NCBI GenBank assembly: GCA_963715415.1
Contig: CAVQSG010000041.1
Coordinates: 3,885-67,884, forward strand
DNA: 64,000 nucleotides
From: an uncultured Chloroflexia bacterium
GTDB taxonomy: Bacteria > Chloroflexota > Anaerolineae > Caldilineales > Caldilineaceae
Direction: 5' to 3'
Shown: piece by piece, positions 1-64,000 of the stretch
Numbering within the stretch: the first letter of the stretch is position 1
Layout of the letters: each line of letters begins with the position of its first letter
Program-made: the position numbers and the translations under genes
Notes under the pieces: model-generated
Told to the model about the DNA's origin: nothing
The model's database searches: none
What the model saw: only the letters and a program-made list of their open reading frames with translations

Positions 1-451
1 TGAGGATCGCGCCGGTTCCGTCGGCGTTGGCTTCGTAGAGCGCGTTGTTGCTCACGTAGGCAAGGCGTGTGCCGTCCGGTGAGAGGGCGAAATCGGTGAG
101 CGGTGCTTCGGCCTGGGTGACGATGGTGACGCTCTTGCCGTCGGCGTCGAGCTTGGCCACCTGTCTGCTCTGCCCGTCCAGAAAGTAGAGCGGCGCCGGA
201 AGTGCGACAGGCTGCGCTGTCGTACTCTCCTGAGGCGGCGGGGTCGGGGTGGCGGTCTCCAGCGGCGCCACCGGTGTAGCAGAGGGGGGGATCGGCGTAT
301 TCGTAGGCACGATCGCCGTCTCAGTGGCCGCGACGGCAGCCGTTTGCGTCAGTGCAATGGCGATCTCCGTGCTGCGCCCATTGCGGTTGCAGCCGGCCAA
401 TACCAAGCAGGTCAGCAGGAAACAGAGCGCAAAATTCATGTTAGACTTCAT
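1..451 (-). CDS. Lipoprotein, N-terminal part; the gene runs off the window start. PD40/TolB-like beta-propeller repeat suspected
   Basis: The minus-strand frame is open from the window edge to the ATG at 449-451. A GAGGAA SD lies 5 nt upstream. The N-terminus MKSNMNFALCFLLTCLVLAGC is a signal peptide with a lipobox, followed by a Thr/Pro-rich linker and an LSPDGTRLAYVSNN-type motif. It is absent from the ORF track because it is truncated. Confidence 0.55.
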   Translation of the reverse strand, partial: MKSNMNFALCFLLTCLVLAGCNRNGRSTEIAIALTQTAAVAATETAIVPTNTPIPPSATPVAPLETATPTPPPQESTTAQPVALPAPLYFLDGQSRQVAKLDADGKSVTIVTQAEAPLTDFALSPDGTRLAYVSNNALYEANADGTGAIL

Positions 452-465
452 AGGGGTTCCTCTAG

Positions 466-552
466 TTCATTACGGCGTGAATATCACGACAGAAATCCAG
501 CTATGCAGCTTCTGGTAGGGACCCTGCAAGGATTTCTGCAGGGTCCCGCTAC
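466..552 (+). repeat. Dispersed repeat family A, copy 1 (hairpin CAGAAATCC..GGATTTCTG)
   Basis: It is near-identical over about 45 nt to the reverse complement of 56170-56256 (GCGTGAATATCACGACAGAAATCCAGCTATGC) and related to 12522-12612. It contains nested inverted repeats (CAGAAATCC/GGATTTCTG and GGGACCCTGCA/TGCAGGGTCCC). Confidence 0.7.
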
Positions 553-568
553 ATGGTTCGGGAAGCGA

Positions 569-1217
569 TCAGGTTACACCTGTGGACAGGGCGATCAGCC
601 ACTGCGCGGCAAAATAGGTGCCCAGCACAACATGGCGTGACGCGCGAAACGGCGCGCGAAAGCGATCGAAAGCTAAGGCAGAGTCTGAAATGAGGAAGAG
701 CAGCGCTCCGGCCGCGGCGAGGGCGGTGCCGGCGCCGCCCAATGCGTACCAGCGTTCGGCCGCTTGCCAACTCATGATCACGATGACGACGATATAGAGC
801 AGTACAGGCAACCGGACCTCTGCAATGAATGGCCAGAGCAGTAGGAGCATTGTGACGCCAAAGAGCAGATAAAGGAGCAGCAGCCAGAGGGTCAAGACGC
901 GGGCCACCGCCGCCGACAAACGCGCCGGCGTAAAGGATATGCGCGACGAGAAAACTGCCCAGGCCAAAGATGAATCGATCCGACGGCAGCATCAGAAAGA
1001 TGTCCCCGGCCAGAGAGTAGGCCAGGCCGGTAACCACCAACACCTTGTACGGTTGTGGCACCGCGTCGGGCAGCCACAACGCCGTCAGGATGATGAGCGA
1101 CGTGGTCAGCGGCTTGAAGAGATAGAGCCGGCTGCGCGCGTCCGTGTGTGCGGCCCAGATCGTGAGCAGGGCCGAAGCCAGTACCAGGATAAACGATGTC
1201 AGGATCCGAAAAGTCAT
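569..1217 (-). pseudogene. YhhN-family (lysoplasmalogenase-like) membrane protein; frame interrupted near 900-930
   Basis: The N-terminal half (MTFRILTSF...FLVAHILYAGAF) is in the 549..1289 frame. The C-terminal half (..LLFLISDSALAFDRF..LGTYFAAQWLIAL) is in the 569..967 frame. Together they form one typical YhhN protein. Confidence 0.7.
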
Positions 1218-1270
1218 GCGCTGTTCCGTCGTATCTCCACAAACAAGGGTCCAAGTCCGAGTGACCGCCA

Positions 1271-1341
1271 GACCTCCGGGAAGTGGCACCGTAGTTGCGG
1301 TCCCTCTCGACTCGCGTTGGCGGTGCCACTTCCCGGAGGTC
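1271..1341 (-). terminator. Perfect 21-bp inverted repeat (29-nt loop), 13 nt downstream of the CHAT-SIR2 stop codon; no U-tract
   Basis: GACCTCCGGGAAGTGGCACCG (1271-1291) is the exact reverse complement of 1321-1341. A function as terminator, RNA-stability element or protein-binding site is inferred only from its position. Confidence 0.35.
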
Positions 1342-1354
1342 GGCTCACAACTTC

Positions 1355-3504
1355 TTACAGTTCCACACGTTTCCGCAATTCCTCGATAAAATCCGCCACG
1401 CTGCCCCAGTAGATGCTGATGTCGGCCGCCTTCTCGAAGTACTTGGCCAGGTACTCCTGGGCGCGCTCGGGTTCCAGGATGCGGTCCTCCTCCGGGTTGA
1501 TCTGCGCGGCGACGTGGGCAAAGCGCGTCCGTTGAAAACGCCCCTCGCGCTGCATGATGACCCGAAAGAGCACCCGGAAGTCCCAGGCGTCGAGACGGAA
1601 GCCGAGAAAGAGCAGACCGCTGTTGACCAGCGAACTGCGCACATACTTGGGAATCAGGTCGTTGTTGAAGCTGACACCGATGAGGAAATCGAAGTAGTCG
1701 TCCTCGGTCAGGACGATCGACTCCCGGATGCTGATGTTGCCGAACATCTGGAAGATCAGCGGCTCGGCCACCGAAGGGCGGTAGCCGGCCACCTCCTCGG
1801 CCAGCGGCGGCAGGTCATCGCGGCCGTCCAGCAGGTCCAGGTCGTTCAACTCCTTGTTCCAGCGGCAGAGTTCGACCCTGGGCGCGCGCCTGACCGCGGT
1901 CTCGTTGCCTTGTGGGTCGGTGAGGGTGAGTTCGGTGGCTGCCAGCGCATCGTAGAGCGCGTTGGTGGGGTCGGTGGTGATGTAGATGGGGACCGGCAGT
2001 TGCGCCATGATCCAGTGGGGCTCGTGGGGATGGGCCAGGCGGTGGAGCTTCCAGGCCACGCTGTAGAGATCGTTGAGCTTGTTGCCGCCGAGAATGGCAT
2101 CGGTCGCTTCGTCGTAGAGCGCGGCCTCGTCGGGATCGGTAACGTCGATGTGGATCTTTTCCTGCAGTCGCTCGGCCAGATAGTCGGCCAGCTCGTCGCG
2201 CGTGTAGGCGTCGCCGTGGTGGACCGCCATGAACTGGGTGACCTGGGGCAGGTCCTCGCGCTGGTGCGGGGCCAGGGGGAAGTGGTAGCTGTCGGCCCAG
2301 GTCCGCGCGATCTGGCGGCGCGATCCCAGCAGCGACTCGTTGAGCCCAGGCCCCAGGATCGGCGTGCAGCGGCCCCGTTCGATGTTGCGCAGCAGCGACC
2401 GCCACTGTTCCAGCTCGCCCTGCTCGCCGCCGAAGCCGGGCGTGTACCAGATGCGGCCGTTCTTGAGGCGCATGAAGAGTGCCGGCGCCCACCAGTCCGG
2501 CCGGTTGCGGATGGCGCCGCGGGCCACGGCCATGGCCCGGTCCACGTGACCGTCCCGGCGCAGCTCCTCGAAGAAGGCGGCATGAAGTGCGCCATGGTCT
2601 CCATGCCGATATTGCCCTGCATGGCCACCACGGCGGGGATGCCGATCCCGGCCAGGCGCGGACCCAGTGCAGCCAACACGCCGCCGTCGGCCGTGGACCG
2701 GAGTTCGCCTTCGCCCGCGCTTTGGCAGGAGGCGAGCACCACCAGGCGCGGCCGCTCGCGCAGGTCCCGCAGTCGAGCCACCAGCTCGGCACCGGGCACC
2801 GGGGCGGCACGGCCGTCCTCGCCGGCGAGGAAGAGCGCGGGCGCGCCGTCGACCAGCAGGCCGTGGGCAACGAGGTAGAGGATGTCCACGCCGTCGCGCA
2901 GTGCATCGACCATGTGGTTGAGCGTGGTCTCGTCTGCCCCGCTCAGCTCCGTACGCTGGATGGCGTCGCCCAGCCCCGTCCGGGCGCGGGCCAGCTCCTC
3001 CTCGACCTCCACCTTGGCCAGGCCGTACTCCTCCAACCCGGGCGGGTTGGCCACGACCACCAGCGCAGTGAGTGTGCCTTCCGGGCGCAGGCGCACCGGT
3101 CGCCAGTCGGTGCTGCTCAGGTAGCGGGAGAAGAGCGTATTTTCGCTGGTGGAGAGGTAGCCTGTGTCGCCGGGCACCTGGAGCAGCTCCCAGCGCAGGC
3201 CGTGGAGTTCGGGTGCGCTGGGGCCGACAAAGAGGCGGACGCGCAGCGGCAGCTCTGTAGACCGGGCCGTTCGCAGCACAGCCAGCACTTCGGGATCGGC
3301 AAAGAGCTGCTCGCCCAACATCCGGCCGTGGTCGAGTGGCTCCAGCGAGGTCAGCACCTCGGCCGCCAGCGCATCGACGCCTGGACCGGGCCTGCTCAGG
3401 CGCACATCGGCCTCATCGCCCGGCCGGCTGAAGCGCAGTTCGACGCCGTAGGAGTCAGCATCACGGCGGTGGATACTCAGCTCGAGTTCGGCGTGCTCAG
3501 TCAT
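1355..3504 (-). pseudogene. CHAT (caspase-like) protease fused to a SIR2-like (SIR2_2-type) domain; single frame interruption near 2575
   Basis: The CHAT His/Cys dyad motifs are present (ILYLVAHG, LVVLASCQSAG). The CHAT C-terminal helix continues across the frameshift (HFMP/FFEELRRDGHVDRAMAVARGAIRNRPDWWAPALFMRL). The C-terminal ~390 aa carry SIR2_2-like motifs (PILGPGLN, IYITTDPTN, LTEDDYFDF, LLFLGFRLDAWDFRV). The start overlaps the upstream stop by 8 nt (ATGACTGA). Confidence 0.8.
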
Positions 3505-6500
3505 AGTTGTATTCCTGGCGTTCGCTGCCGGTGGGGTACTTCATGTAGCGGGCAATGTTCTCTGTGGCCAGTTCGATCCACTTGTCGGGCGGCCACCACC
3601 AAATGATGGCGGTCCCTTCAAAGCTGGCTTGAACGACCTGACTGCCGTCGTGGTTGAAAAGCGCAGACCTGACCTCACCAGCATGACCTTGGAGCGTCGT
3701 GATCGGGGCACCGCTCCCTACCTCCCAAATGACGGCCTTCCCGTCCTCGCCTGCAGTGACGACCTGGCTACCGCCGTGGTTGAAGGCGGCAGACAAAACC
3801 CAACCGGTATGACCTCGGAGCGTCGTGATCGGGGCACCGCTCCCTACCTCCCAGATGACGGCCTTTCCGTCCTCGCCCGCAGTGACGACCTGTGAGCCGT
3901 CGTGGTTGAAGGCCGCAGACAAGACCTCACCGGTATGACCGGTATGACCTTGGAGCGTCGTAATGGGGTCGCCGGTGTCCACGTCCCAGATGATGGCGGT
4001 ACCGTCCTCGCCCACGGTGACGACCTGACTGCCGTCGTGGTTGAAGGCCGCAGACAAGACCCAACCGGAATGACCTTGCAGCGTCGTGATGGGGTCGCCG
4101 GTGTCCACGTCCCAGATGATGGCGGTACCATCCTCGCCCGCGGTGACGACCTGACTGCCGTCGTGGTTGAAGGCCGCAGACAAGACCCAACCGGAATGAC
4201 CTTGCAGCGTCGTGATGGGGTCGCCGGTGTCCACGTCCCAGATGATGGCGGTACCATCCTCGCCCGCAGTGACGACCTGTGAGCCGTCGTGGTTGAAGGC
4301 CGCGGACCCGACCCAACCGGTATGGCCTCGGAGCGTCGTGATGGGGGCGTCGCTCCCTACCTCCCAGATGACGGCCTTCCCGTCCTCGCCTGCAGTGACG
4401 ACCCGGCGACCGCCGTAGTTGAAGGCGGCAGACAAGAGCCCACCAGCATGACCTTGGAGCGTCGTGATGAGGACGCCGCTCCCTACCTCCCAAATGACGG
4501 CCTTCCCGTCCTCGCCCGCGGTGACGACCTGACTGCCGTCGTGGTTGAAGGCGGCAGACCTGACCCCACCGGTATGACCGTGGAGCGTCGTGATGGGGGC
4601 ACCGCTCCCTACCTCCCAGATGACGGCCTTCCCGTCCTCGCCTGCAGTGACGACCTGACTGCCGTCGTGGTTGAAGGCCGCAGACCTGACCTCACCGGTA
4701 TGACCGGTATGACCTTGGAGCGTCGTGATAGGGGCGCCGCTCCCTGCCTCCCAGATGATGGCCTTCCCCTCAAAGCCGGCGGTAACGACCTGACTGCCGT
4801 CGTGGTTGAAGACAGCAGTCAGGAGCCAACCAGCATGACCTTGCAGCGTCGTGATGGGGTCACCGCTCCCTACCTCCCAGATGATGGCCCTGCCGTCCTC
4901 GCCCGCAGTGACGACTTGACTACCGTCGTGGTTGAAGGCGGCCGACAAGACCCCACCGGCATGACCTTGGAGCGTCGTGATGGGGGCGCCGCTCCCTACT
5001 TCCCAGATGATGGCCTTCCCATCAGAGCCCGCAGTGACGACCCGGCTACCGCCGTGGTTGAAGACCGCAGACCTGACCCAACCGGTATGATCTTGGAAAG
5101 TCGTAATCAGGGCGCCGCTCCCTGCCTCCCAGATGATGGCCTTTCCGTCAGAGCCCGCAGTAACGACTTGACTGCCGTCGTGGTTGAAGGCGGCCGACAA
5201 GACCCAACCGGAATGTCCTTGGAGCGTCGTGATGGGGTCACCACTCCATACTTCCCAGATGATGGCCTTCCCATCGGATCCCGCGGTGACGACCTGGCTG
5301 CCGTCGTGGTTGAAGGCGGCAGACCTGACCTCACCGGCATGACCTTGCAGCGTCGTGATGGGGGCGCCGCTCCCTACCTCCCAGATGATGGCCTTCCCGT
5401 CCTCGCCCGCAGTGACGACCTCACTGCCGTCGTGGTTGAAGGCGGCAGACCTGACCTCACCGGCATGACCTTGCAGCGTCGTGATGGGGGCGCCGCTCCC
5501 TGCCTCCCAGATGATGGCCTTTCCGTCCTCGCCCGCAGTGACGACCTGGCTACCGCCGTGGTTGAAGGCGACAGACCTGACCTCACCGGTATGACCTTGG
5601 AGCGTCGTGATGGGGGCGCCGCTCCCTGCCTCCCAGATGATGGCCGTCCCGTCCTCGCCCGCAGTGACGACCTGGCTGCCGTCGTGGTTGAAGACCGCAG
5701 ACCTGACCTCACCGGCATGACCTTGGAGCGTCGTGATGGGGGTGCCGCTCCCTACCTCCCAGATGATGGCCTTCCCGTCCTCGCTCGCAGTGACGACCTG
5801 ACTGCCGTCGTGGTTGAAAGCGGCCGACAAGACCCCACCGGAATGACCTTGCAGCGTCGTGATGGGGGTGCCGCTCCCTACCTCCCAGATGACGGCCTTC
5901 CCATCAGAGCCCGTAGTGACGACCTGGCTACCGCCGTGGTTGAAGGCTGCAGACCTGACCCCACCGGTATGACCTTGGAGCGTCGTGATGAGGGCGCCGC
6001 TTCCTGCCTCCCAGATGATGGCCTTCCCGTCCTCGCCCGCAGTGACGACCTGACTGCCGTCGTGGTTGAAAACTGCAGACAAGACCCAACCAGCATGACC
6101 TTGGAGCGTCGTGATAGGGGCACCGCTCTCTACCTCCCAGATGATGGCCTTCCCATCAAAGCCGGCGGTGACGACCTGGCTGCCGTCGTGGTTGAAGGCT
6201 GCAGACCCGACCCAACCAGCATGACCTTGCAGCGTCGTGATGGGGTCACCGCTCCCTACCTCCCAGATGATGGCCTTCCCGTCCTCGCCCGCAGTGACGA
6301 CCTCACTGCCGTCGTTGTTGAAGGCAGCTGACCTGACACCACCTTGATGGCGTCCCCAGTTGAGATGCTGCACAATCCGGTGATCGCGCAAGACGTTGAG
6401 AAGGGTCGTCAGCGCCTGTTCGCTGACATAAGTATCGGAATACCAGGTCGTGGCCACGGCATCACGGGCCAGAATGAGCGCGATGTCGCCCTCGGCTTCC

Positions 6501-8259
6501 CTGGCCATGATGCTCAGTTCGCCCGAGCGGGCGCGGCGCTGGGCCCTGCGCGCGTTCTCAGCTTCGGCGACGGCGTCCTGTTCGGCTTCGGAGGCCCGAG
6601 TGGCCTGGGCAATGGCTCTTGTCGCCTCGGTGTTGGCGCGTACAGCTTCCATGGCAGCCACCGTCGACTGCGCCACGGCCGTCTGTTCGGCCTCGAAAGC
6701 CCGCGTGGCCTGGGCAATGGCCCGGGTCGCCTCGGTGTTGGCACGTGCGGCTTCTGTTGCGGCCACTGTTGACTGCCGGCCGGCGCGGCCTGCCTGGGCA
6801 AAGCCGTAGATTGCAGCCACGACGGCCAGCGCAGCCAGCACCAACGCGCCGATGGCCAGCCCGCGAATGGTGCGCTGGCGCCGTGCGTCGCGTTCGGCCA
6901 GCGCACGCTGATCCTGGGCTGCGGCCAGGAAATCGCGTTCGGTCTGGGTGAGGATTCCCGTATGCGCTTCGGCCCACCGTTCAGCCGCCTCCAGTTCGCC
7001 GCCGCCGAAGAGCAGCGCCTTGCTCCGTCCTTGCTCGTCCCACAGCTCGGCCTGGCGTTGTAGTTCGCTTAGATTCTTCAGCCGCCAGGCTTCGTTGTCG
7101 GCCAAGACCGGATCGATGAGCCGGTCGTGGGCCAGCTCGTACCAGGTGGCGCCGCGGCGAGTCTCGGTGCGCACCAGGTGGGCGTCGACCAGCGGATCGA
7201 GCACCGCGTCGTGGTAGCCACCTTCAGCCCGGACCGGGCCGTGGCGCACCTGGGCGCGGATACCGCCCTGGATCAGCGCGCGGCCGAACCAGTCGCGCAG
7301 CGCCCGCTCCGGCACCCGGGTCGACGCGCTCGTTCGCGGCCACCTCGCCGGCGTAGTAGCCGCGCAGCGCCTGGTCGATGTTGCCGAGCCGGGTCACCTC
7401 CTGCACGCCCACGGGCCGGTTGTCGGTGGGCCGGTAGCGCCGCCAGAGATCGCGGCAGACCACCTGGAGCTGCACCGGTTCGACGAAGGGGCCTCTCTCC
7501 TCACGCCGCGCTGCCCGCAGCATCCTCCTCCACCACGGTGCGCAGGTCGTCCACCAGCGCCTTGACGGCCGCGGGCGAAAAGCCGCCGCCGGCCGGTCCT
7601 TCAATGGCCGCAGTGGCCGCGTCGGGACCGAGCAGGGCCAGGGGGAAGGTGTTGGCGAAGCGGGTGGGCACCGGCGCGCTGGAAGGGCTCCAGCCGGGCC
7701 ACGTACTCCTCGCGCACGGCGAAGAGCGCCCAGCGCCGCCAGTTCCCCAGCGCCTGGCCTACCTGCGTGAAGAACTCCTCCTTGGCGTCCCGGTCGGCCG
7801 GCTCGACGGCGATGATCTCCTCGAACTGGTCGAAGATGAGCACGATGGGGTCGGCGGCGGCGCGCACGGGGAAGCGCCGCTCCAGGTAGGCGTCGAAGCG
7901 CAGATCTTCCAGCGCAGTGGGGGGCAGGCGGTCGTCCTCGGCAAAGGCCTCCTCCAGGGACAGCATGGCGCTGAGCAGGTAGCGGTTGGCTGCGCCCGCC
8001 GCCGCAAGCGAGCCGACACGGATGGTGGGCAGCACCCGGAAGAGCTCGCCTTCCAGCCGCTCGGCCAGCCCGCCCCGCGCGGATCAGCGACGTCTTGCCC
8101 GCGCCCGACGGCGAGTGCAGCAACACGATGCGCTCCGCGATCGAGAAGATCGAGCAGGTCCGGGATCTCCTGGTCGCGGCCGTAGATAGGATCGGTCCGC
8201 TCGAAGGGGCGGGGACCGACGAAGGGATTGGCGCGCTGTTCGTTCGGATCGTCGCTCAT
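3497..8259 (-). pseudogene. STAND-type P-loop NTPase with winged helix, hydrophobic helix and 22 WD40 repeats (NLR-like). The ORF 3497..7315 is intact; the N-terminal NTPase part has about 5 frame interruptions
   Basis: The N-terminus is MSDDPNEQRANPFVGPRPFERTDPIYGRDQEI. Walker A is LLHSPSGAGKTSLIRAG and Walker B is IVLIFDQFEE. A VEPVQLQVVCRDLW motif and LVRTETRRGATWYELAHDRLI (wHTH-like) follow. The hydrophobic segment is IRGLAIGALVLAALAVVAAIYGFA. It is followed by 22 units of GHxGxVxSAAFNHDGSQVVTAGEDGKAIIWEVGSGAPITTLQ. Frame changes are at about 8125, 8070, 7670, 7500 and 7318. Confidence 0.8.
3583..6345 (-). repeat. Intragenic tandem array of 22 WD40-coding units of 126 bp (two 132-bp variants with a GHTGHTG insertion)
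   Basis: The 42-aa periodicity is visible in the translation. Several adjacent units are identical or near-identical at the DNA level, for example 4019-4144 versus 4145-4270. Confidence 0.9.
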
Positions 8260-8334
8260 GGTGTGGGCTGCGTTGGGCTGGCGCTGCCGTTCATGCACCG
8301 GTGGTAGACAATGGTGTCAGTTCACTGTACCGCC

Positions 8335-8343
8335 ATTTTAGCA
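8335..8343 (-). promoter_or_regulatory. Candidate extended -10 promoter element (TGcTAAAAT) upstream of the STAND gene
   Basis: The minus strand reads GTGTGCTAAAATGG about 75 nt upstream of the ATG at 8259. No convincing -35 element is present. This is a weak call. Confidence 0.25.
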
Positions 8344-8394
8344 CACTCCTGAGCCTTTCCCGACGGCCAAATATTGGGAAGCAGATCTCCTTTC

Positions 8395-8938
8395 GTAGGT
8401 CGGGTCTCCGGCCCGACATGGTCGGTGTGTCACGACCGCTTCGGGAATGCGAGCCCGGTCGGGCAGGGATGCACCGATCTACGATGATCGGACCAGTCTT
8501 GGTAGGTCGGGTCTCCGGCCCGACATGGTCGGTGTATCATGACCGCTTCGCGAATGCGAGCCCGGTCGGGCAAGGATGTACCGATCTACGATGAATGAAC
8601 CAGTCTTGGTAGGTCGGGTCTCCGGCGACTTCGGTCATCACGATCGCTTCGGGAATGCGAGGCCGGTCGGGCAAGGATGCACCGACCTACGATGATCGGA
8701 CCAGGTCTTGGTAGGTCGGGTCTCCGGCCCGACATGGTCGGTGTATCATGACCGCTCCAGGAATGCGAGCCCGGTCGGGCAGGGATGCACCGACCTACGA
8801 TGAATGGACAGGTCTCGGGTGGTAGGTCGGGTCTCCGGCCCGACATGGTCGGTCATCACGAAACGATCGAGGAGGCGGGCCGGTCGGGCAGGGATGCACC
8901 GACCTACGATGAATGGACGAGTCTTGGTTGGTCGGGTC
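8395..8938. repeat. Tandem array of 5 full copies plus one partial copy of a 102-111-bp hairpin-rich unit
   Basis: Units start with GTAGGTCGGGTCTCCGG at 8395, 8502, 8609, 8711 and 8822. A partial sixth copy, GTTGGTCGGGTC, starts at 8927. The whole units are conserved, so there are no unique spacers. Each unit has GTCGGG..CCCGAC and GGTCGG..CCGACC hairpins and a long-range GTAGGTCGG/CCGA(C/T)CTAC pairing. Confidence 0.9.
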
Positions 8939-9378
8939 AATAGACGAAGGGAATGAGACGCCAGGTGTCTTTCTGGTAAAGCGTGTAGTTCGGGTAGTGG
9001 GCGACCAACAGTCGTTCCTCGTACTGTAACTTGACGACCAGGTCGACGACGAGCAGGAGCAGTAGCGCCAGGCGGAGCCACGAAGAGCTGTCGGCCACCA
9101 GTGCCGCACAGACGACGATCAACGCCGCGTACATGGGGTGGCGAATCGAGCGCGTAGGGTCCTGACTTGACCATGGTCCCCGCCGCCCTGATCTCGGGCG
9201 TGATGTTGAAATTGCCGATGCGCTGGACGACGACGGCCCAGAGACCCAAGGCAATGCCGGCACCCTCCAACAGCAGGAGCAACGGGTTGCGCGCCAGCAA
9301 TGGGCCGGTCAGCGCGATGGCCAGCAGACAGGCGAACTGGATCGTCACCAGCAGATAGGACTTGGCGCGCCCGCTCAT
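8937..9378 (-). pseudogene. Isoprenylcysteine carboxyl / phospholipid methyltransferase-family membrane protein; 1-nt frame interruption near 9152
   Basis: MSGRAKSYLLVTIQFACLL...NITPEIRAAGTMVKSGPY is in one frame and RSIRHPMYAALIVVCA...YEERLLVAHYPNYTLYQ in the next. Removing one base restores the GPYRSIRHPMY motif. Confidence 0.7.
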
Positions 9379-9381
9379 GGC

Positions 9382-11131
9382 TCACTCCTCGTTTGGGGCC
9401 AACAGCCACAGCACCTGGTACGGTGCGACCTCGAGCTGCAATTTTGCACCGGCATACAGGGTATTCGTGTTGTGCGACAACAGATCGGTCAGAACGGTGT
9501 TGGGATGAAGACCGTTGCGCCCAAGTCGATCGTTAGCAGTGACACGTCGCGCCGTGACGTTTGTGACACAGAGGACGGATGCAGCTTCGGTCGTGCCTGG
9601 TGTCGCAGCAGCACAAAGAGTGTCGGATGGACGTCCAGCACCGCTTGCGGTGCGGTCGGATGAAACGCAGCCTCGTGTATACGGCACTCGATCAGATGTT
9701 TGTAGCGTGTAAACACGCCGTGGGGTACGGATGTTGGTTCGGAGAGTAGAGACAACAATTCGTCACGCTGAAACTTGCGCCGGTTGATGGTGCGGTTGTG
9801 GCCCGTCTGGGCGACGCCTTCCTCCCAGTTGCGGCTGCCGAATAGACTGTGGACATAGATGCCGGGCACGCCACGAAGAGCCAACAGGATCGCTTGGCCG
9901 GCCAGAAAGCGGTCGATCTGGGTCGACGCCGGTTCATCGGCCACCGGATTGTTGAGCGCATCGAAGTAGACGATGTTGAGCTCATACGGGCTCCGGCTGC
10001 CGTCGCTGTTGGCTTTGTACGAAACCCGGCCACCGTGTGCCACCACACGTTCGGCCATCATCTCGATTTCGCCGATGGATAGAATTCCCTCGAGCGGGCG
10101 GAGACCGATGCCGTCGTGGGAAGCCAGGAAATTGAAAAAGGTCGTCTGGTCGGATGGCGTGTTCAGCGAGGCGGCCCAGTGTGTCAGACGAGTGGCGTCT
10201 CCGGTCAAGAAGGCGTGCAAGGTGAGCGGCGGCAACGTGAAGTTGTAGACCATCTGCGCTTCGTTGGCGCCGTCACCGAAGTAGCTGATGTTTTCGGCAT
10301 GGGGCACGTTGGTCTCGGTGACGAGGAGAACATGGGGCGCGACCTGGTCGAGTACGGCGCGCATGAGCCGAATGAGTGCATGTGTCTGGGGCAAGTGGAT
10401 GCAGGTCGTGCCCATCTCCTTCCACATAAATCCGATGGCATCGAGCCGAATGAGCTGTGCGCCTTGTTCGACGTAGAAGAGCAGGATGTCGAGCACCTCC
10501 AACAACACACTCGGATTGGCGTAGTTGATGTCGATCTGGTCGGCGCTGAATGTGGTCCAGACATGCTTGGACCCGCCGGAGGTCTCGACCGGCGTCAACA
10601 GGGGCAATGTGCGTGGGCGCACCACTGAGGACAGATCTGCCTTCGGGTCCACCACGATGAAGTAATCGCAGTACGGATCGTCGCTGCGCTTGAAGGCTTG
10701 GAACCAACTACTTGCCTGTGAGATGTGGTTGACGACGGCATCGAACATGAGACGAAAGTGTGCGCTGAGTTGTCGTACGTCTGCCCACGTGCCCCAGGCC
10801 GGGTTGACCTGTCTGTAGTCGACAACCGAGAAGCCGTCGTCCGAGGTATAGGGAAAGAAGGGCAAAATGTGGACGCCGTTGATCACGCCACCGATGGGAT
10901 CCTGCAGAGTCTCGTCCAGTACGCAGAGCGGCGGAGTTCCCTCCGCCTGGATCTGGTCGCCGTAGGTGATGAGCAGCACGTCACGCTCGGTGAGACGCTC
11001 TGCACGACTGTCGTCTTTCGGCCGGGTTGCGGTTTTCAGACCGCGCTGGCGAGGCGCTCGGCGATCGACAGATGGTCATCGCCGTAGACGAACGCAAGTT
11101 CCTCGAGGATGGTCGGGGGGAGTTGCGCCAC
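9382..11131 (-). pseudogene. GH13 sucrose phosphorylase / glucosylglycerate phosphorylase-family enzyme; frame interruptions near 11030 and 9620
   Basis: Motifs VHILPFFPYTSDDGFSVVDY, LIRLDAIGFMWKE, LLVTETNV and FLASHDGIG are present. The N-terminal 35 aa (GTG start at 11131, GGAGG SD) and the C-terminal ~80 aa (..LEVAPYQVLWLLAPNEE, frame 9382..9687) lie in other frames. Confidence 0.8.
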
Positions 11132-11221
11132 CAAAACCTCCGTCGTTGAGAGTATCTATATGTTTGCGCCTGCAACTGCGGTGCAGGCGCAAATATGGCC
11201 ATCGGCCGTATCGAAAAAAAG

Positions 11222-11412
11222 CTGGTTCTAATATTTTCTGTGGTTGCAATGAATCACTACAACGAATTCAGACAGGAACGAATTATTGCTCTCGTTTTCG
11301 CCGATCTTTGTCCAGTAGTAGCCGAACCTGGACACCGTTAATGTAATTCGTTGCCGTCTGAATTCGTTGTAGTGACAGGAAGTACCCAAACCACAGAAAA
11401 CACTAGAACTAG
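11222..11412. mobile_element. MITE-like foldback element (191 bp) flanked by an 8-bp direct repeat AAAAAAAG
   Basis: The terminal inverted repeats are CTGGTTCTAATATTTTCTGTGGTT and the reverse complement of AACCACAGAAAACACTAGAACTAG (3 mismatches in 24). An inner perfect inverted repeat is ACTACAACGAATTCAGAC/GTCTGAATTCGTTGTAGT. The element is AT-rich relative to its surroundings. The direct repeats are at 11214-11221 and 11413-11420. Confidence 0.6.
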
Positions 11413-11608
11413 AAAAAAAGATGTGTCAACTGCCGTCAGTGTACTAGAGACGCCAACTCTCGCCAAGCGGACCGAAACCGATCCGTGAGCAGCATCAAAT
11501 CGGAGACAGGCCCTCTCAAAGCAAAGCATGGGCTTGACAGCAACCTGGCCGAGAACGACAATTGCCGCAGCCTGTATCATTACAATGTGATCAAAAAAGG
11601 AGACCCTC

Positions 11609-12487
11609 ATGCTCGCAGCCACTGTCCCAAGCACTCGGATCAACCAGGAGGACGTCAGTTTCTATCGCGACAACGGCTTTCTCGTCGTGCACGGCGCATT
11701 TTCCACGGACGAAGTAGAGCATTTGCGCCGGGAGGCAGTTCGAGTCTGTCGTGGCGAGTTGGGCGACATTCGCGGCGTGGAGCCGGCTCTACCGGGAGAC
11801 TCTGACGACGCAGTGATGCGTCGCTACCTCTGCATTCACTTCCCGCACAAACTATCGCCCGTCATGCGCGCCGCGCTGGCCCACCCCGCCATCGTTGACG
11901 TGCTGACCAATGTCATCGGTCCCGATGTCAAGTGCATGCAGTCTATGCTTTTTATCAAGGCCGCGGGTAAGCCTGGCCAAGCCTGGCATCAGGACGAAGA
12001 CTTTATTCCCACGCGCGACCGTTCGCTGACGGGCGGCTGGATTGCGCTGGATGATGCTACGGTGGAAAACGGCTGTTTATGGGTCATTCCTGGTTCCCAC
12101 AAACGCGGTGTGCTTTGGCCGATGCACATTCAGGAAGACGCACGCTTCGACTGCACCAACGAGTCGTTCGGGTTTCCCTACTCAGATGCCGACGCGATAC
12201 CTGTCGAGGTGAAGGCAGGGGCGGTGGTCTTCTTCAACGGCTATCTGTTGCATCGATCCTTGCCCAATTCTGCTGTCGGCGGCTACCGCCGCGCGCTGGT
12301 CAACCACTATATGAGCGCACAATCCCTTCTGCCCTGGAGGCCGCCCAAGGAGGGGGAGCACATGGCCATTGCGGACTATCGGGACATTGTCTTGGTGGCA
12401 GGGCAAGATCCGTACGGTTACAAGCCCATAGAGGATCTAGCCAACGTGCATGTGCGCCCGAGTGGTGAGGGCGGGTGTGACCGGTAG
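11609..12487 (+). CDS. Phytanoyl-CoA dioxygenase (PhyH) family Fe(II)/2-oxoglutarate oxygenase
   Basis: The 292-aa ORF has YRDNGFLVVHGAFS, AWHQDEDF, WIALDDATVENGCLWVIPGSHK and FFNGYLLHRS motifs. Confidence 0.8.
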   Translation: MLAATVPSTRINQEDVSFYRDNGFLVVHGAFSTDEVEHLRREAVRVCRGELGDIRGVEPALPGDSDDAVMRRYLCIHFPHKLSPVMRAALAHPAIVDVLTNVIGPDVKCMQSMLFIKAAGKPGQAWHQDEDFIPTRDRSLTGGWIALDDATVENGCLWVIPGSHKRGVLWPMHIQEDARFDCTNESFGFPYSDADAIPVEVKAGAVVFFNGYLLHRSLPNSAVGGYRRALVNHYMSAQSLLPWRPPKEGEHMAIADYRDIVLVAGQDPYGYKPIEDLANVHVRPSGEGGCDR

Positions 12488-12521
12488 GACGGGGAAATGT
12501 CATGCCGGCCCGGCGGCCTAG

Positions 12522-12612
12522 CTCAGTTGGGCGTGAAACCCCCGACAGAAATCCGGCTACGCCACCTCTGGGAGGAGCTGGTCAAGGATTTCTGCCGGGA
12601 TTCACTCGGGGC
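12522..12612 (+). repeat. Dispersed repeat family A, diverged copy 2
   Basis: GGCGTGAAACCCCCGACAGAAATCCGGCTACGC...CAAGGATTTCTGCCGGGATTCACTCGGGG aligns with copies at 466-552 and 56170-56256 (reverse complement). Confidence 0.55.
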
Positions 12613-12653
12613 AGGTGCAAGATCTGCCCGCGTTCGCCCGGACGACAAGGGCG

Positions 12654-12731
12654 GGTGGTATTCCACGATTTGTGTGAAAGTGGCTTGCTCTCTGGTAGAT
12701 TGCGAATATACACACAATTCCGGATACCATC
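12654..12731. mobile_element. MITE family 1, copy 1 (78 bp) with 8-bp target-site duplication CAAGGGCG
   Basis: The terminal inverted repeats are GGTGGTATTCCACGATTTGTGTG and CACACAATTCCGGATACCATC. The direct repeats CAAGGGCG lie at 12646-12653 and 12732-12739. A second copy is at 19977-20057. Confidence 0.75.
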
Positions 12732-12752
12732 CAAGGGCGCGCCCTTACCGGA

Positions 12753-13805
12753 TCAAGTTGCCTTGAGCGCGCCGCCGGGACGTAGATGTTTCAAATCGCG
12801 AAAACGGACCAGTTTCTTCTGATCCTCATCCCACAGGGTCAGGAACGCCGTACCTAGACTGTTCCAAATGGTCAACTCCATGACCCGCTGAAGTTCCGGA
12901 TTATTCTTGTGGCACTTCTCCAGATTGTAGTTGGGGATGCGCGGGCTCAGGTGGTGAATGTGATGGAAGCCGATGTTCCCCGTGAACCATTGTAGTACCT
13001 TTGGTAGACGGTAGTAGGAACTGCCGTGCATTGCGGCCAGCGTATAGTCCCACTCCGGCTTGTATTCCCAGTAGGTATCTTCATATTGATGCTGGACATA
13101 AAAGAGCCAGGTGCCAATGGTCGCGGACAAAATCGCGATGGGAAACTGGATCAGCAATAGCGCCTTGAAGCCCACAAGAAACCCGACCGTGCCGTAGAGC
13201 AGGACGATAGCCAGGTTGTTCCACCAGACTGATTTTCTGTCACTCGGCTGATATTCGGGTCCGGAAGCGACGGGTAGTCGCTGGAGAATGAGGAAATGGA
13301 TGCCGGGTGCGATGCCGAACAGAAAGACCGGGTTGCGAAAGACACGATAGGCCGCTCGCTGCCAGAACGGCGCGGCCAAATACTCATCCACCGTCATGGT
13401 CCAGACGTCGCCATGGCCGCGATCACCTAGGTCGTTGGTGTGGGCGTGATGGAGCGCGTGGCTCTTGCGCCAATATTTGTAGGCCACCAGCGTGAAGACA
13501 CCACAGATGGAGCCGACCAAGTCGTTCCACTTTCGCGTGGGGAAAAACGAACCGTGCCCGCAGTCGTGCTGGATGATAAAGATACGCATCAAAAAGCCGG
13601 CTGTCGGCAGTGCAAGCAGCAGGGTAAGCCAGTATCCCACGTAGTGCAGAGCAAGAAGCATGACAATCCATAGGCTGAGGTAGCCACCGAATGAGTTGAT
13701 GATCTGCCAAATGCTGCGTCGGACGTCGGGATTCTGATACTCGGCGACAAGGTCTCTCCATTGGGACACATTGGGGGCCTGCCAATCTTGGTTCGGTATT
13801 GCCAT
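12753..13805 (-). CDS. Membrane fatty-acid desaturase
   Basis: The histidine boxes HDCGHGSFF, HHAHTND and HHIHHL are present. I prefer the start MAIPNQDW at 13805 (AGGAG SD upstream) over the GTG at 13829. Confidence 0.85.
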   Translation of the reverse strand: MAIPNQDWQAPNVSQWRDLVAEYQNPDVRRSIWQIINSFGGYLSLWIVMLLALHYVGYWLTLLLALPTAGFLMRIFIIQHDCGHGSFFPTRKWNDLVGSICGVFTLVAYKYWRKSHALHHAHTNDLGDRGHGDVWTMTVDEYLAAPFWQRAAYRVFRNPVFLFGIAPGIHFLILQRLPVASGPEYQPSDRKSVWWNNLAIVLLYGTVGFLVGFKALLLIQFPIAILSATIGTWLFYVQHQYEDTYWEYKPEWDYTLAAMHGSSYYRLPKVLQWFTGNIGFHHIHHLSPRIPNYNLEKCHKNNPELQRVMELTIWNSLGTAFLTLWDEDQKKLVRFRDLKHLRPGGALKAT

Positions 13806-14278
13806 CTCTCTGTTTCTCCTAAATCTCACAAATATATCTTAGTCGCGGTGTAGATGAATCTGTCTACGCCGCGGCTGGAACACAATTCTTCGGGGCTACC
13901 GGAACCTACCACGAGATCCCGGCGTAAATCGGGCCACGGTTGTTTTGCCGCTTCCACTCGGGTGGATTGACCCTATCTGTCGCCGTGAGTTCTACGCCGG
14001 ACTATAGCCGGTGGAGTTGAGCACTTGCTTGCTCTGTAAGTGCTCCCACGCCGACTCAAGGTGGAATGATGTACCGTACAGACATACGGGACGAGTCGAG
14101 GGTATCCGTTCAGTATCATGCTGACGCATGGCACCAACGCATATCACAACTGCATAACACCACTGTACGCACAAAGTTGCTGCTGGCCGTCCGCTACAGC
14201 TGAGGAGAAGACGCAAATTCGACAAGATGCCTAGGGTGTATCCGCTGACGGATAGACGATTGATGAACTGGACACAGT

Positions 14279-14848
14279 ATGCACCGGAAATTCAAATTTG
14301 TCATAACTTTCATGGCCTTGTCCGTGTTTGTGCTTGCGGCTTGCCGCCAGCGAGCCCCGTCCACGGCAACGGATACACGGTCTGATCACGCTGCCCCAGT
14401 GCCGGCTGCCGAGGAGCTCCCACGCTATCGCTATGATCAACTCTTGCGGCGCGATGGAATTGCGCCCATCTACGAGCCTGTTTTTGTGTCCGTCCTAGAA
14501 GCCGAGTTGGACGATGATGAACTGGTGCTCGCGATCGAATATGAGGATGCTGCGCGTGCGCGCGTCATCAACGACCAGATCGGCGATCGTCCATTAGCAA
14601 TCATTGTCGAACCGGACTCCCATATGGTGGCCGTGTACCTGCGCACCATTGATGGTCAGGTGCTTGATCTCATCTGGCGTGACAATGCGCTCTACGATCA
14701 ACAGACCGGCAGCAGATGGATGCCGGTCAACGGTCTGGCGGTCGACGGGCCGCTTGAAGGGGTCGCTTTGCGCCCGGTGCCCTATGTTCCAGCTTTTCCC
14801 GCGGCTTGGCTGGAGTTTTTCCCACAGACTGAAGTCTATCAACCGTAG
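14279..14848 (+). CDS. Lipoprotein, DUF3179-like (diverged or shortened)
   Basis: A signal peptide with a VLAAC lipobox is present. The DGIAPIYEPVF...INDQIGDRPLAI...YDQQTGSRW...GPLEGVALRPVP pattern resembles DUF3179, but the central CPLC-type segment is absent. Confidence 0.5.
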   Translation: MHRKFKFVITFMALSVFVLAACRQRAPSTATDTRSDHAAPVPAAEELPRYRYDQLLRRDGIAPIYEPVFVSVLEAELDDDELVLAIEYEDAARARVINDQIGDRPLAIIVEPDSHMVAVYLRTIDGQVLDLIWRDNALYDQQTGSRWMPVNGLAVDGPLEGVALRPVPYVPAFPAAWLEFFPQTEVYQP

Positions 14849-15324
14849 TTTTAGTAGTGTCGTCACGGGTGCATTCCAGGTTTTGGGCAGCAAACCTGAG
14901 GGCGTTGCTCTGGACTCGGCCTTCAGTGCCTCGTCCTCTCACTCGCCACCGGTGTGGCGGCAAGCTCCCAATACTCGACGGCTAACGCACGCACGGGTCG
15001 GATCCGCACGGGGATGAATCCCCCGTGCAACCATTGCGTCCGCTCAGGCGGACATGCCGGCAACCGGACAAGCCCGGTTCAGCGGGCGCAGTGATAGCCC
15101 TGGGGCTTGAGCCGAGGCAGTCGCGTCCCGCCTGTTCCCAGCCCCTTTTTTGCCCAACGGCACGATGTGAGCCGAGAGGAGACCGTTGCGGTTAGGGTGG
15201 GGCGACCAAGAATCCGGTTCCCGAAAACGTGGAACTGCGTCCTGTCGTCAGCAGAGACATGCAGCATCAGTCCGGTTGCGTTAGAATACACGGACCAATA
15301 TGATCGCCTATCAGCAACCGTAGG

Positions 15325-17190
15325 ATGTCGCGCGTGACCTCTCATCAGCAACCTCATCCCCTCGTTCGTCTTTGGCGCTATTCTGCCGGACAGCACGGCA
15401 ATCTAGCACTGGCCGTTGCTTGTTCCATACTCAACAAGCTGTTCGATCTGGCGCCGCCTGTGCTGATCGGCATCGCCGTCGACGTGGTTGTGCGCCAGCA
15501 GAATTCTATGTTGGCCCAAATGGGGTTTGCGACAGTCTCTGCCCAACTCTTGGTCCTCGCAGGGCTGACCCTCTTTATCTGGGCCATGGAGTCGCTGTTC
15601 GAATACTTCTTTCGTGTGCTCTGGCGCAATCTGGCGCAGCAGCTCCAGCATAATCTGCGCGTCGACGCCTATGACCATGTCCAACATCTTGAACTAGCCT
15701 ACTTTGAGGATCGCAACACGGGCACGTTGATGGCGATCCTCAACGACGACATCAATCAGCTCGAGCGTTTCCTGGATGAAGGCATCAACGATATCCTGCA
15801 GCTCATCACGACCATCGTGGTGGTCGGCGCCGTCTACATGTCCATCGCCCCTGCTATCGGTTGGATGACAATCGTGCCCATGCCGTTCGTCATCTGGGGA
15901 TCCATCCATTTCCAAAAATTGCTGGCGCCGCGCTACGCGGCGGTGCGCAACCAGGTCGGCATGCTCAACAGCCAGCTTGCCAACAACCTGGGCGGCATCG
16001 CGACCATCAAGAGCTTCACGGCCGAAACCTTCGAGCGTGCACGGATGGCGCGTGCGTCGGAGCTCTATCTACAGCGCAATCGTGATGCCATCCGACTCAG
16101 CTCGGCATTTGTGCCGGTCATTCGTATGGCCATTGTGGTCGGCTTCGTTGCCATTCTCTATTTTGGTGGCCTCATGGTACTCAACGGCACGCTGGAGGTC
16201 GGCGCCTACAGCGTGCTGGTCTTCATGACGCAACGCTTGCTTTGGCCGTTGACCCGACTCGGCAGCACCCTGGATCTCTACCAGCGGGCCATGGCGTCCA
16301 CGAATCGCGTCTTTGCACTGTTGGATACCGCCCCGGTCATCGTAAGTGGTTCCACGTCCTTGCCTCTTGAAGAGGTCAGGGGCGCGGTCACATTTGACCG
16401 TGTCAGCTTTGACTATCGACAGGCGCGCACCGCCGGCGAGGCTGAACTCTCCTTTATACCTCCGGTTCTACGCGATCTATCGCTCCGAATTGAGCCTGGT
16501 CAAACAGTTGCCCTGGTCGGCGCCACCGGCGCCGGCAAAAGCACAGTGGTCAAGCTTTTACTGCGCCTCTACGATGTGGTCGACGGCCAGGTTCTGCTAG
16601 ACGGCCAGGATGTGCGTACGCTGGATACGGTCGACCTGCGTAGGGCTGTGGGCTTCGTGAGTCAGGATGTATTTCTGTTTCACGGCACTGTGCGCGAGAA
16701 CATCGCTTACGGCAGACCGAACGCGCCTTTGGACGAGATCATCGCCGCTGCCCAAGTTGCAGAAGCCCACGACTTTATCCTGCAACTGAACCAGGGCTAT
16801 GACACGATCGTTGGCGAACGCGGCCAGAAACTCTCAGGCGGTCAACGCCAACGTATCTCAATTGCGCGTGCAGTGTTGAAAGATCCGCCCGTTCTGATCC
16901 TGGACGAAGCGACATCCGCGGTGGACAACGAGACCGAGGCGGCGATCCAGCGATCATTGGAACGTATCACTGTCGGGCGCACCACCATTATCATTGCCCA
17001 TCGGCTCTCAACGGTGCGCAATGCCGATTGCATCTTCGTGTTGGAAAATGGACACTTGCTCGAAAAGGGCCGGCATGATGAACTGGTCGGCGGCGACGGC
17101 GTCTATGCTGCACTCTGGCGTGTGCAGACTGGCGTACGCCAGTCGACCAACGGGCATGTGGCGGTTTGGGAGGAGTCAAATTCTCCATGA
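15325..17190 (+). CDS. ABC transporter, fused permease/ATP-binding protein (MsbA-like exporter type)
   Basis: An N-terminal 6-TM ABC_membrane region is followed by Walker [10 protein letters not shown], the signature LSGGQRQR and Walker [12 protein letters not shown]. Confidence 0.9.
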
Positions 17191-18653
17191 ACCACAATAT
17201 TCGTATTCTCGACCCGGCGCGCTGGCTGTTGCTGCTCGGCCTCTTCATCACCGTGGGTTTGGGCGTTGCTGCCACACCGATCGTGGGCCAGGTTGATGTT
17301 GATATACGCTATCATGTCGTCGCTCCCGGCGAAACCTTGAGCGAAATCGCCAAGCAATACGACGTCGATGTGGATACGTTGACAATTCTGAACGGTATCT
17401 CCGACGCCGATGAAATCTTTGCCGGGCAGCAACTTCGTCTACCGCGCAGCGTTGTGTCGTCTATTCCCGGCGAACAGGCGACAACGGAATCGGATCGGGA
17501 GAGCGAAGGTGATCAAACTAAGCGCTCGGGTCCCGCCGGTCTTCGAGTGGACGAGAGTGAAGCAACCGCTGACGGGCACGAATCCGCCGATGCGAAACCC
17601 ACCAAGGAGGCCGTGGAAAGCGCGACGCCAAAGGCTTCCGAGCCGTCTCCTGCTACCATTGACAGCGTCCCTCGCATGATCGTCGATCCCATGCTGGCGA
17701 CCACACGCAATCGCACATATACAGTCCGGCTCAATGACACTCTGGCTGATGTTGCGCTGCGCACCGGTGTTAGTCATGCTGCCCTCAGTAAGTTGAACCG
17801 GCTAACACGCGACGCTCCGCTGCGCGCCGGGCAGAGCTTGCTGCTGCCGGCCACACCGCGTGATCTCCAGATGACGACACCGGCGCAGACCGTGATCGTC
17901 CAGCCCGGCGACAGCTTGAGCGCCATCGCCGTCGAGCATGAGATAGCCCTCCCCGACCTGATGCGCGCCAATGGACTCTCCAATCCCGATGCCATTGTCA
18001 TCGGTCAGTCGCTGATCGTCCCGCCCAAACCGCTGCAGGCGGAGGAACAGATGCGACGCCGGGTGGGTCCGCCGCGTAGCGGCTTTGACTACTATACCGT
18101 CCAGCAGGGCGACACGTTGTCGGAAATCGGTCGTGATTTCGACACCCCTGTCCTCGCCCTGCTGGAGTACAACGGACTGCCCGACGAGCAGACGGTCTAC
18201 TCGGGGCTTGAGCTACGCATCCCGTTCGGCGCGCCGCCGTTGCCCCAAGTCTTGCCACCGGCGCCCATTTCGGGCACAAGCTTCATGGTTAGTCTGAGCC
18301 GCCAACAGTGTTGGCTATTTCACGGCAGCGAGATTGCGCAGAGCTGGACGTGCAGCACCGGCTACGGAGATTGGATCACCCGTACCGGCACGTTCAAAAT
18401 CCAGACCAAGTTGGAGATGGCGAAGAGCGGTGCATACCGACTGGACATGCCCTACTGGCTCGGTCTCTATGATGTAGGTGAGTTCGAGAACGGGATCCAC
18501 GGTATTCCGGTGGAATGGGAAACGGGCGAGAAGCTCTGGGACGGATTGATCGGCCAACCGGCGACCTTCGGCTGCGCCATGTTGGCCGATGACGCCGCCG
18601 CCTTTCTGTTCGATGCATCGTATCTCGGTATGCCGGTCCACGTGATCGAATAA
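17187..18653 (+). CDS. Protein with four LysM repeats and an L,D-transpeptidase (YkuD) catalytic domain
   Basis: Four LysM units are present (for example [24 protein letters not shown]). The C-terminal region has HGIP...ATFGCAML, a His/Cys YkuD motif. The start forms an ATGA overlap with the ABC gene, and a GGGAGGAG SD is present. Confidence 0.85.
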
Positions 18654-18694
18654 CTTGGCGAGGGACGAATCAACTTTGCACGACGGGTTTCAAT

Positions 18695-19775
18695 ATGTTC
18701 ATCGATGTAGATCGGCCGGCCGGTGTGCGTGAGGGGGAAAGTCTGGACATCGACGCCCTGGAGACCTATCTGGTTTCCGTGCTGCCCGGCATGTACGGGC
18801 AGCTGCATGTTCAGCAATTCCTCAGCGGTTATTCGAATCTCACCTATCTGCTTACGTTGGGCGATAAAGAGCTGGTCTTGCGCAGACCCCCCTTTGGCGC
18901 GGCCATCAAGTCCGCCCACGACATGGGTCGCGAGTTCCCGCGTCCTGTCGGGGCTTGCGCCGATATATGACAAGGCACCGCAGCCACTTCTCTATTGTCA
19001 GGACGAGAGTGTGATCGGTGTGCCGTTCTATGTCATGGAGAGGGTGACAGGGGTCATTTTGCGACCGGGCAGAGGTACGGACCCGGCGTTGACTCCAGCA
19101 CGCATGCGATTACTTTCCAACGCGGTCGTGAACAACCTCGCGACCATCCACGAGATTGATGTGCATGCCGCTGGACTTGCCGATTTGGGCCGCCCGGACG
19201 GATACGTGCAGCGCCAGATTGCCGGATGGTCAAAACGTTACCGCAACGCACAGTCGGACATCATCCCGGCGCTTGACTCGGCCCAGCCCTGGCTTGAGGG
19301 CAATCGGCCTGTCGAAGCTGGAGCCACGTTGATTCATAATGACTACAAATATGACAATGTGGTGCTGGATCGTGAAAACTTGGGCCGCATCGTTGCGGTA
19401 CTCGATCGGGAGATGTGCACGGTGGGCGATCCGCTGATGGATCTCGGGACGACTCTCGGATATTGGATCGAACCGGGTGACCCCAACGCGATGGTCTCCA
19501 TGTTTGGGCTGACGGCATTGCCCGGCAACTTGACCCGCAGCCAAGTGTTGGCCCGCTACCAACAGGCAAGTGGACGGTATGTGGAAAAGCCACTTTTCTA
19601 CTACGTCTACGGCGTGTTCAAGATCGCGGTCATTGTCCAGCAGATCTACGCGCGATTTCTGCACGGAGTGACGCAAGATGCGCGCTTCGAAGTTCTGATC
19701 GATGTGGTGCGCGCCTGCGGGCAAATGATTGAGTTGGCGATAGATAGTGACCGACTGTCGTCGTCTGCGGAATAG
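18695..19775 (+). pseudogene. Phosphotransferase (APH/choline-kinase-like) family protein; frame interruption near 18940
   Basis: The N-terminal 80 aa (..QQFLSGYSNLTYLLTLGDKELVLRRPP) are in frame 18695. The rest is in frame 18723, with LIHNDYKYDNVVLD and MCTVGDPLMDLG motifs. Confidence 0.75.
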
Positions 19776-19976
19776 ACGATTTTCTGAGGTTCGTCCTGTC
19801 AAAGCGAACGACCGCAACCGGCAAGTTCTCGACGTGGCAATCCGGATTCCCGATTGCCACTGGGTGCATCCCATTTTCCGGGGCGCCAGTCGAGAGCACG
19901 AAACGAACCCCCTTGAGAAAGCCCTAAAATGTGGTATACACCCGATTGCCACGTCGAGATCGCACACCATAGGATG

Positions 19977-20057
19977 GGGTGGTATACCACGAATTGTGTG
20001 AAAGTGGCTTGCTCTCTCTGGTAGATTGCGAATTTACACACAATTCCGGATACCACC
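19977..20057. mobile_element. MITE family 1, copy 2 (about 81 bp) with 8-bp target-site duplication ATAGGATG
   Basis: GGGTGGTATACCACGAATTGTGTGAAAGTGGCTTGCTCTCTCTGGTAGATTGCGAATTTACACACAATTCCGGATACCACC is flanked by ATAGGATG at 19969-19976 and 20058-20065. The core is about 90 percent identical to 12654-12731. Confidence 0.75.
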
Positions 20058-20093
20058 ATAGGATGCCGTCGGCATCTGCTGCGCGGTTGACAC

Positions 20094-20131
20094 AAAAAAC
20101 AAAGGGCCCTCAAATTACAGAGGACCCTTTG
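20094..20131 (-). terminator. Rho-independent terminator of the 67-aa gene
   Basis: A 12-bp stem (CAAAGGGCCCTC/GAGGACCCTTTG, 1 mismatch) is followed on the minus strand by T6. Confidence 0.6.
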
Positions 20132-20193
20132 TCGCATCGGTAAAGCTCGCTGTCATCCAATGCCGGACGGTCTGTTCGTTGCTCTTGGCCTGA

Positions 20194-20397
20194 CTACTGC
20201 GGCAAAGTGACCACGTAATTCTGTTGCAGATAGCGCCACATCTCGTCCATGTCAACAAAGGTGTGATGTTCCCCTGTATTGACCGACTGTAATGTGACTC
20301 TCCAGTCGTTGTCACGTTCACTGCGCCACATACGAAGCACAAACGAGTGGTGGGTTTCTGCTGTATCGTCCTTGCCGTTGAGAACGAACTCAGCCAT
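20194..20397 (-). CDS. Small hypothetical protein (67 aa)
   Basis: A GGAGAGGAAG SD lies upstream of the ATG and a terminator lies downstream. The FVLRMWRSE...WRVTLQSVNTGEHHTF pattern recurs in small proteins of unknown function. Confidence 0.6.
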   Translation of the reverse strand: MAEFVLNGKDDTAETHHSFVLRMWRSERDNDWRVTLQSVNTGEHHTFVDMDEMWRYLQQNYVVTLPQ

Positions 20398-20606
20398 AGG
20401 AATCTTCCTCTCCTATCATCGCCTTCCTTGATGCGAACAATAGGTGGTCGTTCGCTGGACGGTCCATGATGTTGCTGCTGGAGCTTGATTATACGGAAGG
20501 ACCGTTACACGATCGTTACAGCATCATGGCGAACCGGCAATGAAAACTCGTCAGCACATTCCGGACAGATCGGCCGAAGCAAGGACGCTTCGCAGGATGC
20601 TTTCGC

Positions 20607-21317
20607 CTATTGTTCGCTTGCCGGCGCAATCCCGTTGACGTCCGGGTATTCCTCCGTTTGGGTGAGTTCGACGCGCAGGCATACGTCGCCCTGATTCTCC
20701 GGATGTTTACCCTGCACACCGGCATAGAAGCGGCGAATGGTCTCCATGTCTTCCAGGGTGTCATCGCTCAGGTGAAGTGGAGTGGCAACGCCCATTTCTC
20801 GATGCTTATAGTCGATATAGACCATGACGATCGGAACGTGCGCGTTTGAGGCAATCAGGTAGAAGCCGCTCTTCCAGCAGAGCGATTTGCTGCGCGTGCC
20901 TTCCGGCGTAATGGCCAACAACATCTGGTCGTTGCGGTCAAATTCGGCGACGACCTGTTTGACAAAGTTGGCACTGCGTTCGCGATTGATGGCTATGCCG
21001 CCCAATTGTCGGAAGAACCACCCCAGCGGTCCCCAAAACATTGTATGCTTGGCAACCCAGTACGGAAATGGAAGATCAATTGCCCGACTACCGGCAAATA
21101 GAATGGGCCAATCCCAATTTGATGTGTGTGGTGCAACGATCATGACATACTTCGGGTCTGTCGGCATTTGGCCACGGATGGACCAACCGAAGATGGCCAA
21201 TAGCCAAGCCCAAAATCGCTGATAGATGGTGGTTGGATACAGGCGCGGAAGCGCCGATTTGAGGGTCACTTTACAGAATCTCCGTCGTTCAAAGGGCTGT
21301 TCACTTCTTCGATGCAC
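20607..21317 (-). CDS. 1-acyl-sn-glycerol-3-phosphate acyltransferase-like (PlsC family)
   Basis: The HxxxxD motif (APHTSNWD) and the ITPEGTRS motif are present. The start is uncertain because the ORF overlaps the upstream gene by 17 nt. Confidence 0.75.
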   Translation of the reverse strand: MHRRSEQPFERRRFCKVTLKSALPRLYPTTIYQRFWAWLLAIFGWSIRGQMPTDPKYVMIVAPHTSNWDWPILFAGSRAIDLPFPYWVAKHTMFWGPLGWFFRQLGGIAINRERSANFVKQVVAEFDRNDQMLLAITPEGTRSKSLCWKSGFYLIASNAHVPIVMVYIDYKHREMGVATPLHLSDDTLEDMETIRRFYAGVQGKHPENQGDVCLRVELTQTEEYPDVNGIAPASEQ

Positions 21318-22734
21318 CCGCCGTCACCACCGCATCCAAGATTTTCCGATAGCCGGTGCAACGACATAGATTGCCCGTCAACGCTTCCTGGGCTTGGGCG
21401 ACTGATGGGTGCGGACACTCTTCGAGGAGTTTGGTCGCGCTCATGACGAAGCCCGGCGTGCAGTATCCACACTGGACACCCCCGCTCTGCACCAATGCAT
21501 CCTGAACGGGATTCAAATGCGCTTGATTGCCAAGCCCTTCGACCGTCTCGACGCGACTACCCCAGGCTCGTTCCGAGGGCACCATACAGGCCATGACCGC
21601 CATACCGTCCAGGAACACGGTGCACGCACCGCATTCACCCTCGGCGCACCCCTCCTTACTTCCTATAAACCCCGCCCCACGCAGGCTGTCCAACAACGTC
21701 ATCTGTCCCTTTAGTTCCACGAGACGGCCGTTTACCAGCGCCGTAGTGGACGACCCGAGGGACCAATGCGAATCCGTGGTTGCTGCGCCGGGAGGAACGG
21801 GCCAGCGTCCATCCGTATGCCCGCGCAGCGTGATCGGGCGTTCGGGCCAGCCCTGTCGTTCCGTGCCAAACTCGATGGTCCGTAACAGGCGCATGGTCAA
21901 CGTGTGCACCATCTCGCGCCTGTAGAGAGCCGATCCGCGCAGATCATCGATCGGTGCGGTAGCATTGACCGCCAGGTCGGCTGCTTTGGCGGCTGTTCGT
22001 TCATTCAGAGACAGACCGCGGAGGAATCGTTCGGCCTCCGTTGCCCGCACCACAACCGGAGCGACTGCGCCATAGGCCAGACGGGCATCGGTGATGGTGC
22101 CGTCGACGCGCGCGACCACCGCCGCCGCGCTAACGACACTGATGGCCTGTGTCCGGCGCAATCCCAGCTTGACAAACGTGCCTTGGCTGCGTGTAGTCAG
22201 CACCGGTATGTTGATTCTCAGCAACAGTTCGTCATCCGCCAGGTCGACCCGGCGGAACCCGATGATGAAATCGGCCAGGCGCAAGGTCCGTTCACCTCTG
22301 GCTGCGCTGCGTAGTGTAACGGACGCATCCAGTGCCGTCAGCGGTGTGATGGTGTCGTTGGACGGACTTGCCGTGACGAGATTGCCGGCCACTGTGGCCC
22401 GGTTGCGAATCTGGGGCGCACCGACTTCCCAGCACGCGCGGGCAAGCGGAAATGCACGCGCGACAACTGCCGGACTGGTGACACACTGGTTGTGGGTGAC
22501 CAGTGCGCCGAGATGAAGGCCATCGACGTCTTCCTTGATGTCGGCCAGCCCAGGAATGCGCGTCAAGTCGATCACACCCGGAAGGGTACCGTCCGCATTG
22601 GTTCGTGCGCCGCGCTGGAACTCGATCAGCAGGTCGGTGGCTCCGGCGATAAAGCGGGCGTCAGCACCATAGTTGGCTTTAAGCGCCAATGCTTCATCAA
22701 GAGAGGATGGAGTTGTGTAGAATCGATACATCAT
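21301..22734 (-). CDS. Fused FAD-binding (CoxM/XdhB-like) and [2Fe-2S] (CoxS/XdhC-small-like) subunit of a molybdenum hydroxylase
   Basis: The N-terminus has ARFIAGATDLLIEFQRG (FAD_binding_5 type). The C-terminus has CAEGECGACTV and CGYCTPGF...NLCRCTGY iron-sulfur motifs. Confidence 0.85.
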   Translation of the reverse strand: MMYRFYTTPSSLDEALALKANYGADARFIAGATDLLIEFQRGARTNADGTLPGVIDLTRIPGLADIKEDVDGLHLGALVTHNQCVTSPAVVARAFPLARACWEVGAPQIRNRATVAGNLVTASPSNDTITPLTALDASVTLRSAARGERTLRLADFIIGFRRVDLADDELLLRINIPVLTTRSQGTFVKLGLRRTQAISVVSAAAVVARVDGTITDARLAYGAVAPVVVRATEAERFLRGLSLNERTAAKAADLAVNATAPIDDLRGSALYRREMVHTLTMRLLRTIEFGTERQGWPERPITLRGHTDGRWPVPPGAATTDSHWSLGSSTTALVNGRLVELKGQMTLLDSLRGAGFIGSKEGCAEGECGACTVFLDGMAVMACMVPSERAWGSRVETVEGLGNQAHLNPVQDALVQSGGVQCGYCTPGFVMSATKLLEECPHPSVAQAQEALTGNLCRCTGYRKILDAVVTAGASKK

Positions 22735-22819
22735 GGCATTTCACACCGGCTCGACGCTCGTAACAGATGGTTGCCCAAGTTGATACACTGCAGGTGACCA
22801 CTGTCCGGCTGACGGACAA

Positions 22820-23140
22820 TCATCCGTAGTTCTCTCCATGGGTTTTCCCGTTGAAACGAAGGATGATAGCGACGATGCCGCCGGTTATCCCGAGAATCAG
22901 CGTGAAGACACTCTGCCACGCGGCCAGACCGAAAAGGCGTTTGCCGATGGCAAAGTGGCCCACCACCAGCGCCAGTAGGCTTAACGCGACCGATATCGGA
23001 ATCGGTGCTTCCGCTCCCGGTGTATTGAAGGCCGCTTCCTGCATTTTGTCGAGTTGCGCATCGGCCTGGGCGCGACTCCAGTCAAAGTAGAACGGAACCA
23101 ATGCTGCCAACAGCGCCATGCTGCCGAGAAAGCCCATCAA
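22820..23140 (-). CDS. Small hypothetical membrane protein (106 aa, about 3 TM segments)
   Basis: Three hydrophobic segments are visible. The ORF overlaps the stop of the upstream LLM gene by 4 nt. No family was recognised. Confidence 0.45.
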
Positions 23141-24147
23141 TAGCCGTCCGCAAAGGTGTCGACCATCAACTTGACGTCGCCCAATGGATACAAAATCGGG
23201 CAGGTGGCGCCATTGTCCATATATTGGCGCACCTTTTTCCGAACCTGATCCGGCGTACCGCTGGCGCTGATGCGAACCACCAGGTCATCAGGCACGAGCG
23301 GCATGGCCTTGCGCACCTGTTCCATGGTAGCCGGCCAGCCGAGGATGGACTGGATGCGCTCCACGACTTCCGGGTCGACGCCGCTTGCCTTGGCAATATG
23401 CGGCTGTTGCGCCAGATACTGGGTCAGCAATTCTTTGGCTCCGTCGATCGCGATGCGTTCGTCCTCATGGACCGAGCAGACCACTAGTTGAGGGCGGTCC
23501 AAATCATCGATGGAGCGACCGGCGCGCTTGGCGCCGCGTTCGAGCTGGTCCATGGCGTGAACGTTGTATTCGGGTGGAACACAGTAGTTGAGGACCGCTC
23601 CGTCGGCTATTTCGCCGGTGAGTTCCATCATTTTGGGCCCGGTTGCGCCGATCATGATCGACACGTCACGAGGCTCGCGCCGCCCGTGTACCACGTCCAA
23701 TTCAACACCGGTCAACGTATGAAATTCGCCGCTGTAGGTGACATTTTCCAAAGCCAACAGGCGACGCAGAAGATCCACGGTCTCGCGCATCGCCGTGAGT
23801 GGTTTGCGTCGTTTGATGCCGACGTTGCTGGCCAGTGGGTCCCACCAGGCGCCTATGCCGCAGATAATGCGCCCCGGCGCCAGATCGTCCAAAGTTAGAA
23901 AAGTGGCGGCCAATAGCCCAATATTGCGCGTCCAATTGTTGATCACGCCTGAACCGATCTTGATCCGGTCCGTCACGGCTGCGAACGCGGCCATGGGCAC
24001 GATGGCGTCGCGGACCAGACGACTCTCCGCTTGCCAGACTGCTTCGAAGCCCTTCTCTTCGGCGTACTGTGCGTGCGCCATGCCCTCACGGATCGGGTGC
24101 TTGTCCTGCAGATACATGGCAACGCGGCTATAATTGTTGTCGGTCAT
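23137..24147 (-). CDS. Luciferase-like monooxygenase (LLM) class oxidoreductase, probably F420-dependent
   Basis: [19 protein letters not shown]...[12 protein letters not shown]...[10 protein letters not shown] is LLM-like. I chose the start MTDNNYSRV at 24147. The gene is divergent from the F420 biosynthesis genes. Confidence 0.7.
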
Positions 24148-24268
24148 CAGGCTCTGATCCTCCCGCAGACTAGGTGTTGGTAGGGCGTAATGTGCAGTGT
24201 ACACCTGGGCCCAAACGAGCGTCAAGACGGGTTGGGACGCATCGGTGCACGTGCTATAATCCCAGACC

Positions 24269-25006
24269 ATGATTCACCTCGAGATCGTTGATGACGGAGC
24301 CAAACCAGTGGACGATGGGCCAGACAACGCAGCAGACTGCCCGCCCGAAGCGCTGCCGAACGGACTGTCCAACGGTCACGATCTCAGTGGCGGTGTGAGC
24401 CTACACAGCAGGGACTTGCTTCAGTACATGCGGACGCGCCGGTCTATCCGTCGCTACACCGACGAGAAAGTCTCACCTGCCGTCATCGAAGAGCTATTGG
24501 AGGCGGCAACCTGGGCACCGTCGGCTCACAACCGCCAGCCATGGCGATTTTGCGTTGTGACCCAAGACGCAACCAAGCGCAAACTAAGTGCAGAGATGGG
24601 CCGGCGCTGGCGGGCCGATCTGGCTGCCGACGCGTCTGACCCGGCTTTCATCGAACGGCGCGTACAAATTAGCCACGCGCGGCTGACGGGTGCGGCGGCG
24701 CTCGTCGTCGCCTGTATGACAATGGAGTCGATGGATAGCTATCCGGACGCGGTGCGCGGCCATGCTGAACGGACGATGGCCACCCAAAGTGTGGCGCTGG
24801 CCTGTCAGAACCTGCTGTTGGCAGCCCATGTGCATGGGTTGGGCGCCTGTTGGATGTGTGCGCCGCTTTTTGTTCCGTCCTTGGTCTGCGATGTCCTGCA
24901 ACTGCCGCTGACATGGAACCCGCAGGCGCTCATTACCCTCGGGTATCCGGCCGAAACCAAAGAAAAAGACCGCGTACCGCTGGCAAGCCGTGTGATTTGG
25001 AGATAG
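24269..25006 (+). CDS. Nitroreductase-family protein resembling the C-terminal domain of FbiB (F420 maturation)
   Basis: [13 protein letters not shown]...[13 protein letters not shown] is the nitroreductase signature. The gene lies immediately upstream of cofD and cofC. Confidence 0.7.
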
Positions 25007-25010
25007 AGGA

Positions 25011-26024
25011 ATGATTCAAGAGGTTCGAGACGACATTCGGGTTGTGGCGCTGGCCGGTGGCGTCGGTGGCGCCAAACTGGCAACGGGACTCCAGCGGGCA
25101 TTGGCGCCGGGTACATTGACGGTCATCGTCAACACCGGTGATGACTTTGAGCATTGGGGTCTGTCCATCTGCCCTGATCTGGACACCGTCCTTTACAATC
25201 TTGCGGACCGGCACAATCCCGAAACCGGATGGGGGCAACGTGACGAGACCTTCGACGCCCTGGCAGCCATGAGCGCGCTCGGCGGTGCAGATTGGTTTAT
25301 GCTTGGAGACAAGGACTTGGCGTTCCACCTACGCCGAACAGAGTGGCTGCGACAAGGAATTTCGTTAAGTGACGTGACCGACCGATTGCGACGAGCGTTG
25401 GCTGTCCCCTCGCGGATCGTACCCATGTCCGACCAGCCGGTACGTACACTCGTGCACACTGACGAGGGAGACTTGCCCTTTCAGCACTATTTCGTGCGGA
25501 GACGCTGCGAGCCGATCGTGGTCGATCTTTCCTTTGTAGGCGCAAACGAAGCACGGCCACCTGAGGCGGCTGTGGACGCCATCTACGGCGCCGATCTAAT
25601 CGTATTCTGTCCCAGCAATCCCTACTTGAGCATCGATCCGATTCTGAGCGTAAATGGTCTGCGACGTCTGATTCGAAAAGCGTCGGCTGCGAAGGTCGCC
25701 GTCTCTCCAATCGTCGGAGGCACAGCCATCAAAGGTCCGGCGGCCAAGATGATGCGGGAACTAGGCCAGATGATCAGCCCGTTGACGGTGGTCGATCATT
25801 TGGATGGTCTTCTGGACGGCTTTGTGCTGGACGAACAGGACGGCATATTGCGGCGTGCAGTCGGGCTCCCGACTCTCGTCACCGATACTGTCATGACCGA
25901 CTTGGTCGACAAAGTGCGTCTGGCTCATGAACTGCTTGACTTTGGCATATCGTTGGCGAATGCTCAACGATCACCCACGCTGGAACCCACTTCACCGGTT
26001 GAACCTGAAGTGCCGACGCGATGA
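25011..26024 (+). CDS. cofD: 2-phospho-L-lactate transferase (CofD/FbiA)
   Basis: [17 protein letters not shown]...[22 protein letters not shown] is a typical CofD N-terminus. Confidence 0.85.
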
Positions 26025-26662
26025 ATGCGCTGTGGCTGCTGATTCCGGTCAAACCTTTCGATGAAGGCAAGAGCCGGTTGGCGACGTCGCTCTCCGTCGA
26101 GCAGCGCGCGGATTTGACGCGCCGGATTCTGTTACGCACGCTGACAATCGCAGACGCGACGGCGCGATTCAAGCAGATCGTCGTGATCAGCCGCGATCCG
26201 GCGGTCCACGAAGCAGCACGGTGCGCGCATGTTTTTGCCCTGGCCGAGGAATCGAATGGGCTCAACCGTGCGCTTGAGCAAGCACGGGCCATGGCCGTCG
26301 CCGGCGGCGCCAGCGCCATTCTCGTGCTGCCGTCAGATTTGCCCTTTGTGACCTATGGAGATCTCGACGTATTGATCGGTGCGGCTCATGCCGGCAACAA
26401 GGTCGTCATCGCACCCAGTTGTGACGGCGGCACCAATGCCCTGCTCTTGACACCACCGACCGTCATTGACTTCGCATTCGGCCATGACAGCTTCCGCCTG
26501 CACACCCAACAGGCACGTGGGCAAAATGTCTCATACCGTGTCTTTCGCTCACCAACCCTTGCCTACGACATCGATTGGCCGGCTGATCTTCATGCGGCGC
26601 TTGCAGGCGGATTTGGTTCACTTTCTACGGTCAGAGCCTCATTCCCACAGGCCTGCAGATAG
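26021..26662 (+). CDS. cofC: 2-phospho-L-lactate / PEP guanylyltransferase (CofC/FbiD)
   Basis: LLIPVKPFDEGKSRLA...LPSDLPFV...DGGTNALL motifs are present. The start forms an ATGA overlap with cofD. Confidence 0.8.
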   Translation: MNALWLLIPVKPFDEGKSRLATSLSVEQRADLTRRILLRTLTIADATARFKQIVVISRDPAVHEAARCAHVFALAEESNGLNRALEQARAMAVAGGASAILVLPSDLPFVTYGDLDVLIGAAHAGNKVVIAPSCDGGTNALLLTPPTVIDFAFGHDSFRLHTQQARGQNVSYRVFRSPTLAYDIDWPADLHAALAGGFGSLSTVRASFPQACR

Positions 26663-27154
26663 CCGCACGCACGGCAACGGCCGGCGTCGTTATGCTCGCG
26701 CCCTAGACGCCTGGCGCTGCGCGCTGCGCGTATCTTCTCGGCCACGGCTAGCACGTCTCGTCGAATGGCATCGTCAAAGGGAATCTCGAGCGTGGCATCA
26801 GCGTAGTGTAAGAGCCCGTATGGAGGCCGCACACGATATCGGTCTTCCACCAGGAGACAATAGGTCGCCAACTGTAGAATGTGGCTTGCGTACGGTGTCG
26901 ACGGCTTTGTGCGGCTCTTGACCTCGACAGGAATGACGAGGCGCCTCTTTCCGTCCAGTATTTCAACCAGATAATCGGGCTTCCCGACCGATCCGTAGCG
27001 GCGGCTGATAATGGGGCTGTCCACCCGGTTCCATGCCGACGTGTCACCATAGACGACACGTCCTGCCGGCAGTCCGGTGGCATGACGCTTGCGCCCGCGC
27101 GAGCGCCAACGCTCCCAGGGCGAGAATTAGAAGCAGGAAGATGGCGAACAGCAA
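26590..27154 (-). pseudogene. Cas4-like PD-(D/E)XK nuclease (DUF83-type) with an N-terminal hydrophobic helix; frame interruption near 27090; possible TTG start
   Basis: GKPDYLV...IPVEVKS (D..ExK), HILQLATYCLL (QxxxY) and a C-terminal CRACGYLQAC cluster are present. Upstream, LLFAIFLLLILALGALALA lies in an adjacent frame. No CRISPR array or other cas genes are in the window. Confidence 0.6.
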
Positions 27155-27408
27155 GAGGTTTACGATAGAGTGGTGCTTTCGATTTCGTTAGGACCGTGAT
27201 TCCGGGCGTAACCTTCACCCCATTCGTGCGTCATGAAGCGCGACAAACCACGTAACCTGCCGACGATCTGCGAGCGGAATATTCCGGCGCGACGAGATCA
27301 CTTGATGCACTTGCAGCACCGAGATGTACGTGCATGCGGCCGGCAGCGGAACATATGGTTCCGACATCGAAAATACTCTACACGCAAAAAGAAGTACGGT
27401 CCAAACAG

Positions 27409-30400
27409 ATGAACATTCCTCCAAGCCGAATCGGCGACTATGAAGTCGTGAGTGAAGTCGCCCGCACGTCGATCTATCGAGCATATGTGGTCAAAAGACT
27501 GGACGATGGGGGTGGAACCGAGTTCGCCGTTGCCAAGGTACTGCTTCCGGAATTGTATCACGATCCAGCCATCCGTGCGCAGTTCATCAACGGCGCCGTC
27601 GCGGCAGAGGCTCTGAGCCACCCTTCAATCGCCCGCGTCTTCAGTTCAGCGGACAACGGCGAGTTCGCCTACCGGCTAGATGAGCATCTGAAGGCCAAAC
27701 CGCTGGACAAGATTCTGGAAACCAGAAGTTCACCCATCAGCACCGAAAATCTGATATCGATCGTGCAACAATCGTCGGCGGCGATCGATTATGCACACTT
27801 CAACGGTCTGCGCCACCTGCATCTTTCACCGGCGTGCATTTACATAACCGAACATAATCGGTTGCTGATTACAGATTTCGGACTGCCGTTGCTCGATCGA
27901 GATCACGATGCACACGATTCGACGCAACCGGGGGATCTGGTCGAACGGCATCTGGAACCGGTGACGCCCTATCTCGCGCCTGAACAACTCAAGGCCGGTG
28001 CAGTTCTGTTTAACCAGACTGATGTTTATGCGTTGGGCGCTGTGTGCTACCACCTTACGACCACACATGCCCCATTTCGCGCAGCGTCCTCAGAGATGCT
28101 TGCTGCGCAAATACTTCAGGAAGAACCTGTATTGGCGTCAGAGCTCAATCCGGCGCTGCCGTCGGCGCTGAGTTATGTATTGATGGGCGCGATGGCAAAG
28201 ATACCTGAGAATCGCTACACCACAGCGCGTGAATTGGCTGAATCATTGATCGAAGGATCGGTGATCTGGCATCCTGGTTCGAGCCAATCCATGCGGGCGA
28301 TCGAACTCGAATCTGGTGGGCGCTCGAACTCTGACAACAGCAGAGGTTGGCGACGTCGCTGGCCTTTGGCTGCGCTCTTTCTGCTGTTTGTATTTATCTG
28401 TTCCGGTGTATGGTTTGTCTATTCGAATACAGCCTATACGGATACCTTTGTCGGCCCGTTGTTGGCTCGATTTGAGGGCAACGCAGACGCAAACACGGCA
28501 GCAGTCGCCGATGAGGTTGCGGAAATTGCCCAGCCGAATGAACAGGCGAACAATGGAGAGAGCGCCAGGCCCACTTCAACCCCGACGATTCAGACCTCCG
28601 CAACCACTGGCGCAATCGATGGGTCTGTCGAACTTGTTCTGGTCCCCACGTCCACGGGTGCACCGACAGAGTCAGAGCGGTCCGCAGGTACGCTGACTGC
28701 GACAGAAAGATCACCCAATGTGGTGGCCGTTGGCGCCGGCCAATCAGCAGCGGCTACGGATGCTCCGACGACGACAGATTCGCCCACGGCGGCACCAACC
28801 AGCACCCCGGTGCCCACAGCCACCAGTATGGCAACGGCAACTGCTACGGACGTCCCGACGGCGACGCCGATCGCGACAGATTCGCCCACGGCGGCACCAA
28901 CCAGCACCCCGGTACCCACGGCCACCAGTGTGGCAACGGCAACTGCTACGGACGTCCCGACGGCGACGCCGATCGCGACAGATTCGCCCACAGTGGCACC
29001 AACCAGCACCCCGGTGCCCACGGCCACCAGTGTGGCAACGGCAACTGCTACGGACGTCCCGACGGCGACGCCGATCGCGACAGATTCGCCCACAGTGGCA
29101 CCAACCAGCACCCCGGTGCCCACGGCCACCAGTGTGGCAACGGCAACCAGCGAACTAAAAGCCTCGGCGACGGTGGCAGAGGAGACGGTTGTTGCCGGGG
29201 CGGCCGGCGCCACAATTGAGCCCACTGCCGCCGCGTCGGTCGATACCACGGTCGCAGCCGCGGTAGAGTCAACCACCGAGAACTCGGACATCTCGACCGC
29301 GACCGAAACGCCGGCGCCGACGGCAACCAGCACGGCCACCATGACACCGGCACCTACCGCTACGGCTACAGTCACAAACACACCAACCGTCACGGCGACC
29401 GATACGCCGGCACCGACGGCGACCAGCACGGCCACCATGACACCGGCACCCACTGCTACGGCTACAGTCACAAACACACCAACCGTCACGGCGACCGATA
29501 CGCCGGCACCGACGGCGACCAGCACGTCAACCAGGACATCGGCACCCACCGCTACGGCTACAGTCACAAACACACCAACCGTCACGGCGACCAGCACGTC
29601 AACCAGGACACCGGCACCCACTGCTACGGCTACAGTCACAAACACACCAACCGTCACGGCGACCAGCACGTCAACCAGGACACCGGCACCCACTGCTACG
29701 GCTACAGTCACAAACACACCAACCGTCACGGCGACCGATACGCCGGCACCGACGGCGACCAGCACGTCAACCAGGACATCGGCACCGACTGCTACGGCTA
29801 CAGTCACAAACACACCAACCGTCACGGCGACCGATACGCCGGCACCGACGGCGACCAGCACGTCAACCAGGACATCGGCACCGACTGCTACGGCTACAGT
29901 CACAAACACACCGACGGCTACGGCGACCAACACGCCGACACCGACGGCGACCGTTACAGCCACACCGGTACCGACCGCGCCTCCTACCAGCACATCAATA
30001 CCAGCACCGACTCCGCCGAACGAGTTGGCGGAGCTGGCAGTGGAGCTTGACGCCGGCAATGTCGTTCTTTCCGGACGTGCGCCGGCAGGAGAACGTATTG
30101 ACATTCTGATCAACGGGCGCGTCGAAACAGGTTCCGTAGCCGACGCCGATGGAAATTGGACCGTCGTTATGCCCTTCACATCCCCCGGCAGCTATGCCTT
30201 TGCGGTGCAGAGTGTAGCCGCCAACGGACTTCCCGGGACACAATTCGGCCCTGCCGAGATAACCGTTGCAGAGGATGTCGCCATCATGGACATTGCCGCG
30301 GAGACGGAGGCTGTCACGGTAAATACAGCGGACCTCCTTGACGCTACAGCGCCGGCGACCGTAGTGGCTGAGACGCAGTCAACGCACACCGAGCGCGCGC

Positions 30401-31065
30401 AGGAGAGCGGATCCGGTTCTCTGTCGAGCGCAGCCACCAACCGTGGGTCCGAAAGCGACACCATCGCCGTCTTGCCCACCGTCACGCCGCGAACCGAGCC
30501 TGCTGACACGCCTACCACAACGTCGACGCCTATGCCGCGTGCGACGCAGAGTGCGACCGCGGCGGTTTCACGTAAGGTGTCGGAGGCAAATACAACACAG
30601 CCGACGTTGGTGCCGTCCCGTCGGACGCGTGCTAGACGTGTCGCCCGTGCAACGCCACCGCCGGCGATGCAGCGCCCGTCGCGAACCCAGGTCGGTTCGG
30701 TCAAACTGATTAGCCCTGTAGACGAAACAGGCGGCAGTGGACGGATCGTCTTCACCTGGGAATCGAACTTTACCCCGCCGCCCGGCACTGCGTACGAGCT
30801 GATCTTCTGGCCACGCAACCGCGATCCGATGGTCGAAGGGTTCGGTCTTTCGGCTCCTACGCTTGCCACTGTCGAGTCGGTTGATCTAAATGCGCTGGAC
30901 CACACGCTGGGCAACCTACTTCAGCCGGGCGAGTATCGTTGGGGCGTGCTTTTGGTTGAAGTGTCTCCCTATCGCCGCATTGCCTTCTTGGGCGACGAAC
31001 ACGAATTTCGCTTTAATCGCACCTACGGCGATGGTGAACCGTATGTCGAGAATCCCGGTGAATAG
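27409..31065 (+). CDS. Membrane protein with a degenerate Ser/Thr kinase-like domain, one TM segment, a long Thr/Pro/Ala repeat linker and extracellular Ig-like or unknown domains
   Basis: Kinase-fold landmarks VAKVL, ITDFG, YLAPEQ and DVYALGAV are present, but the Gly-loop is absent and HRDLKPxN reads HLHLSPACI. The TM segment is WPLAALFLLFVFICSGVWFVY. I chose the start MNIPPSRIGDYEV at 27409. Confidence 0.75.
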   Translation: MNIPPSRIGDYEVVSEVARTSIYRAYVVKRLDDGGGTEFAVAKVLLPELYHDPAIRAQFINGAVAAEALSHPSIARVFSSADNGEFAYRLDEHLKAKPLDKILETRSSPISTENLISIVQQSSAAIDYAHFNGLRHLHLSPACIYITEHNRLLITDFGLPLLDRDHDAHDSTQPGDLVERHLEPVTPYLAPEQLKAGAVLFNQTDVYALGAVCYHLTTTHAPFRAASSEMLAAQILQEEPVLASELNPALPSALSYVLMGAMAKIPENRYTTARELAESLIEGSVIWHPGSSQSMRAIELESGGRSNSDNSRGWRRRWPLAALFLLFVFICSGVWFVYSNTAYTDTFVGPLLARFEGNADANTAAVADEVAEIAQPNEQANNGESARPTSTPTIQTSATTGAIDGSVELVLVPTSTGAPTESERSAGTLTATERSPNVVAVGAGQSAAATDAPTTTDSPTAAPTSTPVPTATSMATATATDVPTATPIATDSPTAAPTSTPVPTATSVATATATDVPTATPIATDSPTVAPTSTPVPTATSVATATATDVPTATPIATDSPTVAPTSTPVPTATSVATATSELKASATVAEETVVAGAAGATIEPTAAASVDTTVAAAVESTTENSDISTATETPAPTATSTATMTPAPTATATVTNTPTVTATDTPAPTATSTATMTPAPTATATVTNTPTVTATDTPAPTATSTSTRTSAPTATATVTNTPTVTATSTSTRTPAPTATATVTNTPTVTATSTSTRTPAPTATATVTNTPTVTATDTPAPTATSTSTRTSAPTATATVTNTPTVTATDTPAPTATSTSTRTSAPTATATVTNTPTATATNTPTPTATVTATPVPTAPPTSTSIPAPTPPNELAELAVELDAGNVVLSGRAPAGERIDILINGRVETGSVADADGNWTVVMPFTSPGSYAFAVQSVAANGLPGTQFGPAEITVAEDVAIMDIAAETEAVTVNTADLLDATAPATVVAETQSTHTERAQESGSGSLSSAATNRGSESDTIAVLPTVTPRTEPADTPTTTSTPMPRATQSATAAVSRKVSEANTTQPTLVPSRRTRARRVARATPPPAMQRPSRTQVGSVKLISPVDETGGSGRIVFTWESNFTPPPGTAYELIFWPRNRDPMVEGFGLSAPTLATVESVDLNALDHTLGNLLQPGEYRWGVLLVEVSPYRRIAFLGDEHEFRFNRTYGDGEPYVENPGE
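28774..29150 (+). repeat. Coding tandem repeat, 3.7 copies of 102 bp ([18 protein letters not shown](M/V)ATATATDVPTATPIA)
   Basis: Unit starts at 28774, 28876, 28978 and 29080 are spaced by exactly 102 bp. Confidence 0.9.
29305..29950 (+). repeat. Coding tandem repeats, about 8 units of 72-96 bp (TDTPAPTATSTxTxTxAPTATATVTNTPTVTA)
   Basis: Near-identical DNA units are visible directly. They also generate long antisense shadow ORFs. Confidence 0.85.
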
Positions 31066-31074
31066 GCGCCTGCC

Positions 31075-32976
31075 ATGAACGATCATTGCTTCCGTCCGAC
31101 AAGCATCGTGATGCCGGTTGCCGGTCTCATCTTGGGCATACTCATCGTCATCGGACTTGCTCACTCCGGCTCGAGTGCCGGTATTAGCAACTGGACCTCC
31201 AATGTGTCGCTTCCGGAGCCTTTTGCAGGTGTCAATGCGATTCGGCACGGCGATTATCTCTATATCGTGGGCGGTAAATCGACCTCAGCGCAGGACTTCG
31301 GCGTTTCAACGCGTGTCTATGTTGCAGAGCTGGATGGCAACGGCAACGTTAAGTCGTGGAATACGACGACGCCTTTGCAGGAGCCGAGTTTCTTACATGC
31401 AACCTTGGTCACTTCCGATCACATCTACGTCTTCGGAGGCTACACCGGCCGCAATTCCCGCGAACGAGTCTGGCGTGCGCAGTTCCTCGCCGATGGTGCA
31501 CTGGGTGAGTGGGAAAAGCTCCGGGACATGCCGCAGGCCATGCATTTCAACCAAGCCGTTCTAGTTGGTGATCGCATTTACATCGTCGGCGGCTACCGCG
31601 ATACTGAACTGTTCGACACCGTCTACTACAGCACCATCAAGGAAAGTGGCATCTCAACCTGGAAGTTGACGCGCAAACTACCAGTCCCACTGTACCGCCA
31701 TCGCTCCGTGGCCCACAACGGCGTCATCTATGTACTTGGCGGACGAACCGGCGAAGATACAGCTGCTGTCTATATGACGCGTCCTGGGGAAGATGGCCAA
31801 ATCGGCGCGTGGACGGAAACGACTGCTCTGCCGGAGCCGCGCTCCTATCACAGCGCGGTCGTGCATGATGGCCGCATCTACGTACTCGGCGGACGCAACG
31901 AAAATCTCGAACTGGCAAGCGTGATCTCTGCGTCAATCCTGGCAAGCGGCGAACTCGGAGAGTGGTCACCTGAAGCGTCCCTCCCGCAAGCAATTTACCG
32001 GTTTGGTGCGGCGACAGCCGGGCGATCAGCTGCAGATGACATCTATGTGGTAGGTGGAGTCCACGGCGATGAACTACAGTCGGCCGTCTATCGCGGTGGT
32101 GCGCCCTCGCCGACCGCAACACCCACGCCGACTCCCACGCCGGACGCACCTGCAACACCACAACCACTTGCTGATCTTCAGGTAGCGCTCATCAACTCAC
32201 CACGCGGATGGGTGGCCCCAGGGCAGGAGATCCGTTACGAATTGCGCTTTCGCAACGTCGGTTCGACAGAAGTCACAGATGTCGACATTATCGGTCTTGT
32301 ACCGGACCACACGGAGCTAGTTTCTGGCAGTGTATCGACCGGCGTCGCGGATTCACACACGGTCGAAGGTACTGAAGCAGGCAGCGCAGTAACTTGGAAG
32401 ATTGGCGTACTCCAGGCAGGTGGCGAAGGTGTTGTTTCGTATCGTGTGACGCGATTGGAGTTGGACGCGCCGCCGGTGCCCTTCGCGCTGGAAATCGACA
32501 AGGCGGGCCCTGCTCAGGTCGATCCCGGCGACCCCATCATCTATACTCTGACCATTACGAATCTCGTGCCGCTGACCTTTACCAATTTGTTGGTGGAAGA
32601 CGTAATGCCAGCCAATGCTGTCTATGTTTCCGGCGGCGACGCGCCGCCCAATAACGGTGTGGTCTCCTGGACACTGCCGTCATTGGCGTCGGAGTCGTCG
32701 GCACAGGTGGAGTTTGCCGTCACGGCCACGACCAGTATTGTAAACATCGATTATCGAGTCTCGGCAGAAGGCGGTACGTCAGCCGTGGGACGTTCGACGG
32801 TTGTCACGCTGGTCGGCGACAAACCGCTGTCGTCGAGTCCGGACGGTGTAGTCGTCGCCAACGACTCGGGACGTGCCACCTGGAGTCAGGCCGGCGCCCT
32901 GATGACCAGGCGCATCAACGGGGTACAAAATCCGTCGGCGAACGATCTGTTCCTGCCCTACGTGGTTCAACGTTAA
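31075..32976 (+). CDS. Membrane-anchored Kelch-repeat protein with two DUF11-type repeat domains
   Basis: An N-terminal TM segment is followed by six Kelch-like blades (YIVGG, IYVFGGY, IYIVGGY, IYVLGGR x2, IYVVGG), a TP linker and DUF11-like segments (IRYELRFRNVGSTEVTDV, IIYTLTITNLVP). Confidence 0.75.
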   Translation: MNDHCFRPTSIVMPVAGLILGILIVIGLAHSGSSAGISNWTSNVSLPEPFAGVNAIRHGDYLYIVGGKSTSAQDFGVSTRVYVAELDGNGNVKSWNTTTPLQEPSFLHATLVTSDHIYVFGGYTGRNSRERVWRAQFLADGALGEWEKLRDMPQAMHFNQAVLVGDRIYIVGGYRDTELFDTVYYSTIKESGISTWKLTRKLPVPLYRHRSVAHNGVIYVLGGRTGEDTAAVYMTRPGEDGQIGAWTETTALPEPRSYHSAVVHDGRIYVLGGRNENLELASVISASILASGELGEWSPEASLPQAIYRFGAATAGRSAADDIYVVGGVHGDELQSAVYRGGAPSPTATPTPTPTPDAPATPQPLADLQVALINSPRGWVAPGQEIRYELRFRNVGSTEVTDVDIIGLVPDHTELVSGSVSTGVADSHTVEGTEAGSAVTWKIGVLQAGGEGVVSYRVTRLELDAPPVPFALEIDKAGPAQVDPGDPIIYTLTITNLVPLTFTNLLVEDVMPANAVYVSGGDAPPNNGVVSWTLPSLASESSAQVEFAVTATTSIVNIDYRVSAEGGTSAVGRSTVVTLVGDKPLSSSPDGVVVANDSGRATWSQAGALMTRRINGVQNPSANDLFLPYVVQR

Positions 32977-32980
32977 CGAC

Positions 32981-35900
32981 ATGGTTGCTATGAAAACTGC
33001 TACACCACATTTCATCTTGCGGTCAACTCTGGCTGCCCTCTTGTTCGCCACGGCAGTGGCACTATTGCCCTTCCGACCGGCGCGTGCACAGGACGCCGAT
33101 CTGATCGTGACAAAGAGCAATGACAAGGCCGGCAGCGCTACATTGGGCGAGCAGTTCAACTGGTCGATTGTCGTCCGCAATCCAAGCACTTCCGCCGCAC
33201 AATTCGACAATGGTGAACGAGTCTTTCTAGACGATTTGGCGAGCGGTCCGGTCTATGGTGCTCCTTCGATCGCTACCGGCGACGGTACTGCAGGAGAGAA
33301 CCTGAATTGTGCAGTCGACTCCGCAGCCTTGGCCTGTACAGCCGGCAACACCGGTGTGTCCTTACCGGGTACCTCCGCCGCCATCACGATCACGTTACCG
33401 GTGACCCCCACTGCGACCGGTGTCTTGAGCAATCCGGTCGCTGCCGGCGTTTGCGCCGTTGACCCGGACGACAACGTCCTCGAAGGTGACGAGGGCAACA
33501 ACAATTGCACTGATTCCGTGACGGTCGGTGCGCCGGACTTAGTGATCTCAAAGGTCAATGACGTATCCGGCGCCATCTACTTCGGCGAGAGTTTTGTCTG
33601 GCGCGTGACGCTGCACAACCAGGGAGACCGCGTGGCGCGCTTTTCCAGCTTTGAGTGGATGTTCGAGGACGAACTGCCGGTCGCGGCGAAATATGGCCTG
33701 CCGGCAATCACCGGTTCGACTGCCATAACCGGAACGCCAAGCTGTGTGGTGCACAACAAGATTTTGGCTTGCCAGGCATTGGGTGAGGTGCTCGTCGGCG
33801 CCGGGACCGGCAAACTTGTCGTCGATGTAACCGCGACGCCGACACAGCTGGGGGATTTCACCAATTCGAGCAGCGCGTGTGCTGCGGACCCGAAGGGGGT
33901 GGTTCAGGAAGCGGATGAAGGCAACAACAGCTGTACGAACAGCGTCACCGTGAGCGGCGTGGATCTGCAGCTTGACAAGTCGACCCGTACGCAGCAAATT
34001 TTCCCGGGTGACTCCATATCATACACGCTGGTCTACACCAATGCGGGCAATATCACCGCATCCAACGTCATCATTACCGAGTCGGTGCCGGCCGGCACAT
34101 CTTTCAACGCTGCCGCCAGCACGGCGGGATGGGACTGTGGCGATGCTGCGCCGGCCGGAACGGACTGTCACTTCCGGGCGGGCTCGTTGGCAGCAACCAC
34201 ATCCGGCAGCGCAAGATTCGTGGTCGATACACCCGAGGTTTTTACAACGGTACTTGCTGCGGTCGTCAACAAAGCCACCATCGGCGATGATGGCGCAGGC
34301 GGCATTGACGCGCATTCTATCGACAACGCGGCCCAGGTCTCGACGCCTGTCGTAGGTGCAGTGACATTGGTCGCTACCCAGGTTGATATGCTTGCCAGCG
34401 ACAATGACAACAATGATGCACCAAGTCCCGGCGACAAAATTCGTTACACGATTGCCGTCACCAATACCGGATCCGTGCCGGCTGAGTCAGTTCTGTTCGC
34501 TGCCGTTTTGGATCCCAACTCCCCGCTCGTGGTCGGCACGACGCAGACAACTTGGGGTAACGTGGTGTCCGGCAACCAGACGGGGCAGACAGCAGTGCAA
34601 GTTGACTTGGAGGTGCTCCCGCCGGATCAACCCGTCGTCATCACCTTTGACGTGCTGGTTTCTTCGCCTCTGGCTCCCGGCGTAGACAGAATCAAGAATC
34701 AGTCAGTGCTGACCGGCGCCAATTTCGCTACGGTGGTCACTGACGATCCCGATACACAAGCTGTTGCCGACACGACCATTACATTTGTGAGCGCTGAGCC
34801 ACATCTGATTGCAACTATGGTCGATTCTTTGTTAGTCGATGTAGACGGCAATGATCGACCCTCACCTGGTGATCGATTGCTCTATACAGTACGCATCGGC
34901 AATGAGGGCAATCGCAACGCAAGTGGCGTTGTCTACATCGACAGTGGGAGCGCCAACGCCAGTCTGGTTCCCGGCTCCGTCACGGTCTCGGACAACCGAG
35001 GTTCCGTGGTGAGCGGCAACAACGCGGCTGACAACGCGGTTGAGGTGTCGATCGGAGTGGTTCGGGGGCGCGGCGATGCTGTCACCTTGACCTATGCTGT
35101 CGATGTCGTTACCCCGATGCCTGCCGGTGTTGCCTTTGTCGAACGTCAGGGCTTGGTGGCCAGCGAACAGTTGCCCCAGCTACCGACCGACGATCCGGAC
35201 CGCGCCGGCATTACGAACCCGACGCGCACCGCCATCGATGCCGATGCCGTGCTTGTCGCAACTAAAACGGATCGAATCTTGATTGACGCTGACGCCAGCA
35301 ATTCCGCCAGCCCGGGCGATACACTGTTTTACGAAATCGATATTCGGAATATCGGGAATGCCAATGCCGCAGGGGTTCTCTTCCAAGACGCTTTGGACGA
35401 AAACGTGACACTTGACCCAGGCGGAGTACAGACGACCGTCGGCTCTGTCATCGGTGACAATGGCCCATCGGCGCGCCAGGTGTCCGTTGCCATCGGCGTT
35501 CTGGGCGCGGGCGAACGGGCATCGATCGCGATTCGAGTCAAGATCAACGAACAGGCACCGGCCGATTTGCGCGAGCTTGTCAACCAGGGCAGGGTTCTGA
35601 GTGACGACCGGCCTAAGCTATCGACCGATGATCCGGACCAGCCTGGTTCCAGCGATCCGACCAGGACACTGATTGCAAGTGATGTGGTCATCTATACCGC
35701 ACTACGCGATTATCTGTTGCTCGACGCCGACAATAGCGGCAATGTATCGCAAGGCGATACATTGCTTTATCGCTTGGATGTCCACAATTACGGCAACTTG
35801 CCGGCCAGAAGCGGCGAGATTGAAATTGTCGCGTACCCGTATCTTGTGCTCCAAACCGGCACGGTGCAGACAGACCAAGGCAGGGTGACAGCGGGCAACG

Positions 35901-36169
35901 GCACAGACGATGCCAACGCAGTCATCCGGGTCGATATGCTTCCACCGGGTGGGCAGGCCACGATCACGTTGCGCATGACGGTGGGCGACGTGTCCGGCCG
36001 CTTTAGCGTCGATCAGCAAGCAATCGCCCGCTTTGACAATCCGCGTGGCGGGCAATATACGGTCTACTCCGACGATCCGGATACGGCTATCGTGGGCGAT
36101 AGAACAGTCTCTGCGTTGTTTGGCATTCGATCGTTGACGTTCCTCTATCTGCCGCTTGTCTATCGGTAA
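32981..36169 (+). CDS. Large secreted protein with multiple DUF11 / conserved-repeat domains
   Basis: A signal peptide is followed by repeated modules ending in TDDPD..DPT. The motifs DLIVTKSND and DLVISKVND are typical of DUF11 arrays. Confidence 0.75.
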   Translation: MVAMKTATPHFILRSTLAALLFATAVALLPFRPARAQDADLIVTKSNDKAGSATLGEQFNWSIVVRNPSTSAAQFDNGERVFLDDLASGPVYGAPSIATGDGTAGENLNCAVDSAALACTAGNTGVSLPGTSAAITITLPVTPTATGVLSNPVAAGVCAVDPDDNVLEGDEGNNNCTDSVTVGAPDLVISKVNDVSGAIYFGESFVWRVTLHNQGDRVARFSSFEWMFEDELPVAAKYGLPAITGSTAITGTPSCVVHNKILACQALGEVLVGAGTGKLVVDVTATPTQLGDFTNSSSACAADPKGVVQEADEGNNSCTNSVTVSGVDLQLDKSTRTQQIFPGDSISYTLVYTNAGNITASNVIITESVPAGTSFNAAASTAGWDCGDAAPAGTDCHFRAGSLAATTSGSARFVVDTPEVFTTVLAAVVNKATIGDDGAGGIDAHSIDNAAQVSTPVVGAVTLVATQVDMLASDNDNNDAPSPGDKIRYTIAVTNTGSVPAESVLFAAVLDPNSPLVVGTTQTTWGNVVSGNQTGQTAVQVDLEVLPPDQPVVITFDVLVSSPLAPGVDRIKNQSVLTGANFATVVTDDPDTQAVADTTITFVSAEPHLIATMVDSLLVDVDGNDRPSPGDRLLYTVRIGNEGNRNASGVVYIDSGSANASLVPGSVTVSDNRGSVVSGNNAADNAVEVSIGVVRGRGDAVTLTYAVDVVTPMPAGVAFVERQGLVASEQLPQLPTDDPDRAGITNPTRTAIDADAVLVATKTDRILIDADASNSASPGDTLFYEIDIRNIGNANAAGVLFQDALDENVTLDPGGVQTTVGSVIGDNGPSARQVSVAIGVLGAGERASIAIRVKINEQAPADLRELVNQGRVLSDDRPKLSTDDPDQPGSSDPTRTLIASDVVIYTALRDYLLLDADNSGNVSQGDTLLYRLDVHNYGNLPARSGEIEIVAYPYLVLQTGTVQTDQGRVTAGNGTDDANAVIRVDMLPPGGQATITLRMTVGDVSGRFSVDQQAIARFDNPRGGQYTVYSDDPDTAIVGDRTVSALFGIRSLTFLYLPLVYR

Positions 36170-36520
36170 TTTCATCAGCTCCAAATTGAGAAACAGGGCG
36201 CCGTCTAGCGCCCAATTGTCTTTATGGCGTTACAGTGCGCCGCCGTTGTGCTGTCTGCAACACAGATGAAGCCGGCAGATGATGTCTGTGCGGATCCCAT
36301 CTGCTCGCTTCGACCCGGACTGTGTATCAATCCTCGTCATTTGCCCCTTTGTTCAGCCCGTTCCATAATGCACTTTGTCGAGTAACCGGTTATCGCGCCG
36401 ACTGCGCCTGCCACCCAATCGCTGTCTGAAACATCCTGGCGGCTTGTGGCAACGGTTGGTGGTTTGGACCGGTTACGTACTCAATTGAGGCGCTGCCGCT
36501 ATCGGAAGGAGTGTCATTCC

Positions 36521-36835
36521 ATGGCCGAACTCTATCTCAAGACCATCCAGGAGCAGTGGGGAAATATCTCCCGTCTCTACAACGAATTCGCCGAGGAACG
36601 TCCGGTGATGATGCTCGATGTAGGTGCAGGTGAAGTCCACGCCTTCGCCTACGATCGACTTGTGGAGCTGTTGGATGTCGAGTCCCAAACCGGACTGACG
36701 GTTCAATACCAGCGCGCGCTGGATCGCCGTGAAATGGTGCTCTTTGTGCGTGATCCCGAGCGCAAGCAACTACTCTCGTACACCTTGAAACTCGAGGACG
36801 AAGCCCCATCATCGTTGGAGGAGGATGCAACATGA
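36521..36835 (+). CDS. Hypothetical protein (104 aa)
   Basis: A GGAAGGAG SD lies 9 nt upstream of the ATG at 36521. The stop forms an ATGA overlap with the next gene. Confidence 0.5.
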   Translation: MAELYLKTIQEQWGNISRLYNEFAEERPVMMLDVGAGEVHAFAYDRLVELLDVESQTGLTVQYQRALDRREMVLFVRDPERKQLLSYTLKLEDEAPSSLEEDAT

Positions 36836-37725
36836 GCAGAGACCGGTCCGATATGCGCAAACGGATCCATGCACTGTATCGCCAGGAGCACGAGGAGCTA
36901 GGACTCGACGGCGTATACCGGCAGCTAGAAGAAGCGCGACGCTGGAAATTGGCGCAAACGCTGCGCGACGGCGGTGTGCTTGTCTTCCCCCACGCCGGGG
37001 TCGCCGACTGCGGACACCAGATAGCCGCCGTTGTGAACGCGTGCCTGGACAGCGGCGCCGACAAGGTGCTGGTCGTTAGCGTGTTACATGCCTTCACGGA
37101 AGAGATGGAGAATACGCGCGTGCGGGTTGCGGCGGGCGAAGCGCCGTCCAAGTTTCGTCACTGGGGCATTCAAGGCACCGGATTAGATGGCCGCGACGAT
37201 TGGCGGCAAGATCATGCCCTCTTCAGCTTTCGTCACTTCTGGACGGCCGAATCCGAACGACGCCGAATCAAGGCACCGCAAGTCGTGGAGCGCTATCCAT
37301 ATCTTGCCGGTGGTATACCGGATGAACTGCCGGGGATCGATGAATTGATGCGGCAGGCCGAGGACTCTGTGCTCGTCTCCACTGCCGATCCGTTTCATCA
37401 CGGCATCGGCTACGGGACACCGTCAGAGGAGGCGTTGCCACCCGACGCCCGCGGCATGGCGGCGGCTCGTACCTCCATTGAGGAAGGGATCGAGCTATTG
37501 GCAGCGGCTGATTATTGGGGATACAACCAGCAGTGTGTGCGTGCCACGAGTGATCCGCACGACGCGGGCCAAGTCTTTCGCTATGTCCGTGGTCCCATGC
37601 AAGGGCACATTTTGGATCTGACCTATACCGATGCGGCGGAACTATGCAGCTCGCCGCCACCGACCTGGGTCGCTGCCGCCCTCGTTGAATGGACGCCGAT
37701 GTCGCAGAAGCCGACACAGGCCTAA
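36832..37725 (+). CDS. Hypothetical protein (297 aa), weak resemblance to Memo/AmmeMemoRadiSam-B-like fold
   Basis: VFPHAGVADCGHQIAAV and ADPFHHGIGYG are reminiscent of Memo-type His motifs. This is not a secure assignment. Confidence 0.4.
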   Translation: MSRDRSDMRKRIHALYRQEHEELGLDGVYRQLEEARRWKLAQTLRDGGVLVFPHAGVADCGHQIAAVVNACLDSGADKVLVVSVLHAFTEEMENTRVRVAAGEAPSKFRHWGIQGTGLDGRDDWRQDHALFSFRHFWTAESERRRIKAPQVVERYPYLAGGIPDELPGIDELMRQAEDSVLVSTADPFHHGIGYGTPSEEALPPDARGMAAARTSIEEGIELLAAADYWGYNQQCVRATSDPHDAGQVFRYVRGPMQGHILDLTYTDAAELCSSPPPTWVAAALVEWTPMSQKPTQA

Positions 37726-37834
37726 ATTAGGAACCGGTCGTGACTATCCGGAAATCGGCAGATCGTACCGGTGACAGTATGGCACTTGAAAGCGTTTGGC
37801 AGAGTATCCGACTGACCGATAGGGAGAGTGCATC

Positions 37835-38410
37835 GTGGGACCGTTTGAGACCGGACGCCTGATGCTACGCAGGTTTGAGGAAACGGACTTCGAGTCGATA
37901 TACAGGCTTATCTACGTAGACAAGGAAGTTTACGGCATGTATAGCTCCATCGGCGGCGACTATGAGGCAGCGCGCGAGCGGTTCATGCACGCTGTCTTTC
38001 AACCCCCCAACAGCGAGTTTGGTCGGTTGGCCGTGGCCATCAAATCGTCCGGTCAAGTGATTGGGCAAATACACCTGGACCCACATGTCTGGACCGAATC
38101 ATTTCTGACGACCTCGGACAACGTCACCGCAGGTCAAAATGGGAATGGAACCATCGAGGTTGAACTGGCTTTTGCCTTCGGGATGCGCTATTGGGGCAAT
38201 GGGTACGCCTTCGAAGCCTGCAAGCGCATGATCGACTATGCGTTTGAGGAACTGCATCTCCGCCGACTCGTGGGCGGCGCCATGCTTGAGAACGAGCGCT
38301 CAATCAATCTTCACAGGCGGCTGGGTTACCGGCTGGTGCGCAATTCGAATCCGGACGACCCGGTCGGCTGGATTACGATTTTGGACAACGAAAGCGGGGC
38401 TGCGGGTTAG
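37835..38410 (+). CDS. GNAT-family N-acetyltransferase (RimJ/RimL-like)
   Basis: LRRFEETDFESIYRL and WGNGYAFEACKRMIDYAFEELHLRRLVGGAMLENERSINLHRRLGY are present. Confidence 0.8.
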   Translation: MGPFETGRLMLRRFEETDFESIYRLIYVDKEVYGMYSSIGGDYEAARERFMHAVFQPPNSEFGRLAVAIKSSGQVIGQIHLDPHVWTESFLTTSDNVTAGQNGNGTIEVELAFAFGMRYWGNGYAFEACKRMIDYAFEELHLRRLVGGAMLENERSINLHRRLGYRLVRNSNPDDPVGWITILDNESGAAG

Positions 38411-38507
38411 AACAGTACCGGGCTGTCGCACGAATGAGCAATCTACTTTGATGAACCGTGCCCGGAGTCCGCGAGAGATGCGCCGAGCGGCGATTGGTCC
38501 GACCTGT

Positions 38508-39383
38508 CTAAAAGCCCAATGGGATCAGGCCATACAGCCCAAGGCCGGCGATGAGTAGCGGTTGGTGAATGATGTAGATCAGCAGCGAATGGCGGCCAAA
38601 GAACTGAAGAGCTTGAAAGAGAGAGAAGTCTCCCCGATCGGGCAGGAAAAAGCGACGACCGCGATCACCGTAGGCCATGTTGCCGACAAAGATGCCCAAC
38701 AGCGCTACACCAAACCAGGGAAAGACGGGAAAGAAATCAGGCGGTGCGTAGTATCGTGGCGTGAGTCCCGCCCAAACGAACCATAGGGTCTCCACTAAGA
38801 GATTCTGGACGAGCCAGCCGATCGCCAAAAATGCAAGCCACATCAAGAGGTTGAGCCACCGAAAACGCAGGAACGGGTAACCGGCAATGATCGAAAAACC
38901 GATCAGATGTAACACCCCAAAGTGCGCAAACCCACTTCCCGCCAACCACATGACCACCGACACCGCAATGCCCGATCCCATGATTTTCAGACCGCGCAAC
39001 AGGAATTTCCGAAACAACCTCTTGGTACCACCATGGGACAGTTTGGCCCGGCGGTAGCTAATTGTCATCGAAACGCCTACAAGAATGATGAACAGCGACG
39101 CCGTCGTACGCTGGAAGTATTTCCAGAATCCCGCCCAGAGCACCAGCTCGGGCATGACCTGATAGGCATACAAATCCCACATCAGATGGAAAATGACCAT
39201 CATCACGATGGCCACGCCGCGAAGTGTATCGATTTCCCAATAACGTGCTGAAGACGTTCGCACGCGCCGAGTATGAACTGCTTGACTGACTCCGGTCAAC
39301 GAGCGCTCCTTGATTGTTGGGTTCGTCCGAAAAAACCGCCCGGAGATTGATGTACAGACCATTCTACCTATCGACGTCCGCAC
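38508..39383 (-). CDS. DUF1624 / heparan-alpha-glucosaminide N-acetyltransferase-like membrane protein
   Basis: RYWEIDTLRGVAIVMMVIFHLMWDL and multiple TM segments are present. The true start is probably downstream of 39383. Confidence 0.7.
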   Translation of the reverse strand: MRTSIGRMVCTSISGRFFRTNPTIKERSLTGVSQAVHTRRVRTSSARYWEIDTLRGVAIVMMVIFHLMWDLYAYQVMPELVLWAGFWKYFQRTTASLFIILVGVSMTISYRRAKLSHGGTKRLFRKFLLRGLKIMGSGIAVSVVMWLAGSGFAHFGVLHLIGFSIIAGYPFLRFRWLNLLMWLAFLAIGWLVQNLLVETLWFVWAGLTPRYYAPPDFFPVFPWFGVALLGIFVGNMAYGDRGRRFFLPDRGDFSLFQALQFFGRHSLLIYIIHQPLLIAGLGLYGLIPLGF

Positions 39384-39821
39384 ATGTCAACAGAATCCGA
39401 CTGGCCGGGAGCGTCCCAGGTTTCTTGGGAATCGGATCCACCCCGGGCGTACGCCTGCCGTCGACCGTGTCGGGTGAAGTTGAGACGCCGGTGGAGAGGG
39501 TTCGGACGGATCCGTTTGGGTCGTGTCTAGAGCACGGTAACGACCGCACGTTTACTCTCCAAAAATCAGGGACGCTCCCCGTCGGCAGGGCAGGATGCGG
39601 CCTGTCGTCGGATGTCCGGATGGATGCATGTAGTTGCCGGCGCCTGTTCGTCGCTCACAGACCGTGATATACTCGCAGCATGTACATTTCCCCCGGTTGA
39701 ATCGATATCTGCCGGTCCGGATTACCGGCAGACCGCAACCCAGTCTGTTTGGCTACAACTTGTTCAGCTGTAACGAATGTCTCTACCTGTTCACTGCATT
39801 GTCCGAAGGAGGAATCATTCC

Positions 39822-41744
<1,923 letters not shown>

Positions 41745-42170
41745 GCTGTAAATCCTCGTTCGGACCCGTCAAATTCCAACGGGTCCGGACGGATCCCCCA
41801 TCTGTCGCATTTGAGAGACCGTGTGCAGGGTAGCCGTTTTCGGATGCCGGGGATTTGATTACCCTGAATTCGAACGAGGCCATCGCAACATTGGTCGTCA
41901 CACCATTTGGGGTACGACGCTAAGGCCGGTTGGTGGTACGACGGTTGCCGGTGCGTCCGCTCCAGAATCGCTCGCCGCCGTGACCGCTACTTGTCGGACC
42001 AAACCGGTTCTGAATTCGGGCGCAACTGGGCGATCATACAATACCGGCACGGAATCCCTCTGCCAATTGGCCGGCAATATCGACAGCGACTTTGTCCTTG
42101 CGCACGGTTCCTGGACACCGGTGTGGCTGGAGAGATTTACCATCAGCATGACACTTCAAAGGAGACGAAC

Positions 42171-43756
42171 ATGGCAATTTCACTACCCGACGGCGTGAAG
42201 ATAACCGGCCCCATTTCGGCAAATGTAGAGACAGTTCTGACCGGCGATGCACTGGCATTTATCGCCGAACTCCAACGCCGATTTAACGGCCGGCGAGAGG
42301 AACTGCTGGCCGCGCGTCGCGAGCGACAGGCAGCTATCGACGGCGGCATGACGCCCGGCTTTCTTCCCGACACTGCCCCTGTTCGTGCAGGAGATCGGAC
42401 TGTGGCACCGGCGCCGGCCGATCTCAATGACCGGCGGGTTGAGATCACCGGGCCTACCGAACGGAAGATGATGATCAACGCGCTCAACTCCGGGGCCAAG
42501 GTGTTTATGGCCGATTTTGAAGACGCCCTCTCGCCGACCTGGGAGAATGTAATCGACGGACAGATCAACTGTAGCGACGCCGTGCGCCGTACCATTGAGT
42601 TTGCCGAATCCGGATGGACGTCAGTACACACTGAACGAGACAGTCGCCACCCTGTTGATCCGGCCCCGCGGCTGGCATTTGACGGAGAAGCACGTGCACG
42701 GTCGACGGCGCGGCAGATCTCGGGCAGTCTCTTTGACTTCGGTCTCTATATGTATCCGCAATGCAGCGAATTGCTGGCCCGCGGCAGCGGTCCGTATTTC
42801 TATCTGCCCAAGCTGGAAAGCCATCTGGAGGCACGGCTCTGGAACGACGTGTTTGTCGATGCGCAGGAACAGTTGGGAATACCTCATGGCAGCATCCGGG
42901 CCACCGTGCTAATCGAGACAATTCTGGGGCGCTGGAGATGGAGGAGATTCTCTATGAAATCCGCGACCATGCCGCCGGGCTCAACGCTGGACGATGGGAC
43001 TACATCTTTAGCACAATCAAGAAGTTCGCCCGGCGTGAGAAGATGCTGCTGCCCGATCGTGGACAGGTCACCATGACTGTGCCCTTCATGCGCGCATACA
43101 CCGAACTCATGGTACGTACTTGTCACAAGCGGGGCGCACATGCAATCGGTGGTATGGCGGCCTTCATCCCCAACCGCCGCGATCCGGAGGTGACCGAGAA
43201 CGCACTCGCCAAAGTGCGGGAAGACAAGCTACGTGAGTTTGGCGACGGCTGTGACGGAACCTGGGTGGCGCATCCCGATCTGGTTCCGACCGTGCTCGAT
43301 GTGGCCAATGACTTCTTTGGCAATAAGCCGAATCAGAAGGAGATGTTGCGTGAGGATGTCAACGTGACCGCCGCCGAGATCACTTCTGTGGGCGTGCCCG
43401 GCGGCACGATCACAGAGGCAGGTCTGCGCATGAACGTAAGCGTCGCTTTGCAGTACGTCGACTCGTGGCTCAATGGCAACGGCGCTGCCGCCATCAACAA
43501 TTTGATGGAGGACGCCGCCACCGCGGAGATTTCCCGGTCACAGATCTGGCAGTGGATGCACCACGGTGCAAAGCTGGACGATGGCCGAGCAATCACGTCG
43601 GAACTGTACGTCCAGGTGCGGGCGGAAGAATTGGAGAAGCTGGGTGGCGCGGCAGTTTCACGCTATGGCGAATCGGCCGAATTGCTCGACAGACTCTGCC
43701 TTAACGACGAATTTATCGACTTCTTGACCGCGCCAGCCTACGAGTTGCTGGCCTAA
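42171..43756 (+). pseudogene. aceB: Malate synthase A; about 3 frame interruptions (near 42600, 42700 and 42920)
   Basis: The segments [14 protein letters not shown]...[14 protein letters not shown] (frame 0), [15 protein letters not shown] (frame 1), [15 protein letters not shown] (frame 0) and [27 protein letters not shown]...WVAHPDLV (frame 2) concatenate into a complete MSA. Confidence 0.85.
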
Positions 43757-43765
43757 CGGCTAGAT

Positions 43766-43789
43766 CACCGTCGCCGGGCGGCGACGGTG
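43766..43789. terminator. Bidirectional hairpin between convergent aceB and rsfS
   Basis: The perfect 10-bp stem CACCGTCGCC/GGCGACGGTG has a GGGC loop. No clear U-tract is present. Confidence 0.4.
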
Positions 43790-43796
43790 CAAGAAC

Positions 43797-44151
43797 TTAT
43801 AGTACCTTGACGACCACGTTGGCTTTGTTCCAGAGCCCTTCCAGGTCGTAGCGGGCACGCATTTCAGTCGTGAGTAAATGGACGATCACATCGCCGTAGT
43901 CGAGGACCGCCCAGCCGCTGTTGCTACTGTCAACCCCGTCCAGATGCAAGGGCCGGATCTGATGTTCCAGCTTTAACTTGACCTGCAGATCATTTTCGAT
44001 CGCCCTGGCCTGCCGATCGTTGTCTACTGTGGCTATCACAAAATAGTTGGCCAGGGCCGTCAGTTCGCGGATATCCGAATAAGAGGATATCCGCTGCTTG
44101 TTTTTCCTCGACAATGTCGATGATATGTCGAGCTAGGGTAATACTGTCCAG
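43797..44151 (-). pseudogene. rsfS: Ribosome silencing factor RsfS (iojap-like); frame interruption near 44085; apparent CTG start
   Basis: YFVIATVDNDRQARAIENDL...WAVLDYGDVIVHLLTTEMRARYDLEGLW is present. The N-terminal ~22 aa (LDSITLARHIIDIVEEKQAADILL) are in another frame behind an AGGAGG SD. Confidence 0.75.
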
Positions 44152-44403
44152 AAATACCTCCTATTTGGTCGCAGAAGAATTCAGGTGCTCTTGAATTGCG
44201 CACCTGCACTTCGCAGCTAATACGCTTAGCATTGTCGAAAGTGTATCACACTGCCCCGTCCCTCTCAAGACCCTGACGATCGTGGCGCGTTTCACCTTGG
44301 GAGTGGATTCCCGCAAGATCCGGTTGATCTATTGGATATCCCCGCGCTGACGAAACGGCGATCCGCTCAGCCCGCGGCCCGCGTCCGACGTTCGAGAACG
44401 CCG

Positions 44404-45162
44404 CTAGCGAAAGGCGTCCATCTCCGCAATTCGCTGGATCGAAACGGCCGGCCGTGGCAATGCCTCCGGCATCTGATAGCCGCGGACCACGATTACAGGT
44501 CTTCCTTCGTCGCTCTGTCCCATCAGCAAGCTGGCTGCGCCCGATAATTCGTCGGCGATGCACTCTTCACTGCCGGCCAATTCGTAGCCGAATAGGTCGT
44601 GGAGTCCCCGTTGATCCCATACCGGCGGCAATCCGGCGCAGCCAATGCACGTGCCAACCGTGCCGACGCGCCATGGCCGGCCGTGGCTGTCGTTGATGAG
44701 CACTGCCGGTTCAACACCGGTGAGTTGTAGCAATCGCCCACGAATTCGTGCAGCGCTGGCATCTGAATCTTCCGGCAGCAGCGCAATCCGATCGCTGCCT
44801 TCGACGTTGCTGCGATCGACGCCAGCGTTGGCGCAGATCCAGCCGCTTGACTGTTCCACCACCAGCAGGCCGGGTTTGGCGCGGATGATGTCTCGGCTGT
44901 CGTCGAGCACTGCGGCGACCAATTGCGGATCTTTGTTGGTGATCGCTGCAACCTCCAGGTCCCGCGCGTCAGGCTGCAGGGAATCGAGCCGGATCAGACG
45001 GTCTTCGGCCTTGCTGACGATCTTCTGGGCAATCACGAGAATATCGCCGGCCAGTAGCGTTTCCTGCATGGCCTCAAGACCGGAGACAATCAGAGCCGCC
45101 AAATCGTCACCCGGATTGATCAGTGGAAGACTCTCGACTGCAAAAAGGGTCATTGATGTCAT
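44404..45162 (-). CDS. cofE: Coenzyme F420-0:L-glutamate ligase (CofE)
   Basis: LPLINPGDDLAALI...GDILVIAQKIVSKAEDR...ANAGVDRSN...INDSHGRPWR motifs are present. The start forms an ATGA overlap with the upstream gene. Confidence 0.85.
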   Translation of the reverse strand: MTSMTLFAVESLPLINPGDDLAALIVSGLEAMQETLLAGDILVIAQKIVSKAEDRLIRLDSLQPDARDLEVAAITNKDPQLVAAVLDDSRDIIRAKPGLLVVEQSSGWICANAGVDRSNVEGSDRIALLPEDSDASAARIRGRLLQLTGVEPAVLINDSHGRPWRVGTVGTCIGCAGLPPVWDQRGLHDLFGYELAGSEECIADELSGAASLLMGQSDEGRPVIVVRGYQMPEALPRPAVSIQRIAEMDAFR

Positions 45163-46004
45163 GAGATCGTTCTTTTCATGATTAGTAGTGCTTCCAGAAC
45201 GCCGCCGCCAACAGCGAACGACTTGTCGGACAGCGTAAAACAGTTTTCTGATTGGATCCGCGGATCCAGATCGCCAATCTTCATGCCGGTTAGAACCGGC
45301 ACTGCGGGATGCAGCATGCCGCGCAAAACCCCATCAAACGGCGCCGCCAACACATGTAGACAACCGTCTTCGCTGCGCACACGCGCAATCGTTTCATGCA
45401 TGCGCACGCGCGTGCCGATGGGTGTGTCGTCGACGATTCGGCCATCCACGGGCGATCGCAACACGCGACTGTCAACCGCATTGAGGCCCGGCAGCGCTCC
45501 CGGTCGTCCGGTATCGGGTTCCGGCCCGCCACGCCAAATGACGCGTCCAAGATTGTGGCCCCGATTGGTTTCTACAACCGCATGACAGTCCACCCCGGCT
45601 GTGAAACCCGGGCCCAATGCAATGACAATCGGCGCATCATCGATTGCCGTACCGAGATTCCGTTTGGCCATGATGCCGTCGATGACGGCCCGCGGGCGCA
45701 GGGTGCGCACCAGCTTCGCGTCAGGGTCAACGATTACGGGGATCTCTCGCCGTAGATAGGCACGATCATCGGCAAGGCGTATGGCCGCGTCTTCGGCGAC
45801 ACAACGCGCGGAGACACCTTCGACGACGACATCTGAACTATATACAGCTTCAGCAAATGCGACCGTGCGCCGCACGGCCAGCGGCGCTGCCAGCTCCGTC
45901 ATCATGAGGTCAAAGCCGGCTCGATGCAGACGTACAGCCACACCGGTCGCCAGATCGCCGGCGCCTTTGACGATCACCAGATCGTCCGACAGTCGTTGGT
46001 TCAT
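45159..46004 (-). CDS. YqeB-family selenium-dependent molybdenum hydroxylase system protein
   Basis: VIVKGAGDLATGVAVRLHRAGFDLMMTELAAPLAVRRTVAFAEAVY matches my recollection of the YqeB-family N-terminus. Confidence 0.6.
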   Translation of the reverse strand: MNQRLSDDLVIVKGAGDLATGVAVRLHRAGFDLMMTELAAPLAVRRTVAFAEAVYSSDVVVEGVSARCVAEDAAIRLADDRAYLRREIPVIVDPDAKLVRTLRPRAVIDGIMAKRNLGTAIDDAPIVIALGPGFTAGVDCHAVVETNRGHNLGRVIWRGGPEPDTGRPGALPGLNAVDSRVLRSPVDGRIVDDTPIGTRVRMHETIARVRSEDGCLHVLAAPFDGVLRGMLHPAVPVLTGMKIGDLDPRIQSENCFTLSDKSFAVGGGVLEALLIMKRTIS

Positions 46005-46043
46005 ACGCCGCCCTGGCTTTCAGTCGCACAGATGCAGCACATG

Positions 46044-47411
46044 TTAACCTGCAGCCGGGACAAAGCGGTAGCCGCGCCCACGCTCGTTTTCGATCGTGCC
46101 GACAGGAGGGGTTGCCGTGGCCAGCTGCAGACGCAAGCGGCGTATGGCTTCCTGCACACGCCGGGGCGAGGCATCGGGGCGTTTCCAGACGTCGGTCAAG
46201 AGTTGCTCGGGCGAAACGATGGCATTGCTGCGTACGCGCAGATATCGCAGCAGCGCTTCTTCCGTCTTGGTCAACTCCGCGTAGATCGGCAGCGATTCCA
46301 GGGGAACGCCGGACGGCGCCGCCGGAACCGCAACCTGCGCTACCGTCAGCCTCGATTCGATGAATTCTGCGAAGAGCGGCGAATAGAGCTTGTAGCCCCC
46401 CTCGCTGAAGATAACCACCGCCTGGTTGATCAGCCAGTTCATCAGCATCGTCTGTTGAGGAACGAGTTCGGAAGCCGGCAGCGGCGACTGTGCAAGCTGG
46501 GCCAACAGGGTTTCGATCATTTCGGGCGTGCCGCGCTGTGGTTTTTGCAGTTGACGCCACTGCGTTGCGAAAAGCAGACGTCCGTGCTCGGCAAGACGCA
46601 ATCGGATCAGATCGCCATGTTCAACACCGATGATCTGGCCGGGCGCAAGATATTGTTGCACTTCGGCAACGATGTCACCGATACGACGTAGGAGAAAGGG
46701 GTGTGTGCCTGTAAGTTCCAGCAATAGATCGCCCAATTCGTGGATCGCCGGAAACTGCTCGGCATATGATTCGATCCAGCTACGGGCCGCCGTCGCTTCG
46801 ATCAGGCCGATATAGAGCTGCGTCATCACATTGAAGAGTGGCGACGCCGCCAAATCCCGATCCAGATCGTGCAGAGGTTGTTGTGACGCCACCACCAACG
46901 CCAGTTCCAAGGTCAACGGTCGCAACTCGTCGGCACTCTCGCGGCTGATCAACTGGTCTTCGAAGACACGGTCAAAGTTGTCCATCATGATGACCAGTCG
47001 GTAGCCCATTTGGTTGAGCTGTCGACCGATGAGCCAGGCTTGACGCGCATCGCCCGATTGCTTCTCGATGGTAGACCAGTCCAATTCAATGCGTTCCTGT
47101 TCTTCGAGCTGTTGGCGTAAATGCTGCAGCAGGTACCCGAGCAGGTTTTCACGCACATCTTGCCAACTACAATCGACCATGCTGACGATGATGTTGACCC
47201 CATCGTCAAAAGCGGGCGGCCTCCAGGGTGCGTTTTCCTCGCTCAGCAGCGGTCCATCAGCGGACGCCAGGTGTTGAAGGAGGCTCGACTTGCCCGTGTA
47301 TTTTGTGCCGACCAATGTGAAACTTCCCGGTTGCGATCCAAGCACACCGGACGTGATCTCGCGTAACACACGCTGCCGTCCATAGAAGTGGTTTCTCGGT
47401 GCGTCCATCAT
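46044..47411 (-). CDS. P-loop ATPase (STAND/Arch_ATPase-like) with a C-terminal OmpR/PhoB-type winged-helix DNA-binding domain
   Basis: FYGRQRVLREI...LVGTKYTGKSSLLQHL is Walker A and LVIMMDNFD is Walker B. The C-terminal LTKTEEALLRYLRVRSNAIVSPEQLLTDVW...RRLRLQL...ENERGRGYRF is trans_reg_C-like. The start ATG at 47409-47411 overlaps the upstream TGA (ATGA). Confidence 0.8.
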   Translation of the reverse strand: MMDAPRNHFYGRQRVLREITSGVLGSQPGSFTLVGTKYTGKSSLLQHLASADGPLLSEENAPWRPPAFDDGVNIIVSMVDCSWQDVRENLLGYLLQHLRQQLEEQERIELDWSTIEKQSGDARQAWLIGRQLNQMGYRLVIMMDNFDRVFEDQLISRESADELRPLTLELALVVASQQPLHDLDRDLAASPLFNVMTQLYIGLIEATAARSWIESYAEQFPAIHELGDLLLELTGTHPFLLRRIGDIVAEVQQYLAPGQIIGVEHGDLIRLRLAEHGRLLFATQWRQLQKPQRGTPEMIETLLAQLAQSPLPASELVPQQTMLMNWLINQAVVIFSEGGYKLYSPLFAEFIESRLTVAQVAVPAAPSGVPLESLPIYAELTKTEEALLRYLRVRSNAIVSPEQLLTDVWKRPDASPRRVQEAIRRLRLQLATATPPVGTIENERGRGYRFVPAAG

Positions 47412-50400
47412 GAATCCCCCAACCGATCGCTGTTTTGTTGCACAAGCGCATTTGTCGCCAACCATTGCTGGAAGAGCAAGTTGGCAAATTGCCAGCCCTG
47501 TTCCGCCCCTGACTCTGTATACACGACGATGTCCTGTGAAGACAGCTTGTACAACGTGCTCTCCACCAGATCGCGGTCGATGTCGGGCATGGCTGCGGCC
47601 AGCTGATCGATAGTGACTATGCTGTCCAGATTGTCACCCGAGATCAATGCGAGGACTTGAACGACAGTATGTCCAATGCCGTGGACGAGATCGAGCAGGT
47701 GTGAAAAGAGGCTCTCGTTGGGCTCCATAAATTCGCCGAGCACAGTTTCCACATCCTCCCACATGACTTGCCGTCGATCCAGGCGCGTCATGTGGCTGAC
47801 AAGTTTGAAGCAGAATGCCTGAATGAAAAAGGGGCTACCCCCGGTCAGACGGGCCACAACGTCGACCGTCTCCGGCGTATACTCCAGGAAGTTGCGGATT
47901 GGCCATTCAATGAGCCGGCGCACATCATCCTGGTTGAGTTGACGCAATGCCAACTGTTCGCCCAGTTCCAACAACTCCCAGATAGGGTCGATGTCGGTCT
48001 GGGCACGCTGTACAGTCAACATGTCGTAGCTCTTCTGTTGCACAACCGTCACATAGCTGATCATCGGCATCGTCGCCAGCATGACGCCGCGCCATTGGTG
48101 AAAGAAGCTGTCGTCAAGCCGTTTTTGGTGGAATGCGTCGATCGTCCGGCTGAATTCGTCCAGCAGCAGAACCAGACGACGCGCACCCAGTTTTCGTTGG
48201 ATGCTGCGCAAATAGGCGATGAATTGGCCACGTGGGTCGTGATCAAAGCGCTCGCGCAGAGGCGGTCCCCATTCGACCAACCGCGCTTCCCCCCGGCCAC
48301 CGTCGAGCAGCAGTTCATTGTAAACCGCGCCGGCCACGTCAAAGAAGATGCTGTGACCGTCCATATTGCTCAAAAGCTGAAAATCCACGAAGACCGGCAC
48401 GCAGCCGTGGTCTTCCAGATGGAAACGTTTGAGGTGGAGCAGTAGAGACGTCTTTCCGACGCGTTTCTGCCCGCGTAGCCAGACGCTGCCCGCGCCGCTC
48501 TGCAGCCAGTCGACAATCCGCGAAAGATCGCGGGCGCGACCAAAGAACATCTGCCGCTCGTGGACCGGCAGCCGGCTGTAGGGGTTGACCGCACCGACAG
48601 CCTGTCGGCTCAGGATCTCCTCCTGCTCAGAAGGTGGCAGGCTCATGGCCTGGACATTGTCGATGCTTCGATCGGGGAGCGTACGTAGTGCGGTGGCGAT
48701 GGCGTCGACCACGTCGATACTTTCGGCTTCCACCGTGAAGCGTAGGCTGGCAATGCCGCGACGGGCAACAGCCTCGACTCTGTGGAGTTGTACCCGGGGC
48801 AACCGTGCATAGATCTGCGCAATTGCATCGCCGAGCAGGCCATCGTCGTTGAGCGCAGTCATTTCGATTCGGGCCAGCGCGTTGTGCTGGGGCTGCAAAC
48901 GCCATTTTAAGGGAATCCATTCGACCGGATTGTCTCTCTGGCCGACCATTTTGACACAGTCGCTGCGATGGACCTTGAGCCCGGTGAGCACACCGCGACG
49001 GCGCAACGGGCGTCCCACAATGTCCTCACCCGGTCGCGGCAGACAGCATTGGGCCAGTTGCAGTTGATGAGGACGCAGCCTGAGCTCGCGAGGTAGACGA
49101 ATTTGGCGCCGGACCTGGTCGGCGAAGTAGGCATGCAACATCCGGTCGGCCGCCCAATGACCGCCGCGATCTCGGCGAAGAGCTCTTCCACCCGGGTCAG
49201 CTGCAGCCTATGCATCGATTGTTCGATGGCCCGGTTGACTTGGTGATCCGGCATATTAAAGCCGAAGTGGTCTTCGAGCGCCTTCCGTCGTTGGTCCACG
49301 ACCCGCTGGCCCTGGTAAGCGCCTTGTCCCATCCGCTTGAGATGTTTCTCGATATTGCTTCGGGCTCGATTCGTCTGCGCCGCGTCGAGCCATGCCTGTG
49401 TCGGCCCCGGAGAAAGCGGGTCGTGTTCAAGTTCGATCAGGTCCAGATGGTGTAAGAGCGTACCCGGTTGGGCTGGTTGTCCATTAACATAGAATCTTGA
49501 GCAGCGATCCGCCAACTCGGAATGGACATTGTAGGCGTAGTCAATGACCGTGCTCCCACGCTGAAACTTGAAAAGCTGACCGTGGGGGCTAAATACATAG
49601 AGCGTATCCGGCAGTGAACCGAGGGCAGCGGAGATGATTCCTGCATAACCCTCCTCGGCATTTTGCCACCAGCCGGCGGGTAGTGGGCCTGCCGTCCGGC
49701 CACGAATGGTAAAGGCGGCCAAGCCCCAGTGGTTCACTTCGTTCATGGCATAGGTGGCAATGCGCAGGTTGATGCGCACCCGGCGCGCGTCGAGCTTTGA
49801 TGCCTCTTTGATTTCATCGATGGCCATGTCCGCAGGCGTAAAGGTCAACGCGGCCGGGACCATGACACCGGTGGAAATGCCGCGATATCCGTTGAGGCGT
49901 CCGGCGCCGATATTGTCGGCCAGTCCGTTTTCGACGGGCATAAAAAGCCGATGTACCAAGTAGAGTGCATGATAGCAAGCAGCTTCATCACCGACCAGGA
50001 TCCCGATGGTCGGTACTTTTGCATTGCGTTGTGTGACGTAGGCAGTATTCGACGCGTCAAAGTTGTGCGTTTGTGTGTTTTGTGTATTAAATTCTGCCTG
50101 TGGCAGCAGAATCGCAAGGTGTTCGACCACGGCGCCGAGCAGTTTCTGGATCTCGCGCTCCGTTTCGCTCTGGTCGGACAATCGTCCGACCATCCATTCA
50201 GCCAGTTGCCCACGCAGCCGGCGCATGCCCAACATTTCCAAGTAAGGCCCGAGCAATTGTGTGGCCTCATCATGAAAGGGTAGGAGCTTGCGGTCAGCCG
50301 TCGCGTGCACGTTCGAAGCGACGCCACAGTACAGCAGCCTGCAGCAAAGCCAGGTCTGTGTCCCGATAGGCCGCGCAATAGGCACGGATGCGCTGATAGG

Positions 50401-50806
50401 TGAGTCGACTGCCCTGCCAGTGCGCCGGCATTGCCAGTAATTCTGCAGGATCCGCTGGGAAATCAGTCGTCTGCGGTTGTGCCGGGATGGAAGCAAGTCG
50501 TGCGCCCGACAGGTTGTATTCACTGACCGGCGCAGCCAGGCACACAAAATCCCGGCATAATTGAGCAACTTGTGGATGACAGACCTCGGCGATCTGCACG
50601 GAGGTCACGGCGCCGAGACAGACGGCTTTGTGCAGCAAGGCCGCGGATTGCAACAATTCATCCGCCCCCCAACATTCCAAAACGCCGGCGACGGCTTGCC
50701 CCTCCCGGCAGGCGTCTACGACCGTTGGGAGCGCACCACGGCTCTCGAGTGACGCACAGAGTTCGCGCGCATCCGATAAAATTGTTTCCTCTGGCTTCAT
50801 GTACAT
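47408..50806 (-). pseudogene. RelA/SpoT-homologue scaffold (HD-like, synthetase-like, TGS, Cys-rich ZFD, ACT) fused to a C-terminal P-loop ATPase; frame interruptions near 50298 and 49155
   Basis: The HD-like region reads AVAGVLECWGADELLQSAALLHKAV. The synthetase-like region reads CYHALYLVHRLFMPV..NGYRGISTGV..RINLRIATYAMNEVNHWGLAAF. The TGS region is YVFSPHGQLFKFQRGSTVIDYAYNVHSELADRCSRFYVNGQP and the ZFD region is LAQCCLPRPGEDIVGR..LKVHRSDC. The ACT region is ARIEMTALNDDGLLGDAIAQI. The ATPase has FFGRARDLSRIVDWL..LRGQKRVGKTSLLLHL and LVLLLDEF. Confidence 0.75.
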
Positions 50807-50864
50807 ATATCACGACATCTATACTCGAAACACAATTCTCGGTGAGTAATGTGTATTTTGGGGG

Positions 50865-50893
50865 TTGACATTGTGTGTTACGTGTGTTACTAT
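50865..50893 (+). promoter_or_regulatory. Near-consensus sigma70-type promoter (TTGACA, 17 nt spacer, TACTAT)
   Basis: TTGACA is at 50865-50870 and TACTAT at 50888-50893 in an AT-rich divergent intergenic region. It lies about 180 nt upstream of the first small ORF. Confidence 0.5.
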
Positions 50894-51071
50894 TCGGTCG
50901 CATGTGGGACACAGCGCATCCACAATATACATGATGGATACAGGTTCTGCAAGCATCAACCACACATTTTGCTCTCGGCTTGCCTGTGGATTGTCGCCCG
51001 TAAAAGGCCGGCAACCGCCGAATCACCCAGGCAACGGACGGCAGGGAGCGAAGCGGGAAAGGAGGTGTGCC

Positions 51072-51287
51072 ATGTTCGTCAGCATGAAAGACTATGAGGT
51101 AGCCCGTGAGCGAGGCCGGGAGTTTGCTCGGCAGGCACGGGAGGAGAATCGGGCTCGTACTCTTACAGGCGGGTTTCGATTCGGTCGGCAGGTTGACCGC
51201 GTGGGGCGAATGGTCGGCGCCGGGGTGCGAAGTTTCTTTGAACGCCTTGCACCGGTAGAAAGGGGCGGGAATCGCCGTTACGCCTGA
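51072..51287 (+). CDS. Small Arg-rich hypothetical protein (71 aa)
   Basis: An AAGGAGG SD lies 7 nt upstream of the ATG. The protein is MFVSMKDYEVARERGREFARQAREENRAR... Confidence 0.5.
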   Translation: MFVSMKDYEVARERGREFARQAREENRARTLTGGFRFGRQVDRVGRMVGAGVRSFFERLAPVERGGNRRYA

Positions 51288-51377
51288 GGTGCGCGTCCGA
51301 GTCAGCGACCGGAACGCACGCGGCAAGTACCTATCACTGCAGCAGGCAACAGTGCGAATCGGTCCTAGGAGGACGTC

Positions 51378-51575
51378 ATGTATCACTGGAACGCATATCT
51401 TGAACTTGATCTCCATCGTCTTCGCGAAGAAGAATTGGCACGAAAGTGGGCCAGGCGCAGCCGGTATCGGCAAACCCAGCGGTCCCGCTGGAAGGGCATG
51501 CAACTGATCGAAGCGATGCGGAAGCAACGACAACATGGCCGGCGTAAGCTCAATCTTGGCCGCTCGGCTGTATAG
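51378..51575 (+). CDS. Small basic hypothetical protein (65 aa)
   Basis: An AGGAGG SD lies 5 nt upstream of the ATG. The protein is MYHWNAYLELDLHRLREEELARKWARRSRYR... Confidence 0.5.
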   Translation: MYHWNAYLELDLHRLREEELARKWARRSRYRQTQRSRWKGMQLIEAMRKQRQHGRRKLNLGRSAV

Positions 51576-51630
51576 ACCACCCGATTGCGTTGCGACGTAA
51601 ATCAATGTGAATCGACGTGGAGGGGACACC

Positions 51631-51837
51631 ATGAACCAGATGTACAACCAGTTGCCCTTGGCGCAAGCAATGATGCCCGGGCTCTTCAACAGCGCACAGA
51701 AGGCCTCCCAGGAGTCTTCGGGGCTCGGGCGTCGGCTTGCCGCCCACGTCGGAAACGTACTCGTCGCTATCGGCAAGCGCCTACAGGTGACTGAGCCAAC
51801 TCCGGCGCTCAATACCTCTCACCGGCAGGCGGTATAG
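51631..51837 (+). CDS. Small hypothetical protein (68 aa)
   Basis: A GGAGGGG SD lies 5 nt upstream of the ATG at 51631. The protein is MNQMYNQLPLAQAMMPGLFNSAQK... Confidence 0.45.
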   Translation: MNQMYNQLPLAQAMMPGLFNSAQKASQESSGLGRRLAAHVGNVLVAIGKRLQVTEPTPALNTSHRQAV

Positions 51838-51915
51838 GAAGCCGGTACAAGCACGTTGGCGACCGGCATCAATGACGATGAGCGGTTCAAAAATATAGAA
51901 TACTCCTTTCGATGG

Positions 51916-51957
51916 AACGACTCGGCTATCTCTCCCGGTAGCCGAGTCGTTTTGTTT
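51916..51957 (+). terminator. Rho-independent terminator after the small-ORF cassette
   Basis: The perfect 13-bp stem AACGACTCGGCTA/TAGCCGAGTCGTT has a 10-nt loop and is followed by TTGTTT. Confidence 0.7.
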
Positions 51958-52069
51958 CTGAGACGCGACGCCGGAGAATCTCGCATAGATCGCCTGTTGT
52001 CGCCATGTCCTATGAATCCCGGGACATCTGTCACATGTAGTCACGCACGATGCACAGTATGCTTGAAAC

Positions 52070-52103
52070 GCAACCAAATGCATCAAATGCAACCGAATGC
52101 ATC
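52070..52103 (+). promoter_or_regulatory. Direct repeat GCAACC(A/G)AATGCATC x2 (19-bp period), a candidate operator upstream of the HTH-PocR gene
   Basis: The copies are at 52070-52084 and 52089-52103. Each contains the palindrome ATGCAT. They lie 20-60 nt upstream of the start codon. Confidence 0.3.
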
Positions 52104-52122
52104 TAGAGCCTACAGGTGAAAT

Positions 52123-52903
52123 GTGCTGACCATGTCCAACTTCTATACGACTCGACAGTTGCAGGAACTGCTTCAGGTTGACCGTACGACGATCTATCGT
52201 ATGGCTGATGCCGGCCGCGTGCCGGCGGTCAAAGTCGGCAACCAGTGGCGATTTCCCGCGCCACGACGTGGAGTCTTGGCTGAAGACACGGAATGGTGTC
52301 GCACCGTCAAGTGCGGCCGGCGCAACGGGGGAGACGACCCAGGCCGTGGAGGGGTTGCGCAAGCTATTGCCGCTTGAGTGTGTGCAGCTCATTCAAAACA
52401 CCTTTGCGGACGTTCTGGGGGTCATGGTTCTCATCACCGATCTGGACGGCGAACCGGTGACCGAACCGAGCAATCCCTGTGGCTTGTTCACGGCAGCCGA
52501 ATCCTCGCCGGAAGCGCGGAAGCGATGTATGCAGTTGTGGGCGGAGTTGGCGCGCGATCCTGCAATGCAGCCCCAATTTATCCAAAGTCATGTTGGGCTG
52601 CTATGCGCCCGGGGACTGATACGGGTGGGCAGCGAACTGAAAGCCATGCTGGTCGTAGGTGGAATCGCGCCCGAACAATGGCCGCCCAGTGACCAGCAAC
52701 TGGCCCGCATTGCGGCCGATCTACAGTTGCCGGAGGAGTTGTTGCGCCGGCACATCGATGATGTCTTCGTGATCGCACGTGATGAACAGAAGCGGCTGCT
52801 GGCTTTTGTGCAGCGCATCGCCGACATCGTTTCGCACATCATTCAGGAGCGAAATCAGTTCTATTCGACGCTCCATCACATAGCGGCCTTAACCAAAATC
52901 TAG
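52123..52903 (+). pseudogene. Excisionase/MerR-type HTH fused to a PocR sensory domain; 1-nt frame interruption near 52258 in a TTTCCC run
   Basis: YTTRQLQELLQVDRTTIYRMADAGRVPAVKVGNQWRFP continues in the next frame as RHDVESWL. It is followed by LIQNTFADVLGVMVLITDLDGEPVTEPSNPCGLF (PocR-like). The start is either 52123 (GTG) or 52132 (ATG). Confidence 0.7.
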
Positions 52904-52975
52904 TCGATCACGTATCCAAGTGCTATCAGGCGCCCCTTTTTTGAGCGCCATTTGTGAATAAAGGAGCAAACCGCG

Positions 52976-54211
52976 ATGAAGAAGTTGTTGATCCTCGGCG
53001 CCGGGACGGCCGGCACCATGGTCGCCAATCGACTCTCCCACGAGCTGGATCCATCTGAGTGGCAGATCACGATCGTGGACCAGGATGAAGTTCACTATTA
53101 CCAGCCGGGTTTCTTGTTCATTCCCTTTGGTACCTACGCCAAGGCAGATGTGGTCAAACCCAAGCGGGATTATCTTCCGATGGGCATCGAGATCATTATC
53201 TCCGAGATCGAGGCCATCGAAAGCGGACCACAATCGGGTTCGCATCAAGAAGGACAATCGTTACCTCAATTACGACTATCTCATCATTGCCACCGGATCG
53301 CGCACGGTTCCCGAAGAGACGCCGGGACTGGAAGAGCATGAATGGCGCAAGAGCATCTTCGATTTCTACACGGTTGACGGCGCCGTTGCTCTTCACCGCT
53401 TTCTGCGCACATGGGAGGGTGGGCGTCTGGTCCTCAACGTGGCCGAAATGCCCATCAAGTGCCCGGTCGCGCCGCTGGAATTCCTCTTCCTGGCCGACTA
53501 CTACTTCCACCAGCAGGGCATGCGGGACCGCGTCGAACTGACACTGGCGACACCGTTGCCCGCTGCGTTTCACCAAGCCCATAGCGGCCGGTCTGCTAGG
53601 CGACATTCTGGAACAGAAGGGCATCAACGTCGTGACCGAGTTCAATATCGAGCGCGTGGAACCTGACGAGAAAGCCATCTATTCCTACGACGAACGGAAA
53701 ATCGACTATGACCTTCTGGTGAGTGTGCCGGTCAACATGGGGTCAGAGGTCATTGAACGCTCAGGGCATGGGGGACGATTTGATGTTCGTGCCGACGGAG
53801 AAGCACACGCTGAAGGCGCAAGAACACGACAACATCTTTGTGCTCGGGGATGCAACAGATCTGCCCAGCTCCAAAGCCGGGTCCGTGGCCCACTTCCAGG
53901 TGGATGTCTTCATCGACAACTTCCTGCGCTATCTCGATGGGCTGGATCTGCGCCCGACTTTTGACGGCCATGCCAATTGTTACATCGAATCCGGTTTCGG
54001 CAAGGGCTTCCTGATCGATTTCAACTACGACGTCGAACCACTGCCGGGCAAGTTCCCGTTGCCTGGCGTCGGACCCTTTTCACTGCTTCAAGAATCGAAG
54101 GTCAACCACTGGGGCAAGATGATGTTTCGCTGGGTCTACTGGAACATTCTACTCAAGGGCAAGGAATTGCCGATTCCGGCTCAGATGAGCATGGCCGGGA
54201 AATGGCAGTAA
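52976..54211 (+). pseudogene. Sulfide:quinone oxidoreductase-like NAD(P)/FAD-dependent oxidoreductase; about 3 frame interruptions (near 53225, 53572 and 53765)
   Basis: MKKLLILGAGTAGTMVANRL is the FAD Rossmann motif. LIIATGS, CPVAPLEFLFLADYY, IFVLGDATDLPSSKAGSVAHFQ and HANCYIESGFGKG are spread over four successive frames. Confidence 0.75.
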
Positions 54212-54224
54212 GGGAGAAAAGATC

Positions 54225-54959
54225 ATGACAAGTGCAGTCATGGGGTATGCCGAGCCCCGGGAATCCGAACGACTCGCCGACATCGCGCGCAAGCTCGATG
54301 TTCTTAGTCAAAACGTGGCGGCGCTGGGCGAACAGGTGAATTTCCTGACTGAGCAAGCCTATGACGAGCGCAGACGACGGCGTGAGTGGGATGAGTTTCG
54401 AACGGACGTCACTCCGGTCGTCAACGACATGTATGCCTTGACAGTCGAGCAGTTGGAAGAGATACAGGCCTACGTCCAGTTGGAAGATGTGATGGCGCTG
54501 GTGAAGCGATTGGCACGCAACACCCGTACCTTCAACGGCATGCTGGACCAGGTCGAAAGTATGTACGATCTCTGGAAAGACGTTTCACCGTTGACGAAAG
54601 AAATGGTCGACGAAGCCGTTTTTCAGCTCAATGTCTTGGAACAGAAAGGCTATTTCGGCTTTGCCAGAGAGGGTGCCTACGTGGTCGATCAGATCGTCAC
54701 CTCTTTTGGTCAGGACGATGTACGCCAGCTCGGCGACAACGTGGTGACGATCCTCAATACCGTCAAGGCGTTGACCCAACCGCAAATGATGAGCCTGATC
54801 GACAACTTGACCCAGGGCTTCCAGGAAGTCGAAGAACACGCCGACGAACTGCCCACTTCTATGTTTGGCCTGCTGCGCGAGATGCGCGATCCCGAAGTTC
54901 GCCGGGGCCTGGCGATCACATTGGCCATGCTTAAGAAGGTATCGCATCAACACAGTTAA
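54225..54959 (+). CDS. DUF1641 domain protein
   Basis: The 244-aa helical protein lies directly downstream of the SQR-like gene, which is the usual DUF1641 context. The C-terminal region resembles the DUF1641 domain. Confidence 0.6.
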   Translation: MTSAVMGYAEPRESERLADIARKLDVLSQNVAALGEQVNFLTEQAYDERRRRREWDEFRTDVTPVVNDMYALTVEQLEEIQAYVQLEDVMALVKRLARNTRTFNGMLDQVESMYDLWKDVSPLTKEMVDEAVFQLNVLEQKGYFGFAREGAYVVDQIVTSFGQDDVRQLGDNVVTILNTVKALTQPQMMSLIDNLTQGFQEVEEHADELPTSMFGLLREMRDPEVRRGLAITLAMLKKVSHQHS

Positions 54960-55013
54960 CACGAACACCAACACCAACAGATCATTTTAAGTGTGAGAAA
55001 GGAACGACCAACC

Positions 55014-55325
55014 ATGACCGCTGTTGCAGATTTGACCGTCAAGTTCGATGCCGAAGGCTTCATGACTGATCCGACGGAATGGACGCCGGAGATCGCCGCC
55101 GTTTTGGCTCAGGAAGAGGGCATCGACGCTCTAACCGAAGAACACTGGACTGTGATCAACTTTGTGCGAGACGAATACGACAAGACCGGACAATCACCGA
55201 CACTACGCGCCATTAGCAAGCGATCCGGCGTTGGGACCAAGGAACTCTATGCGCTCTTCCCCAAAGGCCCGGCCAAGAAGGTGGCGCGAGTTGCCGGATT
55301 GGGCAAACCCAAGGGCTGCATCTAG
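55014..55325 (+). CDS. TusE/DsrC-family sulfur relay protein
   Basis: FDAEGFMTDPTEWTPEIA...WTVINFVRDEYDKTGQSPTLR...GKPKGCI has the conserved penultimate Cys. I chose the ATG at 55014 behind a GAAAGGAA SD. Confidence 0.8.
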   Translation: MTAVADLTVKFDAEGFMTDPTEWTPEIAAVLAQEEGIDALTEEHWTVINFVRDEYDKTGQSPTLRAISKRSGVGTKELYALFPKGPAKKVARVAGLGKPKGCI

Positions 55326-55529
55326 GTCCCATTGACATTTGGTCGTAAACGTCCCCGGCACACCAGTAGCACTTGGATTACCAGAGAGACGCCGGGTCCG
55401 TGCCGGGGACGTGCGACAGCCACCTCCTGAGTCGAGTCCGAAATGTCAACAAGACCTAGCGAATCCCGGCGGAGTTGGCAACTCGGATAAGATACCTGAA
55501 TAGCGACGAACGATAAACGGAGAATCGAA

Positions 55530-56000
55530 ATGAGCGAGGAACGAACACGCAAACTGGCGATCATCTGCTCCAAAGGTAGTCTGGACATGGCCTATCCCGG
55601 TCTTGTCCTGGCCAATGCCGGGCGCATGATGGGCATTGAGGTTGACCTCTTCTTCACCTTCTGGGGCATGGACATCATTAGCAAGAAGAAGGTCAAGAGC
55701 TTGAAGGTCGTGCCTGTGGGCAATCCGGCCATGCACATGCCGCAGATGATTGGCGGCTTCCCTGGGATGACCGACTTGGCCACGAACATGATGAAGAAGG
55801 AGATCGAGAAGCTGGACATGCCGCCGGTCGATGAATTCCTGGAGATGATTCATGACGCCGGCGCCGGCATCTACGCCTGTCGCATGGCCTCTGACATGAT
55901 GCATCTGGACGAAGACGACCTGATTGATGAGGTCGACGGCATCCTCGGCGCCATGGAGTTTCTGGAAATGGCCGAGGACGCACAGCTCCTTTTCATCTGA
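55530..56000 (+). CDS. DsrE/DsrF-like family protein
   Basis: KLAIICSKGSLDMAYPGLVLANA...FFTFWGMD...IYACRMASDMM is typical of the DsrE2-like family. Confidence 0.75.
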   Translation: MSEERTRKLAIICSKGSLDMAYPGLVLANAGRMMGIEVDLFFTFWGMDIISKKKVKSLKVVPVGNPAMHMPQMIGGFPGMTDLATNMMKKEIEKLDMPPVDEFLEMIHDAGAGIYACRMASDMMHLDEDDLIDEVDGILGAMEFLEMAEDAQLLFI

Positions 56001-56029
56001 GCCCGCACACCACTTCGTTTTACCGGCAG

Positions 56030-56082
56030 CCGGCACAAGACAACACGTGCTCGACAGGAGTGTCTTGTGCCGGTTTTCTGTT
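56030..56082 (+). terminator. Rho-independent terminator after the sulfur cluster (first of two)
   Basis: The stem CCGGCACAAGACA/TGTCTTGTGCCGG is followed by TTTTCTGTT. Confidence 0.65.
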
Positions 56083-56107
56083 GCCTGGTGTCAGAAAGAA
56101 GCAATCA

Positions 56108-56147
56108 CAGAGGAGCCACCCCGAAACCGGGGTGGCTCCTCTGTTTG
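56108..56147 (+). terminator. Second strong hairpin with a 16-bp stem
   Basis: CAGAGGAGCCACCCCG-aaac-CGGGGTGGCTCCTCTG is followed by TTTG. Confidence 0.5.
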
Positions 56148-56169
56148 TCGAGGCCGGGCCGATCGGCCG

Positions 56170-56256
56170 CGAGTGACGCCCGGCAGAAAACCTTGTGCAG
56201 TTCGTACCAGCAGTAGCATAGCTGGATTTCTGTCGTGATATTCACGCTGAAATGAA
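56170..56256 (-). repeat. Dispersed repeat family A, copy 3 (reverse orientation)
   Basis: The reverse complement reads TTCATTTCAGCGTGAATATCACGACAGAAATCCAGCTATGC...CAAGGTTTTCTGCCGGGCGTCACTCG, matching 466-552 and 12522-12612. Confidence 0.7.
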
Positions 56257-56303
56257 CGAGGAGCAATGTACCGGCGCCTGATGCTCCCGGTCGGAAGAAT
56301 CAA

Positions 56304-56675
56304 TTATCGGGAAAGCCTGGCCAGCGCGCTGCTGCGGTCGGGGCAGAACCGGATCTGGCGGCTGCGATTGCACTCGATGATGAAGGCTTGCAGGCTCTTG
56401 CTGTCGTATGTATCAAACTCACCGACGATCGCCAGCCTCATCCCGTAGATGCTGAACTTCTGGAGGATGTCGCCTGCCAGCCCCGTACGTAGATCGAAGA
56501 ATGCCGGCGTCAAGGAGCGTTCATAGACGATCATGCCGTCTGCACCCTGATCGTGGGCGTCGGCTAGTAGATCGAGTGCGTCGCCGGTGACGCGTATTGC
56601 GTCGTCATCCGTCTGCACTTCTGCGATCATCATATTGTTGTGGGAATTCAGCTGTACTGTCATCGGTTTCTCCAA
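56304..56675 (-). CDS. DUF4180 domain protein
   Basis: FFDLRTGLAGDILQKFSIYGMRLAIVGEFDTYDSKSLQAFIIECNRSRQIRF is the typical DUF4180 core. Confidence 0.75.
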   Translation of the reverse strand: MEKPMTVQLNSHNNMMIAEVQTDDDAIRVTGDALDLLADAHDQGADGMIVYERSLTPAFFDLRTGLAGDILQKFSIYGMRLAIVGEFDTYDSKSLQAFIIECNRSRQIRFCPDRSSALARLSR

Positions 56676-56970
56676 CCCATCAATTCTGTCGCCGGGTCAG
56701 CAGCTTTGTTCCGTATGCCGGTTGAGTCAGGCTTCCGTGGTGGCAATGTTCTGGGGCACGTATCAGTTGTGGCGGCCAGATAACCGGTATCGTGCTGTGC
56801 CATGGGATCCTAACCGGTGGGCTGATCGCGCAAATCGACGCTCCAGCGCATATGGTGAACTAGGAAGCTAATTGCCATTGCAGGCGTGCATCATTCTATC
56901 ATGGGCGGTGCTGAAGAGCGTTTACCCTAACGAAGCGGTCAATAGCAATCACCGGCGATAGACATCAAGA

Positions 56971-59964
56971 TCACGGTGTGTTCACCGTCGTGCTGCTGAT
57001 TTCGACACTGCTCGTGATAGCTGTACTGGCGGTGACTACGTCACTCTCGTCGATCGCACCGTCGTTTTCGGGGTCGACGGGAGGTGGAGGCGCTGAGACA
57101 CCGGGCTGGCTGGTTGGTTCATCCGGTGCGGTCGTCGGCGTTTCGGTAGGGCCGGCCGTTGGCACCGGCGTCCAAGTTGCGGTTGGCGGTGCGATTGTGT
57201 CGATCGGCACTGGTGTAGCAGAGGCCGCCGGCGGCACAATGGTCGGAACCGGTGTGCTGGTGGGTAGGGGCGTCCACGTGGGCGTAGGCGGGATCGGTGT
57301 TGCCGTGGGCACATGTTCCACGAAGAGACGAATGCGCGCCTCGAACTGCGAGCCGGCCCGATCGCGCACCAGCAAGCGCAGCGTATGGGGGCCATTTGAA
57401 AGCCTACGGGTGTCAAACTGGCCCAACAGGTCGTTGTCCACCGGCGCGCTGCCTTGCGCGATCGGCAAACTGAACGCACCCGGATTGTGGCTGACACCAT
57501 ACGTCAACTCATAGCTGGTGAAGTCCGGAACAAACGCGCTGCCGATCACGGAGACGGCGCCGTCCACCACCTGTCCCTCAAATGGTTCACGTATGGTAAC
57601 TCGGGGTGAAAACTGAGGTGCCGGATCGGTACGACCGGCGTTCTCCGCCGTTGGTGATGCCACAACGGTGTCACCGGCATTGCTCTCCGGCTCGGCGCCG
57701 TTGGCGATGATTAGATTGTGGCCCGGATGAACGTACTCCGGCGGCGGCTGGGGGATGCCGTACTCTTCCGCCCATTGCCGGTACTGGGCCGGATACACCT
57801 TGTAATCCCGCTCTTCGACTGCATCACCGGGCGTTAGGTCGCTCGCCAGTTGGCCGCTATTCCGGTCGATCCGAATCCGTTGCCAAAGGTCGAACGTAGG
57901 TGGCAACGGCGGTCGATCTTCGGCAAAGATTCGCTGCTGTCTGGCAGGACAGGCGACATTCGGTGACGTACCTGTATCGGTGCAGACGTCGTAGAGACGA
58001 ACACCTGGCGGTGGTGCAAATGCCAGCGGCAATTCTTCAGCCAGTGCGAAGGTCATGAATTGATGCCAGATCGGTCCCGCGCCCGTGACGCCGGAGATGT
58101 CGCGCATGGGTGAGTTGTCGGCATTGCCAACCCAGACACCTGTCACCAGTTGCGGTGTGTAGCCTATCGTCAGATTGTCGCGGAAGTCGTTGGTCGTTCC
58201 GGTCTTGACGGCCGCCGGGCGGTCCAGATTGAGCAGCGAGTTGGGACCAAATGCAGGTGTGCGGGCATCGTTGTCGCTCAGGACATCGGTGATCAGATAG
58301 GCGTCAATGGGGTTGACGGCTTCAATCGCCACGTCGGGCATGCATGGACGATCGCTGCCGAGTTGACAAAGCGTATTGCCTGCACTGTCACGAATCTCTA
58401 AAATGCCGGTCGGCGGCACGCGGAGGCCGGCATTGGCCAATATCCCGTACGCACCGGTCAGTTCCAGGAGCGGAATTTCACCGCCGCCCAAGGCCAGGCT
58501 CAAACCATAGTCAGGGCGGGTCAGGGTCGAGACGCCCAATCGCTGCATCAACTCAAGTAAGGCCGGCAACCCTGCCTCCTGTAGGGCGCGGACGGCAGGG
58601 ATATTGTAGCTGCTTCCCAGCGCCGTTCTGGCCGTGACCATGCCGTGTTCACGGTCGTCGTAGTTGGTCGGTATGTAGGGCGGATTGGCGCCGTCGGGGA
58701 AGGCAGTCTTGATGTCGGCGATGAGGGTGCCCGGCGTCCACCGTTGGCTGATGGGCCTGTCCGGCATTTCAAATGCCGACAGATAGACAAACGGCTTGAT
58801 GGAACTGCCCGGCTGGCGTGGGGCCAAGGCCATGTTGACTTGACCGTCGATCTCGACGTTTTCGAAGTCCGCGCTACCGACCAGGGCCAGAATTTCGCCG
58901 GATTGCGGGCGCAACGCGACCAATGCACCATTGGACGCATTGTGCTCTGCGATCGCCGCAACTTGCTCGCTGACAATTTGCTCGGCCGCGTTCTGCAACG
59001 TCGGGTCGAGAGTGGTGTAGACTTCTAAACCGGTCCGATAAATATCATCGGGATTCTCGAAGATCGACTCAAGCTGTTGGCGTACGTAGAGCGTGAAGTG
59101 AGGTGCTTCCAAACTGAATTCCGGCGGCTGATAGGATAGCGGTTCCAGCCACGCTGCATCGGCCTCCGCAGCGGTGATCGCGTCCTGCTCCACCATGAGG
59201 CCCAAAACCACCTTTTGGCGCTCCTTGGCTCGGTCGGGATGGGTGTACGGGTCATAAAATGCGGGCAACTGCGGTAGTCCCGCCAATAGTGCAGCTTCAC
59301 CCAGAGTCAATGTACCCACATCTTTGCCGAAGTAGGTTTCGGCCGCAGCTTCCACGCCATAGGCCAGATTGCCGTAGTAGAGTTCGTTCAGATAGATCTC
59401 GAGGATCTCCTGCTTTGAGTAACGACGACTGATCTCCGACGATAGAATCGCCTCGTTGATCTTGCGCCGGATGGATCGTTCGGGCGAGAGAAAGACCATC
59501 TTGACCAACTGCTGCGGGATTGTCGAACCACCGGAAACGACATCCCCTTCCTGAACTGCATAGTAGAGTGCGCGGACCAGCGCCACCGGATCCACGCCTG
59601 CGTGGGCGTAGAAATTGGCGTCTTCAGTGGCGATGGTTGCCTGAATGAGCGCCGGAGCCATCCGCTCCAGCGGCGCAACCGTTCGGCGACCGGCATTGGG
59701 ATCAAACGTTTCGTTGAGCAGGTTGCCGGCGCGGTCATAGATCCGCGTCGTTTGAAAATCGCTGGCACGGTCGGCCAGATCGGACGGCGCCGGCAACCCG
59801 CCGGCGATCACCGCATAGCCGATGATGAGTACCCCCAACACAAAGACGCCGAGCACCAAAAAGAGCAGGGCTCCACTCAGAAACCCGCGGCTGAAGTTGG
59901 GTTGCCTAGGTGGGACCTTACGCTGTTGCGGCTCACGCGGTACGAGATCGTAACGATGAGTCAT
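56971..59964 (-). CDS. Class A penicillin-binding protein (PBP1A family transglycosylase/transpeptidase) with a Thr/Pro-rich C-terminal extension
   Basis: GT51 motifs ([24 protein letters not shown]) and transpeptidase motifs SSIKPF (SxxK), SYN (SxN) and KTGTTND are present. Confidence 0.9.
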
Positions 59965-60027
59965 CGGCGGCCGTTACTTGTATGGATAGAGGTTGGTTGA
60001 ATGCACTTTGCCGGTAGCTGCACCATA

Positions 60028-61680
60028 TCAAGGCCATTCCCATGGTCGAGTGTTTTGGAAGATCCAGGCCGAAGTATGGAGTGCCTGGACAAGAATCAAC
60101 GGGATCATGCCCATGCGCACAAAGCGGCGCCGTAGCGTCAAGGATGTTTTCGCGATCAACAGCAGCGTCAGCGGAATAGCGGCCAGGCTAAACAGATCCC
60201 AGTCACGCTGGCCGCCGTAGTCGGGATTCCACACCCAAGTGAACAACAGATAGAACGCCCCAGCGACGGCAAGAAAGGTGAGCGCAGAGACTGGCAAGTG
60301 CACTGCTGTGGATTGGTTCTGAGCAATACCGGCAGCGCCACTACCCAATCTGCGGTTCTTCGCACCGTGCCGGTTTGCGGGTCTTTGGATGGCTCCGAAT
60401 ATTGCGAACACAGCAAGACTTGGCAACACAACCGGCGCCACGAGCATTTGCTGGTTGAGCCAGTCGCGCAGATGGGGCCAGCTGAACATGGTGTAGTGTT
60501 CCCAGCGGGTCGTGGTGTCGAACAGCGGTACAAGCCAGCGCCCGTCGCCGCCTCCTGGGCGATCCCCGGTGAGCAAGGCATCAATTCCGTGGCCACCTGC
60601 CTCCATCAATACGATAACGCCGCCGGCCACGAGAAGCATGGGCGTGCCAATCTGCAAGACGACGGCAACCCATGATAGGTTTCGTCTTTGACGGCATATC
60701 CACCCAAGATAGAGCAAACTGGGCGCGAGCACAATTGTGCTGGGATGTGTTGCGTGGGAGAGAGCCAGAATGGTGGCGACAATCCAGAGTGGACCGACGC
60801 CGGCAACAAGCCGTATGCCCAGCCAAAGATAGGCGAGGATACCGACCGCAGCAAAACTGTAATTTTCCACGTAGCCAAAGAAGAGTTGCATTACTCCGAC
60901 GGTTGTCAGAAGACCAACGGTGAGCCAAGCCGGTGCCAACGCACGCATACGTGACAGAAGCAAGACAACCCCCAGGTAAAGTGCGCCGGCCAGCGGACTC
61001 AACAGCCTGTACACGCCGCTGGCATCGTCCGTCCATCCGCGGGGTTCTCCAAAGGTAAGCCATACCCGGCTATGCAGAAACACGTCCAACGGCGCCTGCC
61101 ACGAGTGTGTCAGACGTTGCGCCGGATTCGGCCACGCGATGGCGCGTGCCAGCATGTAGGCGTCGCCCCAGCGTGTATGTACGATGGGGAAAGAGAAGAA
61201 AGCGACGACGAGCAAAAAGGAGACGACGATCAGTGCATAAAATTGACGTTGGCTGTTCGAGACTTGGTTAGTGTACTGGTCGAGTTCGGCACTGTGGGCG
61301 TCTGCTGCCTGCCTCTGCAATCGGATCTCACCGATCCAATAGCCGGCGATAAGTCCGGCCACGGTCATTCCCGCGAGCCAGACGATCCAATCCGGCACGT
61401 AGGTGACCGGCCAAAGACCCCACCAGGCGAACTCCGGATCGGTCGTTTGCGGAATCGGGCTCAGTGTGTGGGGCAACCTATAGACATATAGATGCAGACC
61501 GACCAGCGCCAGCGCGATGACATGCAGAGCGGCAACCAGTTTCAACTGACGGCGCAATTCAATTCGAGCGCCGAAAAAGGTGCCTGAATCCATGGTCTTC
61601 ATATCCGCGACCCGCTCGCCATGTCCATCGGCGGCATCATGTTTATCCGTGGTTTTACTTGTCCGGCAGGTTCTACGCAC
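60028..61680 (-). CDS. Polytopic hypothetical membrane protein (more than 10 TM segments), possibly GT-C-like
   Basis: The 550-aa ORF has many hydrophobic segments. No family was recognised with certainty. The start may be the internal MKTMDSG near 61602. Confidence 0.5.
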
Positions 61681-62008
61681 AGACGAAACGGCCTTTCGAG
61701 CGCTCTGTAAAAACCCTTCAAAAAAGGCCGGCCATCCTTGCGGACAGCCGACCTATCATTCCTTGCTAAACTCACAGCATTACGAGATCGATGGTTTAGT
61801 TGGTCACGCTATTTGGTGACGTCTCTGGTATTCCGGATTGTTCGGCTGGTAGCCGGACCTGCCAAAAGCATGATCTCGTACGAACTTCAGTTTACTACAC
61901 TGCAGCGTAGATACCGTGGCGGATTTGCTCGATTGGCCCGACTGGAAACAGCAGAAGAACTGTGGCCCGATTTGCTCCTGGTTCTATCGATCGACTCAAC
62001 GGTGCTCT

Positions 62009-62716
62009 CTACTCACCGACCAGCATGAATTCCGCCGCCACCCAACCACCATTCGGGTTGTCGCCGGCACCCTCTGACGAACCGGCGATCTGGAGCCAAA
62101 GACCGTCGTCAGTGCGACCGAGAACCTCATACGTTTCACCGGCGTAGACATAGCCAACAATTTCAGAGTCCGCATCGGCTTCGGCGCGTACCCGCAGGCG
62201 AGTACCGTCCGTTGCCACCATGGCGAAGCCCGGTTCCGGTGCAGGCAACGGCGTCGGCTCGATCTCGGCCTCACCATCGCCTGTCATGACCTCTTCAGCG
62301 GCCGGCGCGGTGGGAACAAGAACAAGACCCTCCGCGTCACCGCTCACTGCGCCGTTGACGCTCACGAAGTTCGCAGCCACCCAACCCGATCCTTCCGGCG
62401 CGCGGTCAACAGCAATCTGTACCCACTGGCCGTCACTGCTCAAGCTGAGCACTTTGAATGTCTCACCTTCACGGACACCGGCCACAACTTCGGCGTCGGC
62501 CTCAGGTGCTTCGCGCACCCGCAGAGATCGGGTGATGACCGTCGCTATGGCACTGCCGTCATCTTCCATTACGCCGGAATCCATGCCGTCGCCGGCTGCT
62601 GGCATCTCCATGGCCGTACCGTCCGCCATGGTCGTATTGGGATTCAGCGGCACACAGGCGCCAAGAAGCAAGGCAGCCAATCCGACAAGTGTAACTAGAA
62701 TTGTGTTCTTCGTCAT
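62009..62716 (-). CDS. Lipoprotein with two bacterial SH3 domains
   Basis: A signal peptide with an LLGAC lipobox is present. There are two SH3b-like units ([37 protein letters not shown] and [37 protein letters not shown]). Confidence 0.75.
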
Positions 62717-62900
62717 TTAATGATCCTCTCCAATAGCAGGCAGAATATTTTCACGCCGGTTCACCTGGTCACCGACACAGATTCCTGATAATAAATCGGC
62801 TAGAACCGAAACGACTTCTGTCCTGAAAATCAAGCCCATATTATGGCATGCGTCGCCGCGGTTGACAAAATTAGCGGCGCAATTGAGCCGTCAACTTCGG

Positions 62901-64000
62901 CTACTTTGCCGCATCGGCGGCGGCAATGAACGGCTCGAGATCGACTGTGACTCGACCCAATTCTGCCACTGTGTCGGCGTCATAGACTATGATATCCAAC
63001 CTCTTTGCCTGTGTGAGGGTTTGCGCTGGCGCAGGCAGGGTGTAAACATCTGCGATGCGTTCATTCGGGTACCAATCTGTCGATAGGCTAACCTGCCGCA
63101 GAGGAAACGCATCGACGATCAGCGGTGTTCCCGCAGCCGAAATCACGTCACCCTTGTCATCGAGGAGCCGCAGGGAGACCTTGATCGTCTCGTTCAGCGG
63201 CGTCCGCACGCGCCAAAAAAGTGTCAGTCGCAGCGCCGGCTCACCTGCCTCCTGAGCAAGGAGGAGATCGTAACCTTCGAGCAGCAAATCGCCATCACCG
63301 ATTGCAGCTTCGACAATGGTTTGCGGCGATTCCGTGCGCGCACGGCCGCGCGGCCAAACCCGGACCAACGGACCCACGCCGGTAAAACTGTACTCGCTCG
63401 CAATGCCTTCAACTTCCCTGGTCAGAAAGACAGGCCGACCCGCAGACATCAACGCGCGAATGGTCGATGCACGCTGACTGGGGTCGTCAGCTGCAATCGG
63501 TTGGGCGTTAAGTCCCAAGCCTTCAGCAGCCTGCATATATAAGAGCGCAGTCGTTTCGCCTTCCAGTCCGACAACGGCACTGTCCTGCGGGAAGTCGATC
63601 TTGGCCATGGCGACAGCATAGTTGTGCACTTTCCAATCGTTGCTGCGGTTGACGACCGCGCCGCGACCCCATACACCAAGCGCGACAACCACCACCAGTA
63701 GACCTTCAACGACACGAACCACAGTTTTGTTGGAAATAAAGAAGTCCGGCAGACTGAGTCCGGCTCCGACCAAGAGGGCAACACAAAAGAAGACCGGCAG
63801 AAGGAATACCTCGACATCGCCAACATGGTAGGTCAATGCGAAGAGGCCGTTCGTCAACAGGACGACGAGCACAAAGATCCATGCCTTGACGGGCCTGTGT
63901 TCACGGTCGGCCACGCGCGCCAGTCCGGCTGTCGCAATTCCCAGCGGGAGGACACCGAACTGACCGACAAAGACCATGGCCCAATCTTGTGCGGTTCGTT
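62901..64000 (-). CDS. Membrane protein, C-terminal part (DUF2723 / GT-C glycosyltransferase-like); the gene continues beyond the window end
   Basis: The frame stays open from 63977 to the window edge. TM segments are followed by a ~250-aa soluble C-terminal domain. Confidence 0.5.
   Translation of the reverse strand, partial: RTAQDWAMVFVGQFGVLPLGIATAGLARVADREHRPVKAWIFVLVVLLTNGLFALTYHVGDVEVFLLPVFFCVALLVGAGLSLPDFFISNKTVVRVVEGLLVVVVALGVWGRGAVVNRSNDWKVHNYAVAMAKIDFPQDSAVVGLEGETTALLYMQAAEGLGLNAQPIAADDPSQRASTIRALMSAGRPVFLTREVEGIASEYSFTGVGPLVRVWPRGRARTESPQTIVEAAIGDGDLLLEGYDLLLAQEAGEPALRLTLFWRVRTPLNETIKVSLRLLDDKGDVISAAGTPLIVDAFPLRQVSLSTDWYPNERIADVYTLPAPAQTLTQAKRLDIIVYDADTVAELGRVTVDLEPFIAAADAAK

What the first reader, a model, noticed from the sequence alone, without database searches (positions are those of the whole stretch)
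1355..8259. NLR-like two-gene module: STAND NTPase-WD40 sensor coupled to a CHAT-SIR2-like dual effector
A ~1590-aa STAND P-loop NTPase with 22 WD40 repeats ends 8 nt inside the start of a ~716-aa protein (ATGACTGA overlap). That protein joins a CHAT caspase-like protease, with an intact His/Cys dyad, to a SIR2_2-like domain. STAND NTPases with repeat sensors and CHAT, SIR2 or TIR effectors are the logic of prokaryotic NLR-like immunity and conflict systems (Avs, bNACHT and computationally described STAND conflict systems). Possibly unusual here is that both effector types sit on one trans-encoded polypeptide. The sensor protein also carries a hydrophobic helix between the NTPase and the propellers. 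This is a candidate abortive-infection or programmed-death module.
Basis: partly seen in the sequence, partly recalled or inferred. Interest (0 to 1): 0.8.

Follow-up and report, generated by a model that had tools for sequence, protein, structure and literature searches.

The report
Membrane STAND sensor with caspase-like partner
This is one frameshift-riddled copy of a widespread but unstudied bacterial two-gene module: a membrane-anchored ATPase switch with an outward-facing WD40 sensor, paired with a caspase-like protease fused to a SIR2-like domain that has lost its catalytic histidine.

Summary
On the minus strand, a ~1,585-aa nSTAND1 NTPase with 22 WD40 repeats (8259-3497) overlaps by 8 nt (ATGACTGA) a 716-aa CHAT + SIR2_2 protein (3504-1355). 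The reading frame breaks five times in the NTPase domain and once in the CHAT-SIR2 gene.

- The CHAT-SIR2 fusion is common: at least 576 species, about 4,000 clusters at 50% identity. It sits next to this NTPase type in about 65 of 81 loci examined.
- The SIR2-like domain has the fold but not the chemistry. The catalytic His is Phe/Tyr/Leu/Met in all 197 family members, so "dual effector" is unlikely.
- The hydrophobic helix is a conserved membrane anchor. Charge bias (N-in, C-out) predicts that the WD40 sensor lies outside the cytoplasm.

At least five other genes in the window are also frameshifted, including malate synthase. The repaired NTPase keeps 109 of 113 conserved residues. Assembly error is therefore more likely than long decay, but the cluster of five shifts remains unexplained.

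No PADLOC system matches and I found no paper describing the pair. I judge it a new variant of the known STAND + caspase-like protease kind, of moderate interest.

The parts
3497..8259 (-). Gene for the ~1,585-aa nSTAND1 NTPase - membrane anchor - WD40 protein, interrupted by five frameshifts in this assembly
   Evidence: ORFs and three-frame translation; repaired product matches Pfam nSTAND1 and homologues; length
7019..8226 (-). nSTAND1 P-loop NTPase domain (repaired aa 12-411). Walker A at 8088-8114, Walker B at 7817-7843.
   Evidence: Pfam PF20703 profile 1-378 of 379, E 1e-29; motif coordinates; 109 of 113 columns that are >=90% conserved agree with 40 homologues
8127..8142 (-). Frameshift 1 (+1 type), within GATCGCGGAGCGCATC. 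The consensus AERIVLL resumes in the next frame.
8065..8078 (-). Frameshift 2 (+1 type), within GCGGGGCGGGCTGG. Either a 1-nt insertion in a G run or a 4-nt GGGC duplication.
7663..7681 (-). Frameshift 3 (+1 type), within GCCGGTG
7497..7512 (-). Frameshift 4 (+1 type), within GCGGCGT
7307..7322 (-). Frameshift 5 (+1 type), within CCCGGG
6788..6862 (-). Predicted single transmembrane helix (25 uncharged residues). The N-side flank is rich in Arg.
   Evidence: a comparable segment is present in 65 of 75 homologues; K+R count 5.9 on the N side against 2.8 on the C side
6570..6776 (-). 105-nt tandem duplication encoding an Ala/Thr/Glu-rich helical stalk after the membrane helix
   Evidence: Tandem Repeats Finder; translation
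3593..6352 (-). 22 highly similar WD40 repeats (42 aa / 126 nt units)
   Evidence: Pfam WD40, 22 stretches; Tandem Repeats Finder; 85% nt and 80.5% aa mean pairwise identity, with variation concentrated at unit positions 5, 7 and 23
3497..3504 (-). 8-nt overlap ATGACTGA between the NTPase stop and the CHAT-SIR2 start
1355..3504 (-). Gene for the 716-aa CHAT + SIR2-like protein, with one frameshift
2480..3327 (-). CHAT caspase-fold protease domain. His214 codon at 2863-2865, Cys260 codon at 2725-2727.
   Evidence: Pfam PF12770, 100.8 bits; dyad invariant in 197 of 197; Foldseek matches to DdvA, SAVED-CHAT and Csx29
2570..2583 (-). Frameshift 6 (1-nt deletion type) within ATGCCGCCTTC. Repair gives FMPAFFEEL, matching the family consensus FMPVFFxEL.
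1358..2377 (-). SIR2-fold domain lacking the catalytic His. Phe588 codon at 1742-1744; Asp512 codon at 1970-1972 in place of the catalytic Asn.
   Evidence: Pfam PF13289, 56.7 bits; Foldseek matches to ThsA, KomC, SIR2-HerA and DSR2; residue alignment to ThsA and KomC; family column counts

Best explanation
The locus is one copy of a widespread, conserved and experimentally uncharacterised two-gene module. Its frame is broken six times in this assembly. The host is a Caldilineaceae-like Chloroflexota bacterium.

Gene 1 encodes a single-pass membrane protein. A cytoplasmic nSTAND1 P-loop NTPase is followed by one transmembrane helix, a helical stalk and 22 near-identical WD40 blades. The blades are predicted to lie outside the cytoplasm. 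They vary mainly at the three known ligand-contact positions.

Gene 2 encodes a cytosolic caspase-fold CHAT protease with an intact His-Cys dyad. It is fused to a SIR2-fold domain that keeps its Rossmann glycine loop but has lost the catalytic His.

Proposed mechanism (inferred):
1. A ligand binds the WD40 surface.
2. This drives NTP-dependent oligomerisation of the NTPase at the membrane.
3. The oligomer recruits or activates the CHAT protease.
4. The protease cleaves cellular targets, or in three-gene relatives a C25-like protease or TIR protein, causing growth arrest, death or a signalling response.

The SIR2-like domain would act as a non-catalytic adaptor, oligomerisation domain or nucleotide-binding regulatory domain, not as an NADase.

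Shown: domain identities, the pairing of the two genes, the loss of catalytic residues, the conservation of the membrane helix and its charge bias. Inferred: topology, order of activation and biological role.
For: - Domains.
- Pairing: 65 + 1 of 81 loci have the NTPase gene adjacent on the same strand with tight spacing.
- CHAT dyad: invariant in 197 of 197. The SIR2 His column is F 173, Y 13, L 10, M 1, and never H. Residue-level alignments place the window's Phe opposite the His of the HG motif in SeThsA and in KomC; a KomC H146N variant is deposited in the PDB.
- Membrane helix: present in 65 of 75 homologues; 7 of the other 10 are truncated ORFs. Positive-inside bias favours N-in in 60 of 66.
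- Sensor swapping behind the same anchor: WD40, TPR, FGE-sulfatase.
- WD40 variation: concentrated at unit positions 5, 7 and 23. These correspond to the R1-2, R1 and D-1 top-face hotspots of PMC3419727.
- Extra conflict-type domains in relatives: a C25-like protease gene in 34 of 81 loci, sometimes with TIR, and C25+CHAT+SIR2 and CHAT+TIR+SIR2 fusions.
- Repaired NTPase: keeps 109 of 113 conserved columns.
Against: - No experiment exists for any family member that I could find.
- No PADLOC system or candidate matches.
- Neighbours here are metabolic genes. A Pfam survey of 101 neighbouring ORFs in 67 related loci shows no recurring restriction, CRISPR, toxin-antitoxin or integrase genes.
- No full-length copy occurs in the plasmid or phage collections.
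- The topology rests on hydrophobicity and charge bias only.
- Loss of the canonical His does not formally exclude a non-canonical activity, because other residues are invariant (for example H664, Q668 and D603).
- In this genome the gene order is inverted relative to most relatives, and the NTPase reading frame is broken.
Confidence: 0.6

Rival explanations
1. One reading: a cytosolic NLR-like antiphage sensor that activates a two-headed effector. The SIR2 domain would deplete NAD+ and the CHAT domain would cleave proteins, giving abortive infection.
For: - The SIR2 fold is real and is closest to the antiphage NADases ThsA, KomC, SIR2-HerA and DSR2, with weak PADLOC ThsA hits.
- The GxG Rossmann loop is conserved (G385 in 195 of 197).
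- STAND + repeat sensor + protease follows NLR-like logic. TIR appears in some relatives.
Against: - The catalytic His is absent in all 197 family members. The Asn is Asp here and is variable across the family.
- The conserved membrane anchor places the sensor outside the cytoplasm.
- There is no Avs, NACHT or PADLOC match.
- There is no defence-island context.
Confidence: 0.12
2. The locus is a genuine pseudogene in this genome. The six frame breaks are real, and the module, probably acquired horizontally, is dead.
For: - Five shifts fall within about 0.85 kb (8142-7307). That is roughly 50 times the density in the rest of the window.
- Homopolymer density there is not elevated.
- One shift could be a 4-nt GGGC duplication, which is not a typical read error.
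- Locus GC is 66.8% against 58.2% for the rest of the window, which suggests foreign origin.
Against: - At least five unrelated genes in the window are also split by frameshifts. Malate synthase is one; it is a single ~527-aa protein in all relatives.
- The repaired NTPase retains 109 of 113 conserved columns and has no in-frame stops.
- The remaining 3.8 kb of the same gene and the 2.1-kb partner gene carry zero and one break respectively. Uniform decay would not produce this pattern.
- All five shifts go in the same direction, which suggests a systematic error.
- A 2.7-kb array of 126-nt repeats assembled intact suggests long reads, which are prone to indels (inference).
Confidence: 0.3
3. 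The module is not an immune or death system. It would be a transmembrane signalling device, sensing the envelope, neighbouring cells or developmental cues, that uses regulated proteolysis by CHAT to control a cytoplasmic regulator.
For: - The sensor is predicted to be extracytoplasmic.
- The best structural match to the CHAT half is DdvA, a transmembrane anti-sigma factor with a CHAT domain (PMC11506125).
- Neighbourhoods are housekeeping genes, with no link to mobile elements.
- The module is enriched in filamentous Chloroflexota.
Against: - Near-identical repeats that vary at ligand-contact positions, swapped sensors, several paralogous modules per genome (L007, L049, L051, L059) and occasional TIR or C25 partners are hallmarks of conflict systems.
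- No conserved regulator (sigma or anti-sigma factor, transcription factor) is linked to the module.
Confidence: 0.22

Closest known systems
nSTAND1-type STAND NTPase conflict systems (Kaur, Iyer, Burroughs, Aravind; eLife 2020/2021; Pfam PF20703)
   Same: The repaired NTPase matches PF20703 over the whole profile. It has C-terminal repeat or FGE-type sensors and is associated with caspase-superfamily peptidases. The family is found mainly in filamentous or multicellular bacteria.
   Different: The effector is encoded in trans without a detectable shared adaptor domain. The partner is a CHAT + degenerate SIR2 fusion, which those papers do not mention (no occurrence of 'SIR2' or 'CHAT' in the 2020 text).
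Bacterial Apaf-1-like STAND proteins with WD40 propellers and N-terminal caspase-like protease (Nature 2026, PMC13581612)
   Same: STAND NTPase + WD40 propeller sensor + caspase-fold protease.
   Different: Here the protease is a separate polypeptide. The NTPase belongs to nSTAND1, not the AP-ATPase clade. A membrane helix separates the NTPase from the propellers.
Avs (antiviral STAND) systems, including Avs2/Avs4 with protease-effector modules, and Avs5/SAMD9 with a SIR2-like domain
   Same: A STAND switch with a repeat sensor that activates a protease or SIR2-type module on oligomerisation.
   Different: No PADLOC Avs model matches. The Avs effector is fused in cis at the N-terminus and the sensor is cytosolic TPR. 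The Avs5 SIR2 domain is an active NADase, whereas this one lacks the catalytic His.
ThsA / KomC / SIR2-HerA / DSR2 antiphage SIR2 NADases
   Same: The same fold by Foldseek (probability 1.0, E 1e-8 to 1e-5) and by the Pfam SIR2_2 match.
   Different: The catalytic His is replaced by Phe and the Asn by Asp. There is no SLOG, HAM or HerA partner.
CHAT proteases: SAVED-CHAT, Csx29 (Craspase), separase, DdvA
   Same: CHAT fold and His-Cys dyad. DdvA is a precedent for coupling CHAT to sensing across the membrane.
   Different: The activator here would be a STAND NTPase, not cyclic oligonucleotides, a CRISPR complex or a sigma/anti-sigma pair. The CHAT domain here is cytosolic.
Highly-Repetitive prokaryotic WD40 proteins (Hu et al. 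2017, PMC5587647)
   Same: Internal repeat identity is 0.805, above the paper's threshold of 0.7. Diversity is concentrated at the predicted hotspot positions.
   Different: That paper catalogues the repeat class only. It does not describe the NTPase, membrane anchor or CHAT-SIR2 context.

Membership tests
nSTAND1 STAND NTPase (PF20703) | Full-length profile match above the curated cut-off | tested here: met
The unrepaired fragments gave only a sub-threshold 22.5 bits.
nSTAND1 STAND NTPase (PF20703) | Intact Walker A and Walker B motifs | tested here: met
   SPSGAGKTS and VLIFDQFEE are present and match columns that are >=90% conserved.
nSTAND1 STAND NTPase (PF20703) | Uninterrupted reading frame | tested here: not met
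   Five frameshifts in this assembly. Whether they are real is undetermined.
CHAT protease (PF12770) | Profile match above the cut-off and caspase-like fold | tested here: met
   100.8 bits against 24. Foldseek matches DdvA, SAVED-CHAT, Csx29, separase and caspase-9.
CHAT protease (PF12770) | Catalytic His-Cys dyad | tested here: met
   H214 and C260 are invariant in 197 of 197 relatives.
SIR2 NADase effectors (ThsA, DSR, SIR2-HerA, KomC type) | SIR2 / Rossmann fold | tested here: met
   PF13289 at 56.7 bits against 24.5. Foldseek probability 1.0 to ThsA and KomC.
SIR2 NADase effectors (ThsA, DSR, SIR2-HerA, KomC type) | Catalytic His of the 'HG' motif | tested here: not met
   Phe588 aligns to the His of the ThsA and KomC HG motifs. 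The family column is F/Y/L/M in 197 of 197.
SIR2 NADase effectors (ThsA, DSR, SIR2-HerA, KomC type) | Catalytic Asn of the 'TTN' motif | tested here: not met
   Asp512 in the window. The family column is N 85, D 52, others 60.
SIR2 NADase effectors (ThsA, DSR, SIR2-HerA, KomC type) | NAD+ hydrolysis | not testable with these tools
   Needs a biochemical assay.
Avs / AVAST | Match to Avs family models; effector fused in cis at the N-terminus; cytosolic TPR-like sensor | tested here: not met
   No PADLOC Avs hit at E <= 0.01. Only 11 residues precede the NTPase domain. The sensor is WD40 and lies behind a membrane helix.
bNACHT | NACHT NTPase module | tested here: not met
   Pfam lists nSTAND1, AAA_16 and nSTAND6 only.
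Adaptor (EAD)-coupled conflict systems of Kaur et al. | The same adaptor domain on both the NTPase and the effector proteins | tested here: inconclusive
   BLASTP of the two N-termini finds nothing, and the NTPase has no room for an N-terminal domain. Remote-homology profile comparison was not run.
Anti-phage defence system (general) | Enrichment next to known defence genes or on mobile elements | tested here: inconclusive
   No such signal among 101 neighbouring ORFs of 67 loci, nor in the plasmid and phage collections. No statistical census was done.
Anti-phage defence system (general) | Protection against phage | not testable with these tools
   Needs heterologous expression and phage challenge.
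Highly-Repetitive WD40 proteins | Internal repeat identity of at least 0.7 | tested here: met
   Mean pairwise aa identity 0.805 over 21 units. The definition comes from PMC5587647.

The most novel reading that the evidence does not exclude
The family is an 'outside-in' NLR: a transmembrane STAND receptor. Its hypervariable WD40 (or TPR/FGE) ectodomain would detect an extracytoplasmic ligand such as a phage particle, an envelope-damaging agent or a non-kin neighbour. The signal would cross the membrane and assemble a cytoplasmic NTPase platform. That platform would activate a caspase-like protease through a SIR2 fold that has been repurposed from an NADase into an adaptor or oligomerisation domain. 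This would be a bacterial counterpart of receptor-triggered caspase activation.
Probability: 0.3. Interest if true: 0.72.

Novelty: new variant of a known kind. Interest (0 to 1): 0.45.

Why it matters
STAND/NLR-type immunity in bacteria has so far been characterised for cytosolic sensors that recognise phage proteins inside the cell. If the topology prediction holds, this family would show that the same switch can read signals from outside the cytoplasm and couple them to a caspase-like protease. The family spans at least 576 species in Chloroflexota, Actinomycetota, Acidobacteriota, Proteobacteria and other phyla.

It would also be a clear case of an immune NADase fold (SIR2) retained without its catalytic histidine. 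That parallels the variant SIR2-like domain next to the STAND NTPase of animal SAMD9/9L.

Culturable carriers exist, including Cupriavidus pinatubonensis, Serratia ureilytica and Cellulomonas septica, so the idea can be tested. This particular copy is a poor starting point because its frame is broken in the assembly.

Tried and rejected
- Source record: I tried to find the contig through exact protein look-ups and found nothing. The cluster look-up shows only that the proteins are singletons from one 92,099-bp NCBI/ENA contig.
- Plasmid search: megablast of the flank against plasmids gave no match.
- Fusions: I looked for CHAT-SIR2/NTPase fusions as evidence of direct contact and found none in 81 loci. 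The long ORFs in L040, L058, L019 and L008 are upstream extensions in another frame.
- Shared adaptor: none found by BLAST.
- Promoter and terminator scan: nothing above the shuffled expectation.
- GC3-phase scan for frameshifts: too noisy at 58% GC. I used it only to pick candidates, which I then tested with Pfam.
- Homopolymer explanation: I tested whether homopolymer density explains the cluster of five frameshifts. It does not.
- Literature: eight searches found no paper describing a CHAT-SIR2 + nSTAND1 pair. Kaur et al. 2020 'System 4' (EACC1 + caspase) is a different system.
- Neighbour scan: the first attempt exceeded the residue limit and was repeated on 101 ORFs.

Full report
**Anatomy**

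Both genes lie on the minus strand. The upstream gene starts at the ATG at 8259 and ends at the stop at 3497-3499. Its last 1,272 codons form one open frame (7315-3497). The first ~945 nt are spread over six frame pieces.

When the pieces are joined where the homologous reading resumes, the product is ~1,585 aa. The N-terminal 632 residues then match Pfam nSTAND1 from profile position 1 to 378 of 379 (104.7 bits, cut-off 27.1). Unrepaired, only a sub-threshold 22.5-bit fragment was seen. Walker A (SPSGAGKTS, 8088-8114) and Walker B (VLIFDQFEE, 7817-7843) are intact.

Downstream of the NTPase domain come, in order:
- a 25-residue uncharged segment (6862-6788);
- an Ala/Thr/Glu-rich stretch containing a 105-nt tandem duplication (6570-6776);
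- 22 WD40 repeats.

The second gene (3504-1355) overlaps the first by ATGACTGA. It encodes a CHAT domain (aa 60-342) followed by a SIR2_2-like domain. One frame break lies near 2578. Inserting one base restores FMPAFFEEL against the family consensus FMPVFFxEL.

**The fusion is common and the pair is conserved**

A search with the repaired CHAT-SIR2 protein returned more than 2,784 homologues. The best 120 are all full-length ~690-aa CHAT + SIR2_2 proteins at 48-66% identity. A profile search against 1.84 billion cluster representatives gave 23,992 hits at E <= 1e-3 and 3,981 at E <= 1e-30. The best 150 are full length.

The 79 best loci come from:
- Chloroflexota, 48;
- Acidobacteriota, 12;
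- Actinomycetota, 7;
- Proteobacteria/Desulfobacterota, 6;
- Verrucomicrobiota, 2;
- other phyla, 4.

The loci examined were these 79 plus two contigs carrying close homologues. In 65 of these 81 loci, an NTPase homologous to the window's lies immediately downstream on the same strand. In L009 it lies upstream, as in the window. Most of the remaining loci lack flanking sequence. The distance from the CHAT-SIR2 stop to the NTPase start is mostly -30 to +50 nt.

The window therefore carries the rarer NTPase-first order. Even its closest relative (P0001, 66% identity) has the usual order. No fusion of the two proteins was found.

**The SIR2-like domain has the fold but not the catalytic residues**

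An AlphaFold2 model (pLDDT 76.6) matches ThsA, KomC, SIR2-HerA, SPARSA and DSR2 with its C-terminal half. Its N-terminal half matches DdvA, SAVED-CHAT, Csx29 and separase.

Sequence alignments to two solved SIR2 NADases place the window's IFQMFGN opposite VYKLHGD (SeThsA) and IIKFHGD (KomC). An H146N variant of KomC is among the deposited structures. The window's ITTD lies opposite WTTN.

Across 198 aligned family members:
- the His column is F 173, Y 13, L 10, M 1, and never H;
- the Asn column is N 85, D 52, other 60;
- the CHAT His and Cys are present in 197 of 197;
- the first Gly of the Rossmann loop is present in 195 of 197.

By the criteria used for ThsA, DSR2 and KomC (established knowledge of these enzymes), the domain is not an NADase. 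I infer a non-catalytic role: docking to the NTPase, oligomerisation (ThsA and KomC form filaments, as their PDB entry titles state), or binding of a nucleotide-type ligand. A non-canonical activity cannot be excluded, because other polar residues are invariant.

**The hydrophobic helix is a conserved membrane anchor**

In 65 of 75 homologous NTPase ORFs, a strongly hydrophobic 19-residue window lies just after the NTPase module, typically at aa 450-530. Seven of the ten without one are truncated ORFs. The uncharged span averages 24 residues.

The 15 residues on the N side carry on average 5.9 Lys+Arg, against 2.8 on the C side. The N side is the richer in 60 of 66 cases. By the positive-inside rule, the NTPase is cytoplasmic and everything after the helix is outside. 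This is a prediction, not a measurement.

Behind the same anchor, relatives carry WD40, TPR or FGE-sulfatase domains. This is the sensor swapping typical of NLR-like proteins.

**The WD40 array**

The 42-aa units share on average 85% nucleotide and 80.5% amino-acid identity. That places the protein in the 'Highly-Repetitive' WD40 class, defined by identity of at least 0.7 (PMC5587647).

The most radical variation is at unit positions 5 (W/G/E), 7 (L/R/G) and 23 (E/S/F). Using the DHSW-tetrad rule of PMC3419727, these are R1-2, R1 and D-1, the three top-face residues that usually contact ligands. This fits a diversifying binding surface. I did not run a formal selection test.

**A third component in relatives**

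In 34 of 81 loci, a Peptidase_C25-like (caspase-fold) protein is encoded on the same strand directly beside the pair, sometimes with a C-terminal TIR domain. Single polypeptides exist that combine C25 + CHAT + SIR2, CHAT + TIR + SIR2, or CHAT-SIR2 + a second protease + AAA_5. These support a conflict-system or protease-cascade reading. The window has no such gene.

**Context**

Malate synthase relatives are 76-87% identical; those that carry organism names are from Caldilineaceae, Caldilinea or Litorilinea. The host is therefore a Caldilineaceae-like filamentous Chloroflexota bacterium.

The neighbours of the locus are YhhN, a PEMT-like protein, an alpha-amylase-family enzyme, PhyH, a fatty-acid desaturase, an ABC transporter and a LysM-YkuD protein. 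This is not a defence island.

Locus GC is 66.8% against 58.2% for the rest of the window. Other 6.9-kb windows range from 56.4% to 60.3%. This hints at horizontal acquisition.

Among 101 neighbouring ORFs in 67 related loci, only C25, SH3_3, WD40 and C39_2 domains recur. No full-length copy occurs in the plasmid or phage collections. PADLOC models give no significant system hit on either repaired protein.

**The frameshifts**

Split Pfam domains show that other genes in the window are also broken:
- malate synthase (TIM-barrel profile positions 20-91 in one frame and 94-245 in the next), a single ~527-aa protein in all relatives;
- YhhN and APH;
- an FAD-type oxidoreductase and a PEMT-like gene (weaker, sub-threshold matches).

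Frame breaks are thus a property of the contig, not of this locus alone. The repaired genes look undamaged.

Against a simple error model, five breaks fall within 0.85 kb while the next 3.8 kb of the same gene has none. Homopolymer density is not higher in that stretch, and one break could be a 4-nt duplication. Uniform decay would not give this pattern either.

All five shifts go in the same direction. Four sit at short C/G runs. I rate an assembly or sequence-quality cause as more likely (about 0.65-0.7) than a real pseudogene (about 0.3). The clustering remains unexplained.

**Comparison with the literature, and verdict**

nSTAND1 was named by Kaur et al. 2021 as a STAND clade in predicted conflict systems. 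WD40-bearing bacterial STANDs with caspase-like domains are noted in a 2026 survey. Protease-effector modules attached to STANDs have been studied for Avs2 and Avs4. SAMD9 carries a variant SIR2-like domain next to a STAND NTPase.

None of the papers I could search describes a CHAT + SIR2-like protein paired with a membrane-anchored nSTAND1 protein. I therefore class the family as a new variant of a known kind. This locus is one compromised copy of it. Interest is moderate. The predicted outward-facing sensor and the decayed SIR2 domain are the features worth testing.

Noticed in passing
window 41907-43756 (+): Malate synthase A is split by a frameshift near 42,930. TIM-barrel profile positions 20-91 are in one ORF and 94-245 in the next. 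All relatives encode a single ~527-aa protein. The public gene call for this contig is a 237-aa fragment.
   Followed up: yes
window 549-1289 (-), 18593-19775 (+), 52958-54208 (+), 8746-9378 (-): YhhN and the APH phosphotransferase each have their Pfam domain split across reading frames. An FAD-type oxidoreductase and a PEMT-like gene show the same pattern on weaker, sub-threshold matches. Indels therefore occur throughout the window. Both insertion and deletion types occur.
   Followed up: partly
window 7307-8142 (-): Five same-direction frameshifts fall within 0.85 kb, yet the remaining 3.8 kb of the same gene has none. Homopolymer density does not explain this, and neither uniform decay nor random read error fits.
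   Followed up: partly
window 1355-8259: The locus is a GC outlier: 66.8% against 58.2% for the rest of the window, with other 6.9-kb windows at 56.4-60.3%. This suggests horizontal acquisition.
   Followed up: partly
window 46044-50568 (-): Three overlapping ORFs: AAA_16 + Trans_reg_C (a SARP/AfsR-like regulator), AAA_16 with a weak nSTAND1 match, and a TGS-domain ORF. The overlaps of 58 and 235 nt may hide further frameshifts. They are not related to the module studied.
   Followed up: no
window 4289-6331 (+) and 1295-2878 (+): Long antisense ORFs (680 and 527 aa) lie opposite the WD40 array and the CHAT-SIR2 gene. They are by-products of high GC and repeats, not genes.
   Followed up: partly
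L043:7256-9952, L005:16228-18225, L006:6234-8183 and 31 other loci: A third conserved gene lies beside the pair in 34 of 81 related loci. It encodes a Peptidase_C25-like caspase-fold protein, in L043 with a C-terminal TIR domain. It is absent from the window.
   Followed up: yes
L007, L049, L051, L059: Two or more copies of the CHAT-SIR2 + NTPase module lie within one 20-kb stretch. Loss of the outer genes of such a tandem could produce the NTPase-first order seen in the window.
   Followed up: no
L050:2693-5425, L079:12112-15720; L064, L066, L073: In these relatives, the partner NTPase carries an FGE-sulfatase or a TPR domain instead of WD40 behind the same membrane helix.
   Followed up: yes
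P0211, P0223, P0227 (cluster representatives): Variant single-chain architectures: CHAT + TIR + SIR2-like; CHAT-SIR2 + a second caspase-fold domain + AAA_5 ATPase; and Peptidase_C25 + CHAT + SIR2-like.
   Followed up: partly
plasmid-collection records NZ_LT559118.1 (Nonomuraea gerenzanensis, 11.85 Mb) ~6,400,499-6,401,365 and NZ_CP098809.1 (Ensifer adhaerens, 1.70 Mb) ~1,599,201-1,600,043: These records match only the SIR2-like half (24-26% identity). No gene is listed under either match. This SIR2 variant may also exist outside the CHAT fusion.
   Followed up: no

Follow-up and report, generated by a model that had tools for sequence, protein, structure and literature searches.

Organization of the locus

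The window analysed here, a stretch of 64,000 nucleotides from an uncultured bacterium of the Caldilineaceae, carries two adjacent minus-strand genes, a divergent intergenic region with a repeat array, and two small plus-strand ORFs (Table 1). Gene 1 is spread over three overlapping ORFs (50806-50294, 50568-48907 and 49141-47408) that join as one protein of 1131 aa. Across the two junctions, alignment to intact orthologues reads ..RFERARDG followed by DRKLLPFHDEA.. and ..EIAAG[H]WAADRMLH.., respectively. From the N-terminus, the domains are HD, synthetase, TGS, helical, zinc-finger and RRM; after them comes an AAA+ module that resembles Orc1/Cdc6/Arch_ATPase and has a helical lid and a winged-helix-like end. 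Gene 2, the partner, encodes a second ATPase.

Table 1. Features of the locus, in coordinates of the window
Feature	Position	Strand	Remarks
Gene 1: RSH-like pseudoenzyme + AAA+/STAND-like ATPase	47408..50806	-	1131 aa after repair of two 1-nt indels
Pseudo-HD (hydrolase-like) domain	50278..50806	-	H53->E, D78->K, E81->C, D82->L, D144->V
Frame change 1	50294..50298	-	single extra T (~50296) makes the TGA that ends the first ORF
Pseudo-synthetase domain	49618..50277	-	R241/K243/K251 absent; D264->K, R269->G, E324->N, Q326->R, R328->A; G-loop D298/R304/N306/Y308 kept
Intragenic repeat copy	50029..50092	-	ACACAA x3, sense strand, in pseudo-synthetase loop
TGS domain	49408..49617	-	most conserved part, 31% invariant columns
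TGS His427	49524-49522	-	invariant; equivalent of H420 in B. subtilis Rel and H432 in E. coli RelA, in contact there with the tRNA CCA end
Frame change 2	49159..49163	-	one G lost from a GGG run (~49161)
Helical + zinc-finger/RIS + RRM/ACT	48659..49407	-	invariant C586, C587, H612, C616
C-terminal ATPase module of gene 1	47411..48568	-	FFGR, Walker A GQKRVGKTS (K784), Walker B LLLDEF (D882, E883)
Gene 2 (partner)	46044..47411	-	455 aa: homologous ATPase, lid/WH, C-terminal wHTH; starts in ATGA overlap with gene 1
OmpR/PhoB-type wHTH of gene 2	46062-46277	-	Trans_reg_C
Conserved repeat array, divergent intergenic region	50826..50933		GTATATTGTGG ... TAACACACG-TAACACACAA-TGTCAA ... TACACAT ... 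TTGTGTT
Sigma70-like promoter for divergent small ORF	50865..50893	+	TTGACA-17-TACTAT, TG-extended
Divergent small ORF	51072..51287	+	71 aa; conserved family M..KD[VY]xVAxERYxDxRRxA
Second small ORF	51378..51575	+	65 aa; locus L001 has a homologue as its second small ORF

The two indels are probably sequencing errors, because neighbouring, unrelated genes are broken too: malate synthase (41907-43756), an HTH_17/PocR gene (52123-52903) and an SQR-like oxidoreductase gene (52976-54211) are all split. Further, the second junction is a homopolymer-length change, the family-invariant residues are all intact in the three frame segments, which have no in-frame stops, and matches at other long-read MAG loci (L057 and L058) are likewise fragmented. 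These observations argue against gene 1 being a recent pseudogene, with real frameshifts that leave the cassette non-functional in this genome while the family functions elsewhere. Such decay would account for two frame changes within 3.4 kb and for the protein collection holding the partner from this genome at 100% identity (P0042) and no intact gene 1 protein; we consider it quite unlikely.

Gene 1 is a long RSH without catalytic centres

A sequence-only reading of this DNA had assigned to the upstream gene the complete long-RSH domain order, with a C-terminal fusion to an Arch_ATPase/STAND-type NTPase, and both assignments were borne out. The gene 1 protein matched HD_4 (E=0.002), RelA_SpoT (E=0.018), TGS (1e-9), ACT_4 (1e-3) and TIGR00691 spoT_relA (1.5e-26 and 1.6e-9), the HD_4 and RelA_SpoT scores being under the curated Pfam cut-offs, and its ATPase part matched AAA_16 (5e-6) and nSTAND1 (5e-4). 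A profile of the gene 1 family aligned with solved long RSHs from HD through RRM (6yxa, E=3e-62; 8fr8, 2e-60; 5iqr, 2e-56), so that the N-terminal region does score as RSH. In Foldseek searches the AF2 model (pLDDT 84.6) matched RelA, SpoT and Rel, with E down to 6e-23, and the C-terminal module matched Orc1/Cdc6.

The catalytic columns, numbered as in B. subtilis Rel, are substituted in both centres (Table 1), and a disordered TQxTQTH loop stands in place of the GRPKxxYSIYxK motif of the synthetase. The motifs earlier spelled out by eye agree with these columns. Each of 36 full-length relatives (40-64% identity) lacks D78 and the R241/K243/K251/D264/R269 set; the four canonical Rel proteins aligned with them retain everything. 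In the wider family of 131 fused proteins, none has the complete synthetase set R241+K243+D264+E324, and none has the HD metal ligands together with E81/D82. The earlier claim that both centres look destroyed thus stands for the window copy and for the family as a whole; it needs qualifying in that the HD metal site survives in some sister branches, eight members of one branch retaining H53/H77/D78/D144 without E81/D82.

The possibility was considered that gene 1 is an ordinary bifunctional Rel with an accessory C-terminal ATPase, the loss of residues being an error of alignment by eye. The RSH fold is intact, and relatives carry the source labels '(p)ppGpp synthetase/hydrolase' or 'GTP pyrophosphokinase'. 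In the same alignments as the fused proteins, however, 23/23 key residues are present in five canonical Rel sequences, and no fused protein has the full set for either activity; HMMER profile alignments to 6yxa, 8fr8 and 5iqr give the same substitutions, and the sub-threshold HD_4 and RelA_SpoT scores point the same way. We regard an ordinary Rel as extremely improbable: the gene 1 scaffold lacks the residues on which (p)ppGpp synthesis and hydrolysis depend.

Constraint on the regulatory half

Conservation is uneven along the RSH part. The fraction of majority residues is 0.82 in the TGS domain, 0.48 in the pseudo-synthetase and 0.36 in the pseudo-HD; within the Caldilineales clade the pseudo-HD, the least conserved domain, has no invariant columns and the pseudo-synthetase 7%. 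The TGS His at the CCA-reading position is kept in 129/131 fused proteins, and the C-C-H-C of the zinc finger is invariant. The regulatory half (TGS, helical, zinc-finger and RRM) is therefore under strong constraint. In Rel/RelA the same domains read the ribosome and the CCA end of uncharged tRNA, and a role of this His in CCA recognition and ribosome recruitment is documented for H420 of B. subtilis Rel and H432 of E. coli RelA. Conservation peaks at the TGS domain and its CCA-reading His, which makes deacylated tRNA and/or the state of the ribosome the most likely signal. Canonical ribosome docking might not be supported by the dead N-terminal half, given that the synthetase-dead B. subtilis Rel mutant D264G fails to bind ribosomes.

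The acceptor-nucleotide loop (G-loop) is also retained, with D298 kept in 129, N306 in 122 and Y308 in 126 of the 131 fused proteins, a pattern that makes a guanine nucleotide a possible alternative ligand. Gene 1 might then be a receptor for the alarmone or for GTP/GDP, its N-terminal half binding a guanine nucleotide without turnover of (p)ppGpp, through the G-loop or, in sister branches, the HD metal site, and relaying nucleotide levels to the ATPase/wHTH switch; the C-terminal domains would be autoinhibitory or serve oligomerization, as in off-ribosome Rel. The surrounding catalytic residues are all lost while the loop persists, the sister-branch pattern is that expected for binding without hydrolysis, and the structural matches include solved pppGpp-bound N-terminal domains of Rel (7oiw, 24io). 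Against this, the pseudo-HD and pseudo-synthetase domains are the least conserved in the Caldilineales clade, the residues by which Rel holds the phosphates of the nucleotide (R241, K243 and K251) are missing, and the top constraint on TGS and its His would be left unexplained. A nucleotide receptor is, in our judgement, unlikely, while still deserving consideration.

The partner and the paired ATPases

The listed ORF of gene 2 starts at an upstream in-frame ATG (47465), and homologues favour a start at 47411. With that start, the ATG of gene 2 (47411-47409) overlaps the TGA of gene 1 (47410-47408). The ATGA overlap pointed out earlier is thus real in the window copy but is not conserved: the median gap across loci is about 63 nt, with 4-nt overlaps at some. 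The partner matched AAA_16 (1e-5) and Trans_reg_C (1e-13; 51.5 bits against a cut-off of 26.2), confirming the OmpR-type winged helix. By BLASTP, similarity between the two ATPase modules is confined to the P-loop region (E=1e-5); profile-profile comparison aligned 327 columns at 96% probability (E=2e-9), in keeping with the proposal that the ATPase heads are paralogous. The model of the partner (pLDDT 90.6) matched the folds of PAB2304, SSO1545, Orc1-Cdc6 and MalT.

The gene 1 ATPase is likely active, judging from GQKRVGKTS and DEF, which are invariant or near-invariant in the family. The partner has Walker A GTKYTGKS and Walker B MMDNFD; because its Walker B reads D-N rather than D-E, the partner may bind ATP without hydrolysing it.

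A repeat array at the promoter of the cassette

The intergenic array contains TACACAA-type repeats, and the spacer of the sigma70-like promoter consists of a CACACAA repeat pair; the -35 box of this promoter by itself accounts for part of the conserved block. At least two ACACAA copies lie upstream in 36/42 loci; shuffling gave 0.3 on average and 3 at most. When 5.8 kb was scanned at 37 loci, ACACAA clustered solely at -300..0 and +600..+800, and the only two repeat clusters within the window are both inside the cassette. At the intragenic site, the tandem seen in orthologues, ATACACAA-ATACACAA, is translated in two different frames, and ACACAA encodes Thr-Gln in 24/38 cases versus 12/101 elsewhere. 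Two of the distant cassettes, L085 and L086, likewise have TACACA arrays upstream. Taken together with the winged helix of the partner, the sequence evidence suggests that the TACACAA array is probably the partner's operator and that the cassette is probably autoregulated. OmpR/PhoB tandem sites typically have a period of 10-11 bp; that of the candidate operator is 8-9 bp. The family of the divergent 71-aa ORF, for which no Pfam family was found, adjoins the cassette in about 29/37 Caldilineales loci.

Distribution of the cassette

The RSH-ATPase fusion is present in about 50 Caldilineales species, and the same architecture occurs in at least 130 protein clusters (Chloroflexota and one Acidobacteriota). 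Found in many independent assemblies, the fusion is real and not a chimera. The partner lies directly downstream of gene 1 in all 51 Caldilineales loci and in 6/6 distant loci (L059, L084-L088), so that the two genes are co-conserved. The earlier reading treated one locus; the system is not unique to this genome and belongs to a large superfamily. The neighbourhood consists of conserved housekeeping genes (PBP1, malate synthase, F420 ligase and sulfur-metabolism genes), with the same synteny throughout the order, and from this chromosomal, syntenic setting inheritance looks vertical.

STAND-type ATPases are common in defence systems. The cassette might accordingly be a STAND/Avs-kind conflict or anti-phage system in which the ATPase pair is an immune switch and the RSH-like part a decoy for a phage factor that hits the stringent machinery, or a ribosome-directed effector. 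A P-loop-only match to NF053861 DS8_antiphage is weak (E=0.011). The distant cassettes L085 and L086 adjoin a MoxR(AAA_5)-x-VWA triad, an arrangement reminiscent of the ternary systems in Kaur et al. 2020, and a TIR_2 gene is also near L085. PADLOC, however, gave no match for either protein, and the housekeeping setting with order-wide synteny is unlike the patchy islands typical of defence genes. The cassette has no nuclease, TIR or pore effector; its sole recognizable output domain is the transcription-factor wHTH with its apparent autoregulatory operator. A defence role seems to us improbable.

Relation to known systems

Gene 1 shares with the long RSHs (Rel, RelA, SpoT) the six-domain order and fold, the CCA-reading His and the zinc-finger Cys/His. 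RelA and some SpoT proteins provide a precedent for losing a single catalytic centre (Atkinson 2011); closest are RelA[hS], whose hydrolase domain is a pseudo-hydrolase, and SpoT[Hs] of the Acinetobacter type, whose synthetase is degenerate. Gene 1 differs in that both centres are degenerate at once ([hs]), a C-terminal AAA+ ATPase of about 390 aa is fused to it, and it is obligately paired with a DNA-binding paralogue. All three traits are absent from the 11 (2011) or 13 (2020) long-RSH subfamilies as described in the texts consulted.

The cassette ATPases and the best structural matches of both modules, Arch_ATPase (PF01637; PAB2304 2qen, SSO1545 2fna) and Orc1/Cdc6, have a common layout of AAA+ core, lid and winged helix (for the partner, 2qen, E=2e-8, TM 0.48/0.60; Orc1 2v1u, 2qby), and the Orc1/Cdc6 heterodimer on origin DNA (2qby) is a precedent for side-by-side DNA binding by two paralogues. 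Sequence identity is just 10-16%, however, the RSH scaffold and OmpR wHTH are extra, and nothing links the cassette to replication. The MalT/LAL and SARP-type AfsR STAND/AAA+ regulators likewise combine an FxGR-Walker A P-loop switch ATPase with a DNA-binding domain; one of the partner's structural matches is MalT (8bob), and the SARPs have a wHTH of the same Trans_reg_C type. The wHTH of SARPs is N-terminal, whereas that of the partner is C-terminal. Further, the cassette splits the sensor and DNA-binding functions over two paralogous ATPase proteins, lacks BTAD, TPR and LuxR HTH domains, and has as its presumed sensor an RSH scaffold rather than repeat domains. With OmpR/PhoB response regulators the partner shares the C-terminal Trans_reg_C winged helix and a short direct-repeat candidate target, but it has an ATPase module in place of the receiver domain, and the repeat period is shorter than their ~11 bp.

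A proposed mechanism

We propose, with about even confidence, that the two genes form an autoregulated sensor/transcription-factor cassette built from an RSH pseudoenzyme; the sensed signal, hetero-oligomerization and DNA target are all what we infer. The RSH-derived part would sense deacylated tRNA and/or the state of the ribosome, and binding would change the nucleotide state or oligomerization of the fused ATPase. This ATPase would pair with that of the partner, as two Orc1/Cdc6 paralogues do on DNA, and the pairing would control binding of the partner's wHTH to TACACAA repeats. In this way the cassette would be regulated together with the small protein(s) of the divergent transcript, and other genomic targets may be as well. 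In STAND proteins the N-terminal position is more often that of an effector than of a sensor; the RSH part of gene 1 lies N-terminal to the ATPase, which counts against a sensor role. A sensor/output pair had been hypothesized before, and it keeps that standing here, strengthened by the TGS conservation, the near-invariant CCA His and the repeat array at the cassette's own promoter.

A literature search found no published description of an RSH-ATPase plus ATPase-wHTH architecture. The output of the cassette would be transcription, not alarmone chemistry, and the cassette points to a route, undescribed so far and independent of alarmones, by which translation status may reach gene regulation.

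Gene 1 is a long-RSH scaffold fused to an ATPase

Gene 1, the gene for the RSH-like protein with its C-terminal ATPase, appeared in the window as three ORFs that overlap and differ in frame, with a 473-aa ORF after them. Translation of all frames over both overlaps and alignment to intact orthologues showed that the three pieces are one gene with two single-base indels. The first is an extra T at ~50296, removal of which restores ..RFERARDG/DRKLLPFHDEA.., and the second is a G missing from a GGG run at ~49161, repair of which gives ..EIAAG[H]WAADRMLH.., where the family consensus is EIAAGRWAADRMLH. The repaired product is 1131 aa long. Three unrelated neighbours are split as well, namely a malate synthase gene, a regulator whose HTH_17 and PocR halves lie in different frames, and an SQR-like Pyr_redox_2 oxidoreductase gene broken into several pieces. 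The indels are thus concentrated in ~41.9-54.2 kb, which suggests a local problem of sequence quality, such as thin read coverage of this part of a long-read assembly; elsewhere in the window several ORFs of 3-4 kb are unbroken. Given the split neighbours, the intact state of all family-invariant residues in the window gene, and fragmented matches of a similar kind in two other long-read MAG loci (L057 and L058), the gene 1 indels are most probably sequence errors.

The sequence-only reading had assigned to this gene the complete domain order of a long RSH and a C-terminal ATPase, and both assignments held. The order HD, SYNTH, TGS, helical, ZFD/RIS and RRM/ACT is present in the repaired product. 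Searches of the gene 1 pieces against Pfam and NCBIfam gave TGS at 1e-9, ACT_4 at 1e-3, and TIGR00691 (spoT_relA) at 1.5e-26 and 1.6e-9; the matches to HD_4 (E=0.002) and RelA_SpoT (E=0.018) both lay below the curated cut-offs. A profile of the family aligned from HD through RRM with solved long RSHs, including B. subtilis Rel (6yxa, E=3e-62), 8fr8 (2e-60, over profile positions 16-658) and E. coli RelA (5iqr, 2e-56). The AlphaFold2 model of the whole protein had a mean pLDDT of 84.6, with low confidence confined to three loops, and Foldseek matched it to ribosome-bound RelA, full-length SpoT and Rel (5iqr, 7qpr and 6yxa; best E 6e-23). By descent and fold gene 1 belongs to the RSH superfamily, but neither of the two enzymatic active sites is intact in it. 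The C-terminal 390 aa matched AAA_16 (5e-6), nSTAND1 and ATPase_2, and Foldseek placed the module with Orc1/Cdc6 and RuvB-type AAA+ proteins. The window proteins score under the family cut-offs (27.5 and 26.4 bits versus 32.6 for AAA_16, and 17.2 versus 33.2 bits for ATPase_2), and their relatives carry precomputed matches to AAA_16, ATPase_2 and nSTAND1. The Walker A (GQKRVGKTS) and Walker B (LLLDEF) motifs are invariant or near-invariant in the family, and the fused AAA+ ATPase is apparently competent.

Features of the window bearing on the cassette and its neighbourhood
Feature	Position	Strand	Remark
Malate synthase gene, split	41907-43756		break at TIM-barrel profile positions 91/94
F420-0:gamma-glutamyl ligase gene	44404-45162		4-nt overlap with 281-aa ORF
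281-aa ORF	45159-46004	-	between partner and ligase genes
Gene 2 (partner), 455 aa	46044-47411	-	ATPase with C-terminal OmpR-type wHTH
473-aa ORF	47465-46044	-	partner with upstream in-frame ATG
Gene 1, repaired, 1131 aa	47408-50806	-	RSH-like pseudoenzyme with ATPase
Gene 1 ORF pieces	50806-50294, 50568-48907, 49141-47408	-	different frames
Intragenic repeat copy	50029-50092		~+650 in gene 1 coding sequence
(A)TACACAA / TTGTGTA(T) repeat array	50826-50933		divergent promoter; conserved upstream of related cassettes
Strong sigma70-like promoter, TTGACA-17-TACTAT	50865-50893	opposite to gene 1
Small ORF, 71 aa, basic	51072-51287	+	conserved family next to cassette
Second small ORF, 65 aa, basic	51378-51575	+	in a subset of loci
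HTH_17 and PocR halves of one regulator	52123-52903		different frames
SQR-like Pyr_redox_2 oxidoreductase gene	52976-54211		several pieces

Neither catalytic centre is complete in the fused proteins

Catalytic columns were read from an alignment of the family with B. subtilis Rel, the numbering of which was checked on its sequence and is used here, and with four canonical Rel proteins. All five controls keep every residue examined. In the hydrolase site the window protein has E-G for H53-P54, H-K for H77-D78, C-L for E81-D82, V for D144 and R for N148. Its synthetase site is without R241, K243 and K251, and carries K for D264, G for R269, N for E324, R for Q326 and A for R328, such that E-x-Q-x-R reads N-x-R-x-A. 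These are the motifs from which destruction of both centres had been read by eye, and the controlled alignment upheld that claim well beyond the window. D78, R241, K243, K251, D264 and R269 are absent from 36 of 36 close relatives, and in all except three of the 36 the E324 position carries N, H, T or Q. Across the superfamily none of 131 fused proteins has the complete R241, K243, D264 and E324 set, K243 being kept in two and D264 in nine; the MAFFT columns near D264 and R269 may be off by a few residues in the most divergent branches, and the claim there is that no complete site is present. Likewise, the HD metal ligands together with E81 and D82 were found in 0/131; all four ligands occur in eight proteins of one branch, none of which has the E81-D82 pair. 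Inspection of the raw alignment showed E324 and a SIYRRM-like stretch to be kept in some distant branches. On this analysis, with its internal controls, the reading as an ordinary Rel enzyme is rejected. The source labels of several fused proteins (P0002, P0008, P0025, P0180, P0311 and others) read 'bifunctional (p)ppGpp synthetase/hydrolase', 'GTP pyrophosphokinase' or 'HD domain-containing protein'; judged by the catalytic columns, the two functional names are very probably wrong.

A sister branch (P0271, P0273, P0275, P0276, P0280, P0282, P0287 and P0301) has a near-canonical HD metal site, HP..LLHDV..ADRLHN, and is without both E81-D82 and the synthetase site. These proteins may bind (p)ppGpp or hydrolyse it to a residual extent. 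The locus of P0280, L088, is flanked by tRNA-related genes encoding a YbaK-like tRNA_edit protein, a tRNA U5-methyltransferase and a class-I tRNA synthetase.

Constraint lies in the regulatory half

In the Caldilineales clade the mean fraction of the majority residue per column was 0.36 for the pseudo-HD domain, which has no invariant column, and 0.48 for the pseudo-synthetase. It was 0.82 for TGS, where 31% of columns are invariant, and 0.62-0.68 for the helical, zinc-finger, RRM and ATPase parts. His427 of the window protein, in TGS, is invariant in the clade and corresponds to H420 of B. subtilis Rel and H432 of E. coli RelA, the residue stacked against the 3'-CCA end of an uncharged tRNA in the A site and whose mutation abolishes tRNA-dependent ribosome recruitment. 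The zinc-finger residues C586, C587, H612 and C616 are also invariant in the clade, as are Walker A and the Walker B D-E of the fused ATPase. This pattern is the reverse of an enzyme's and points to the regulatory half as the likely functional core.

The RSH half of gene 1 would accordingly be placed as the sensor in the mechanism that we propose, and because TGS is so conserved the favoured signal would be uncharged tRNA and/or the state of the ribosome. Among the 131 fused proteins the TGS histidine is kept in 129, and D298, N306 and Y308 are likewise near-universal (129, 122 and 126, respectively). The main alternative is that the signal would be a guanine nucleotide or alarmone, bound on the retained G-loop or, in the sister branches, at the HD metal site.

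The ATPase-wHTH partner is obligately paired with gene 1

The sequence-only reading had described the next gene as starting in an ATGA overlap and as encoding a paralogous ATPase with an OmpR-type winged helix, and each of these points was borne out. The partner's ATG (47411-47409) overlaps the gene 1 TGA (47410-47408); this start gives a protein of the homologues' length, the ATG at 47465 being an upstream in-frame codon. The partner matched AAA_16 at 1e-5 and Trans_reg_C at 1e-13 (51.5 bits versus a cut-off of 26.2, residues 397-468 of the 473-aa ORF). Its model (pLDDT 90.6) has an AAA+ core, a helical lid and a winged helix; the best fold matches were the Arch_ATPases PAB2304 (2qen, E=2e-8) and SSO1545 (2fna), with further matches to Orc1/Cdc6, MalT and NLRC4. 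Walker A (GTKYTGKS) is intact, and Walker B (MMDNFD) has D-N instead of D-E. The partner gave no Response_reg match that would indicate a REC domain, the NCBIfam response-regulator models covering only their own C-terminal ~75 residues; nor did it give the BTAD, NB-ARC or TPR matches of a SARP/AfsR layout, and its wHTH is C-terminal. The relationship of the two ATPase modules is weak by BLASTP, which aligned only the P-loop head (E=1e-5). Profile-profile comparison aligned 327 columns over the core, lid and winged-helix-like end, at 96% probability and E=2e-9.

The partner wHTH is nearly invariant across homologues. Of the Caldilineales loci with 1.5 kb or more of sequence beyond gene 1, all 51 have the partner as the next gene downstream, with a median gap of ~63 nt (range -8 to 279). 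The same holds for 6/6 cassettes outside the Caldilineales: L059 (Acidobacteriota), L084-L087, and L088 of the branch with the HD metal site. Because the flanking neighbours differ between lineages, gene 1 and its partner are a conserved unit. The computations thus show gene 1 to be an RSH-derived pseudoenzyme obligately paired with the ATPase-wHTH protein; the observation made from sequence alone is confirmed, and its structural interpretation is supported.

Distribution and genomic setting

Repaired gene 1 has 36 full-length relatives of 1040-1168 aa with 40-64% identity and an identical domain order; matches to canonical Rel were 1e-26 or weaker. In a scan of one genome per species, gene 1 was found in ~50 species-level genomes, all Caldilineales (Caldilineaceae, Caldilinea, Litorilinea and Ca. 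Fredericiella), with one distant copy in an Acidobacteriota chromosome. A profile search of 1.84 billion cluster representatives gave a wider superfamily: the best 150 matches are nearly all 1050-1200 aa and end to end, and as scores fall from ~1600 to ~300 bits the lowest are still full-length fusions. In the other fusion branches the named members belong to Chloroflexota (Herpetosiphonaceae, 'Chloroflexi bacterium'). The extent of the superfamily is judged from this exhaustive search, since a word-indexed search with a distant-member profile gave only ~24 fused proteins before canonical Rel dominated. An assembly chimera is ruled out, the fusion being present in dozens of independent assemblies, including multi-Mb contigs. 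Complete MAGs with the cassette include contigs CAVVOJ010000001.1 of 2.7 Mb and OY970193.1 of 7.5 Mb. The cassette is confirmed as real and widespread in Chloroflexota.

The cassette keeps synteny with PBP1, sulfur-metabolism genes, a PocR regulator and the F420 ligase, from which vertical, chromosomal inheritance is apparent. The 64 kb of the window contain no canonical rel. A divergent set encoding the PocR/HTH_17 regulator, Pyr_redox_2, HMP, DsrC and DsrE flanks the cassette in the window (52123-56000) and its closest relatives, among them L001 (2911-6691) and L004 (3200-7090), and is missing from L002 and L003; it looks like lineage synteny, not an obligatory functional link. The 281-aa ORF had no Pfam or PADLOC match, and the L001 stretch matching it is 1 kb without a called gene. 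Two stretches of the window stand out in composition: 28001-30000 (AT skew +0.26, GC skew -0.14) lies inside a 1243-aa Ser/Thr-kinase ORF (27334-31065), and 2001-8000 (G+C 65-69% versus ~57-59% elsewhere) holds a 1272-aa WD40-repeat protein (3497-7315).

A role for the cassette in defence was also considered. The distant cassettes L085 and L086 adjoin a MoxR-VWA triad: just upstream of each (2219-5794 and 2184-5752, respectively) are divergent genes for a MoxR-like AAA_5 ATPase, an unknown protein and a DUF2201_N/VWA protein, and L085 has a TIR_2 protein nearby as well. By analogy these neighbourhoods are reminiscent of MoxR-vWA conflict systems. In Kaur et al. (2020) the RelA nucleotidyltransferase and the TGS domain are mentioned solely as effector modules in such systems. 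Against this, the products of genes 1 and 2, of the small ORFs and of the neighbouring 281-aa ORF all lacked a PADLOC-DB v2 match at E<=0.01, the context is one of housekeeping genes, and the output is a transcription factor; defence is therefore the less likely role.

A TACACAA repeat array and divergent small proteins

In 36 of 42 non-redundant loci the 250 nt that precede gene 1 contain ACACAA/TTGTGT at least twice; mononucleotide shuffles gave 0.3 on average and 3 at most. From -600 to +5200 in 37 loci the motif clusters in two places only, at -300..0 (134 occurrences, both orientations) and at +600..+800 (44 occurrences, in coding sequence and on the sense strand only). In the 64-kb window as a whole, the promoter array and the intragenic site are the only clusters. 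The promoter array is laid out as GTGTATATTGTGTG, ~35-45 nt, CACACAA-aa-TACACA(A/T)-TGTCAATA and TTGTGTA. The window copy of the conserved TGTCAA forms the -35 box (TTGACA) of the opposite-strand promoter, whose spacer is filled by the CACACAA pair. TACACA arrays are found upstream of the distant cassettes L085 and L086 too. The array is a candidate operator of the partner wHTH, although its period of 8-9 bp is shorter than is usual for tandem sites of the OmpR/PhoB type.

The intragenic copy is a tandem ATACACAA-ATACACAA that is read in two different frames (..Y-T-Q-I-H-N..), and Thr-Gln is written ACACAA in 24 of 38 cases at this site versus 12 of 101 elsewhere in the same genes. The two frames and the codon bias together argue that the constraint is on the nucleic acid and not on the protein. 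The encoded segment lies in a disordered loop (residues 243-260, pLDDT<50) that replaces the ATP-binding motif of the synthetase. That the array acts at the RNA level is not favoured: no Rfam family, T-box included, was found in 45500-52500, the window is free of tRNA genes, and the upstream RNA showed no folding advantage over shuffled sequences (z=0.09). An RNA role is possible for the intragenic copies, which lie on the sense strand.

A small protein of 56-86 aa with the motif M..KD[VY]xVAxERYxDxRRxA is encoded divergently from the candidate operator region in ~29 of 37 Caldilineales loci, and in four loci a Band_7/SPFH protein stands in its place. The small ORFs of the window had no Pfam or PADLOC family. 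The small protein is possibly a third component of the cassette.

A proposed mechanism and its meaning

In the proposed mechanism the ATPase pair would turn the signal sensed by the RSH half into assembly or disassembly of a DNA-binding complex, and the output would be transcription of the cassette, of the small protein(s) and possibly of other genes. Taken to its limit, the proposal would be an alarmone-independent branch of the stringent response, in which an RSH scaffold on stalled ribosomes or uncharged tRNA, held by TGS, ZFD and RRM, would bring about the assembly of a hetero-oligomeric AAA+ transcription factor on TACACAA operators, with no (p)ppGpp made. We put this forward tentatively, as a somewhat unlikely reading; if true, proteins alone would pass the charging state of tRNA directly to promoter DNA, in a relay conserved across Chloroflexota and reaching Acidobacteriota.

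Previous work divided long RSHs into 11 (Atkinson et al. 2011) and later 13 (Jimmy et al. 2020) subgroups, the former including RelA[hS] and SpoT[Hs], in which one of the two centres is degenerate; neither paper mentions an [hs] form or an ATPase fusion. No published description of the RSH-ATPase/ATPase-wHTH cassette was found in the literature searched, the coverage of which was incomplete. The cassette is most like the STAND/AAA+ transcription regulators (MalT/LAL, SARP/AfsR) and the paired Orc1/Cdc6 paralogues on DNA, and differs from them in having another domain order, a split over two proteins and another sensor. It joins known kinds, an RSH scaffold and an AAA+ transcription switch, and stands a substantial chance of being a new signalling logic. 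Intact orthologues, a diagnostic histidine, the TACACAA repeats as a candidate operator and the small protein as a candidate target provide experimental handles.

To our knowledge, long RSH proteins have been described solely as enzymes that control the level of (p)ppGpp. A large conserved family that has given up both activities, in which the domains that read tRNA and the ribosome are the most constrained and are tied to a DNA-binding partner, would alter this view. The regulatory scaffold of RSHs would then be seen to work as a stand-alone sensor, and the family would offer a testable case in which starvation sensing is coupled to transcription without a second messenger.
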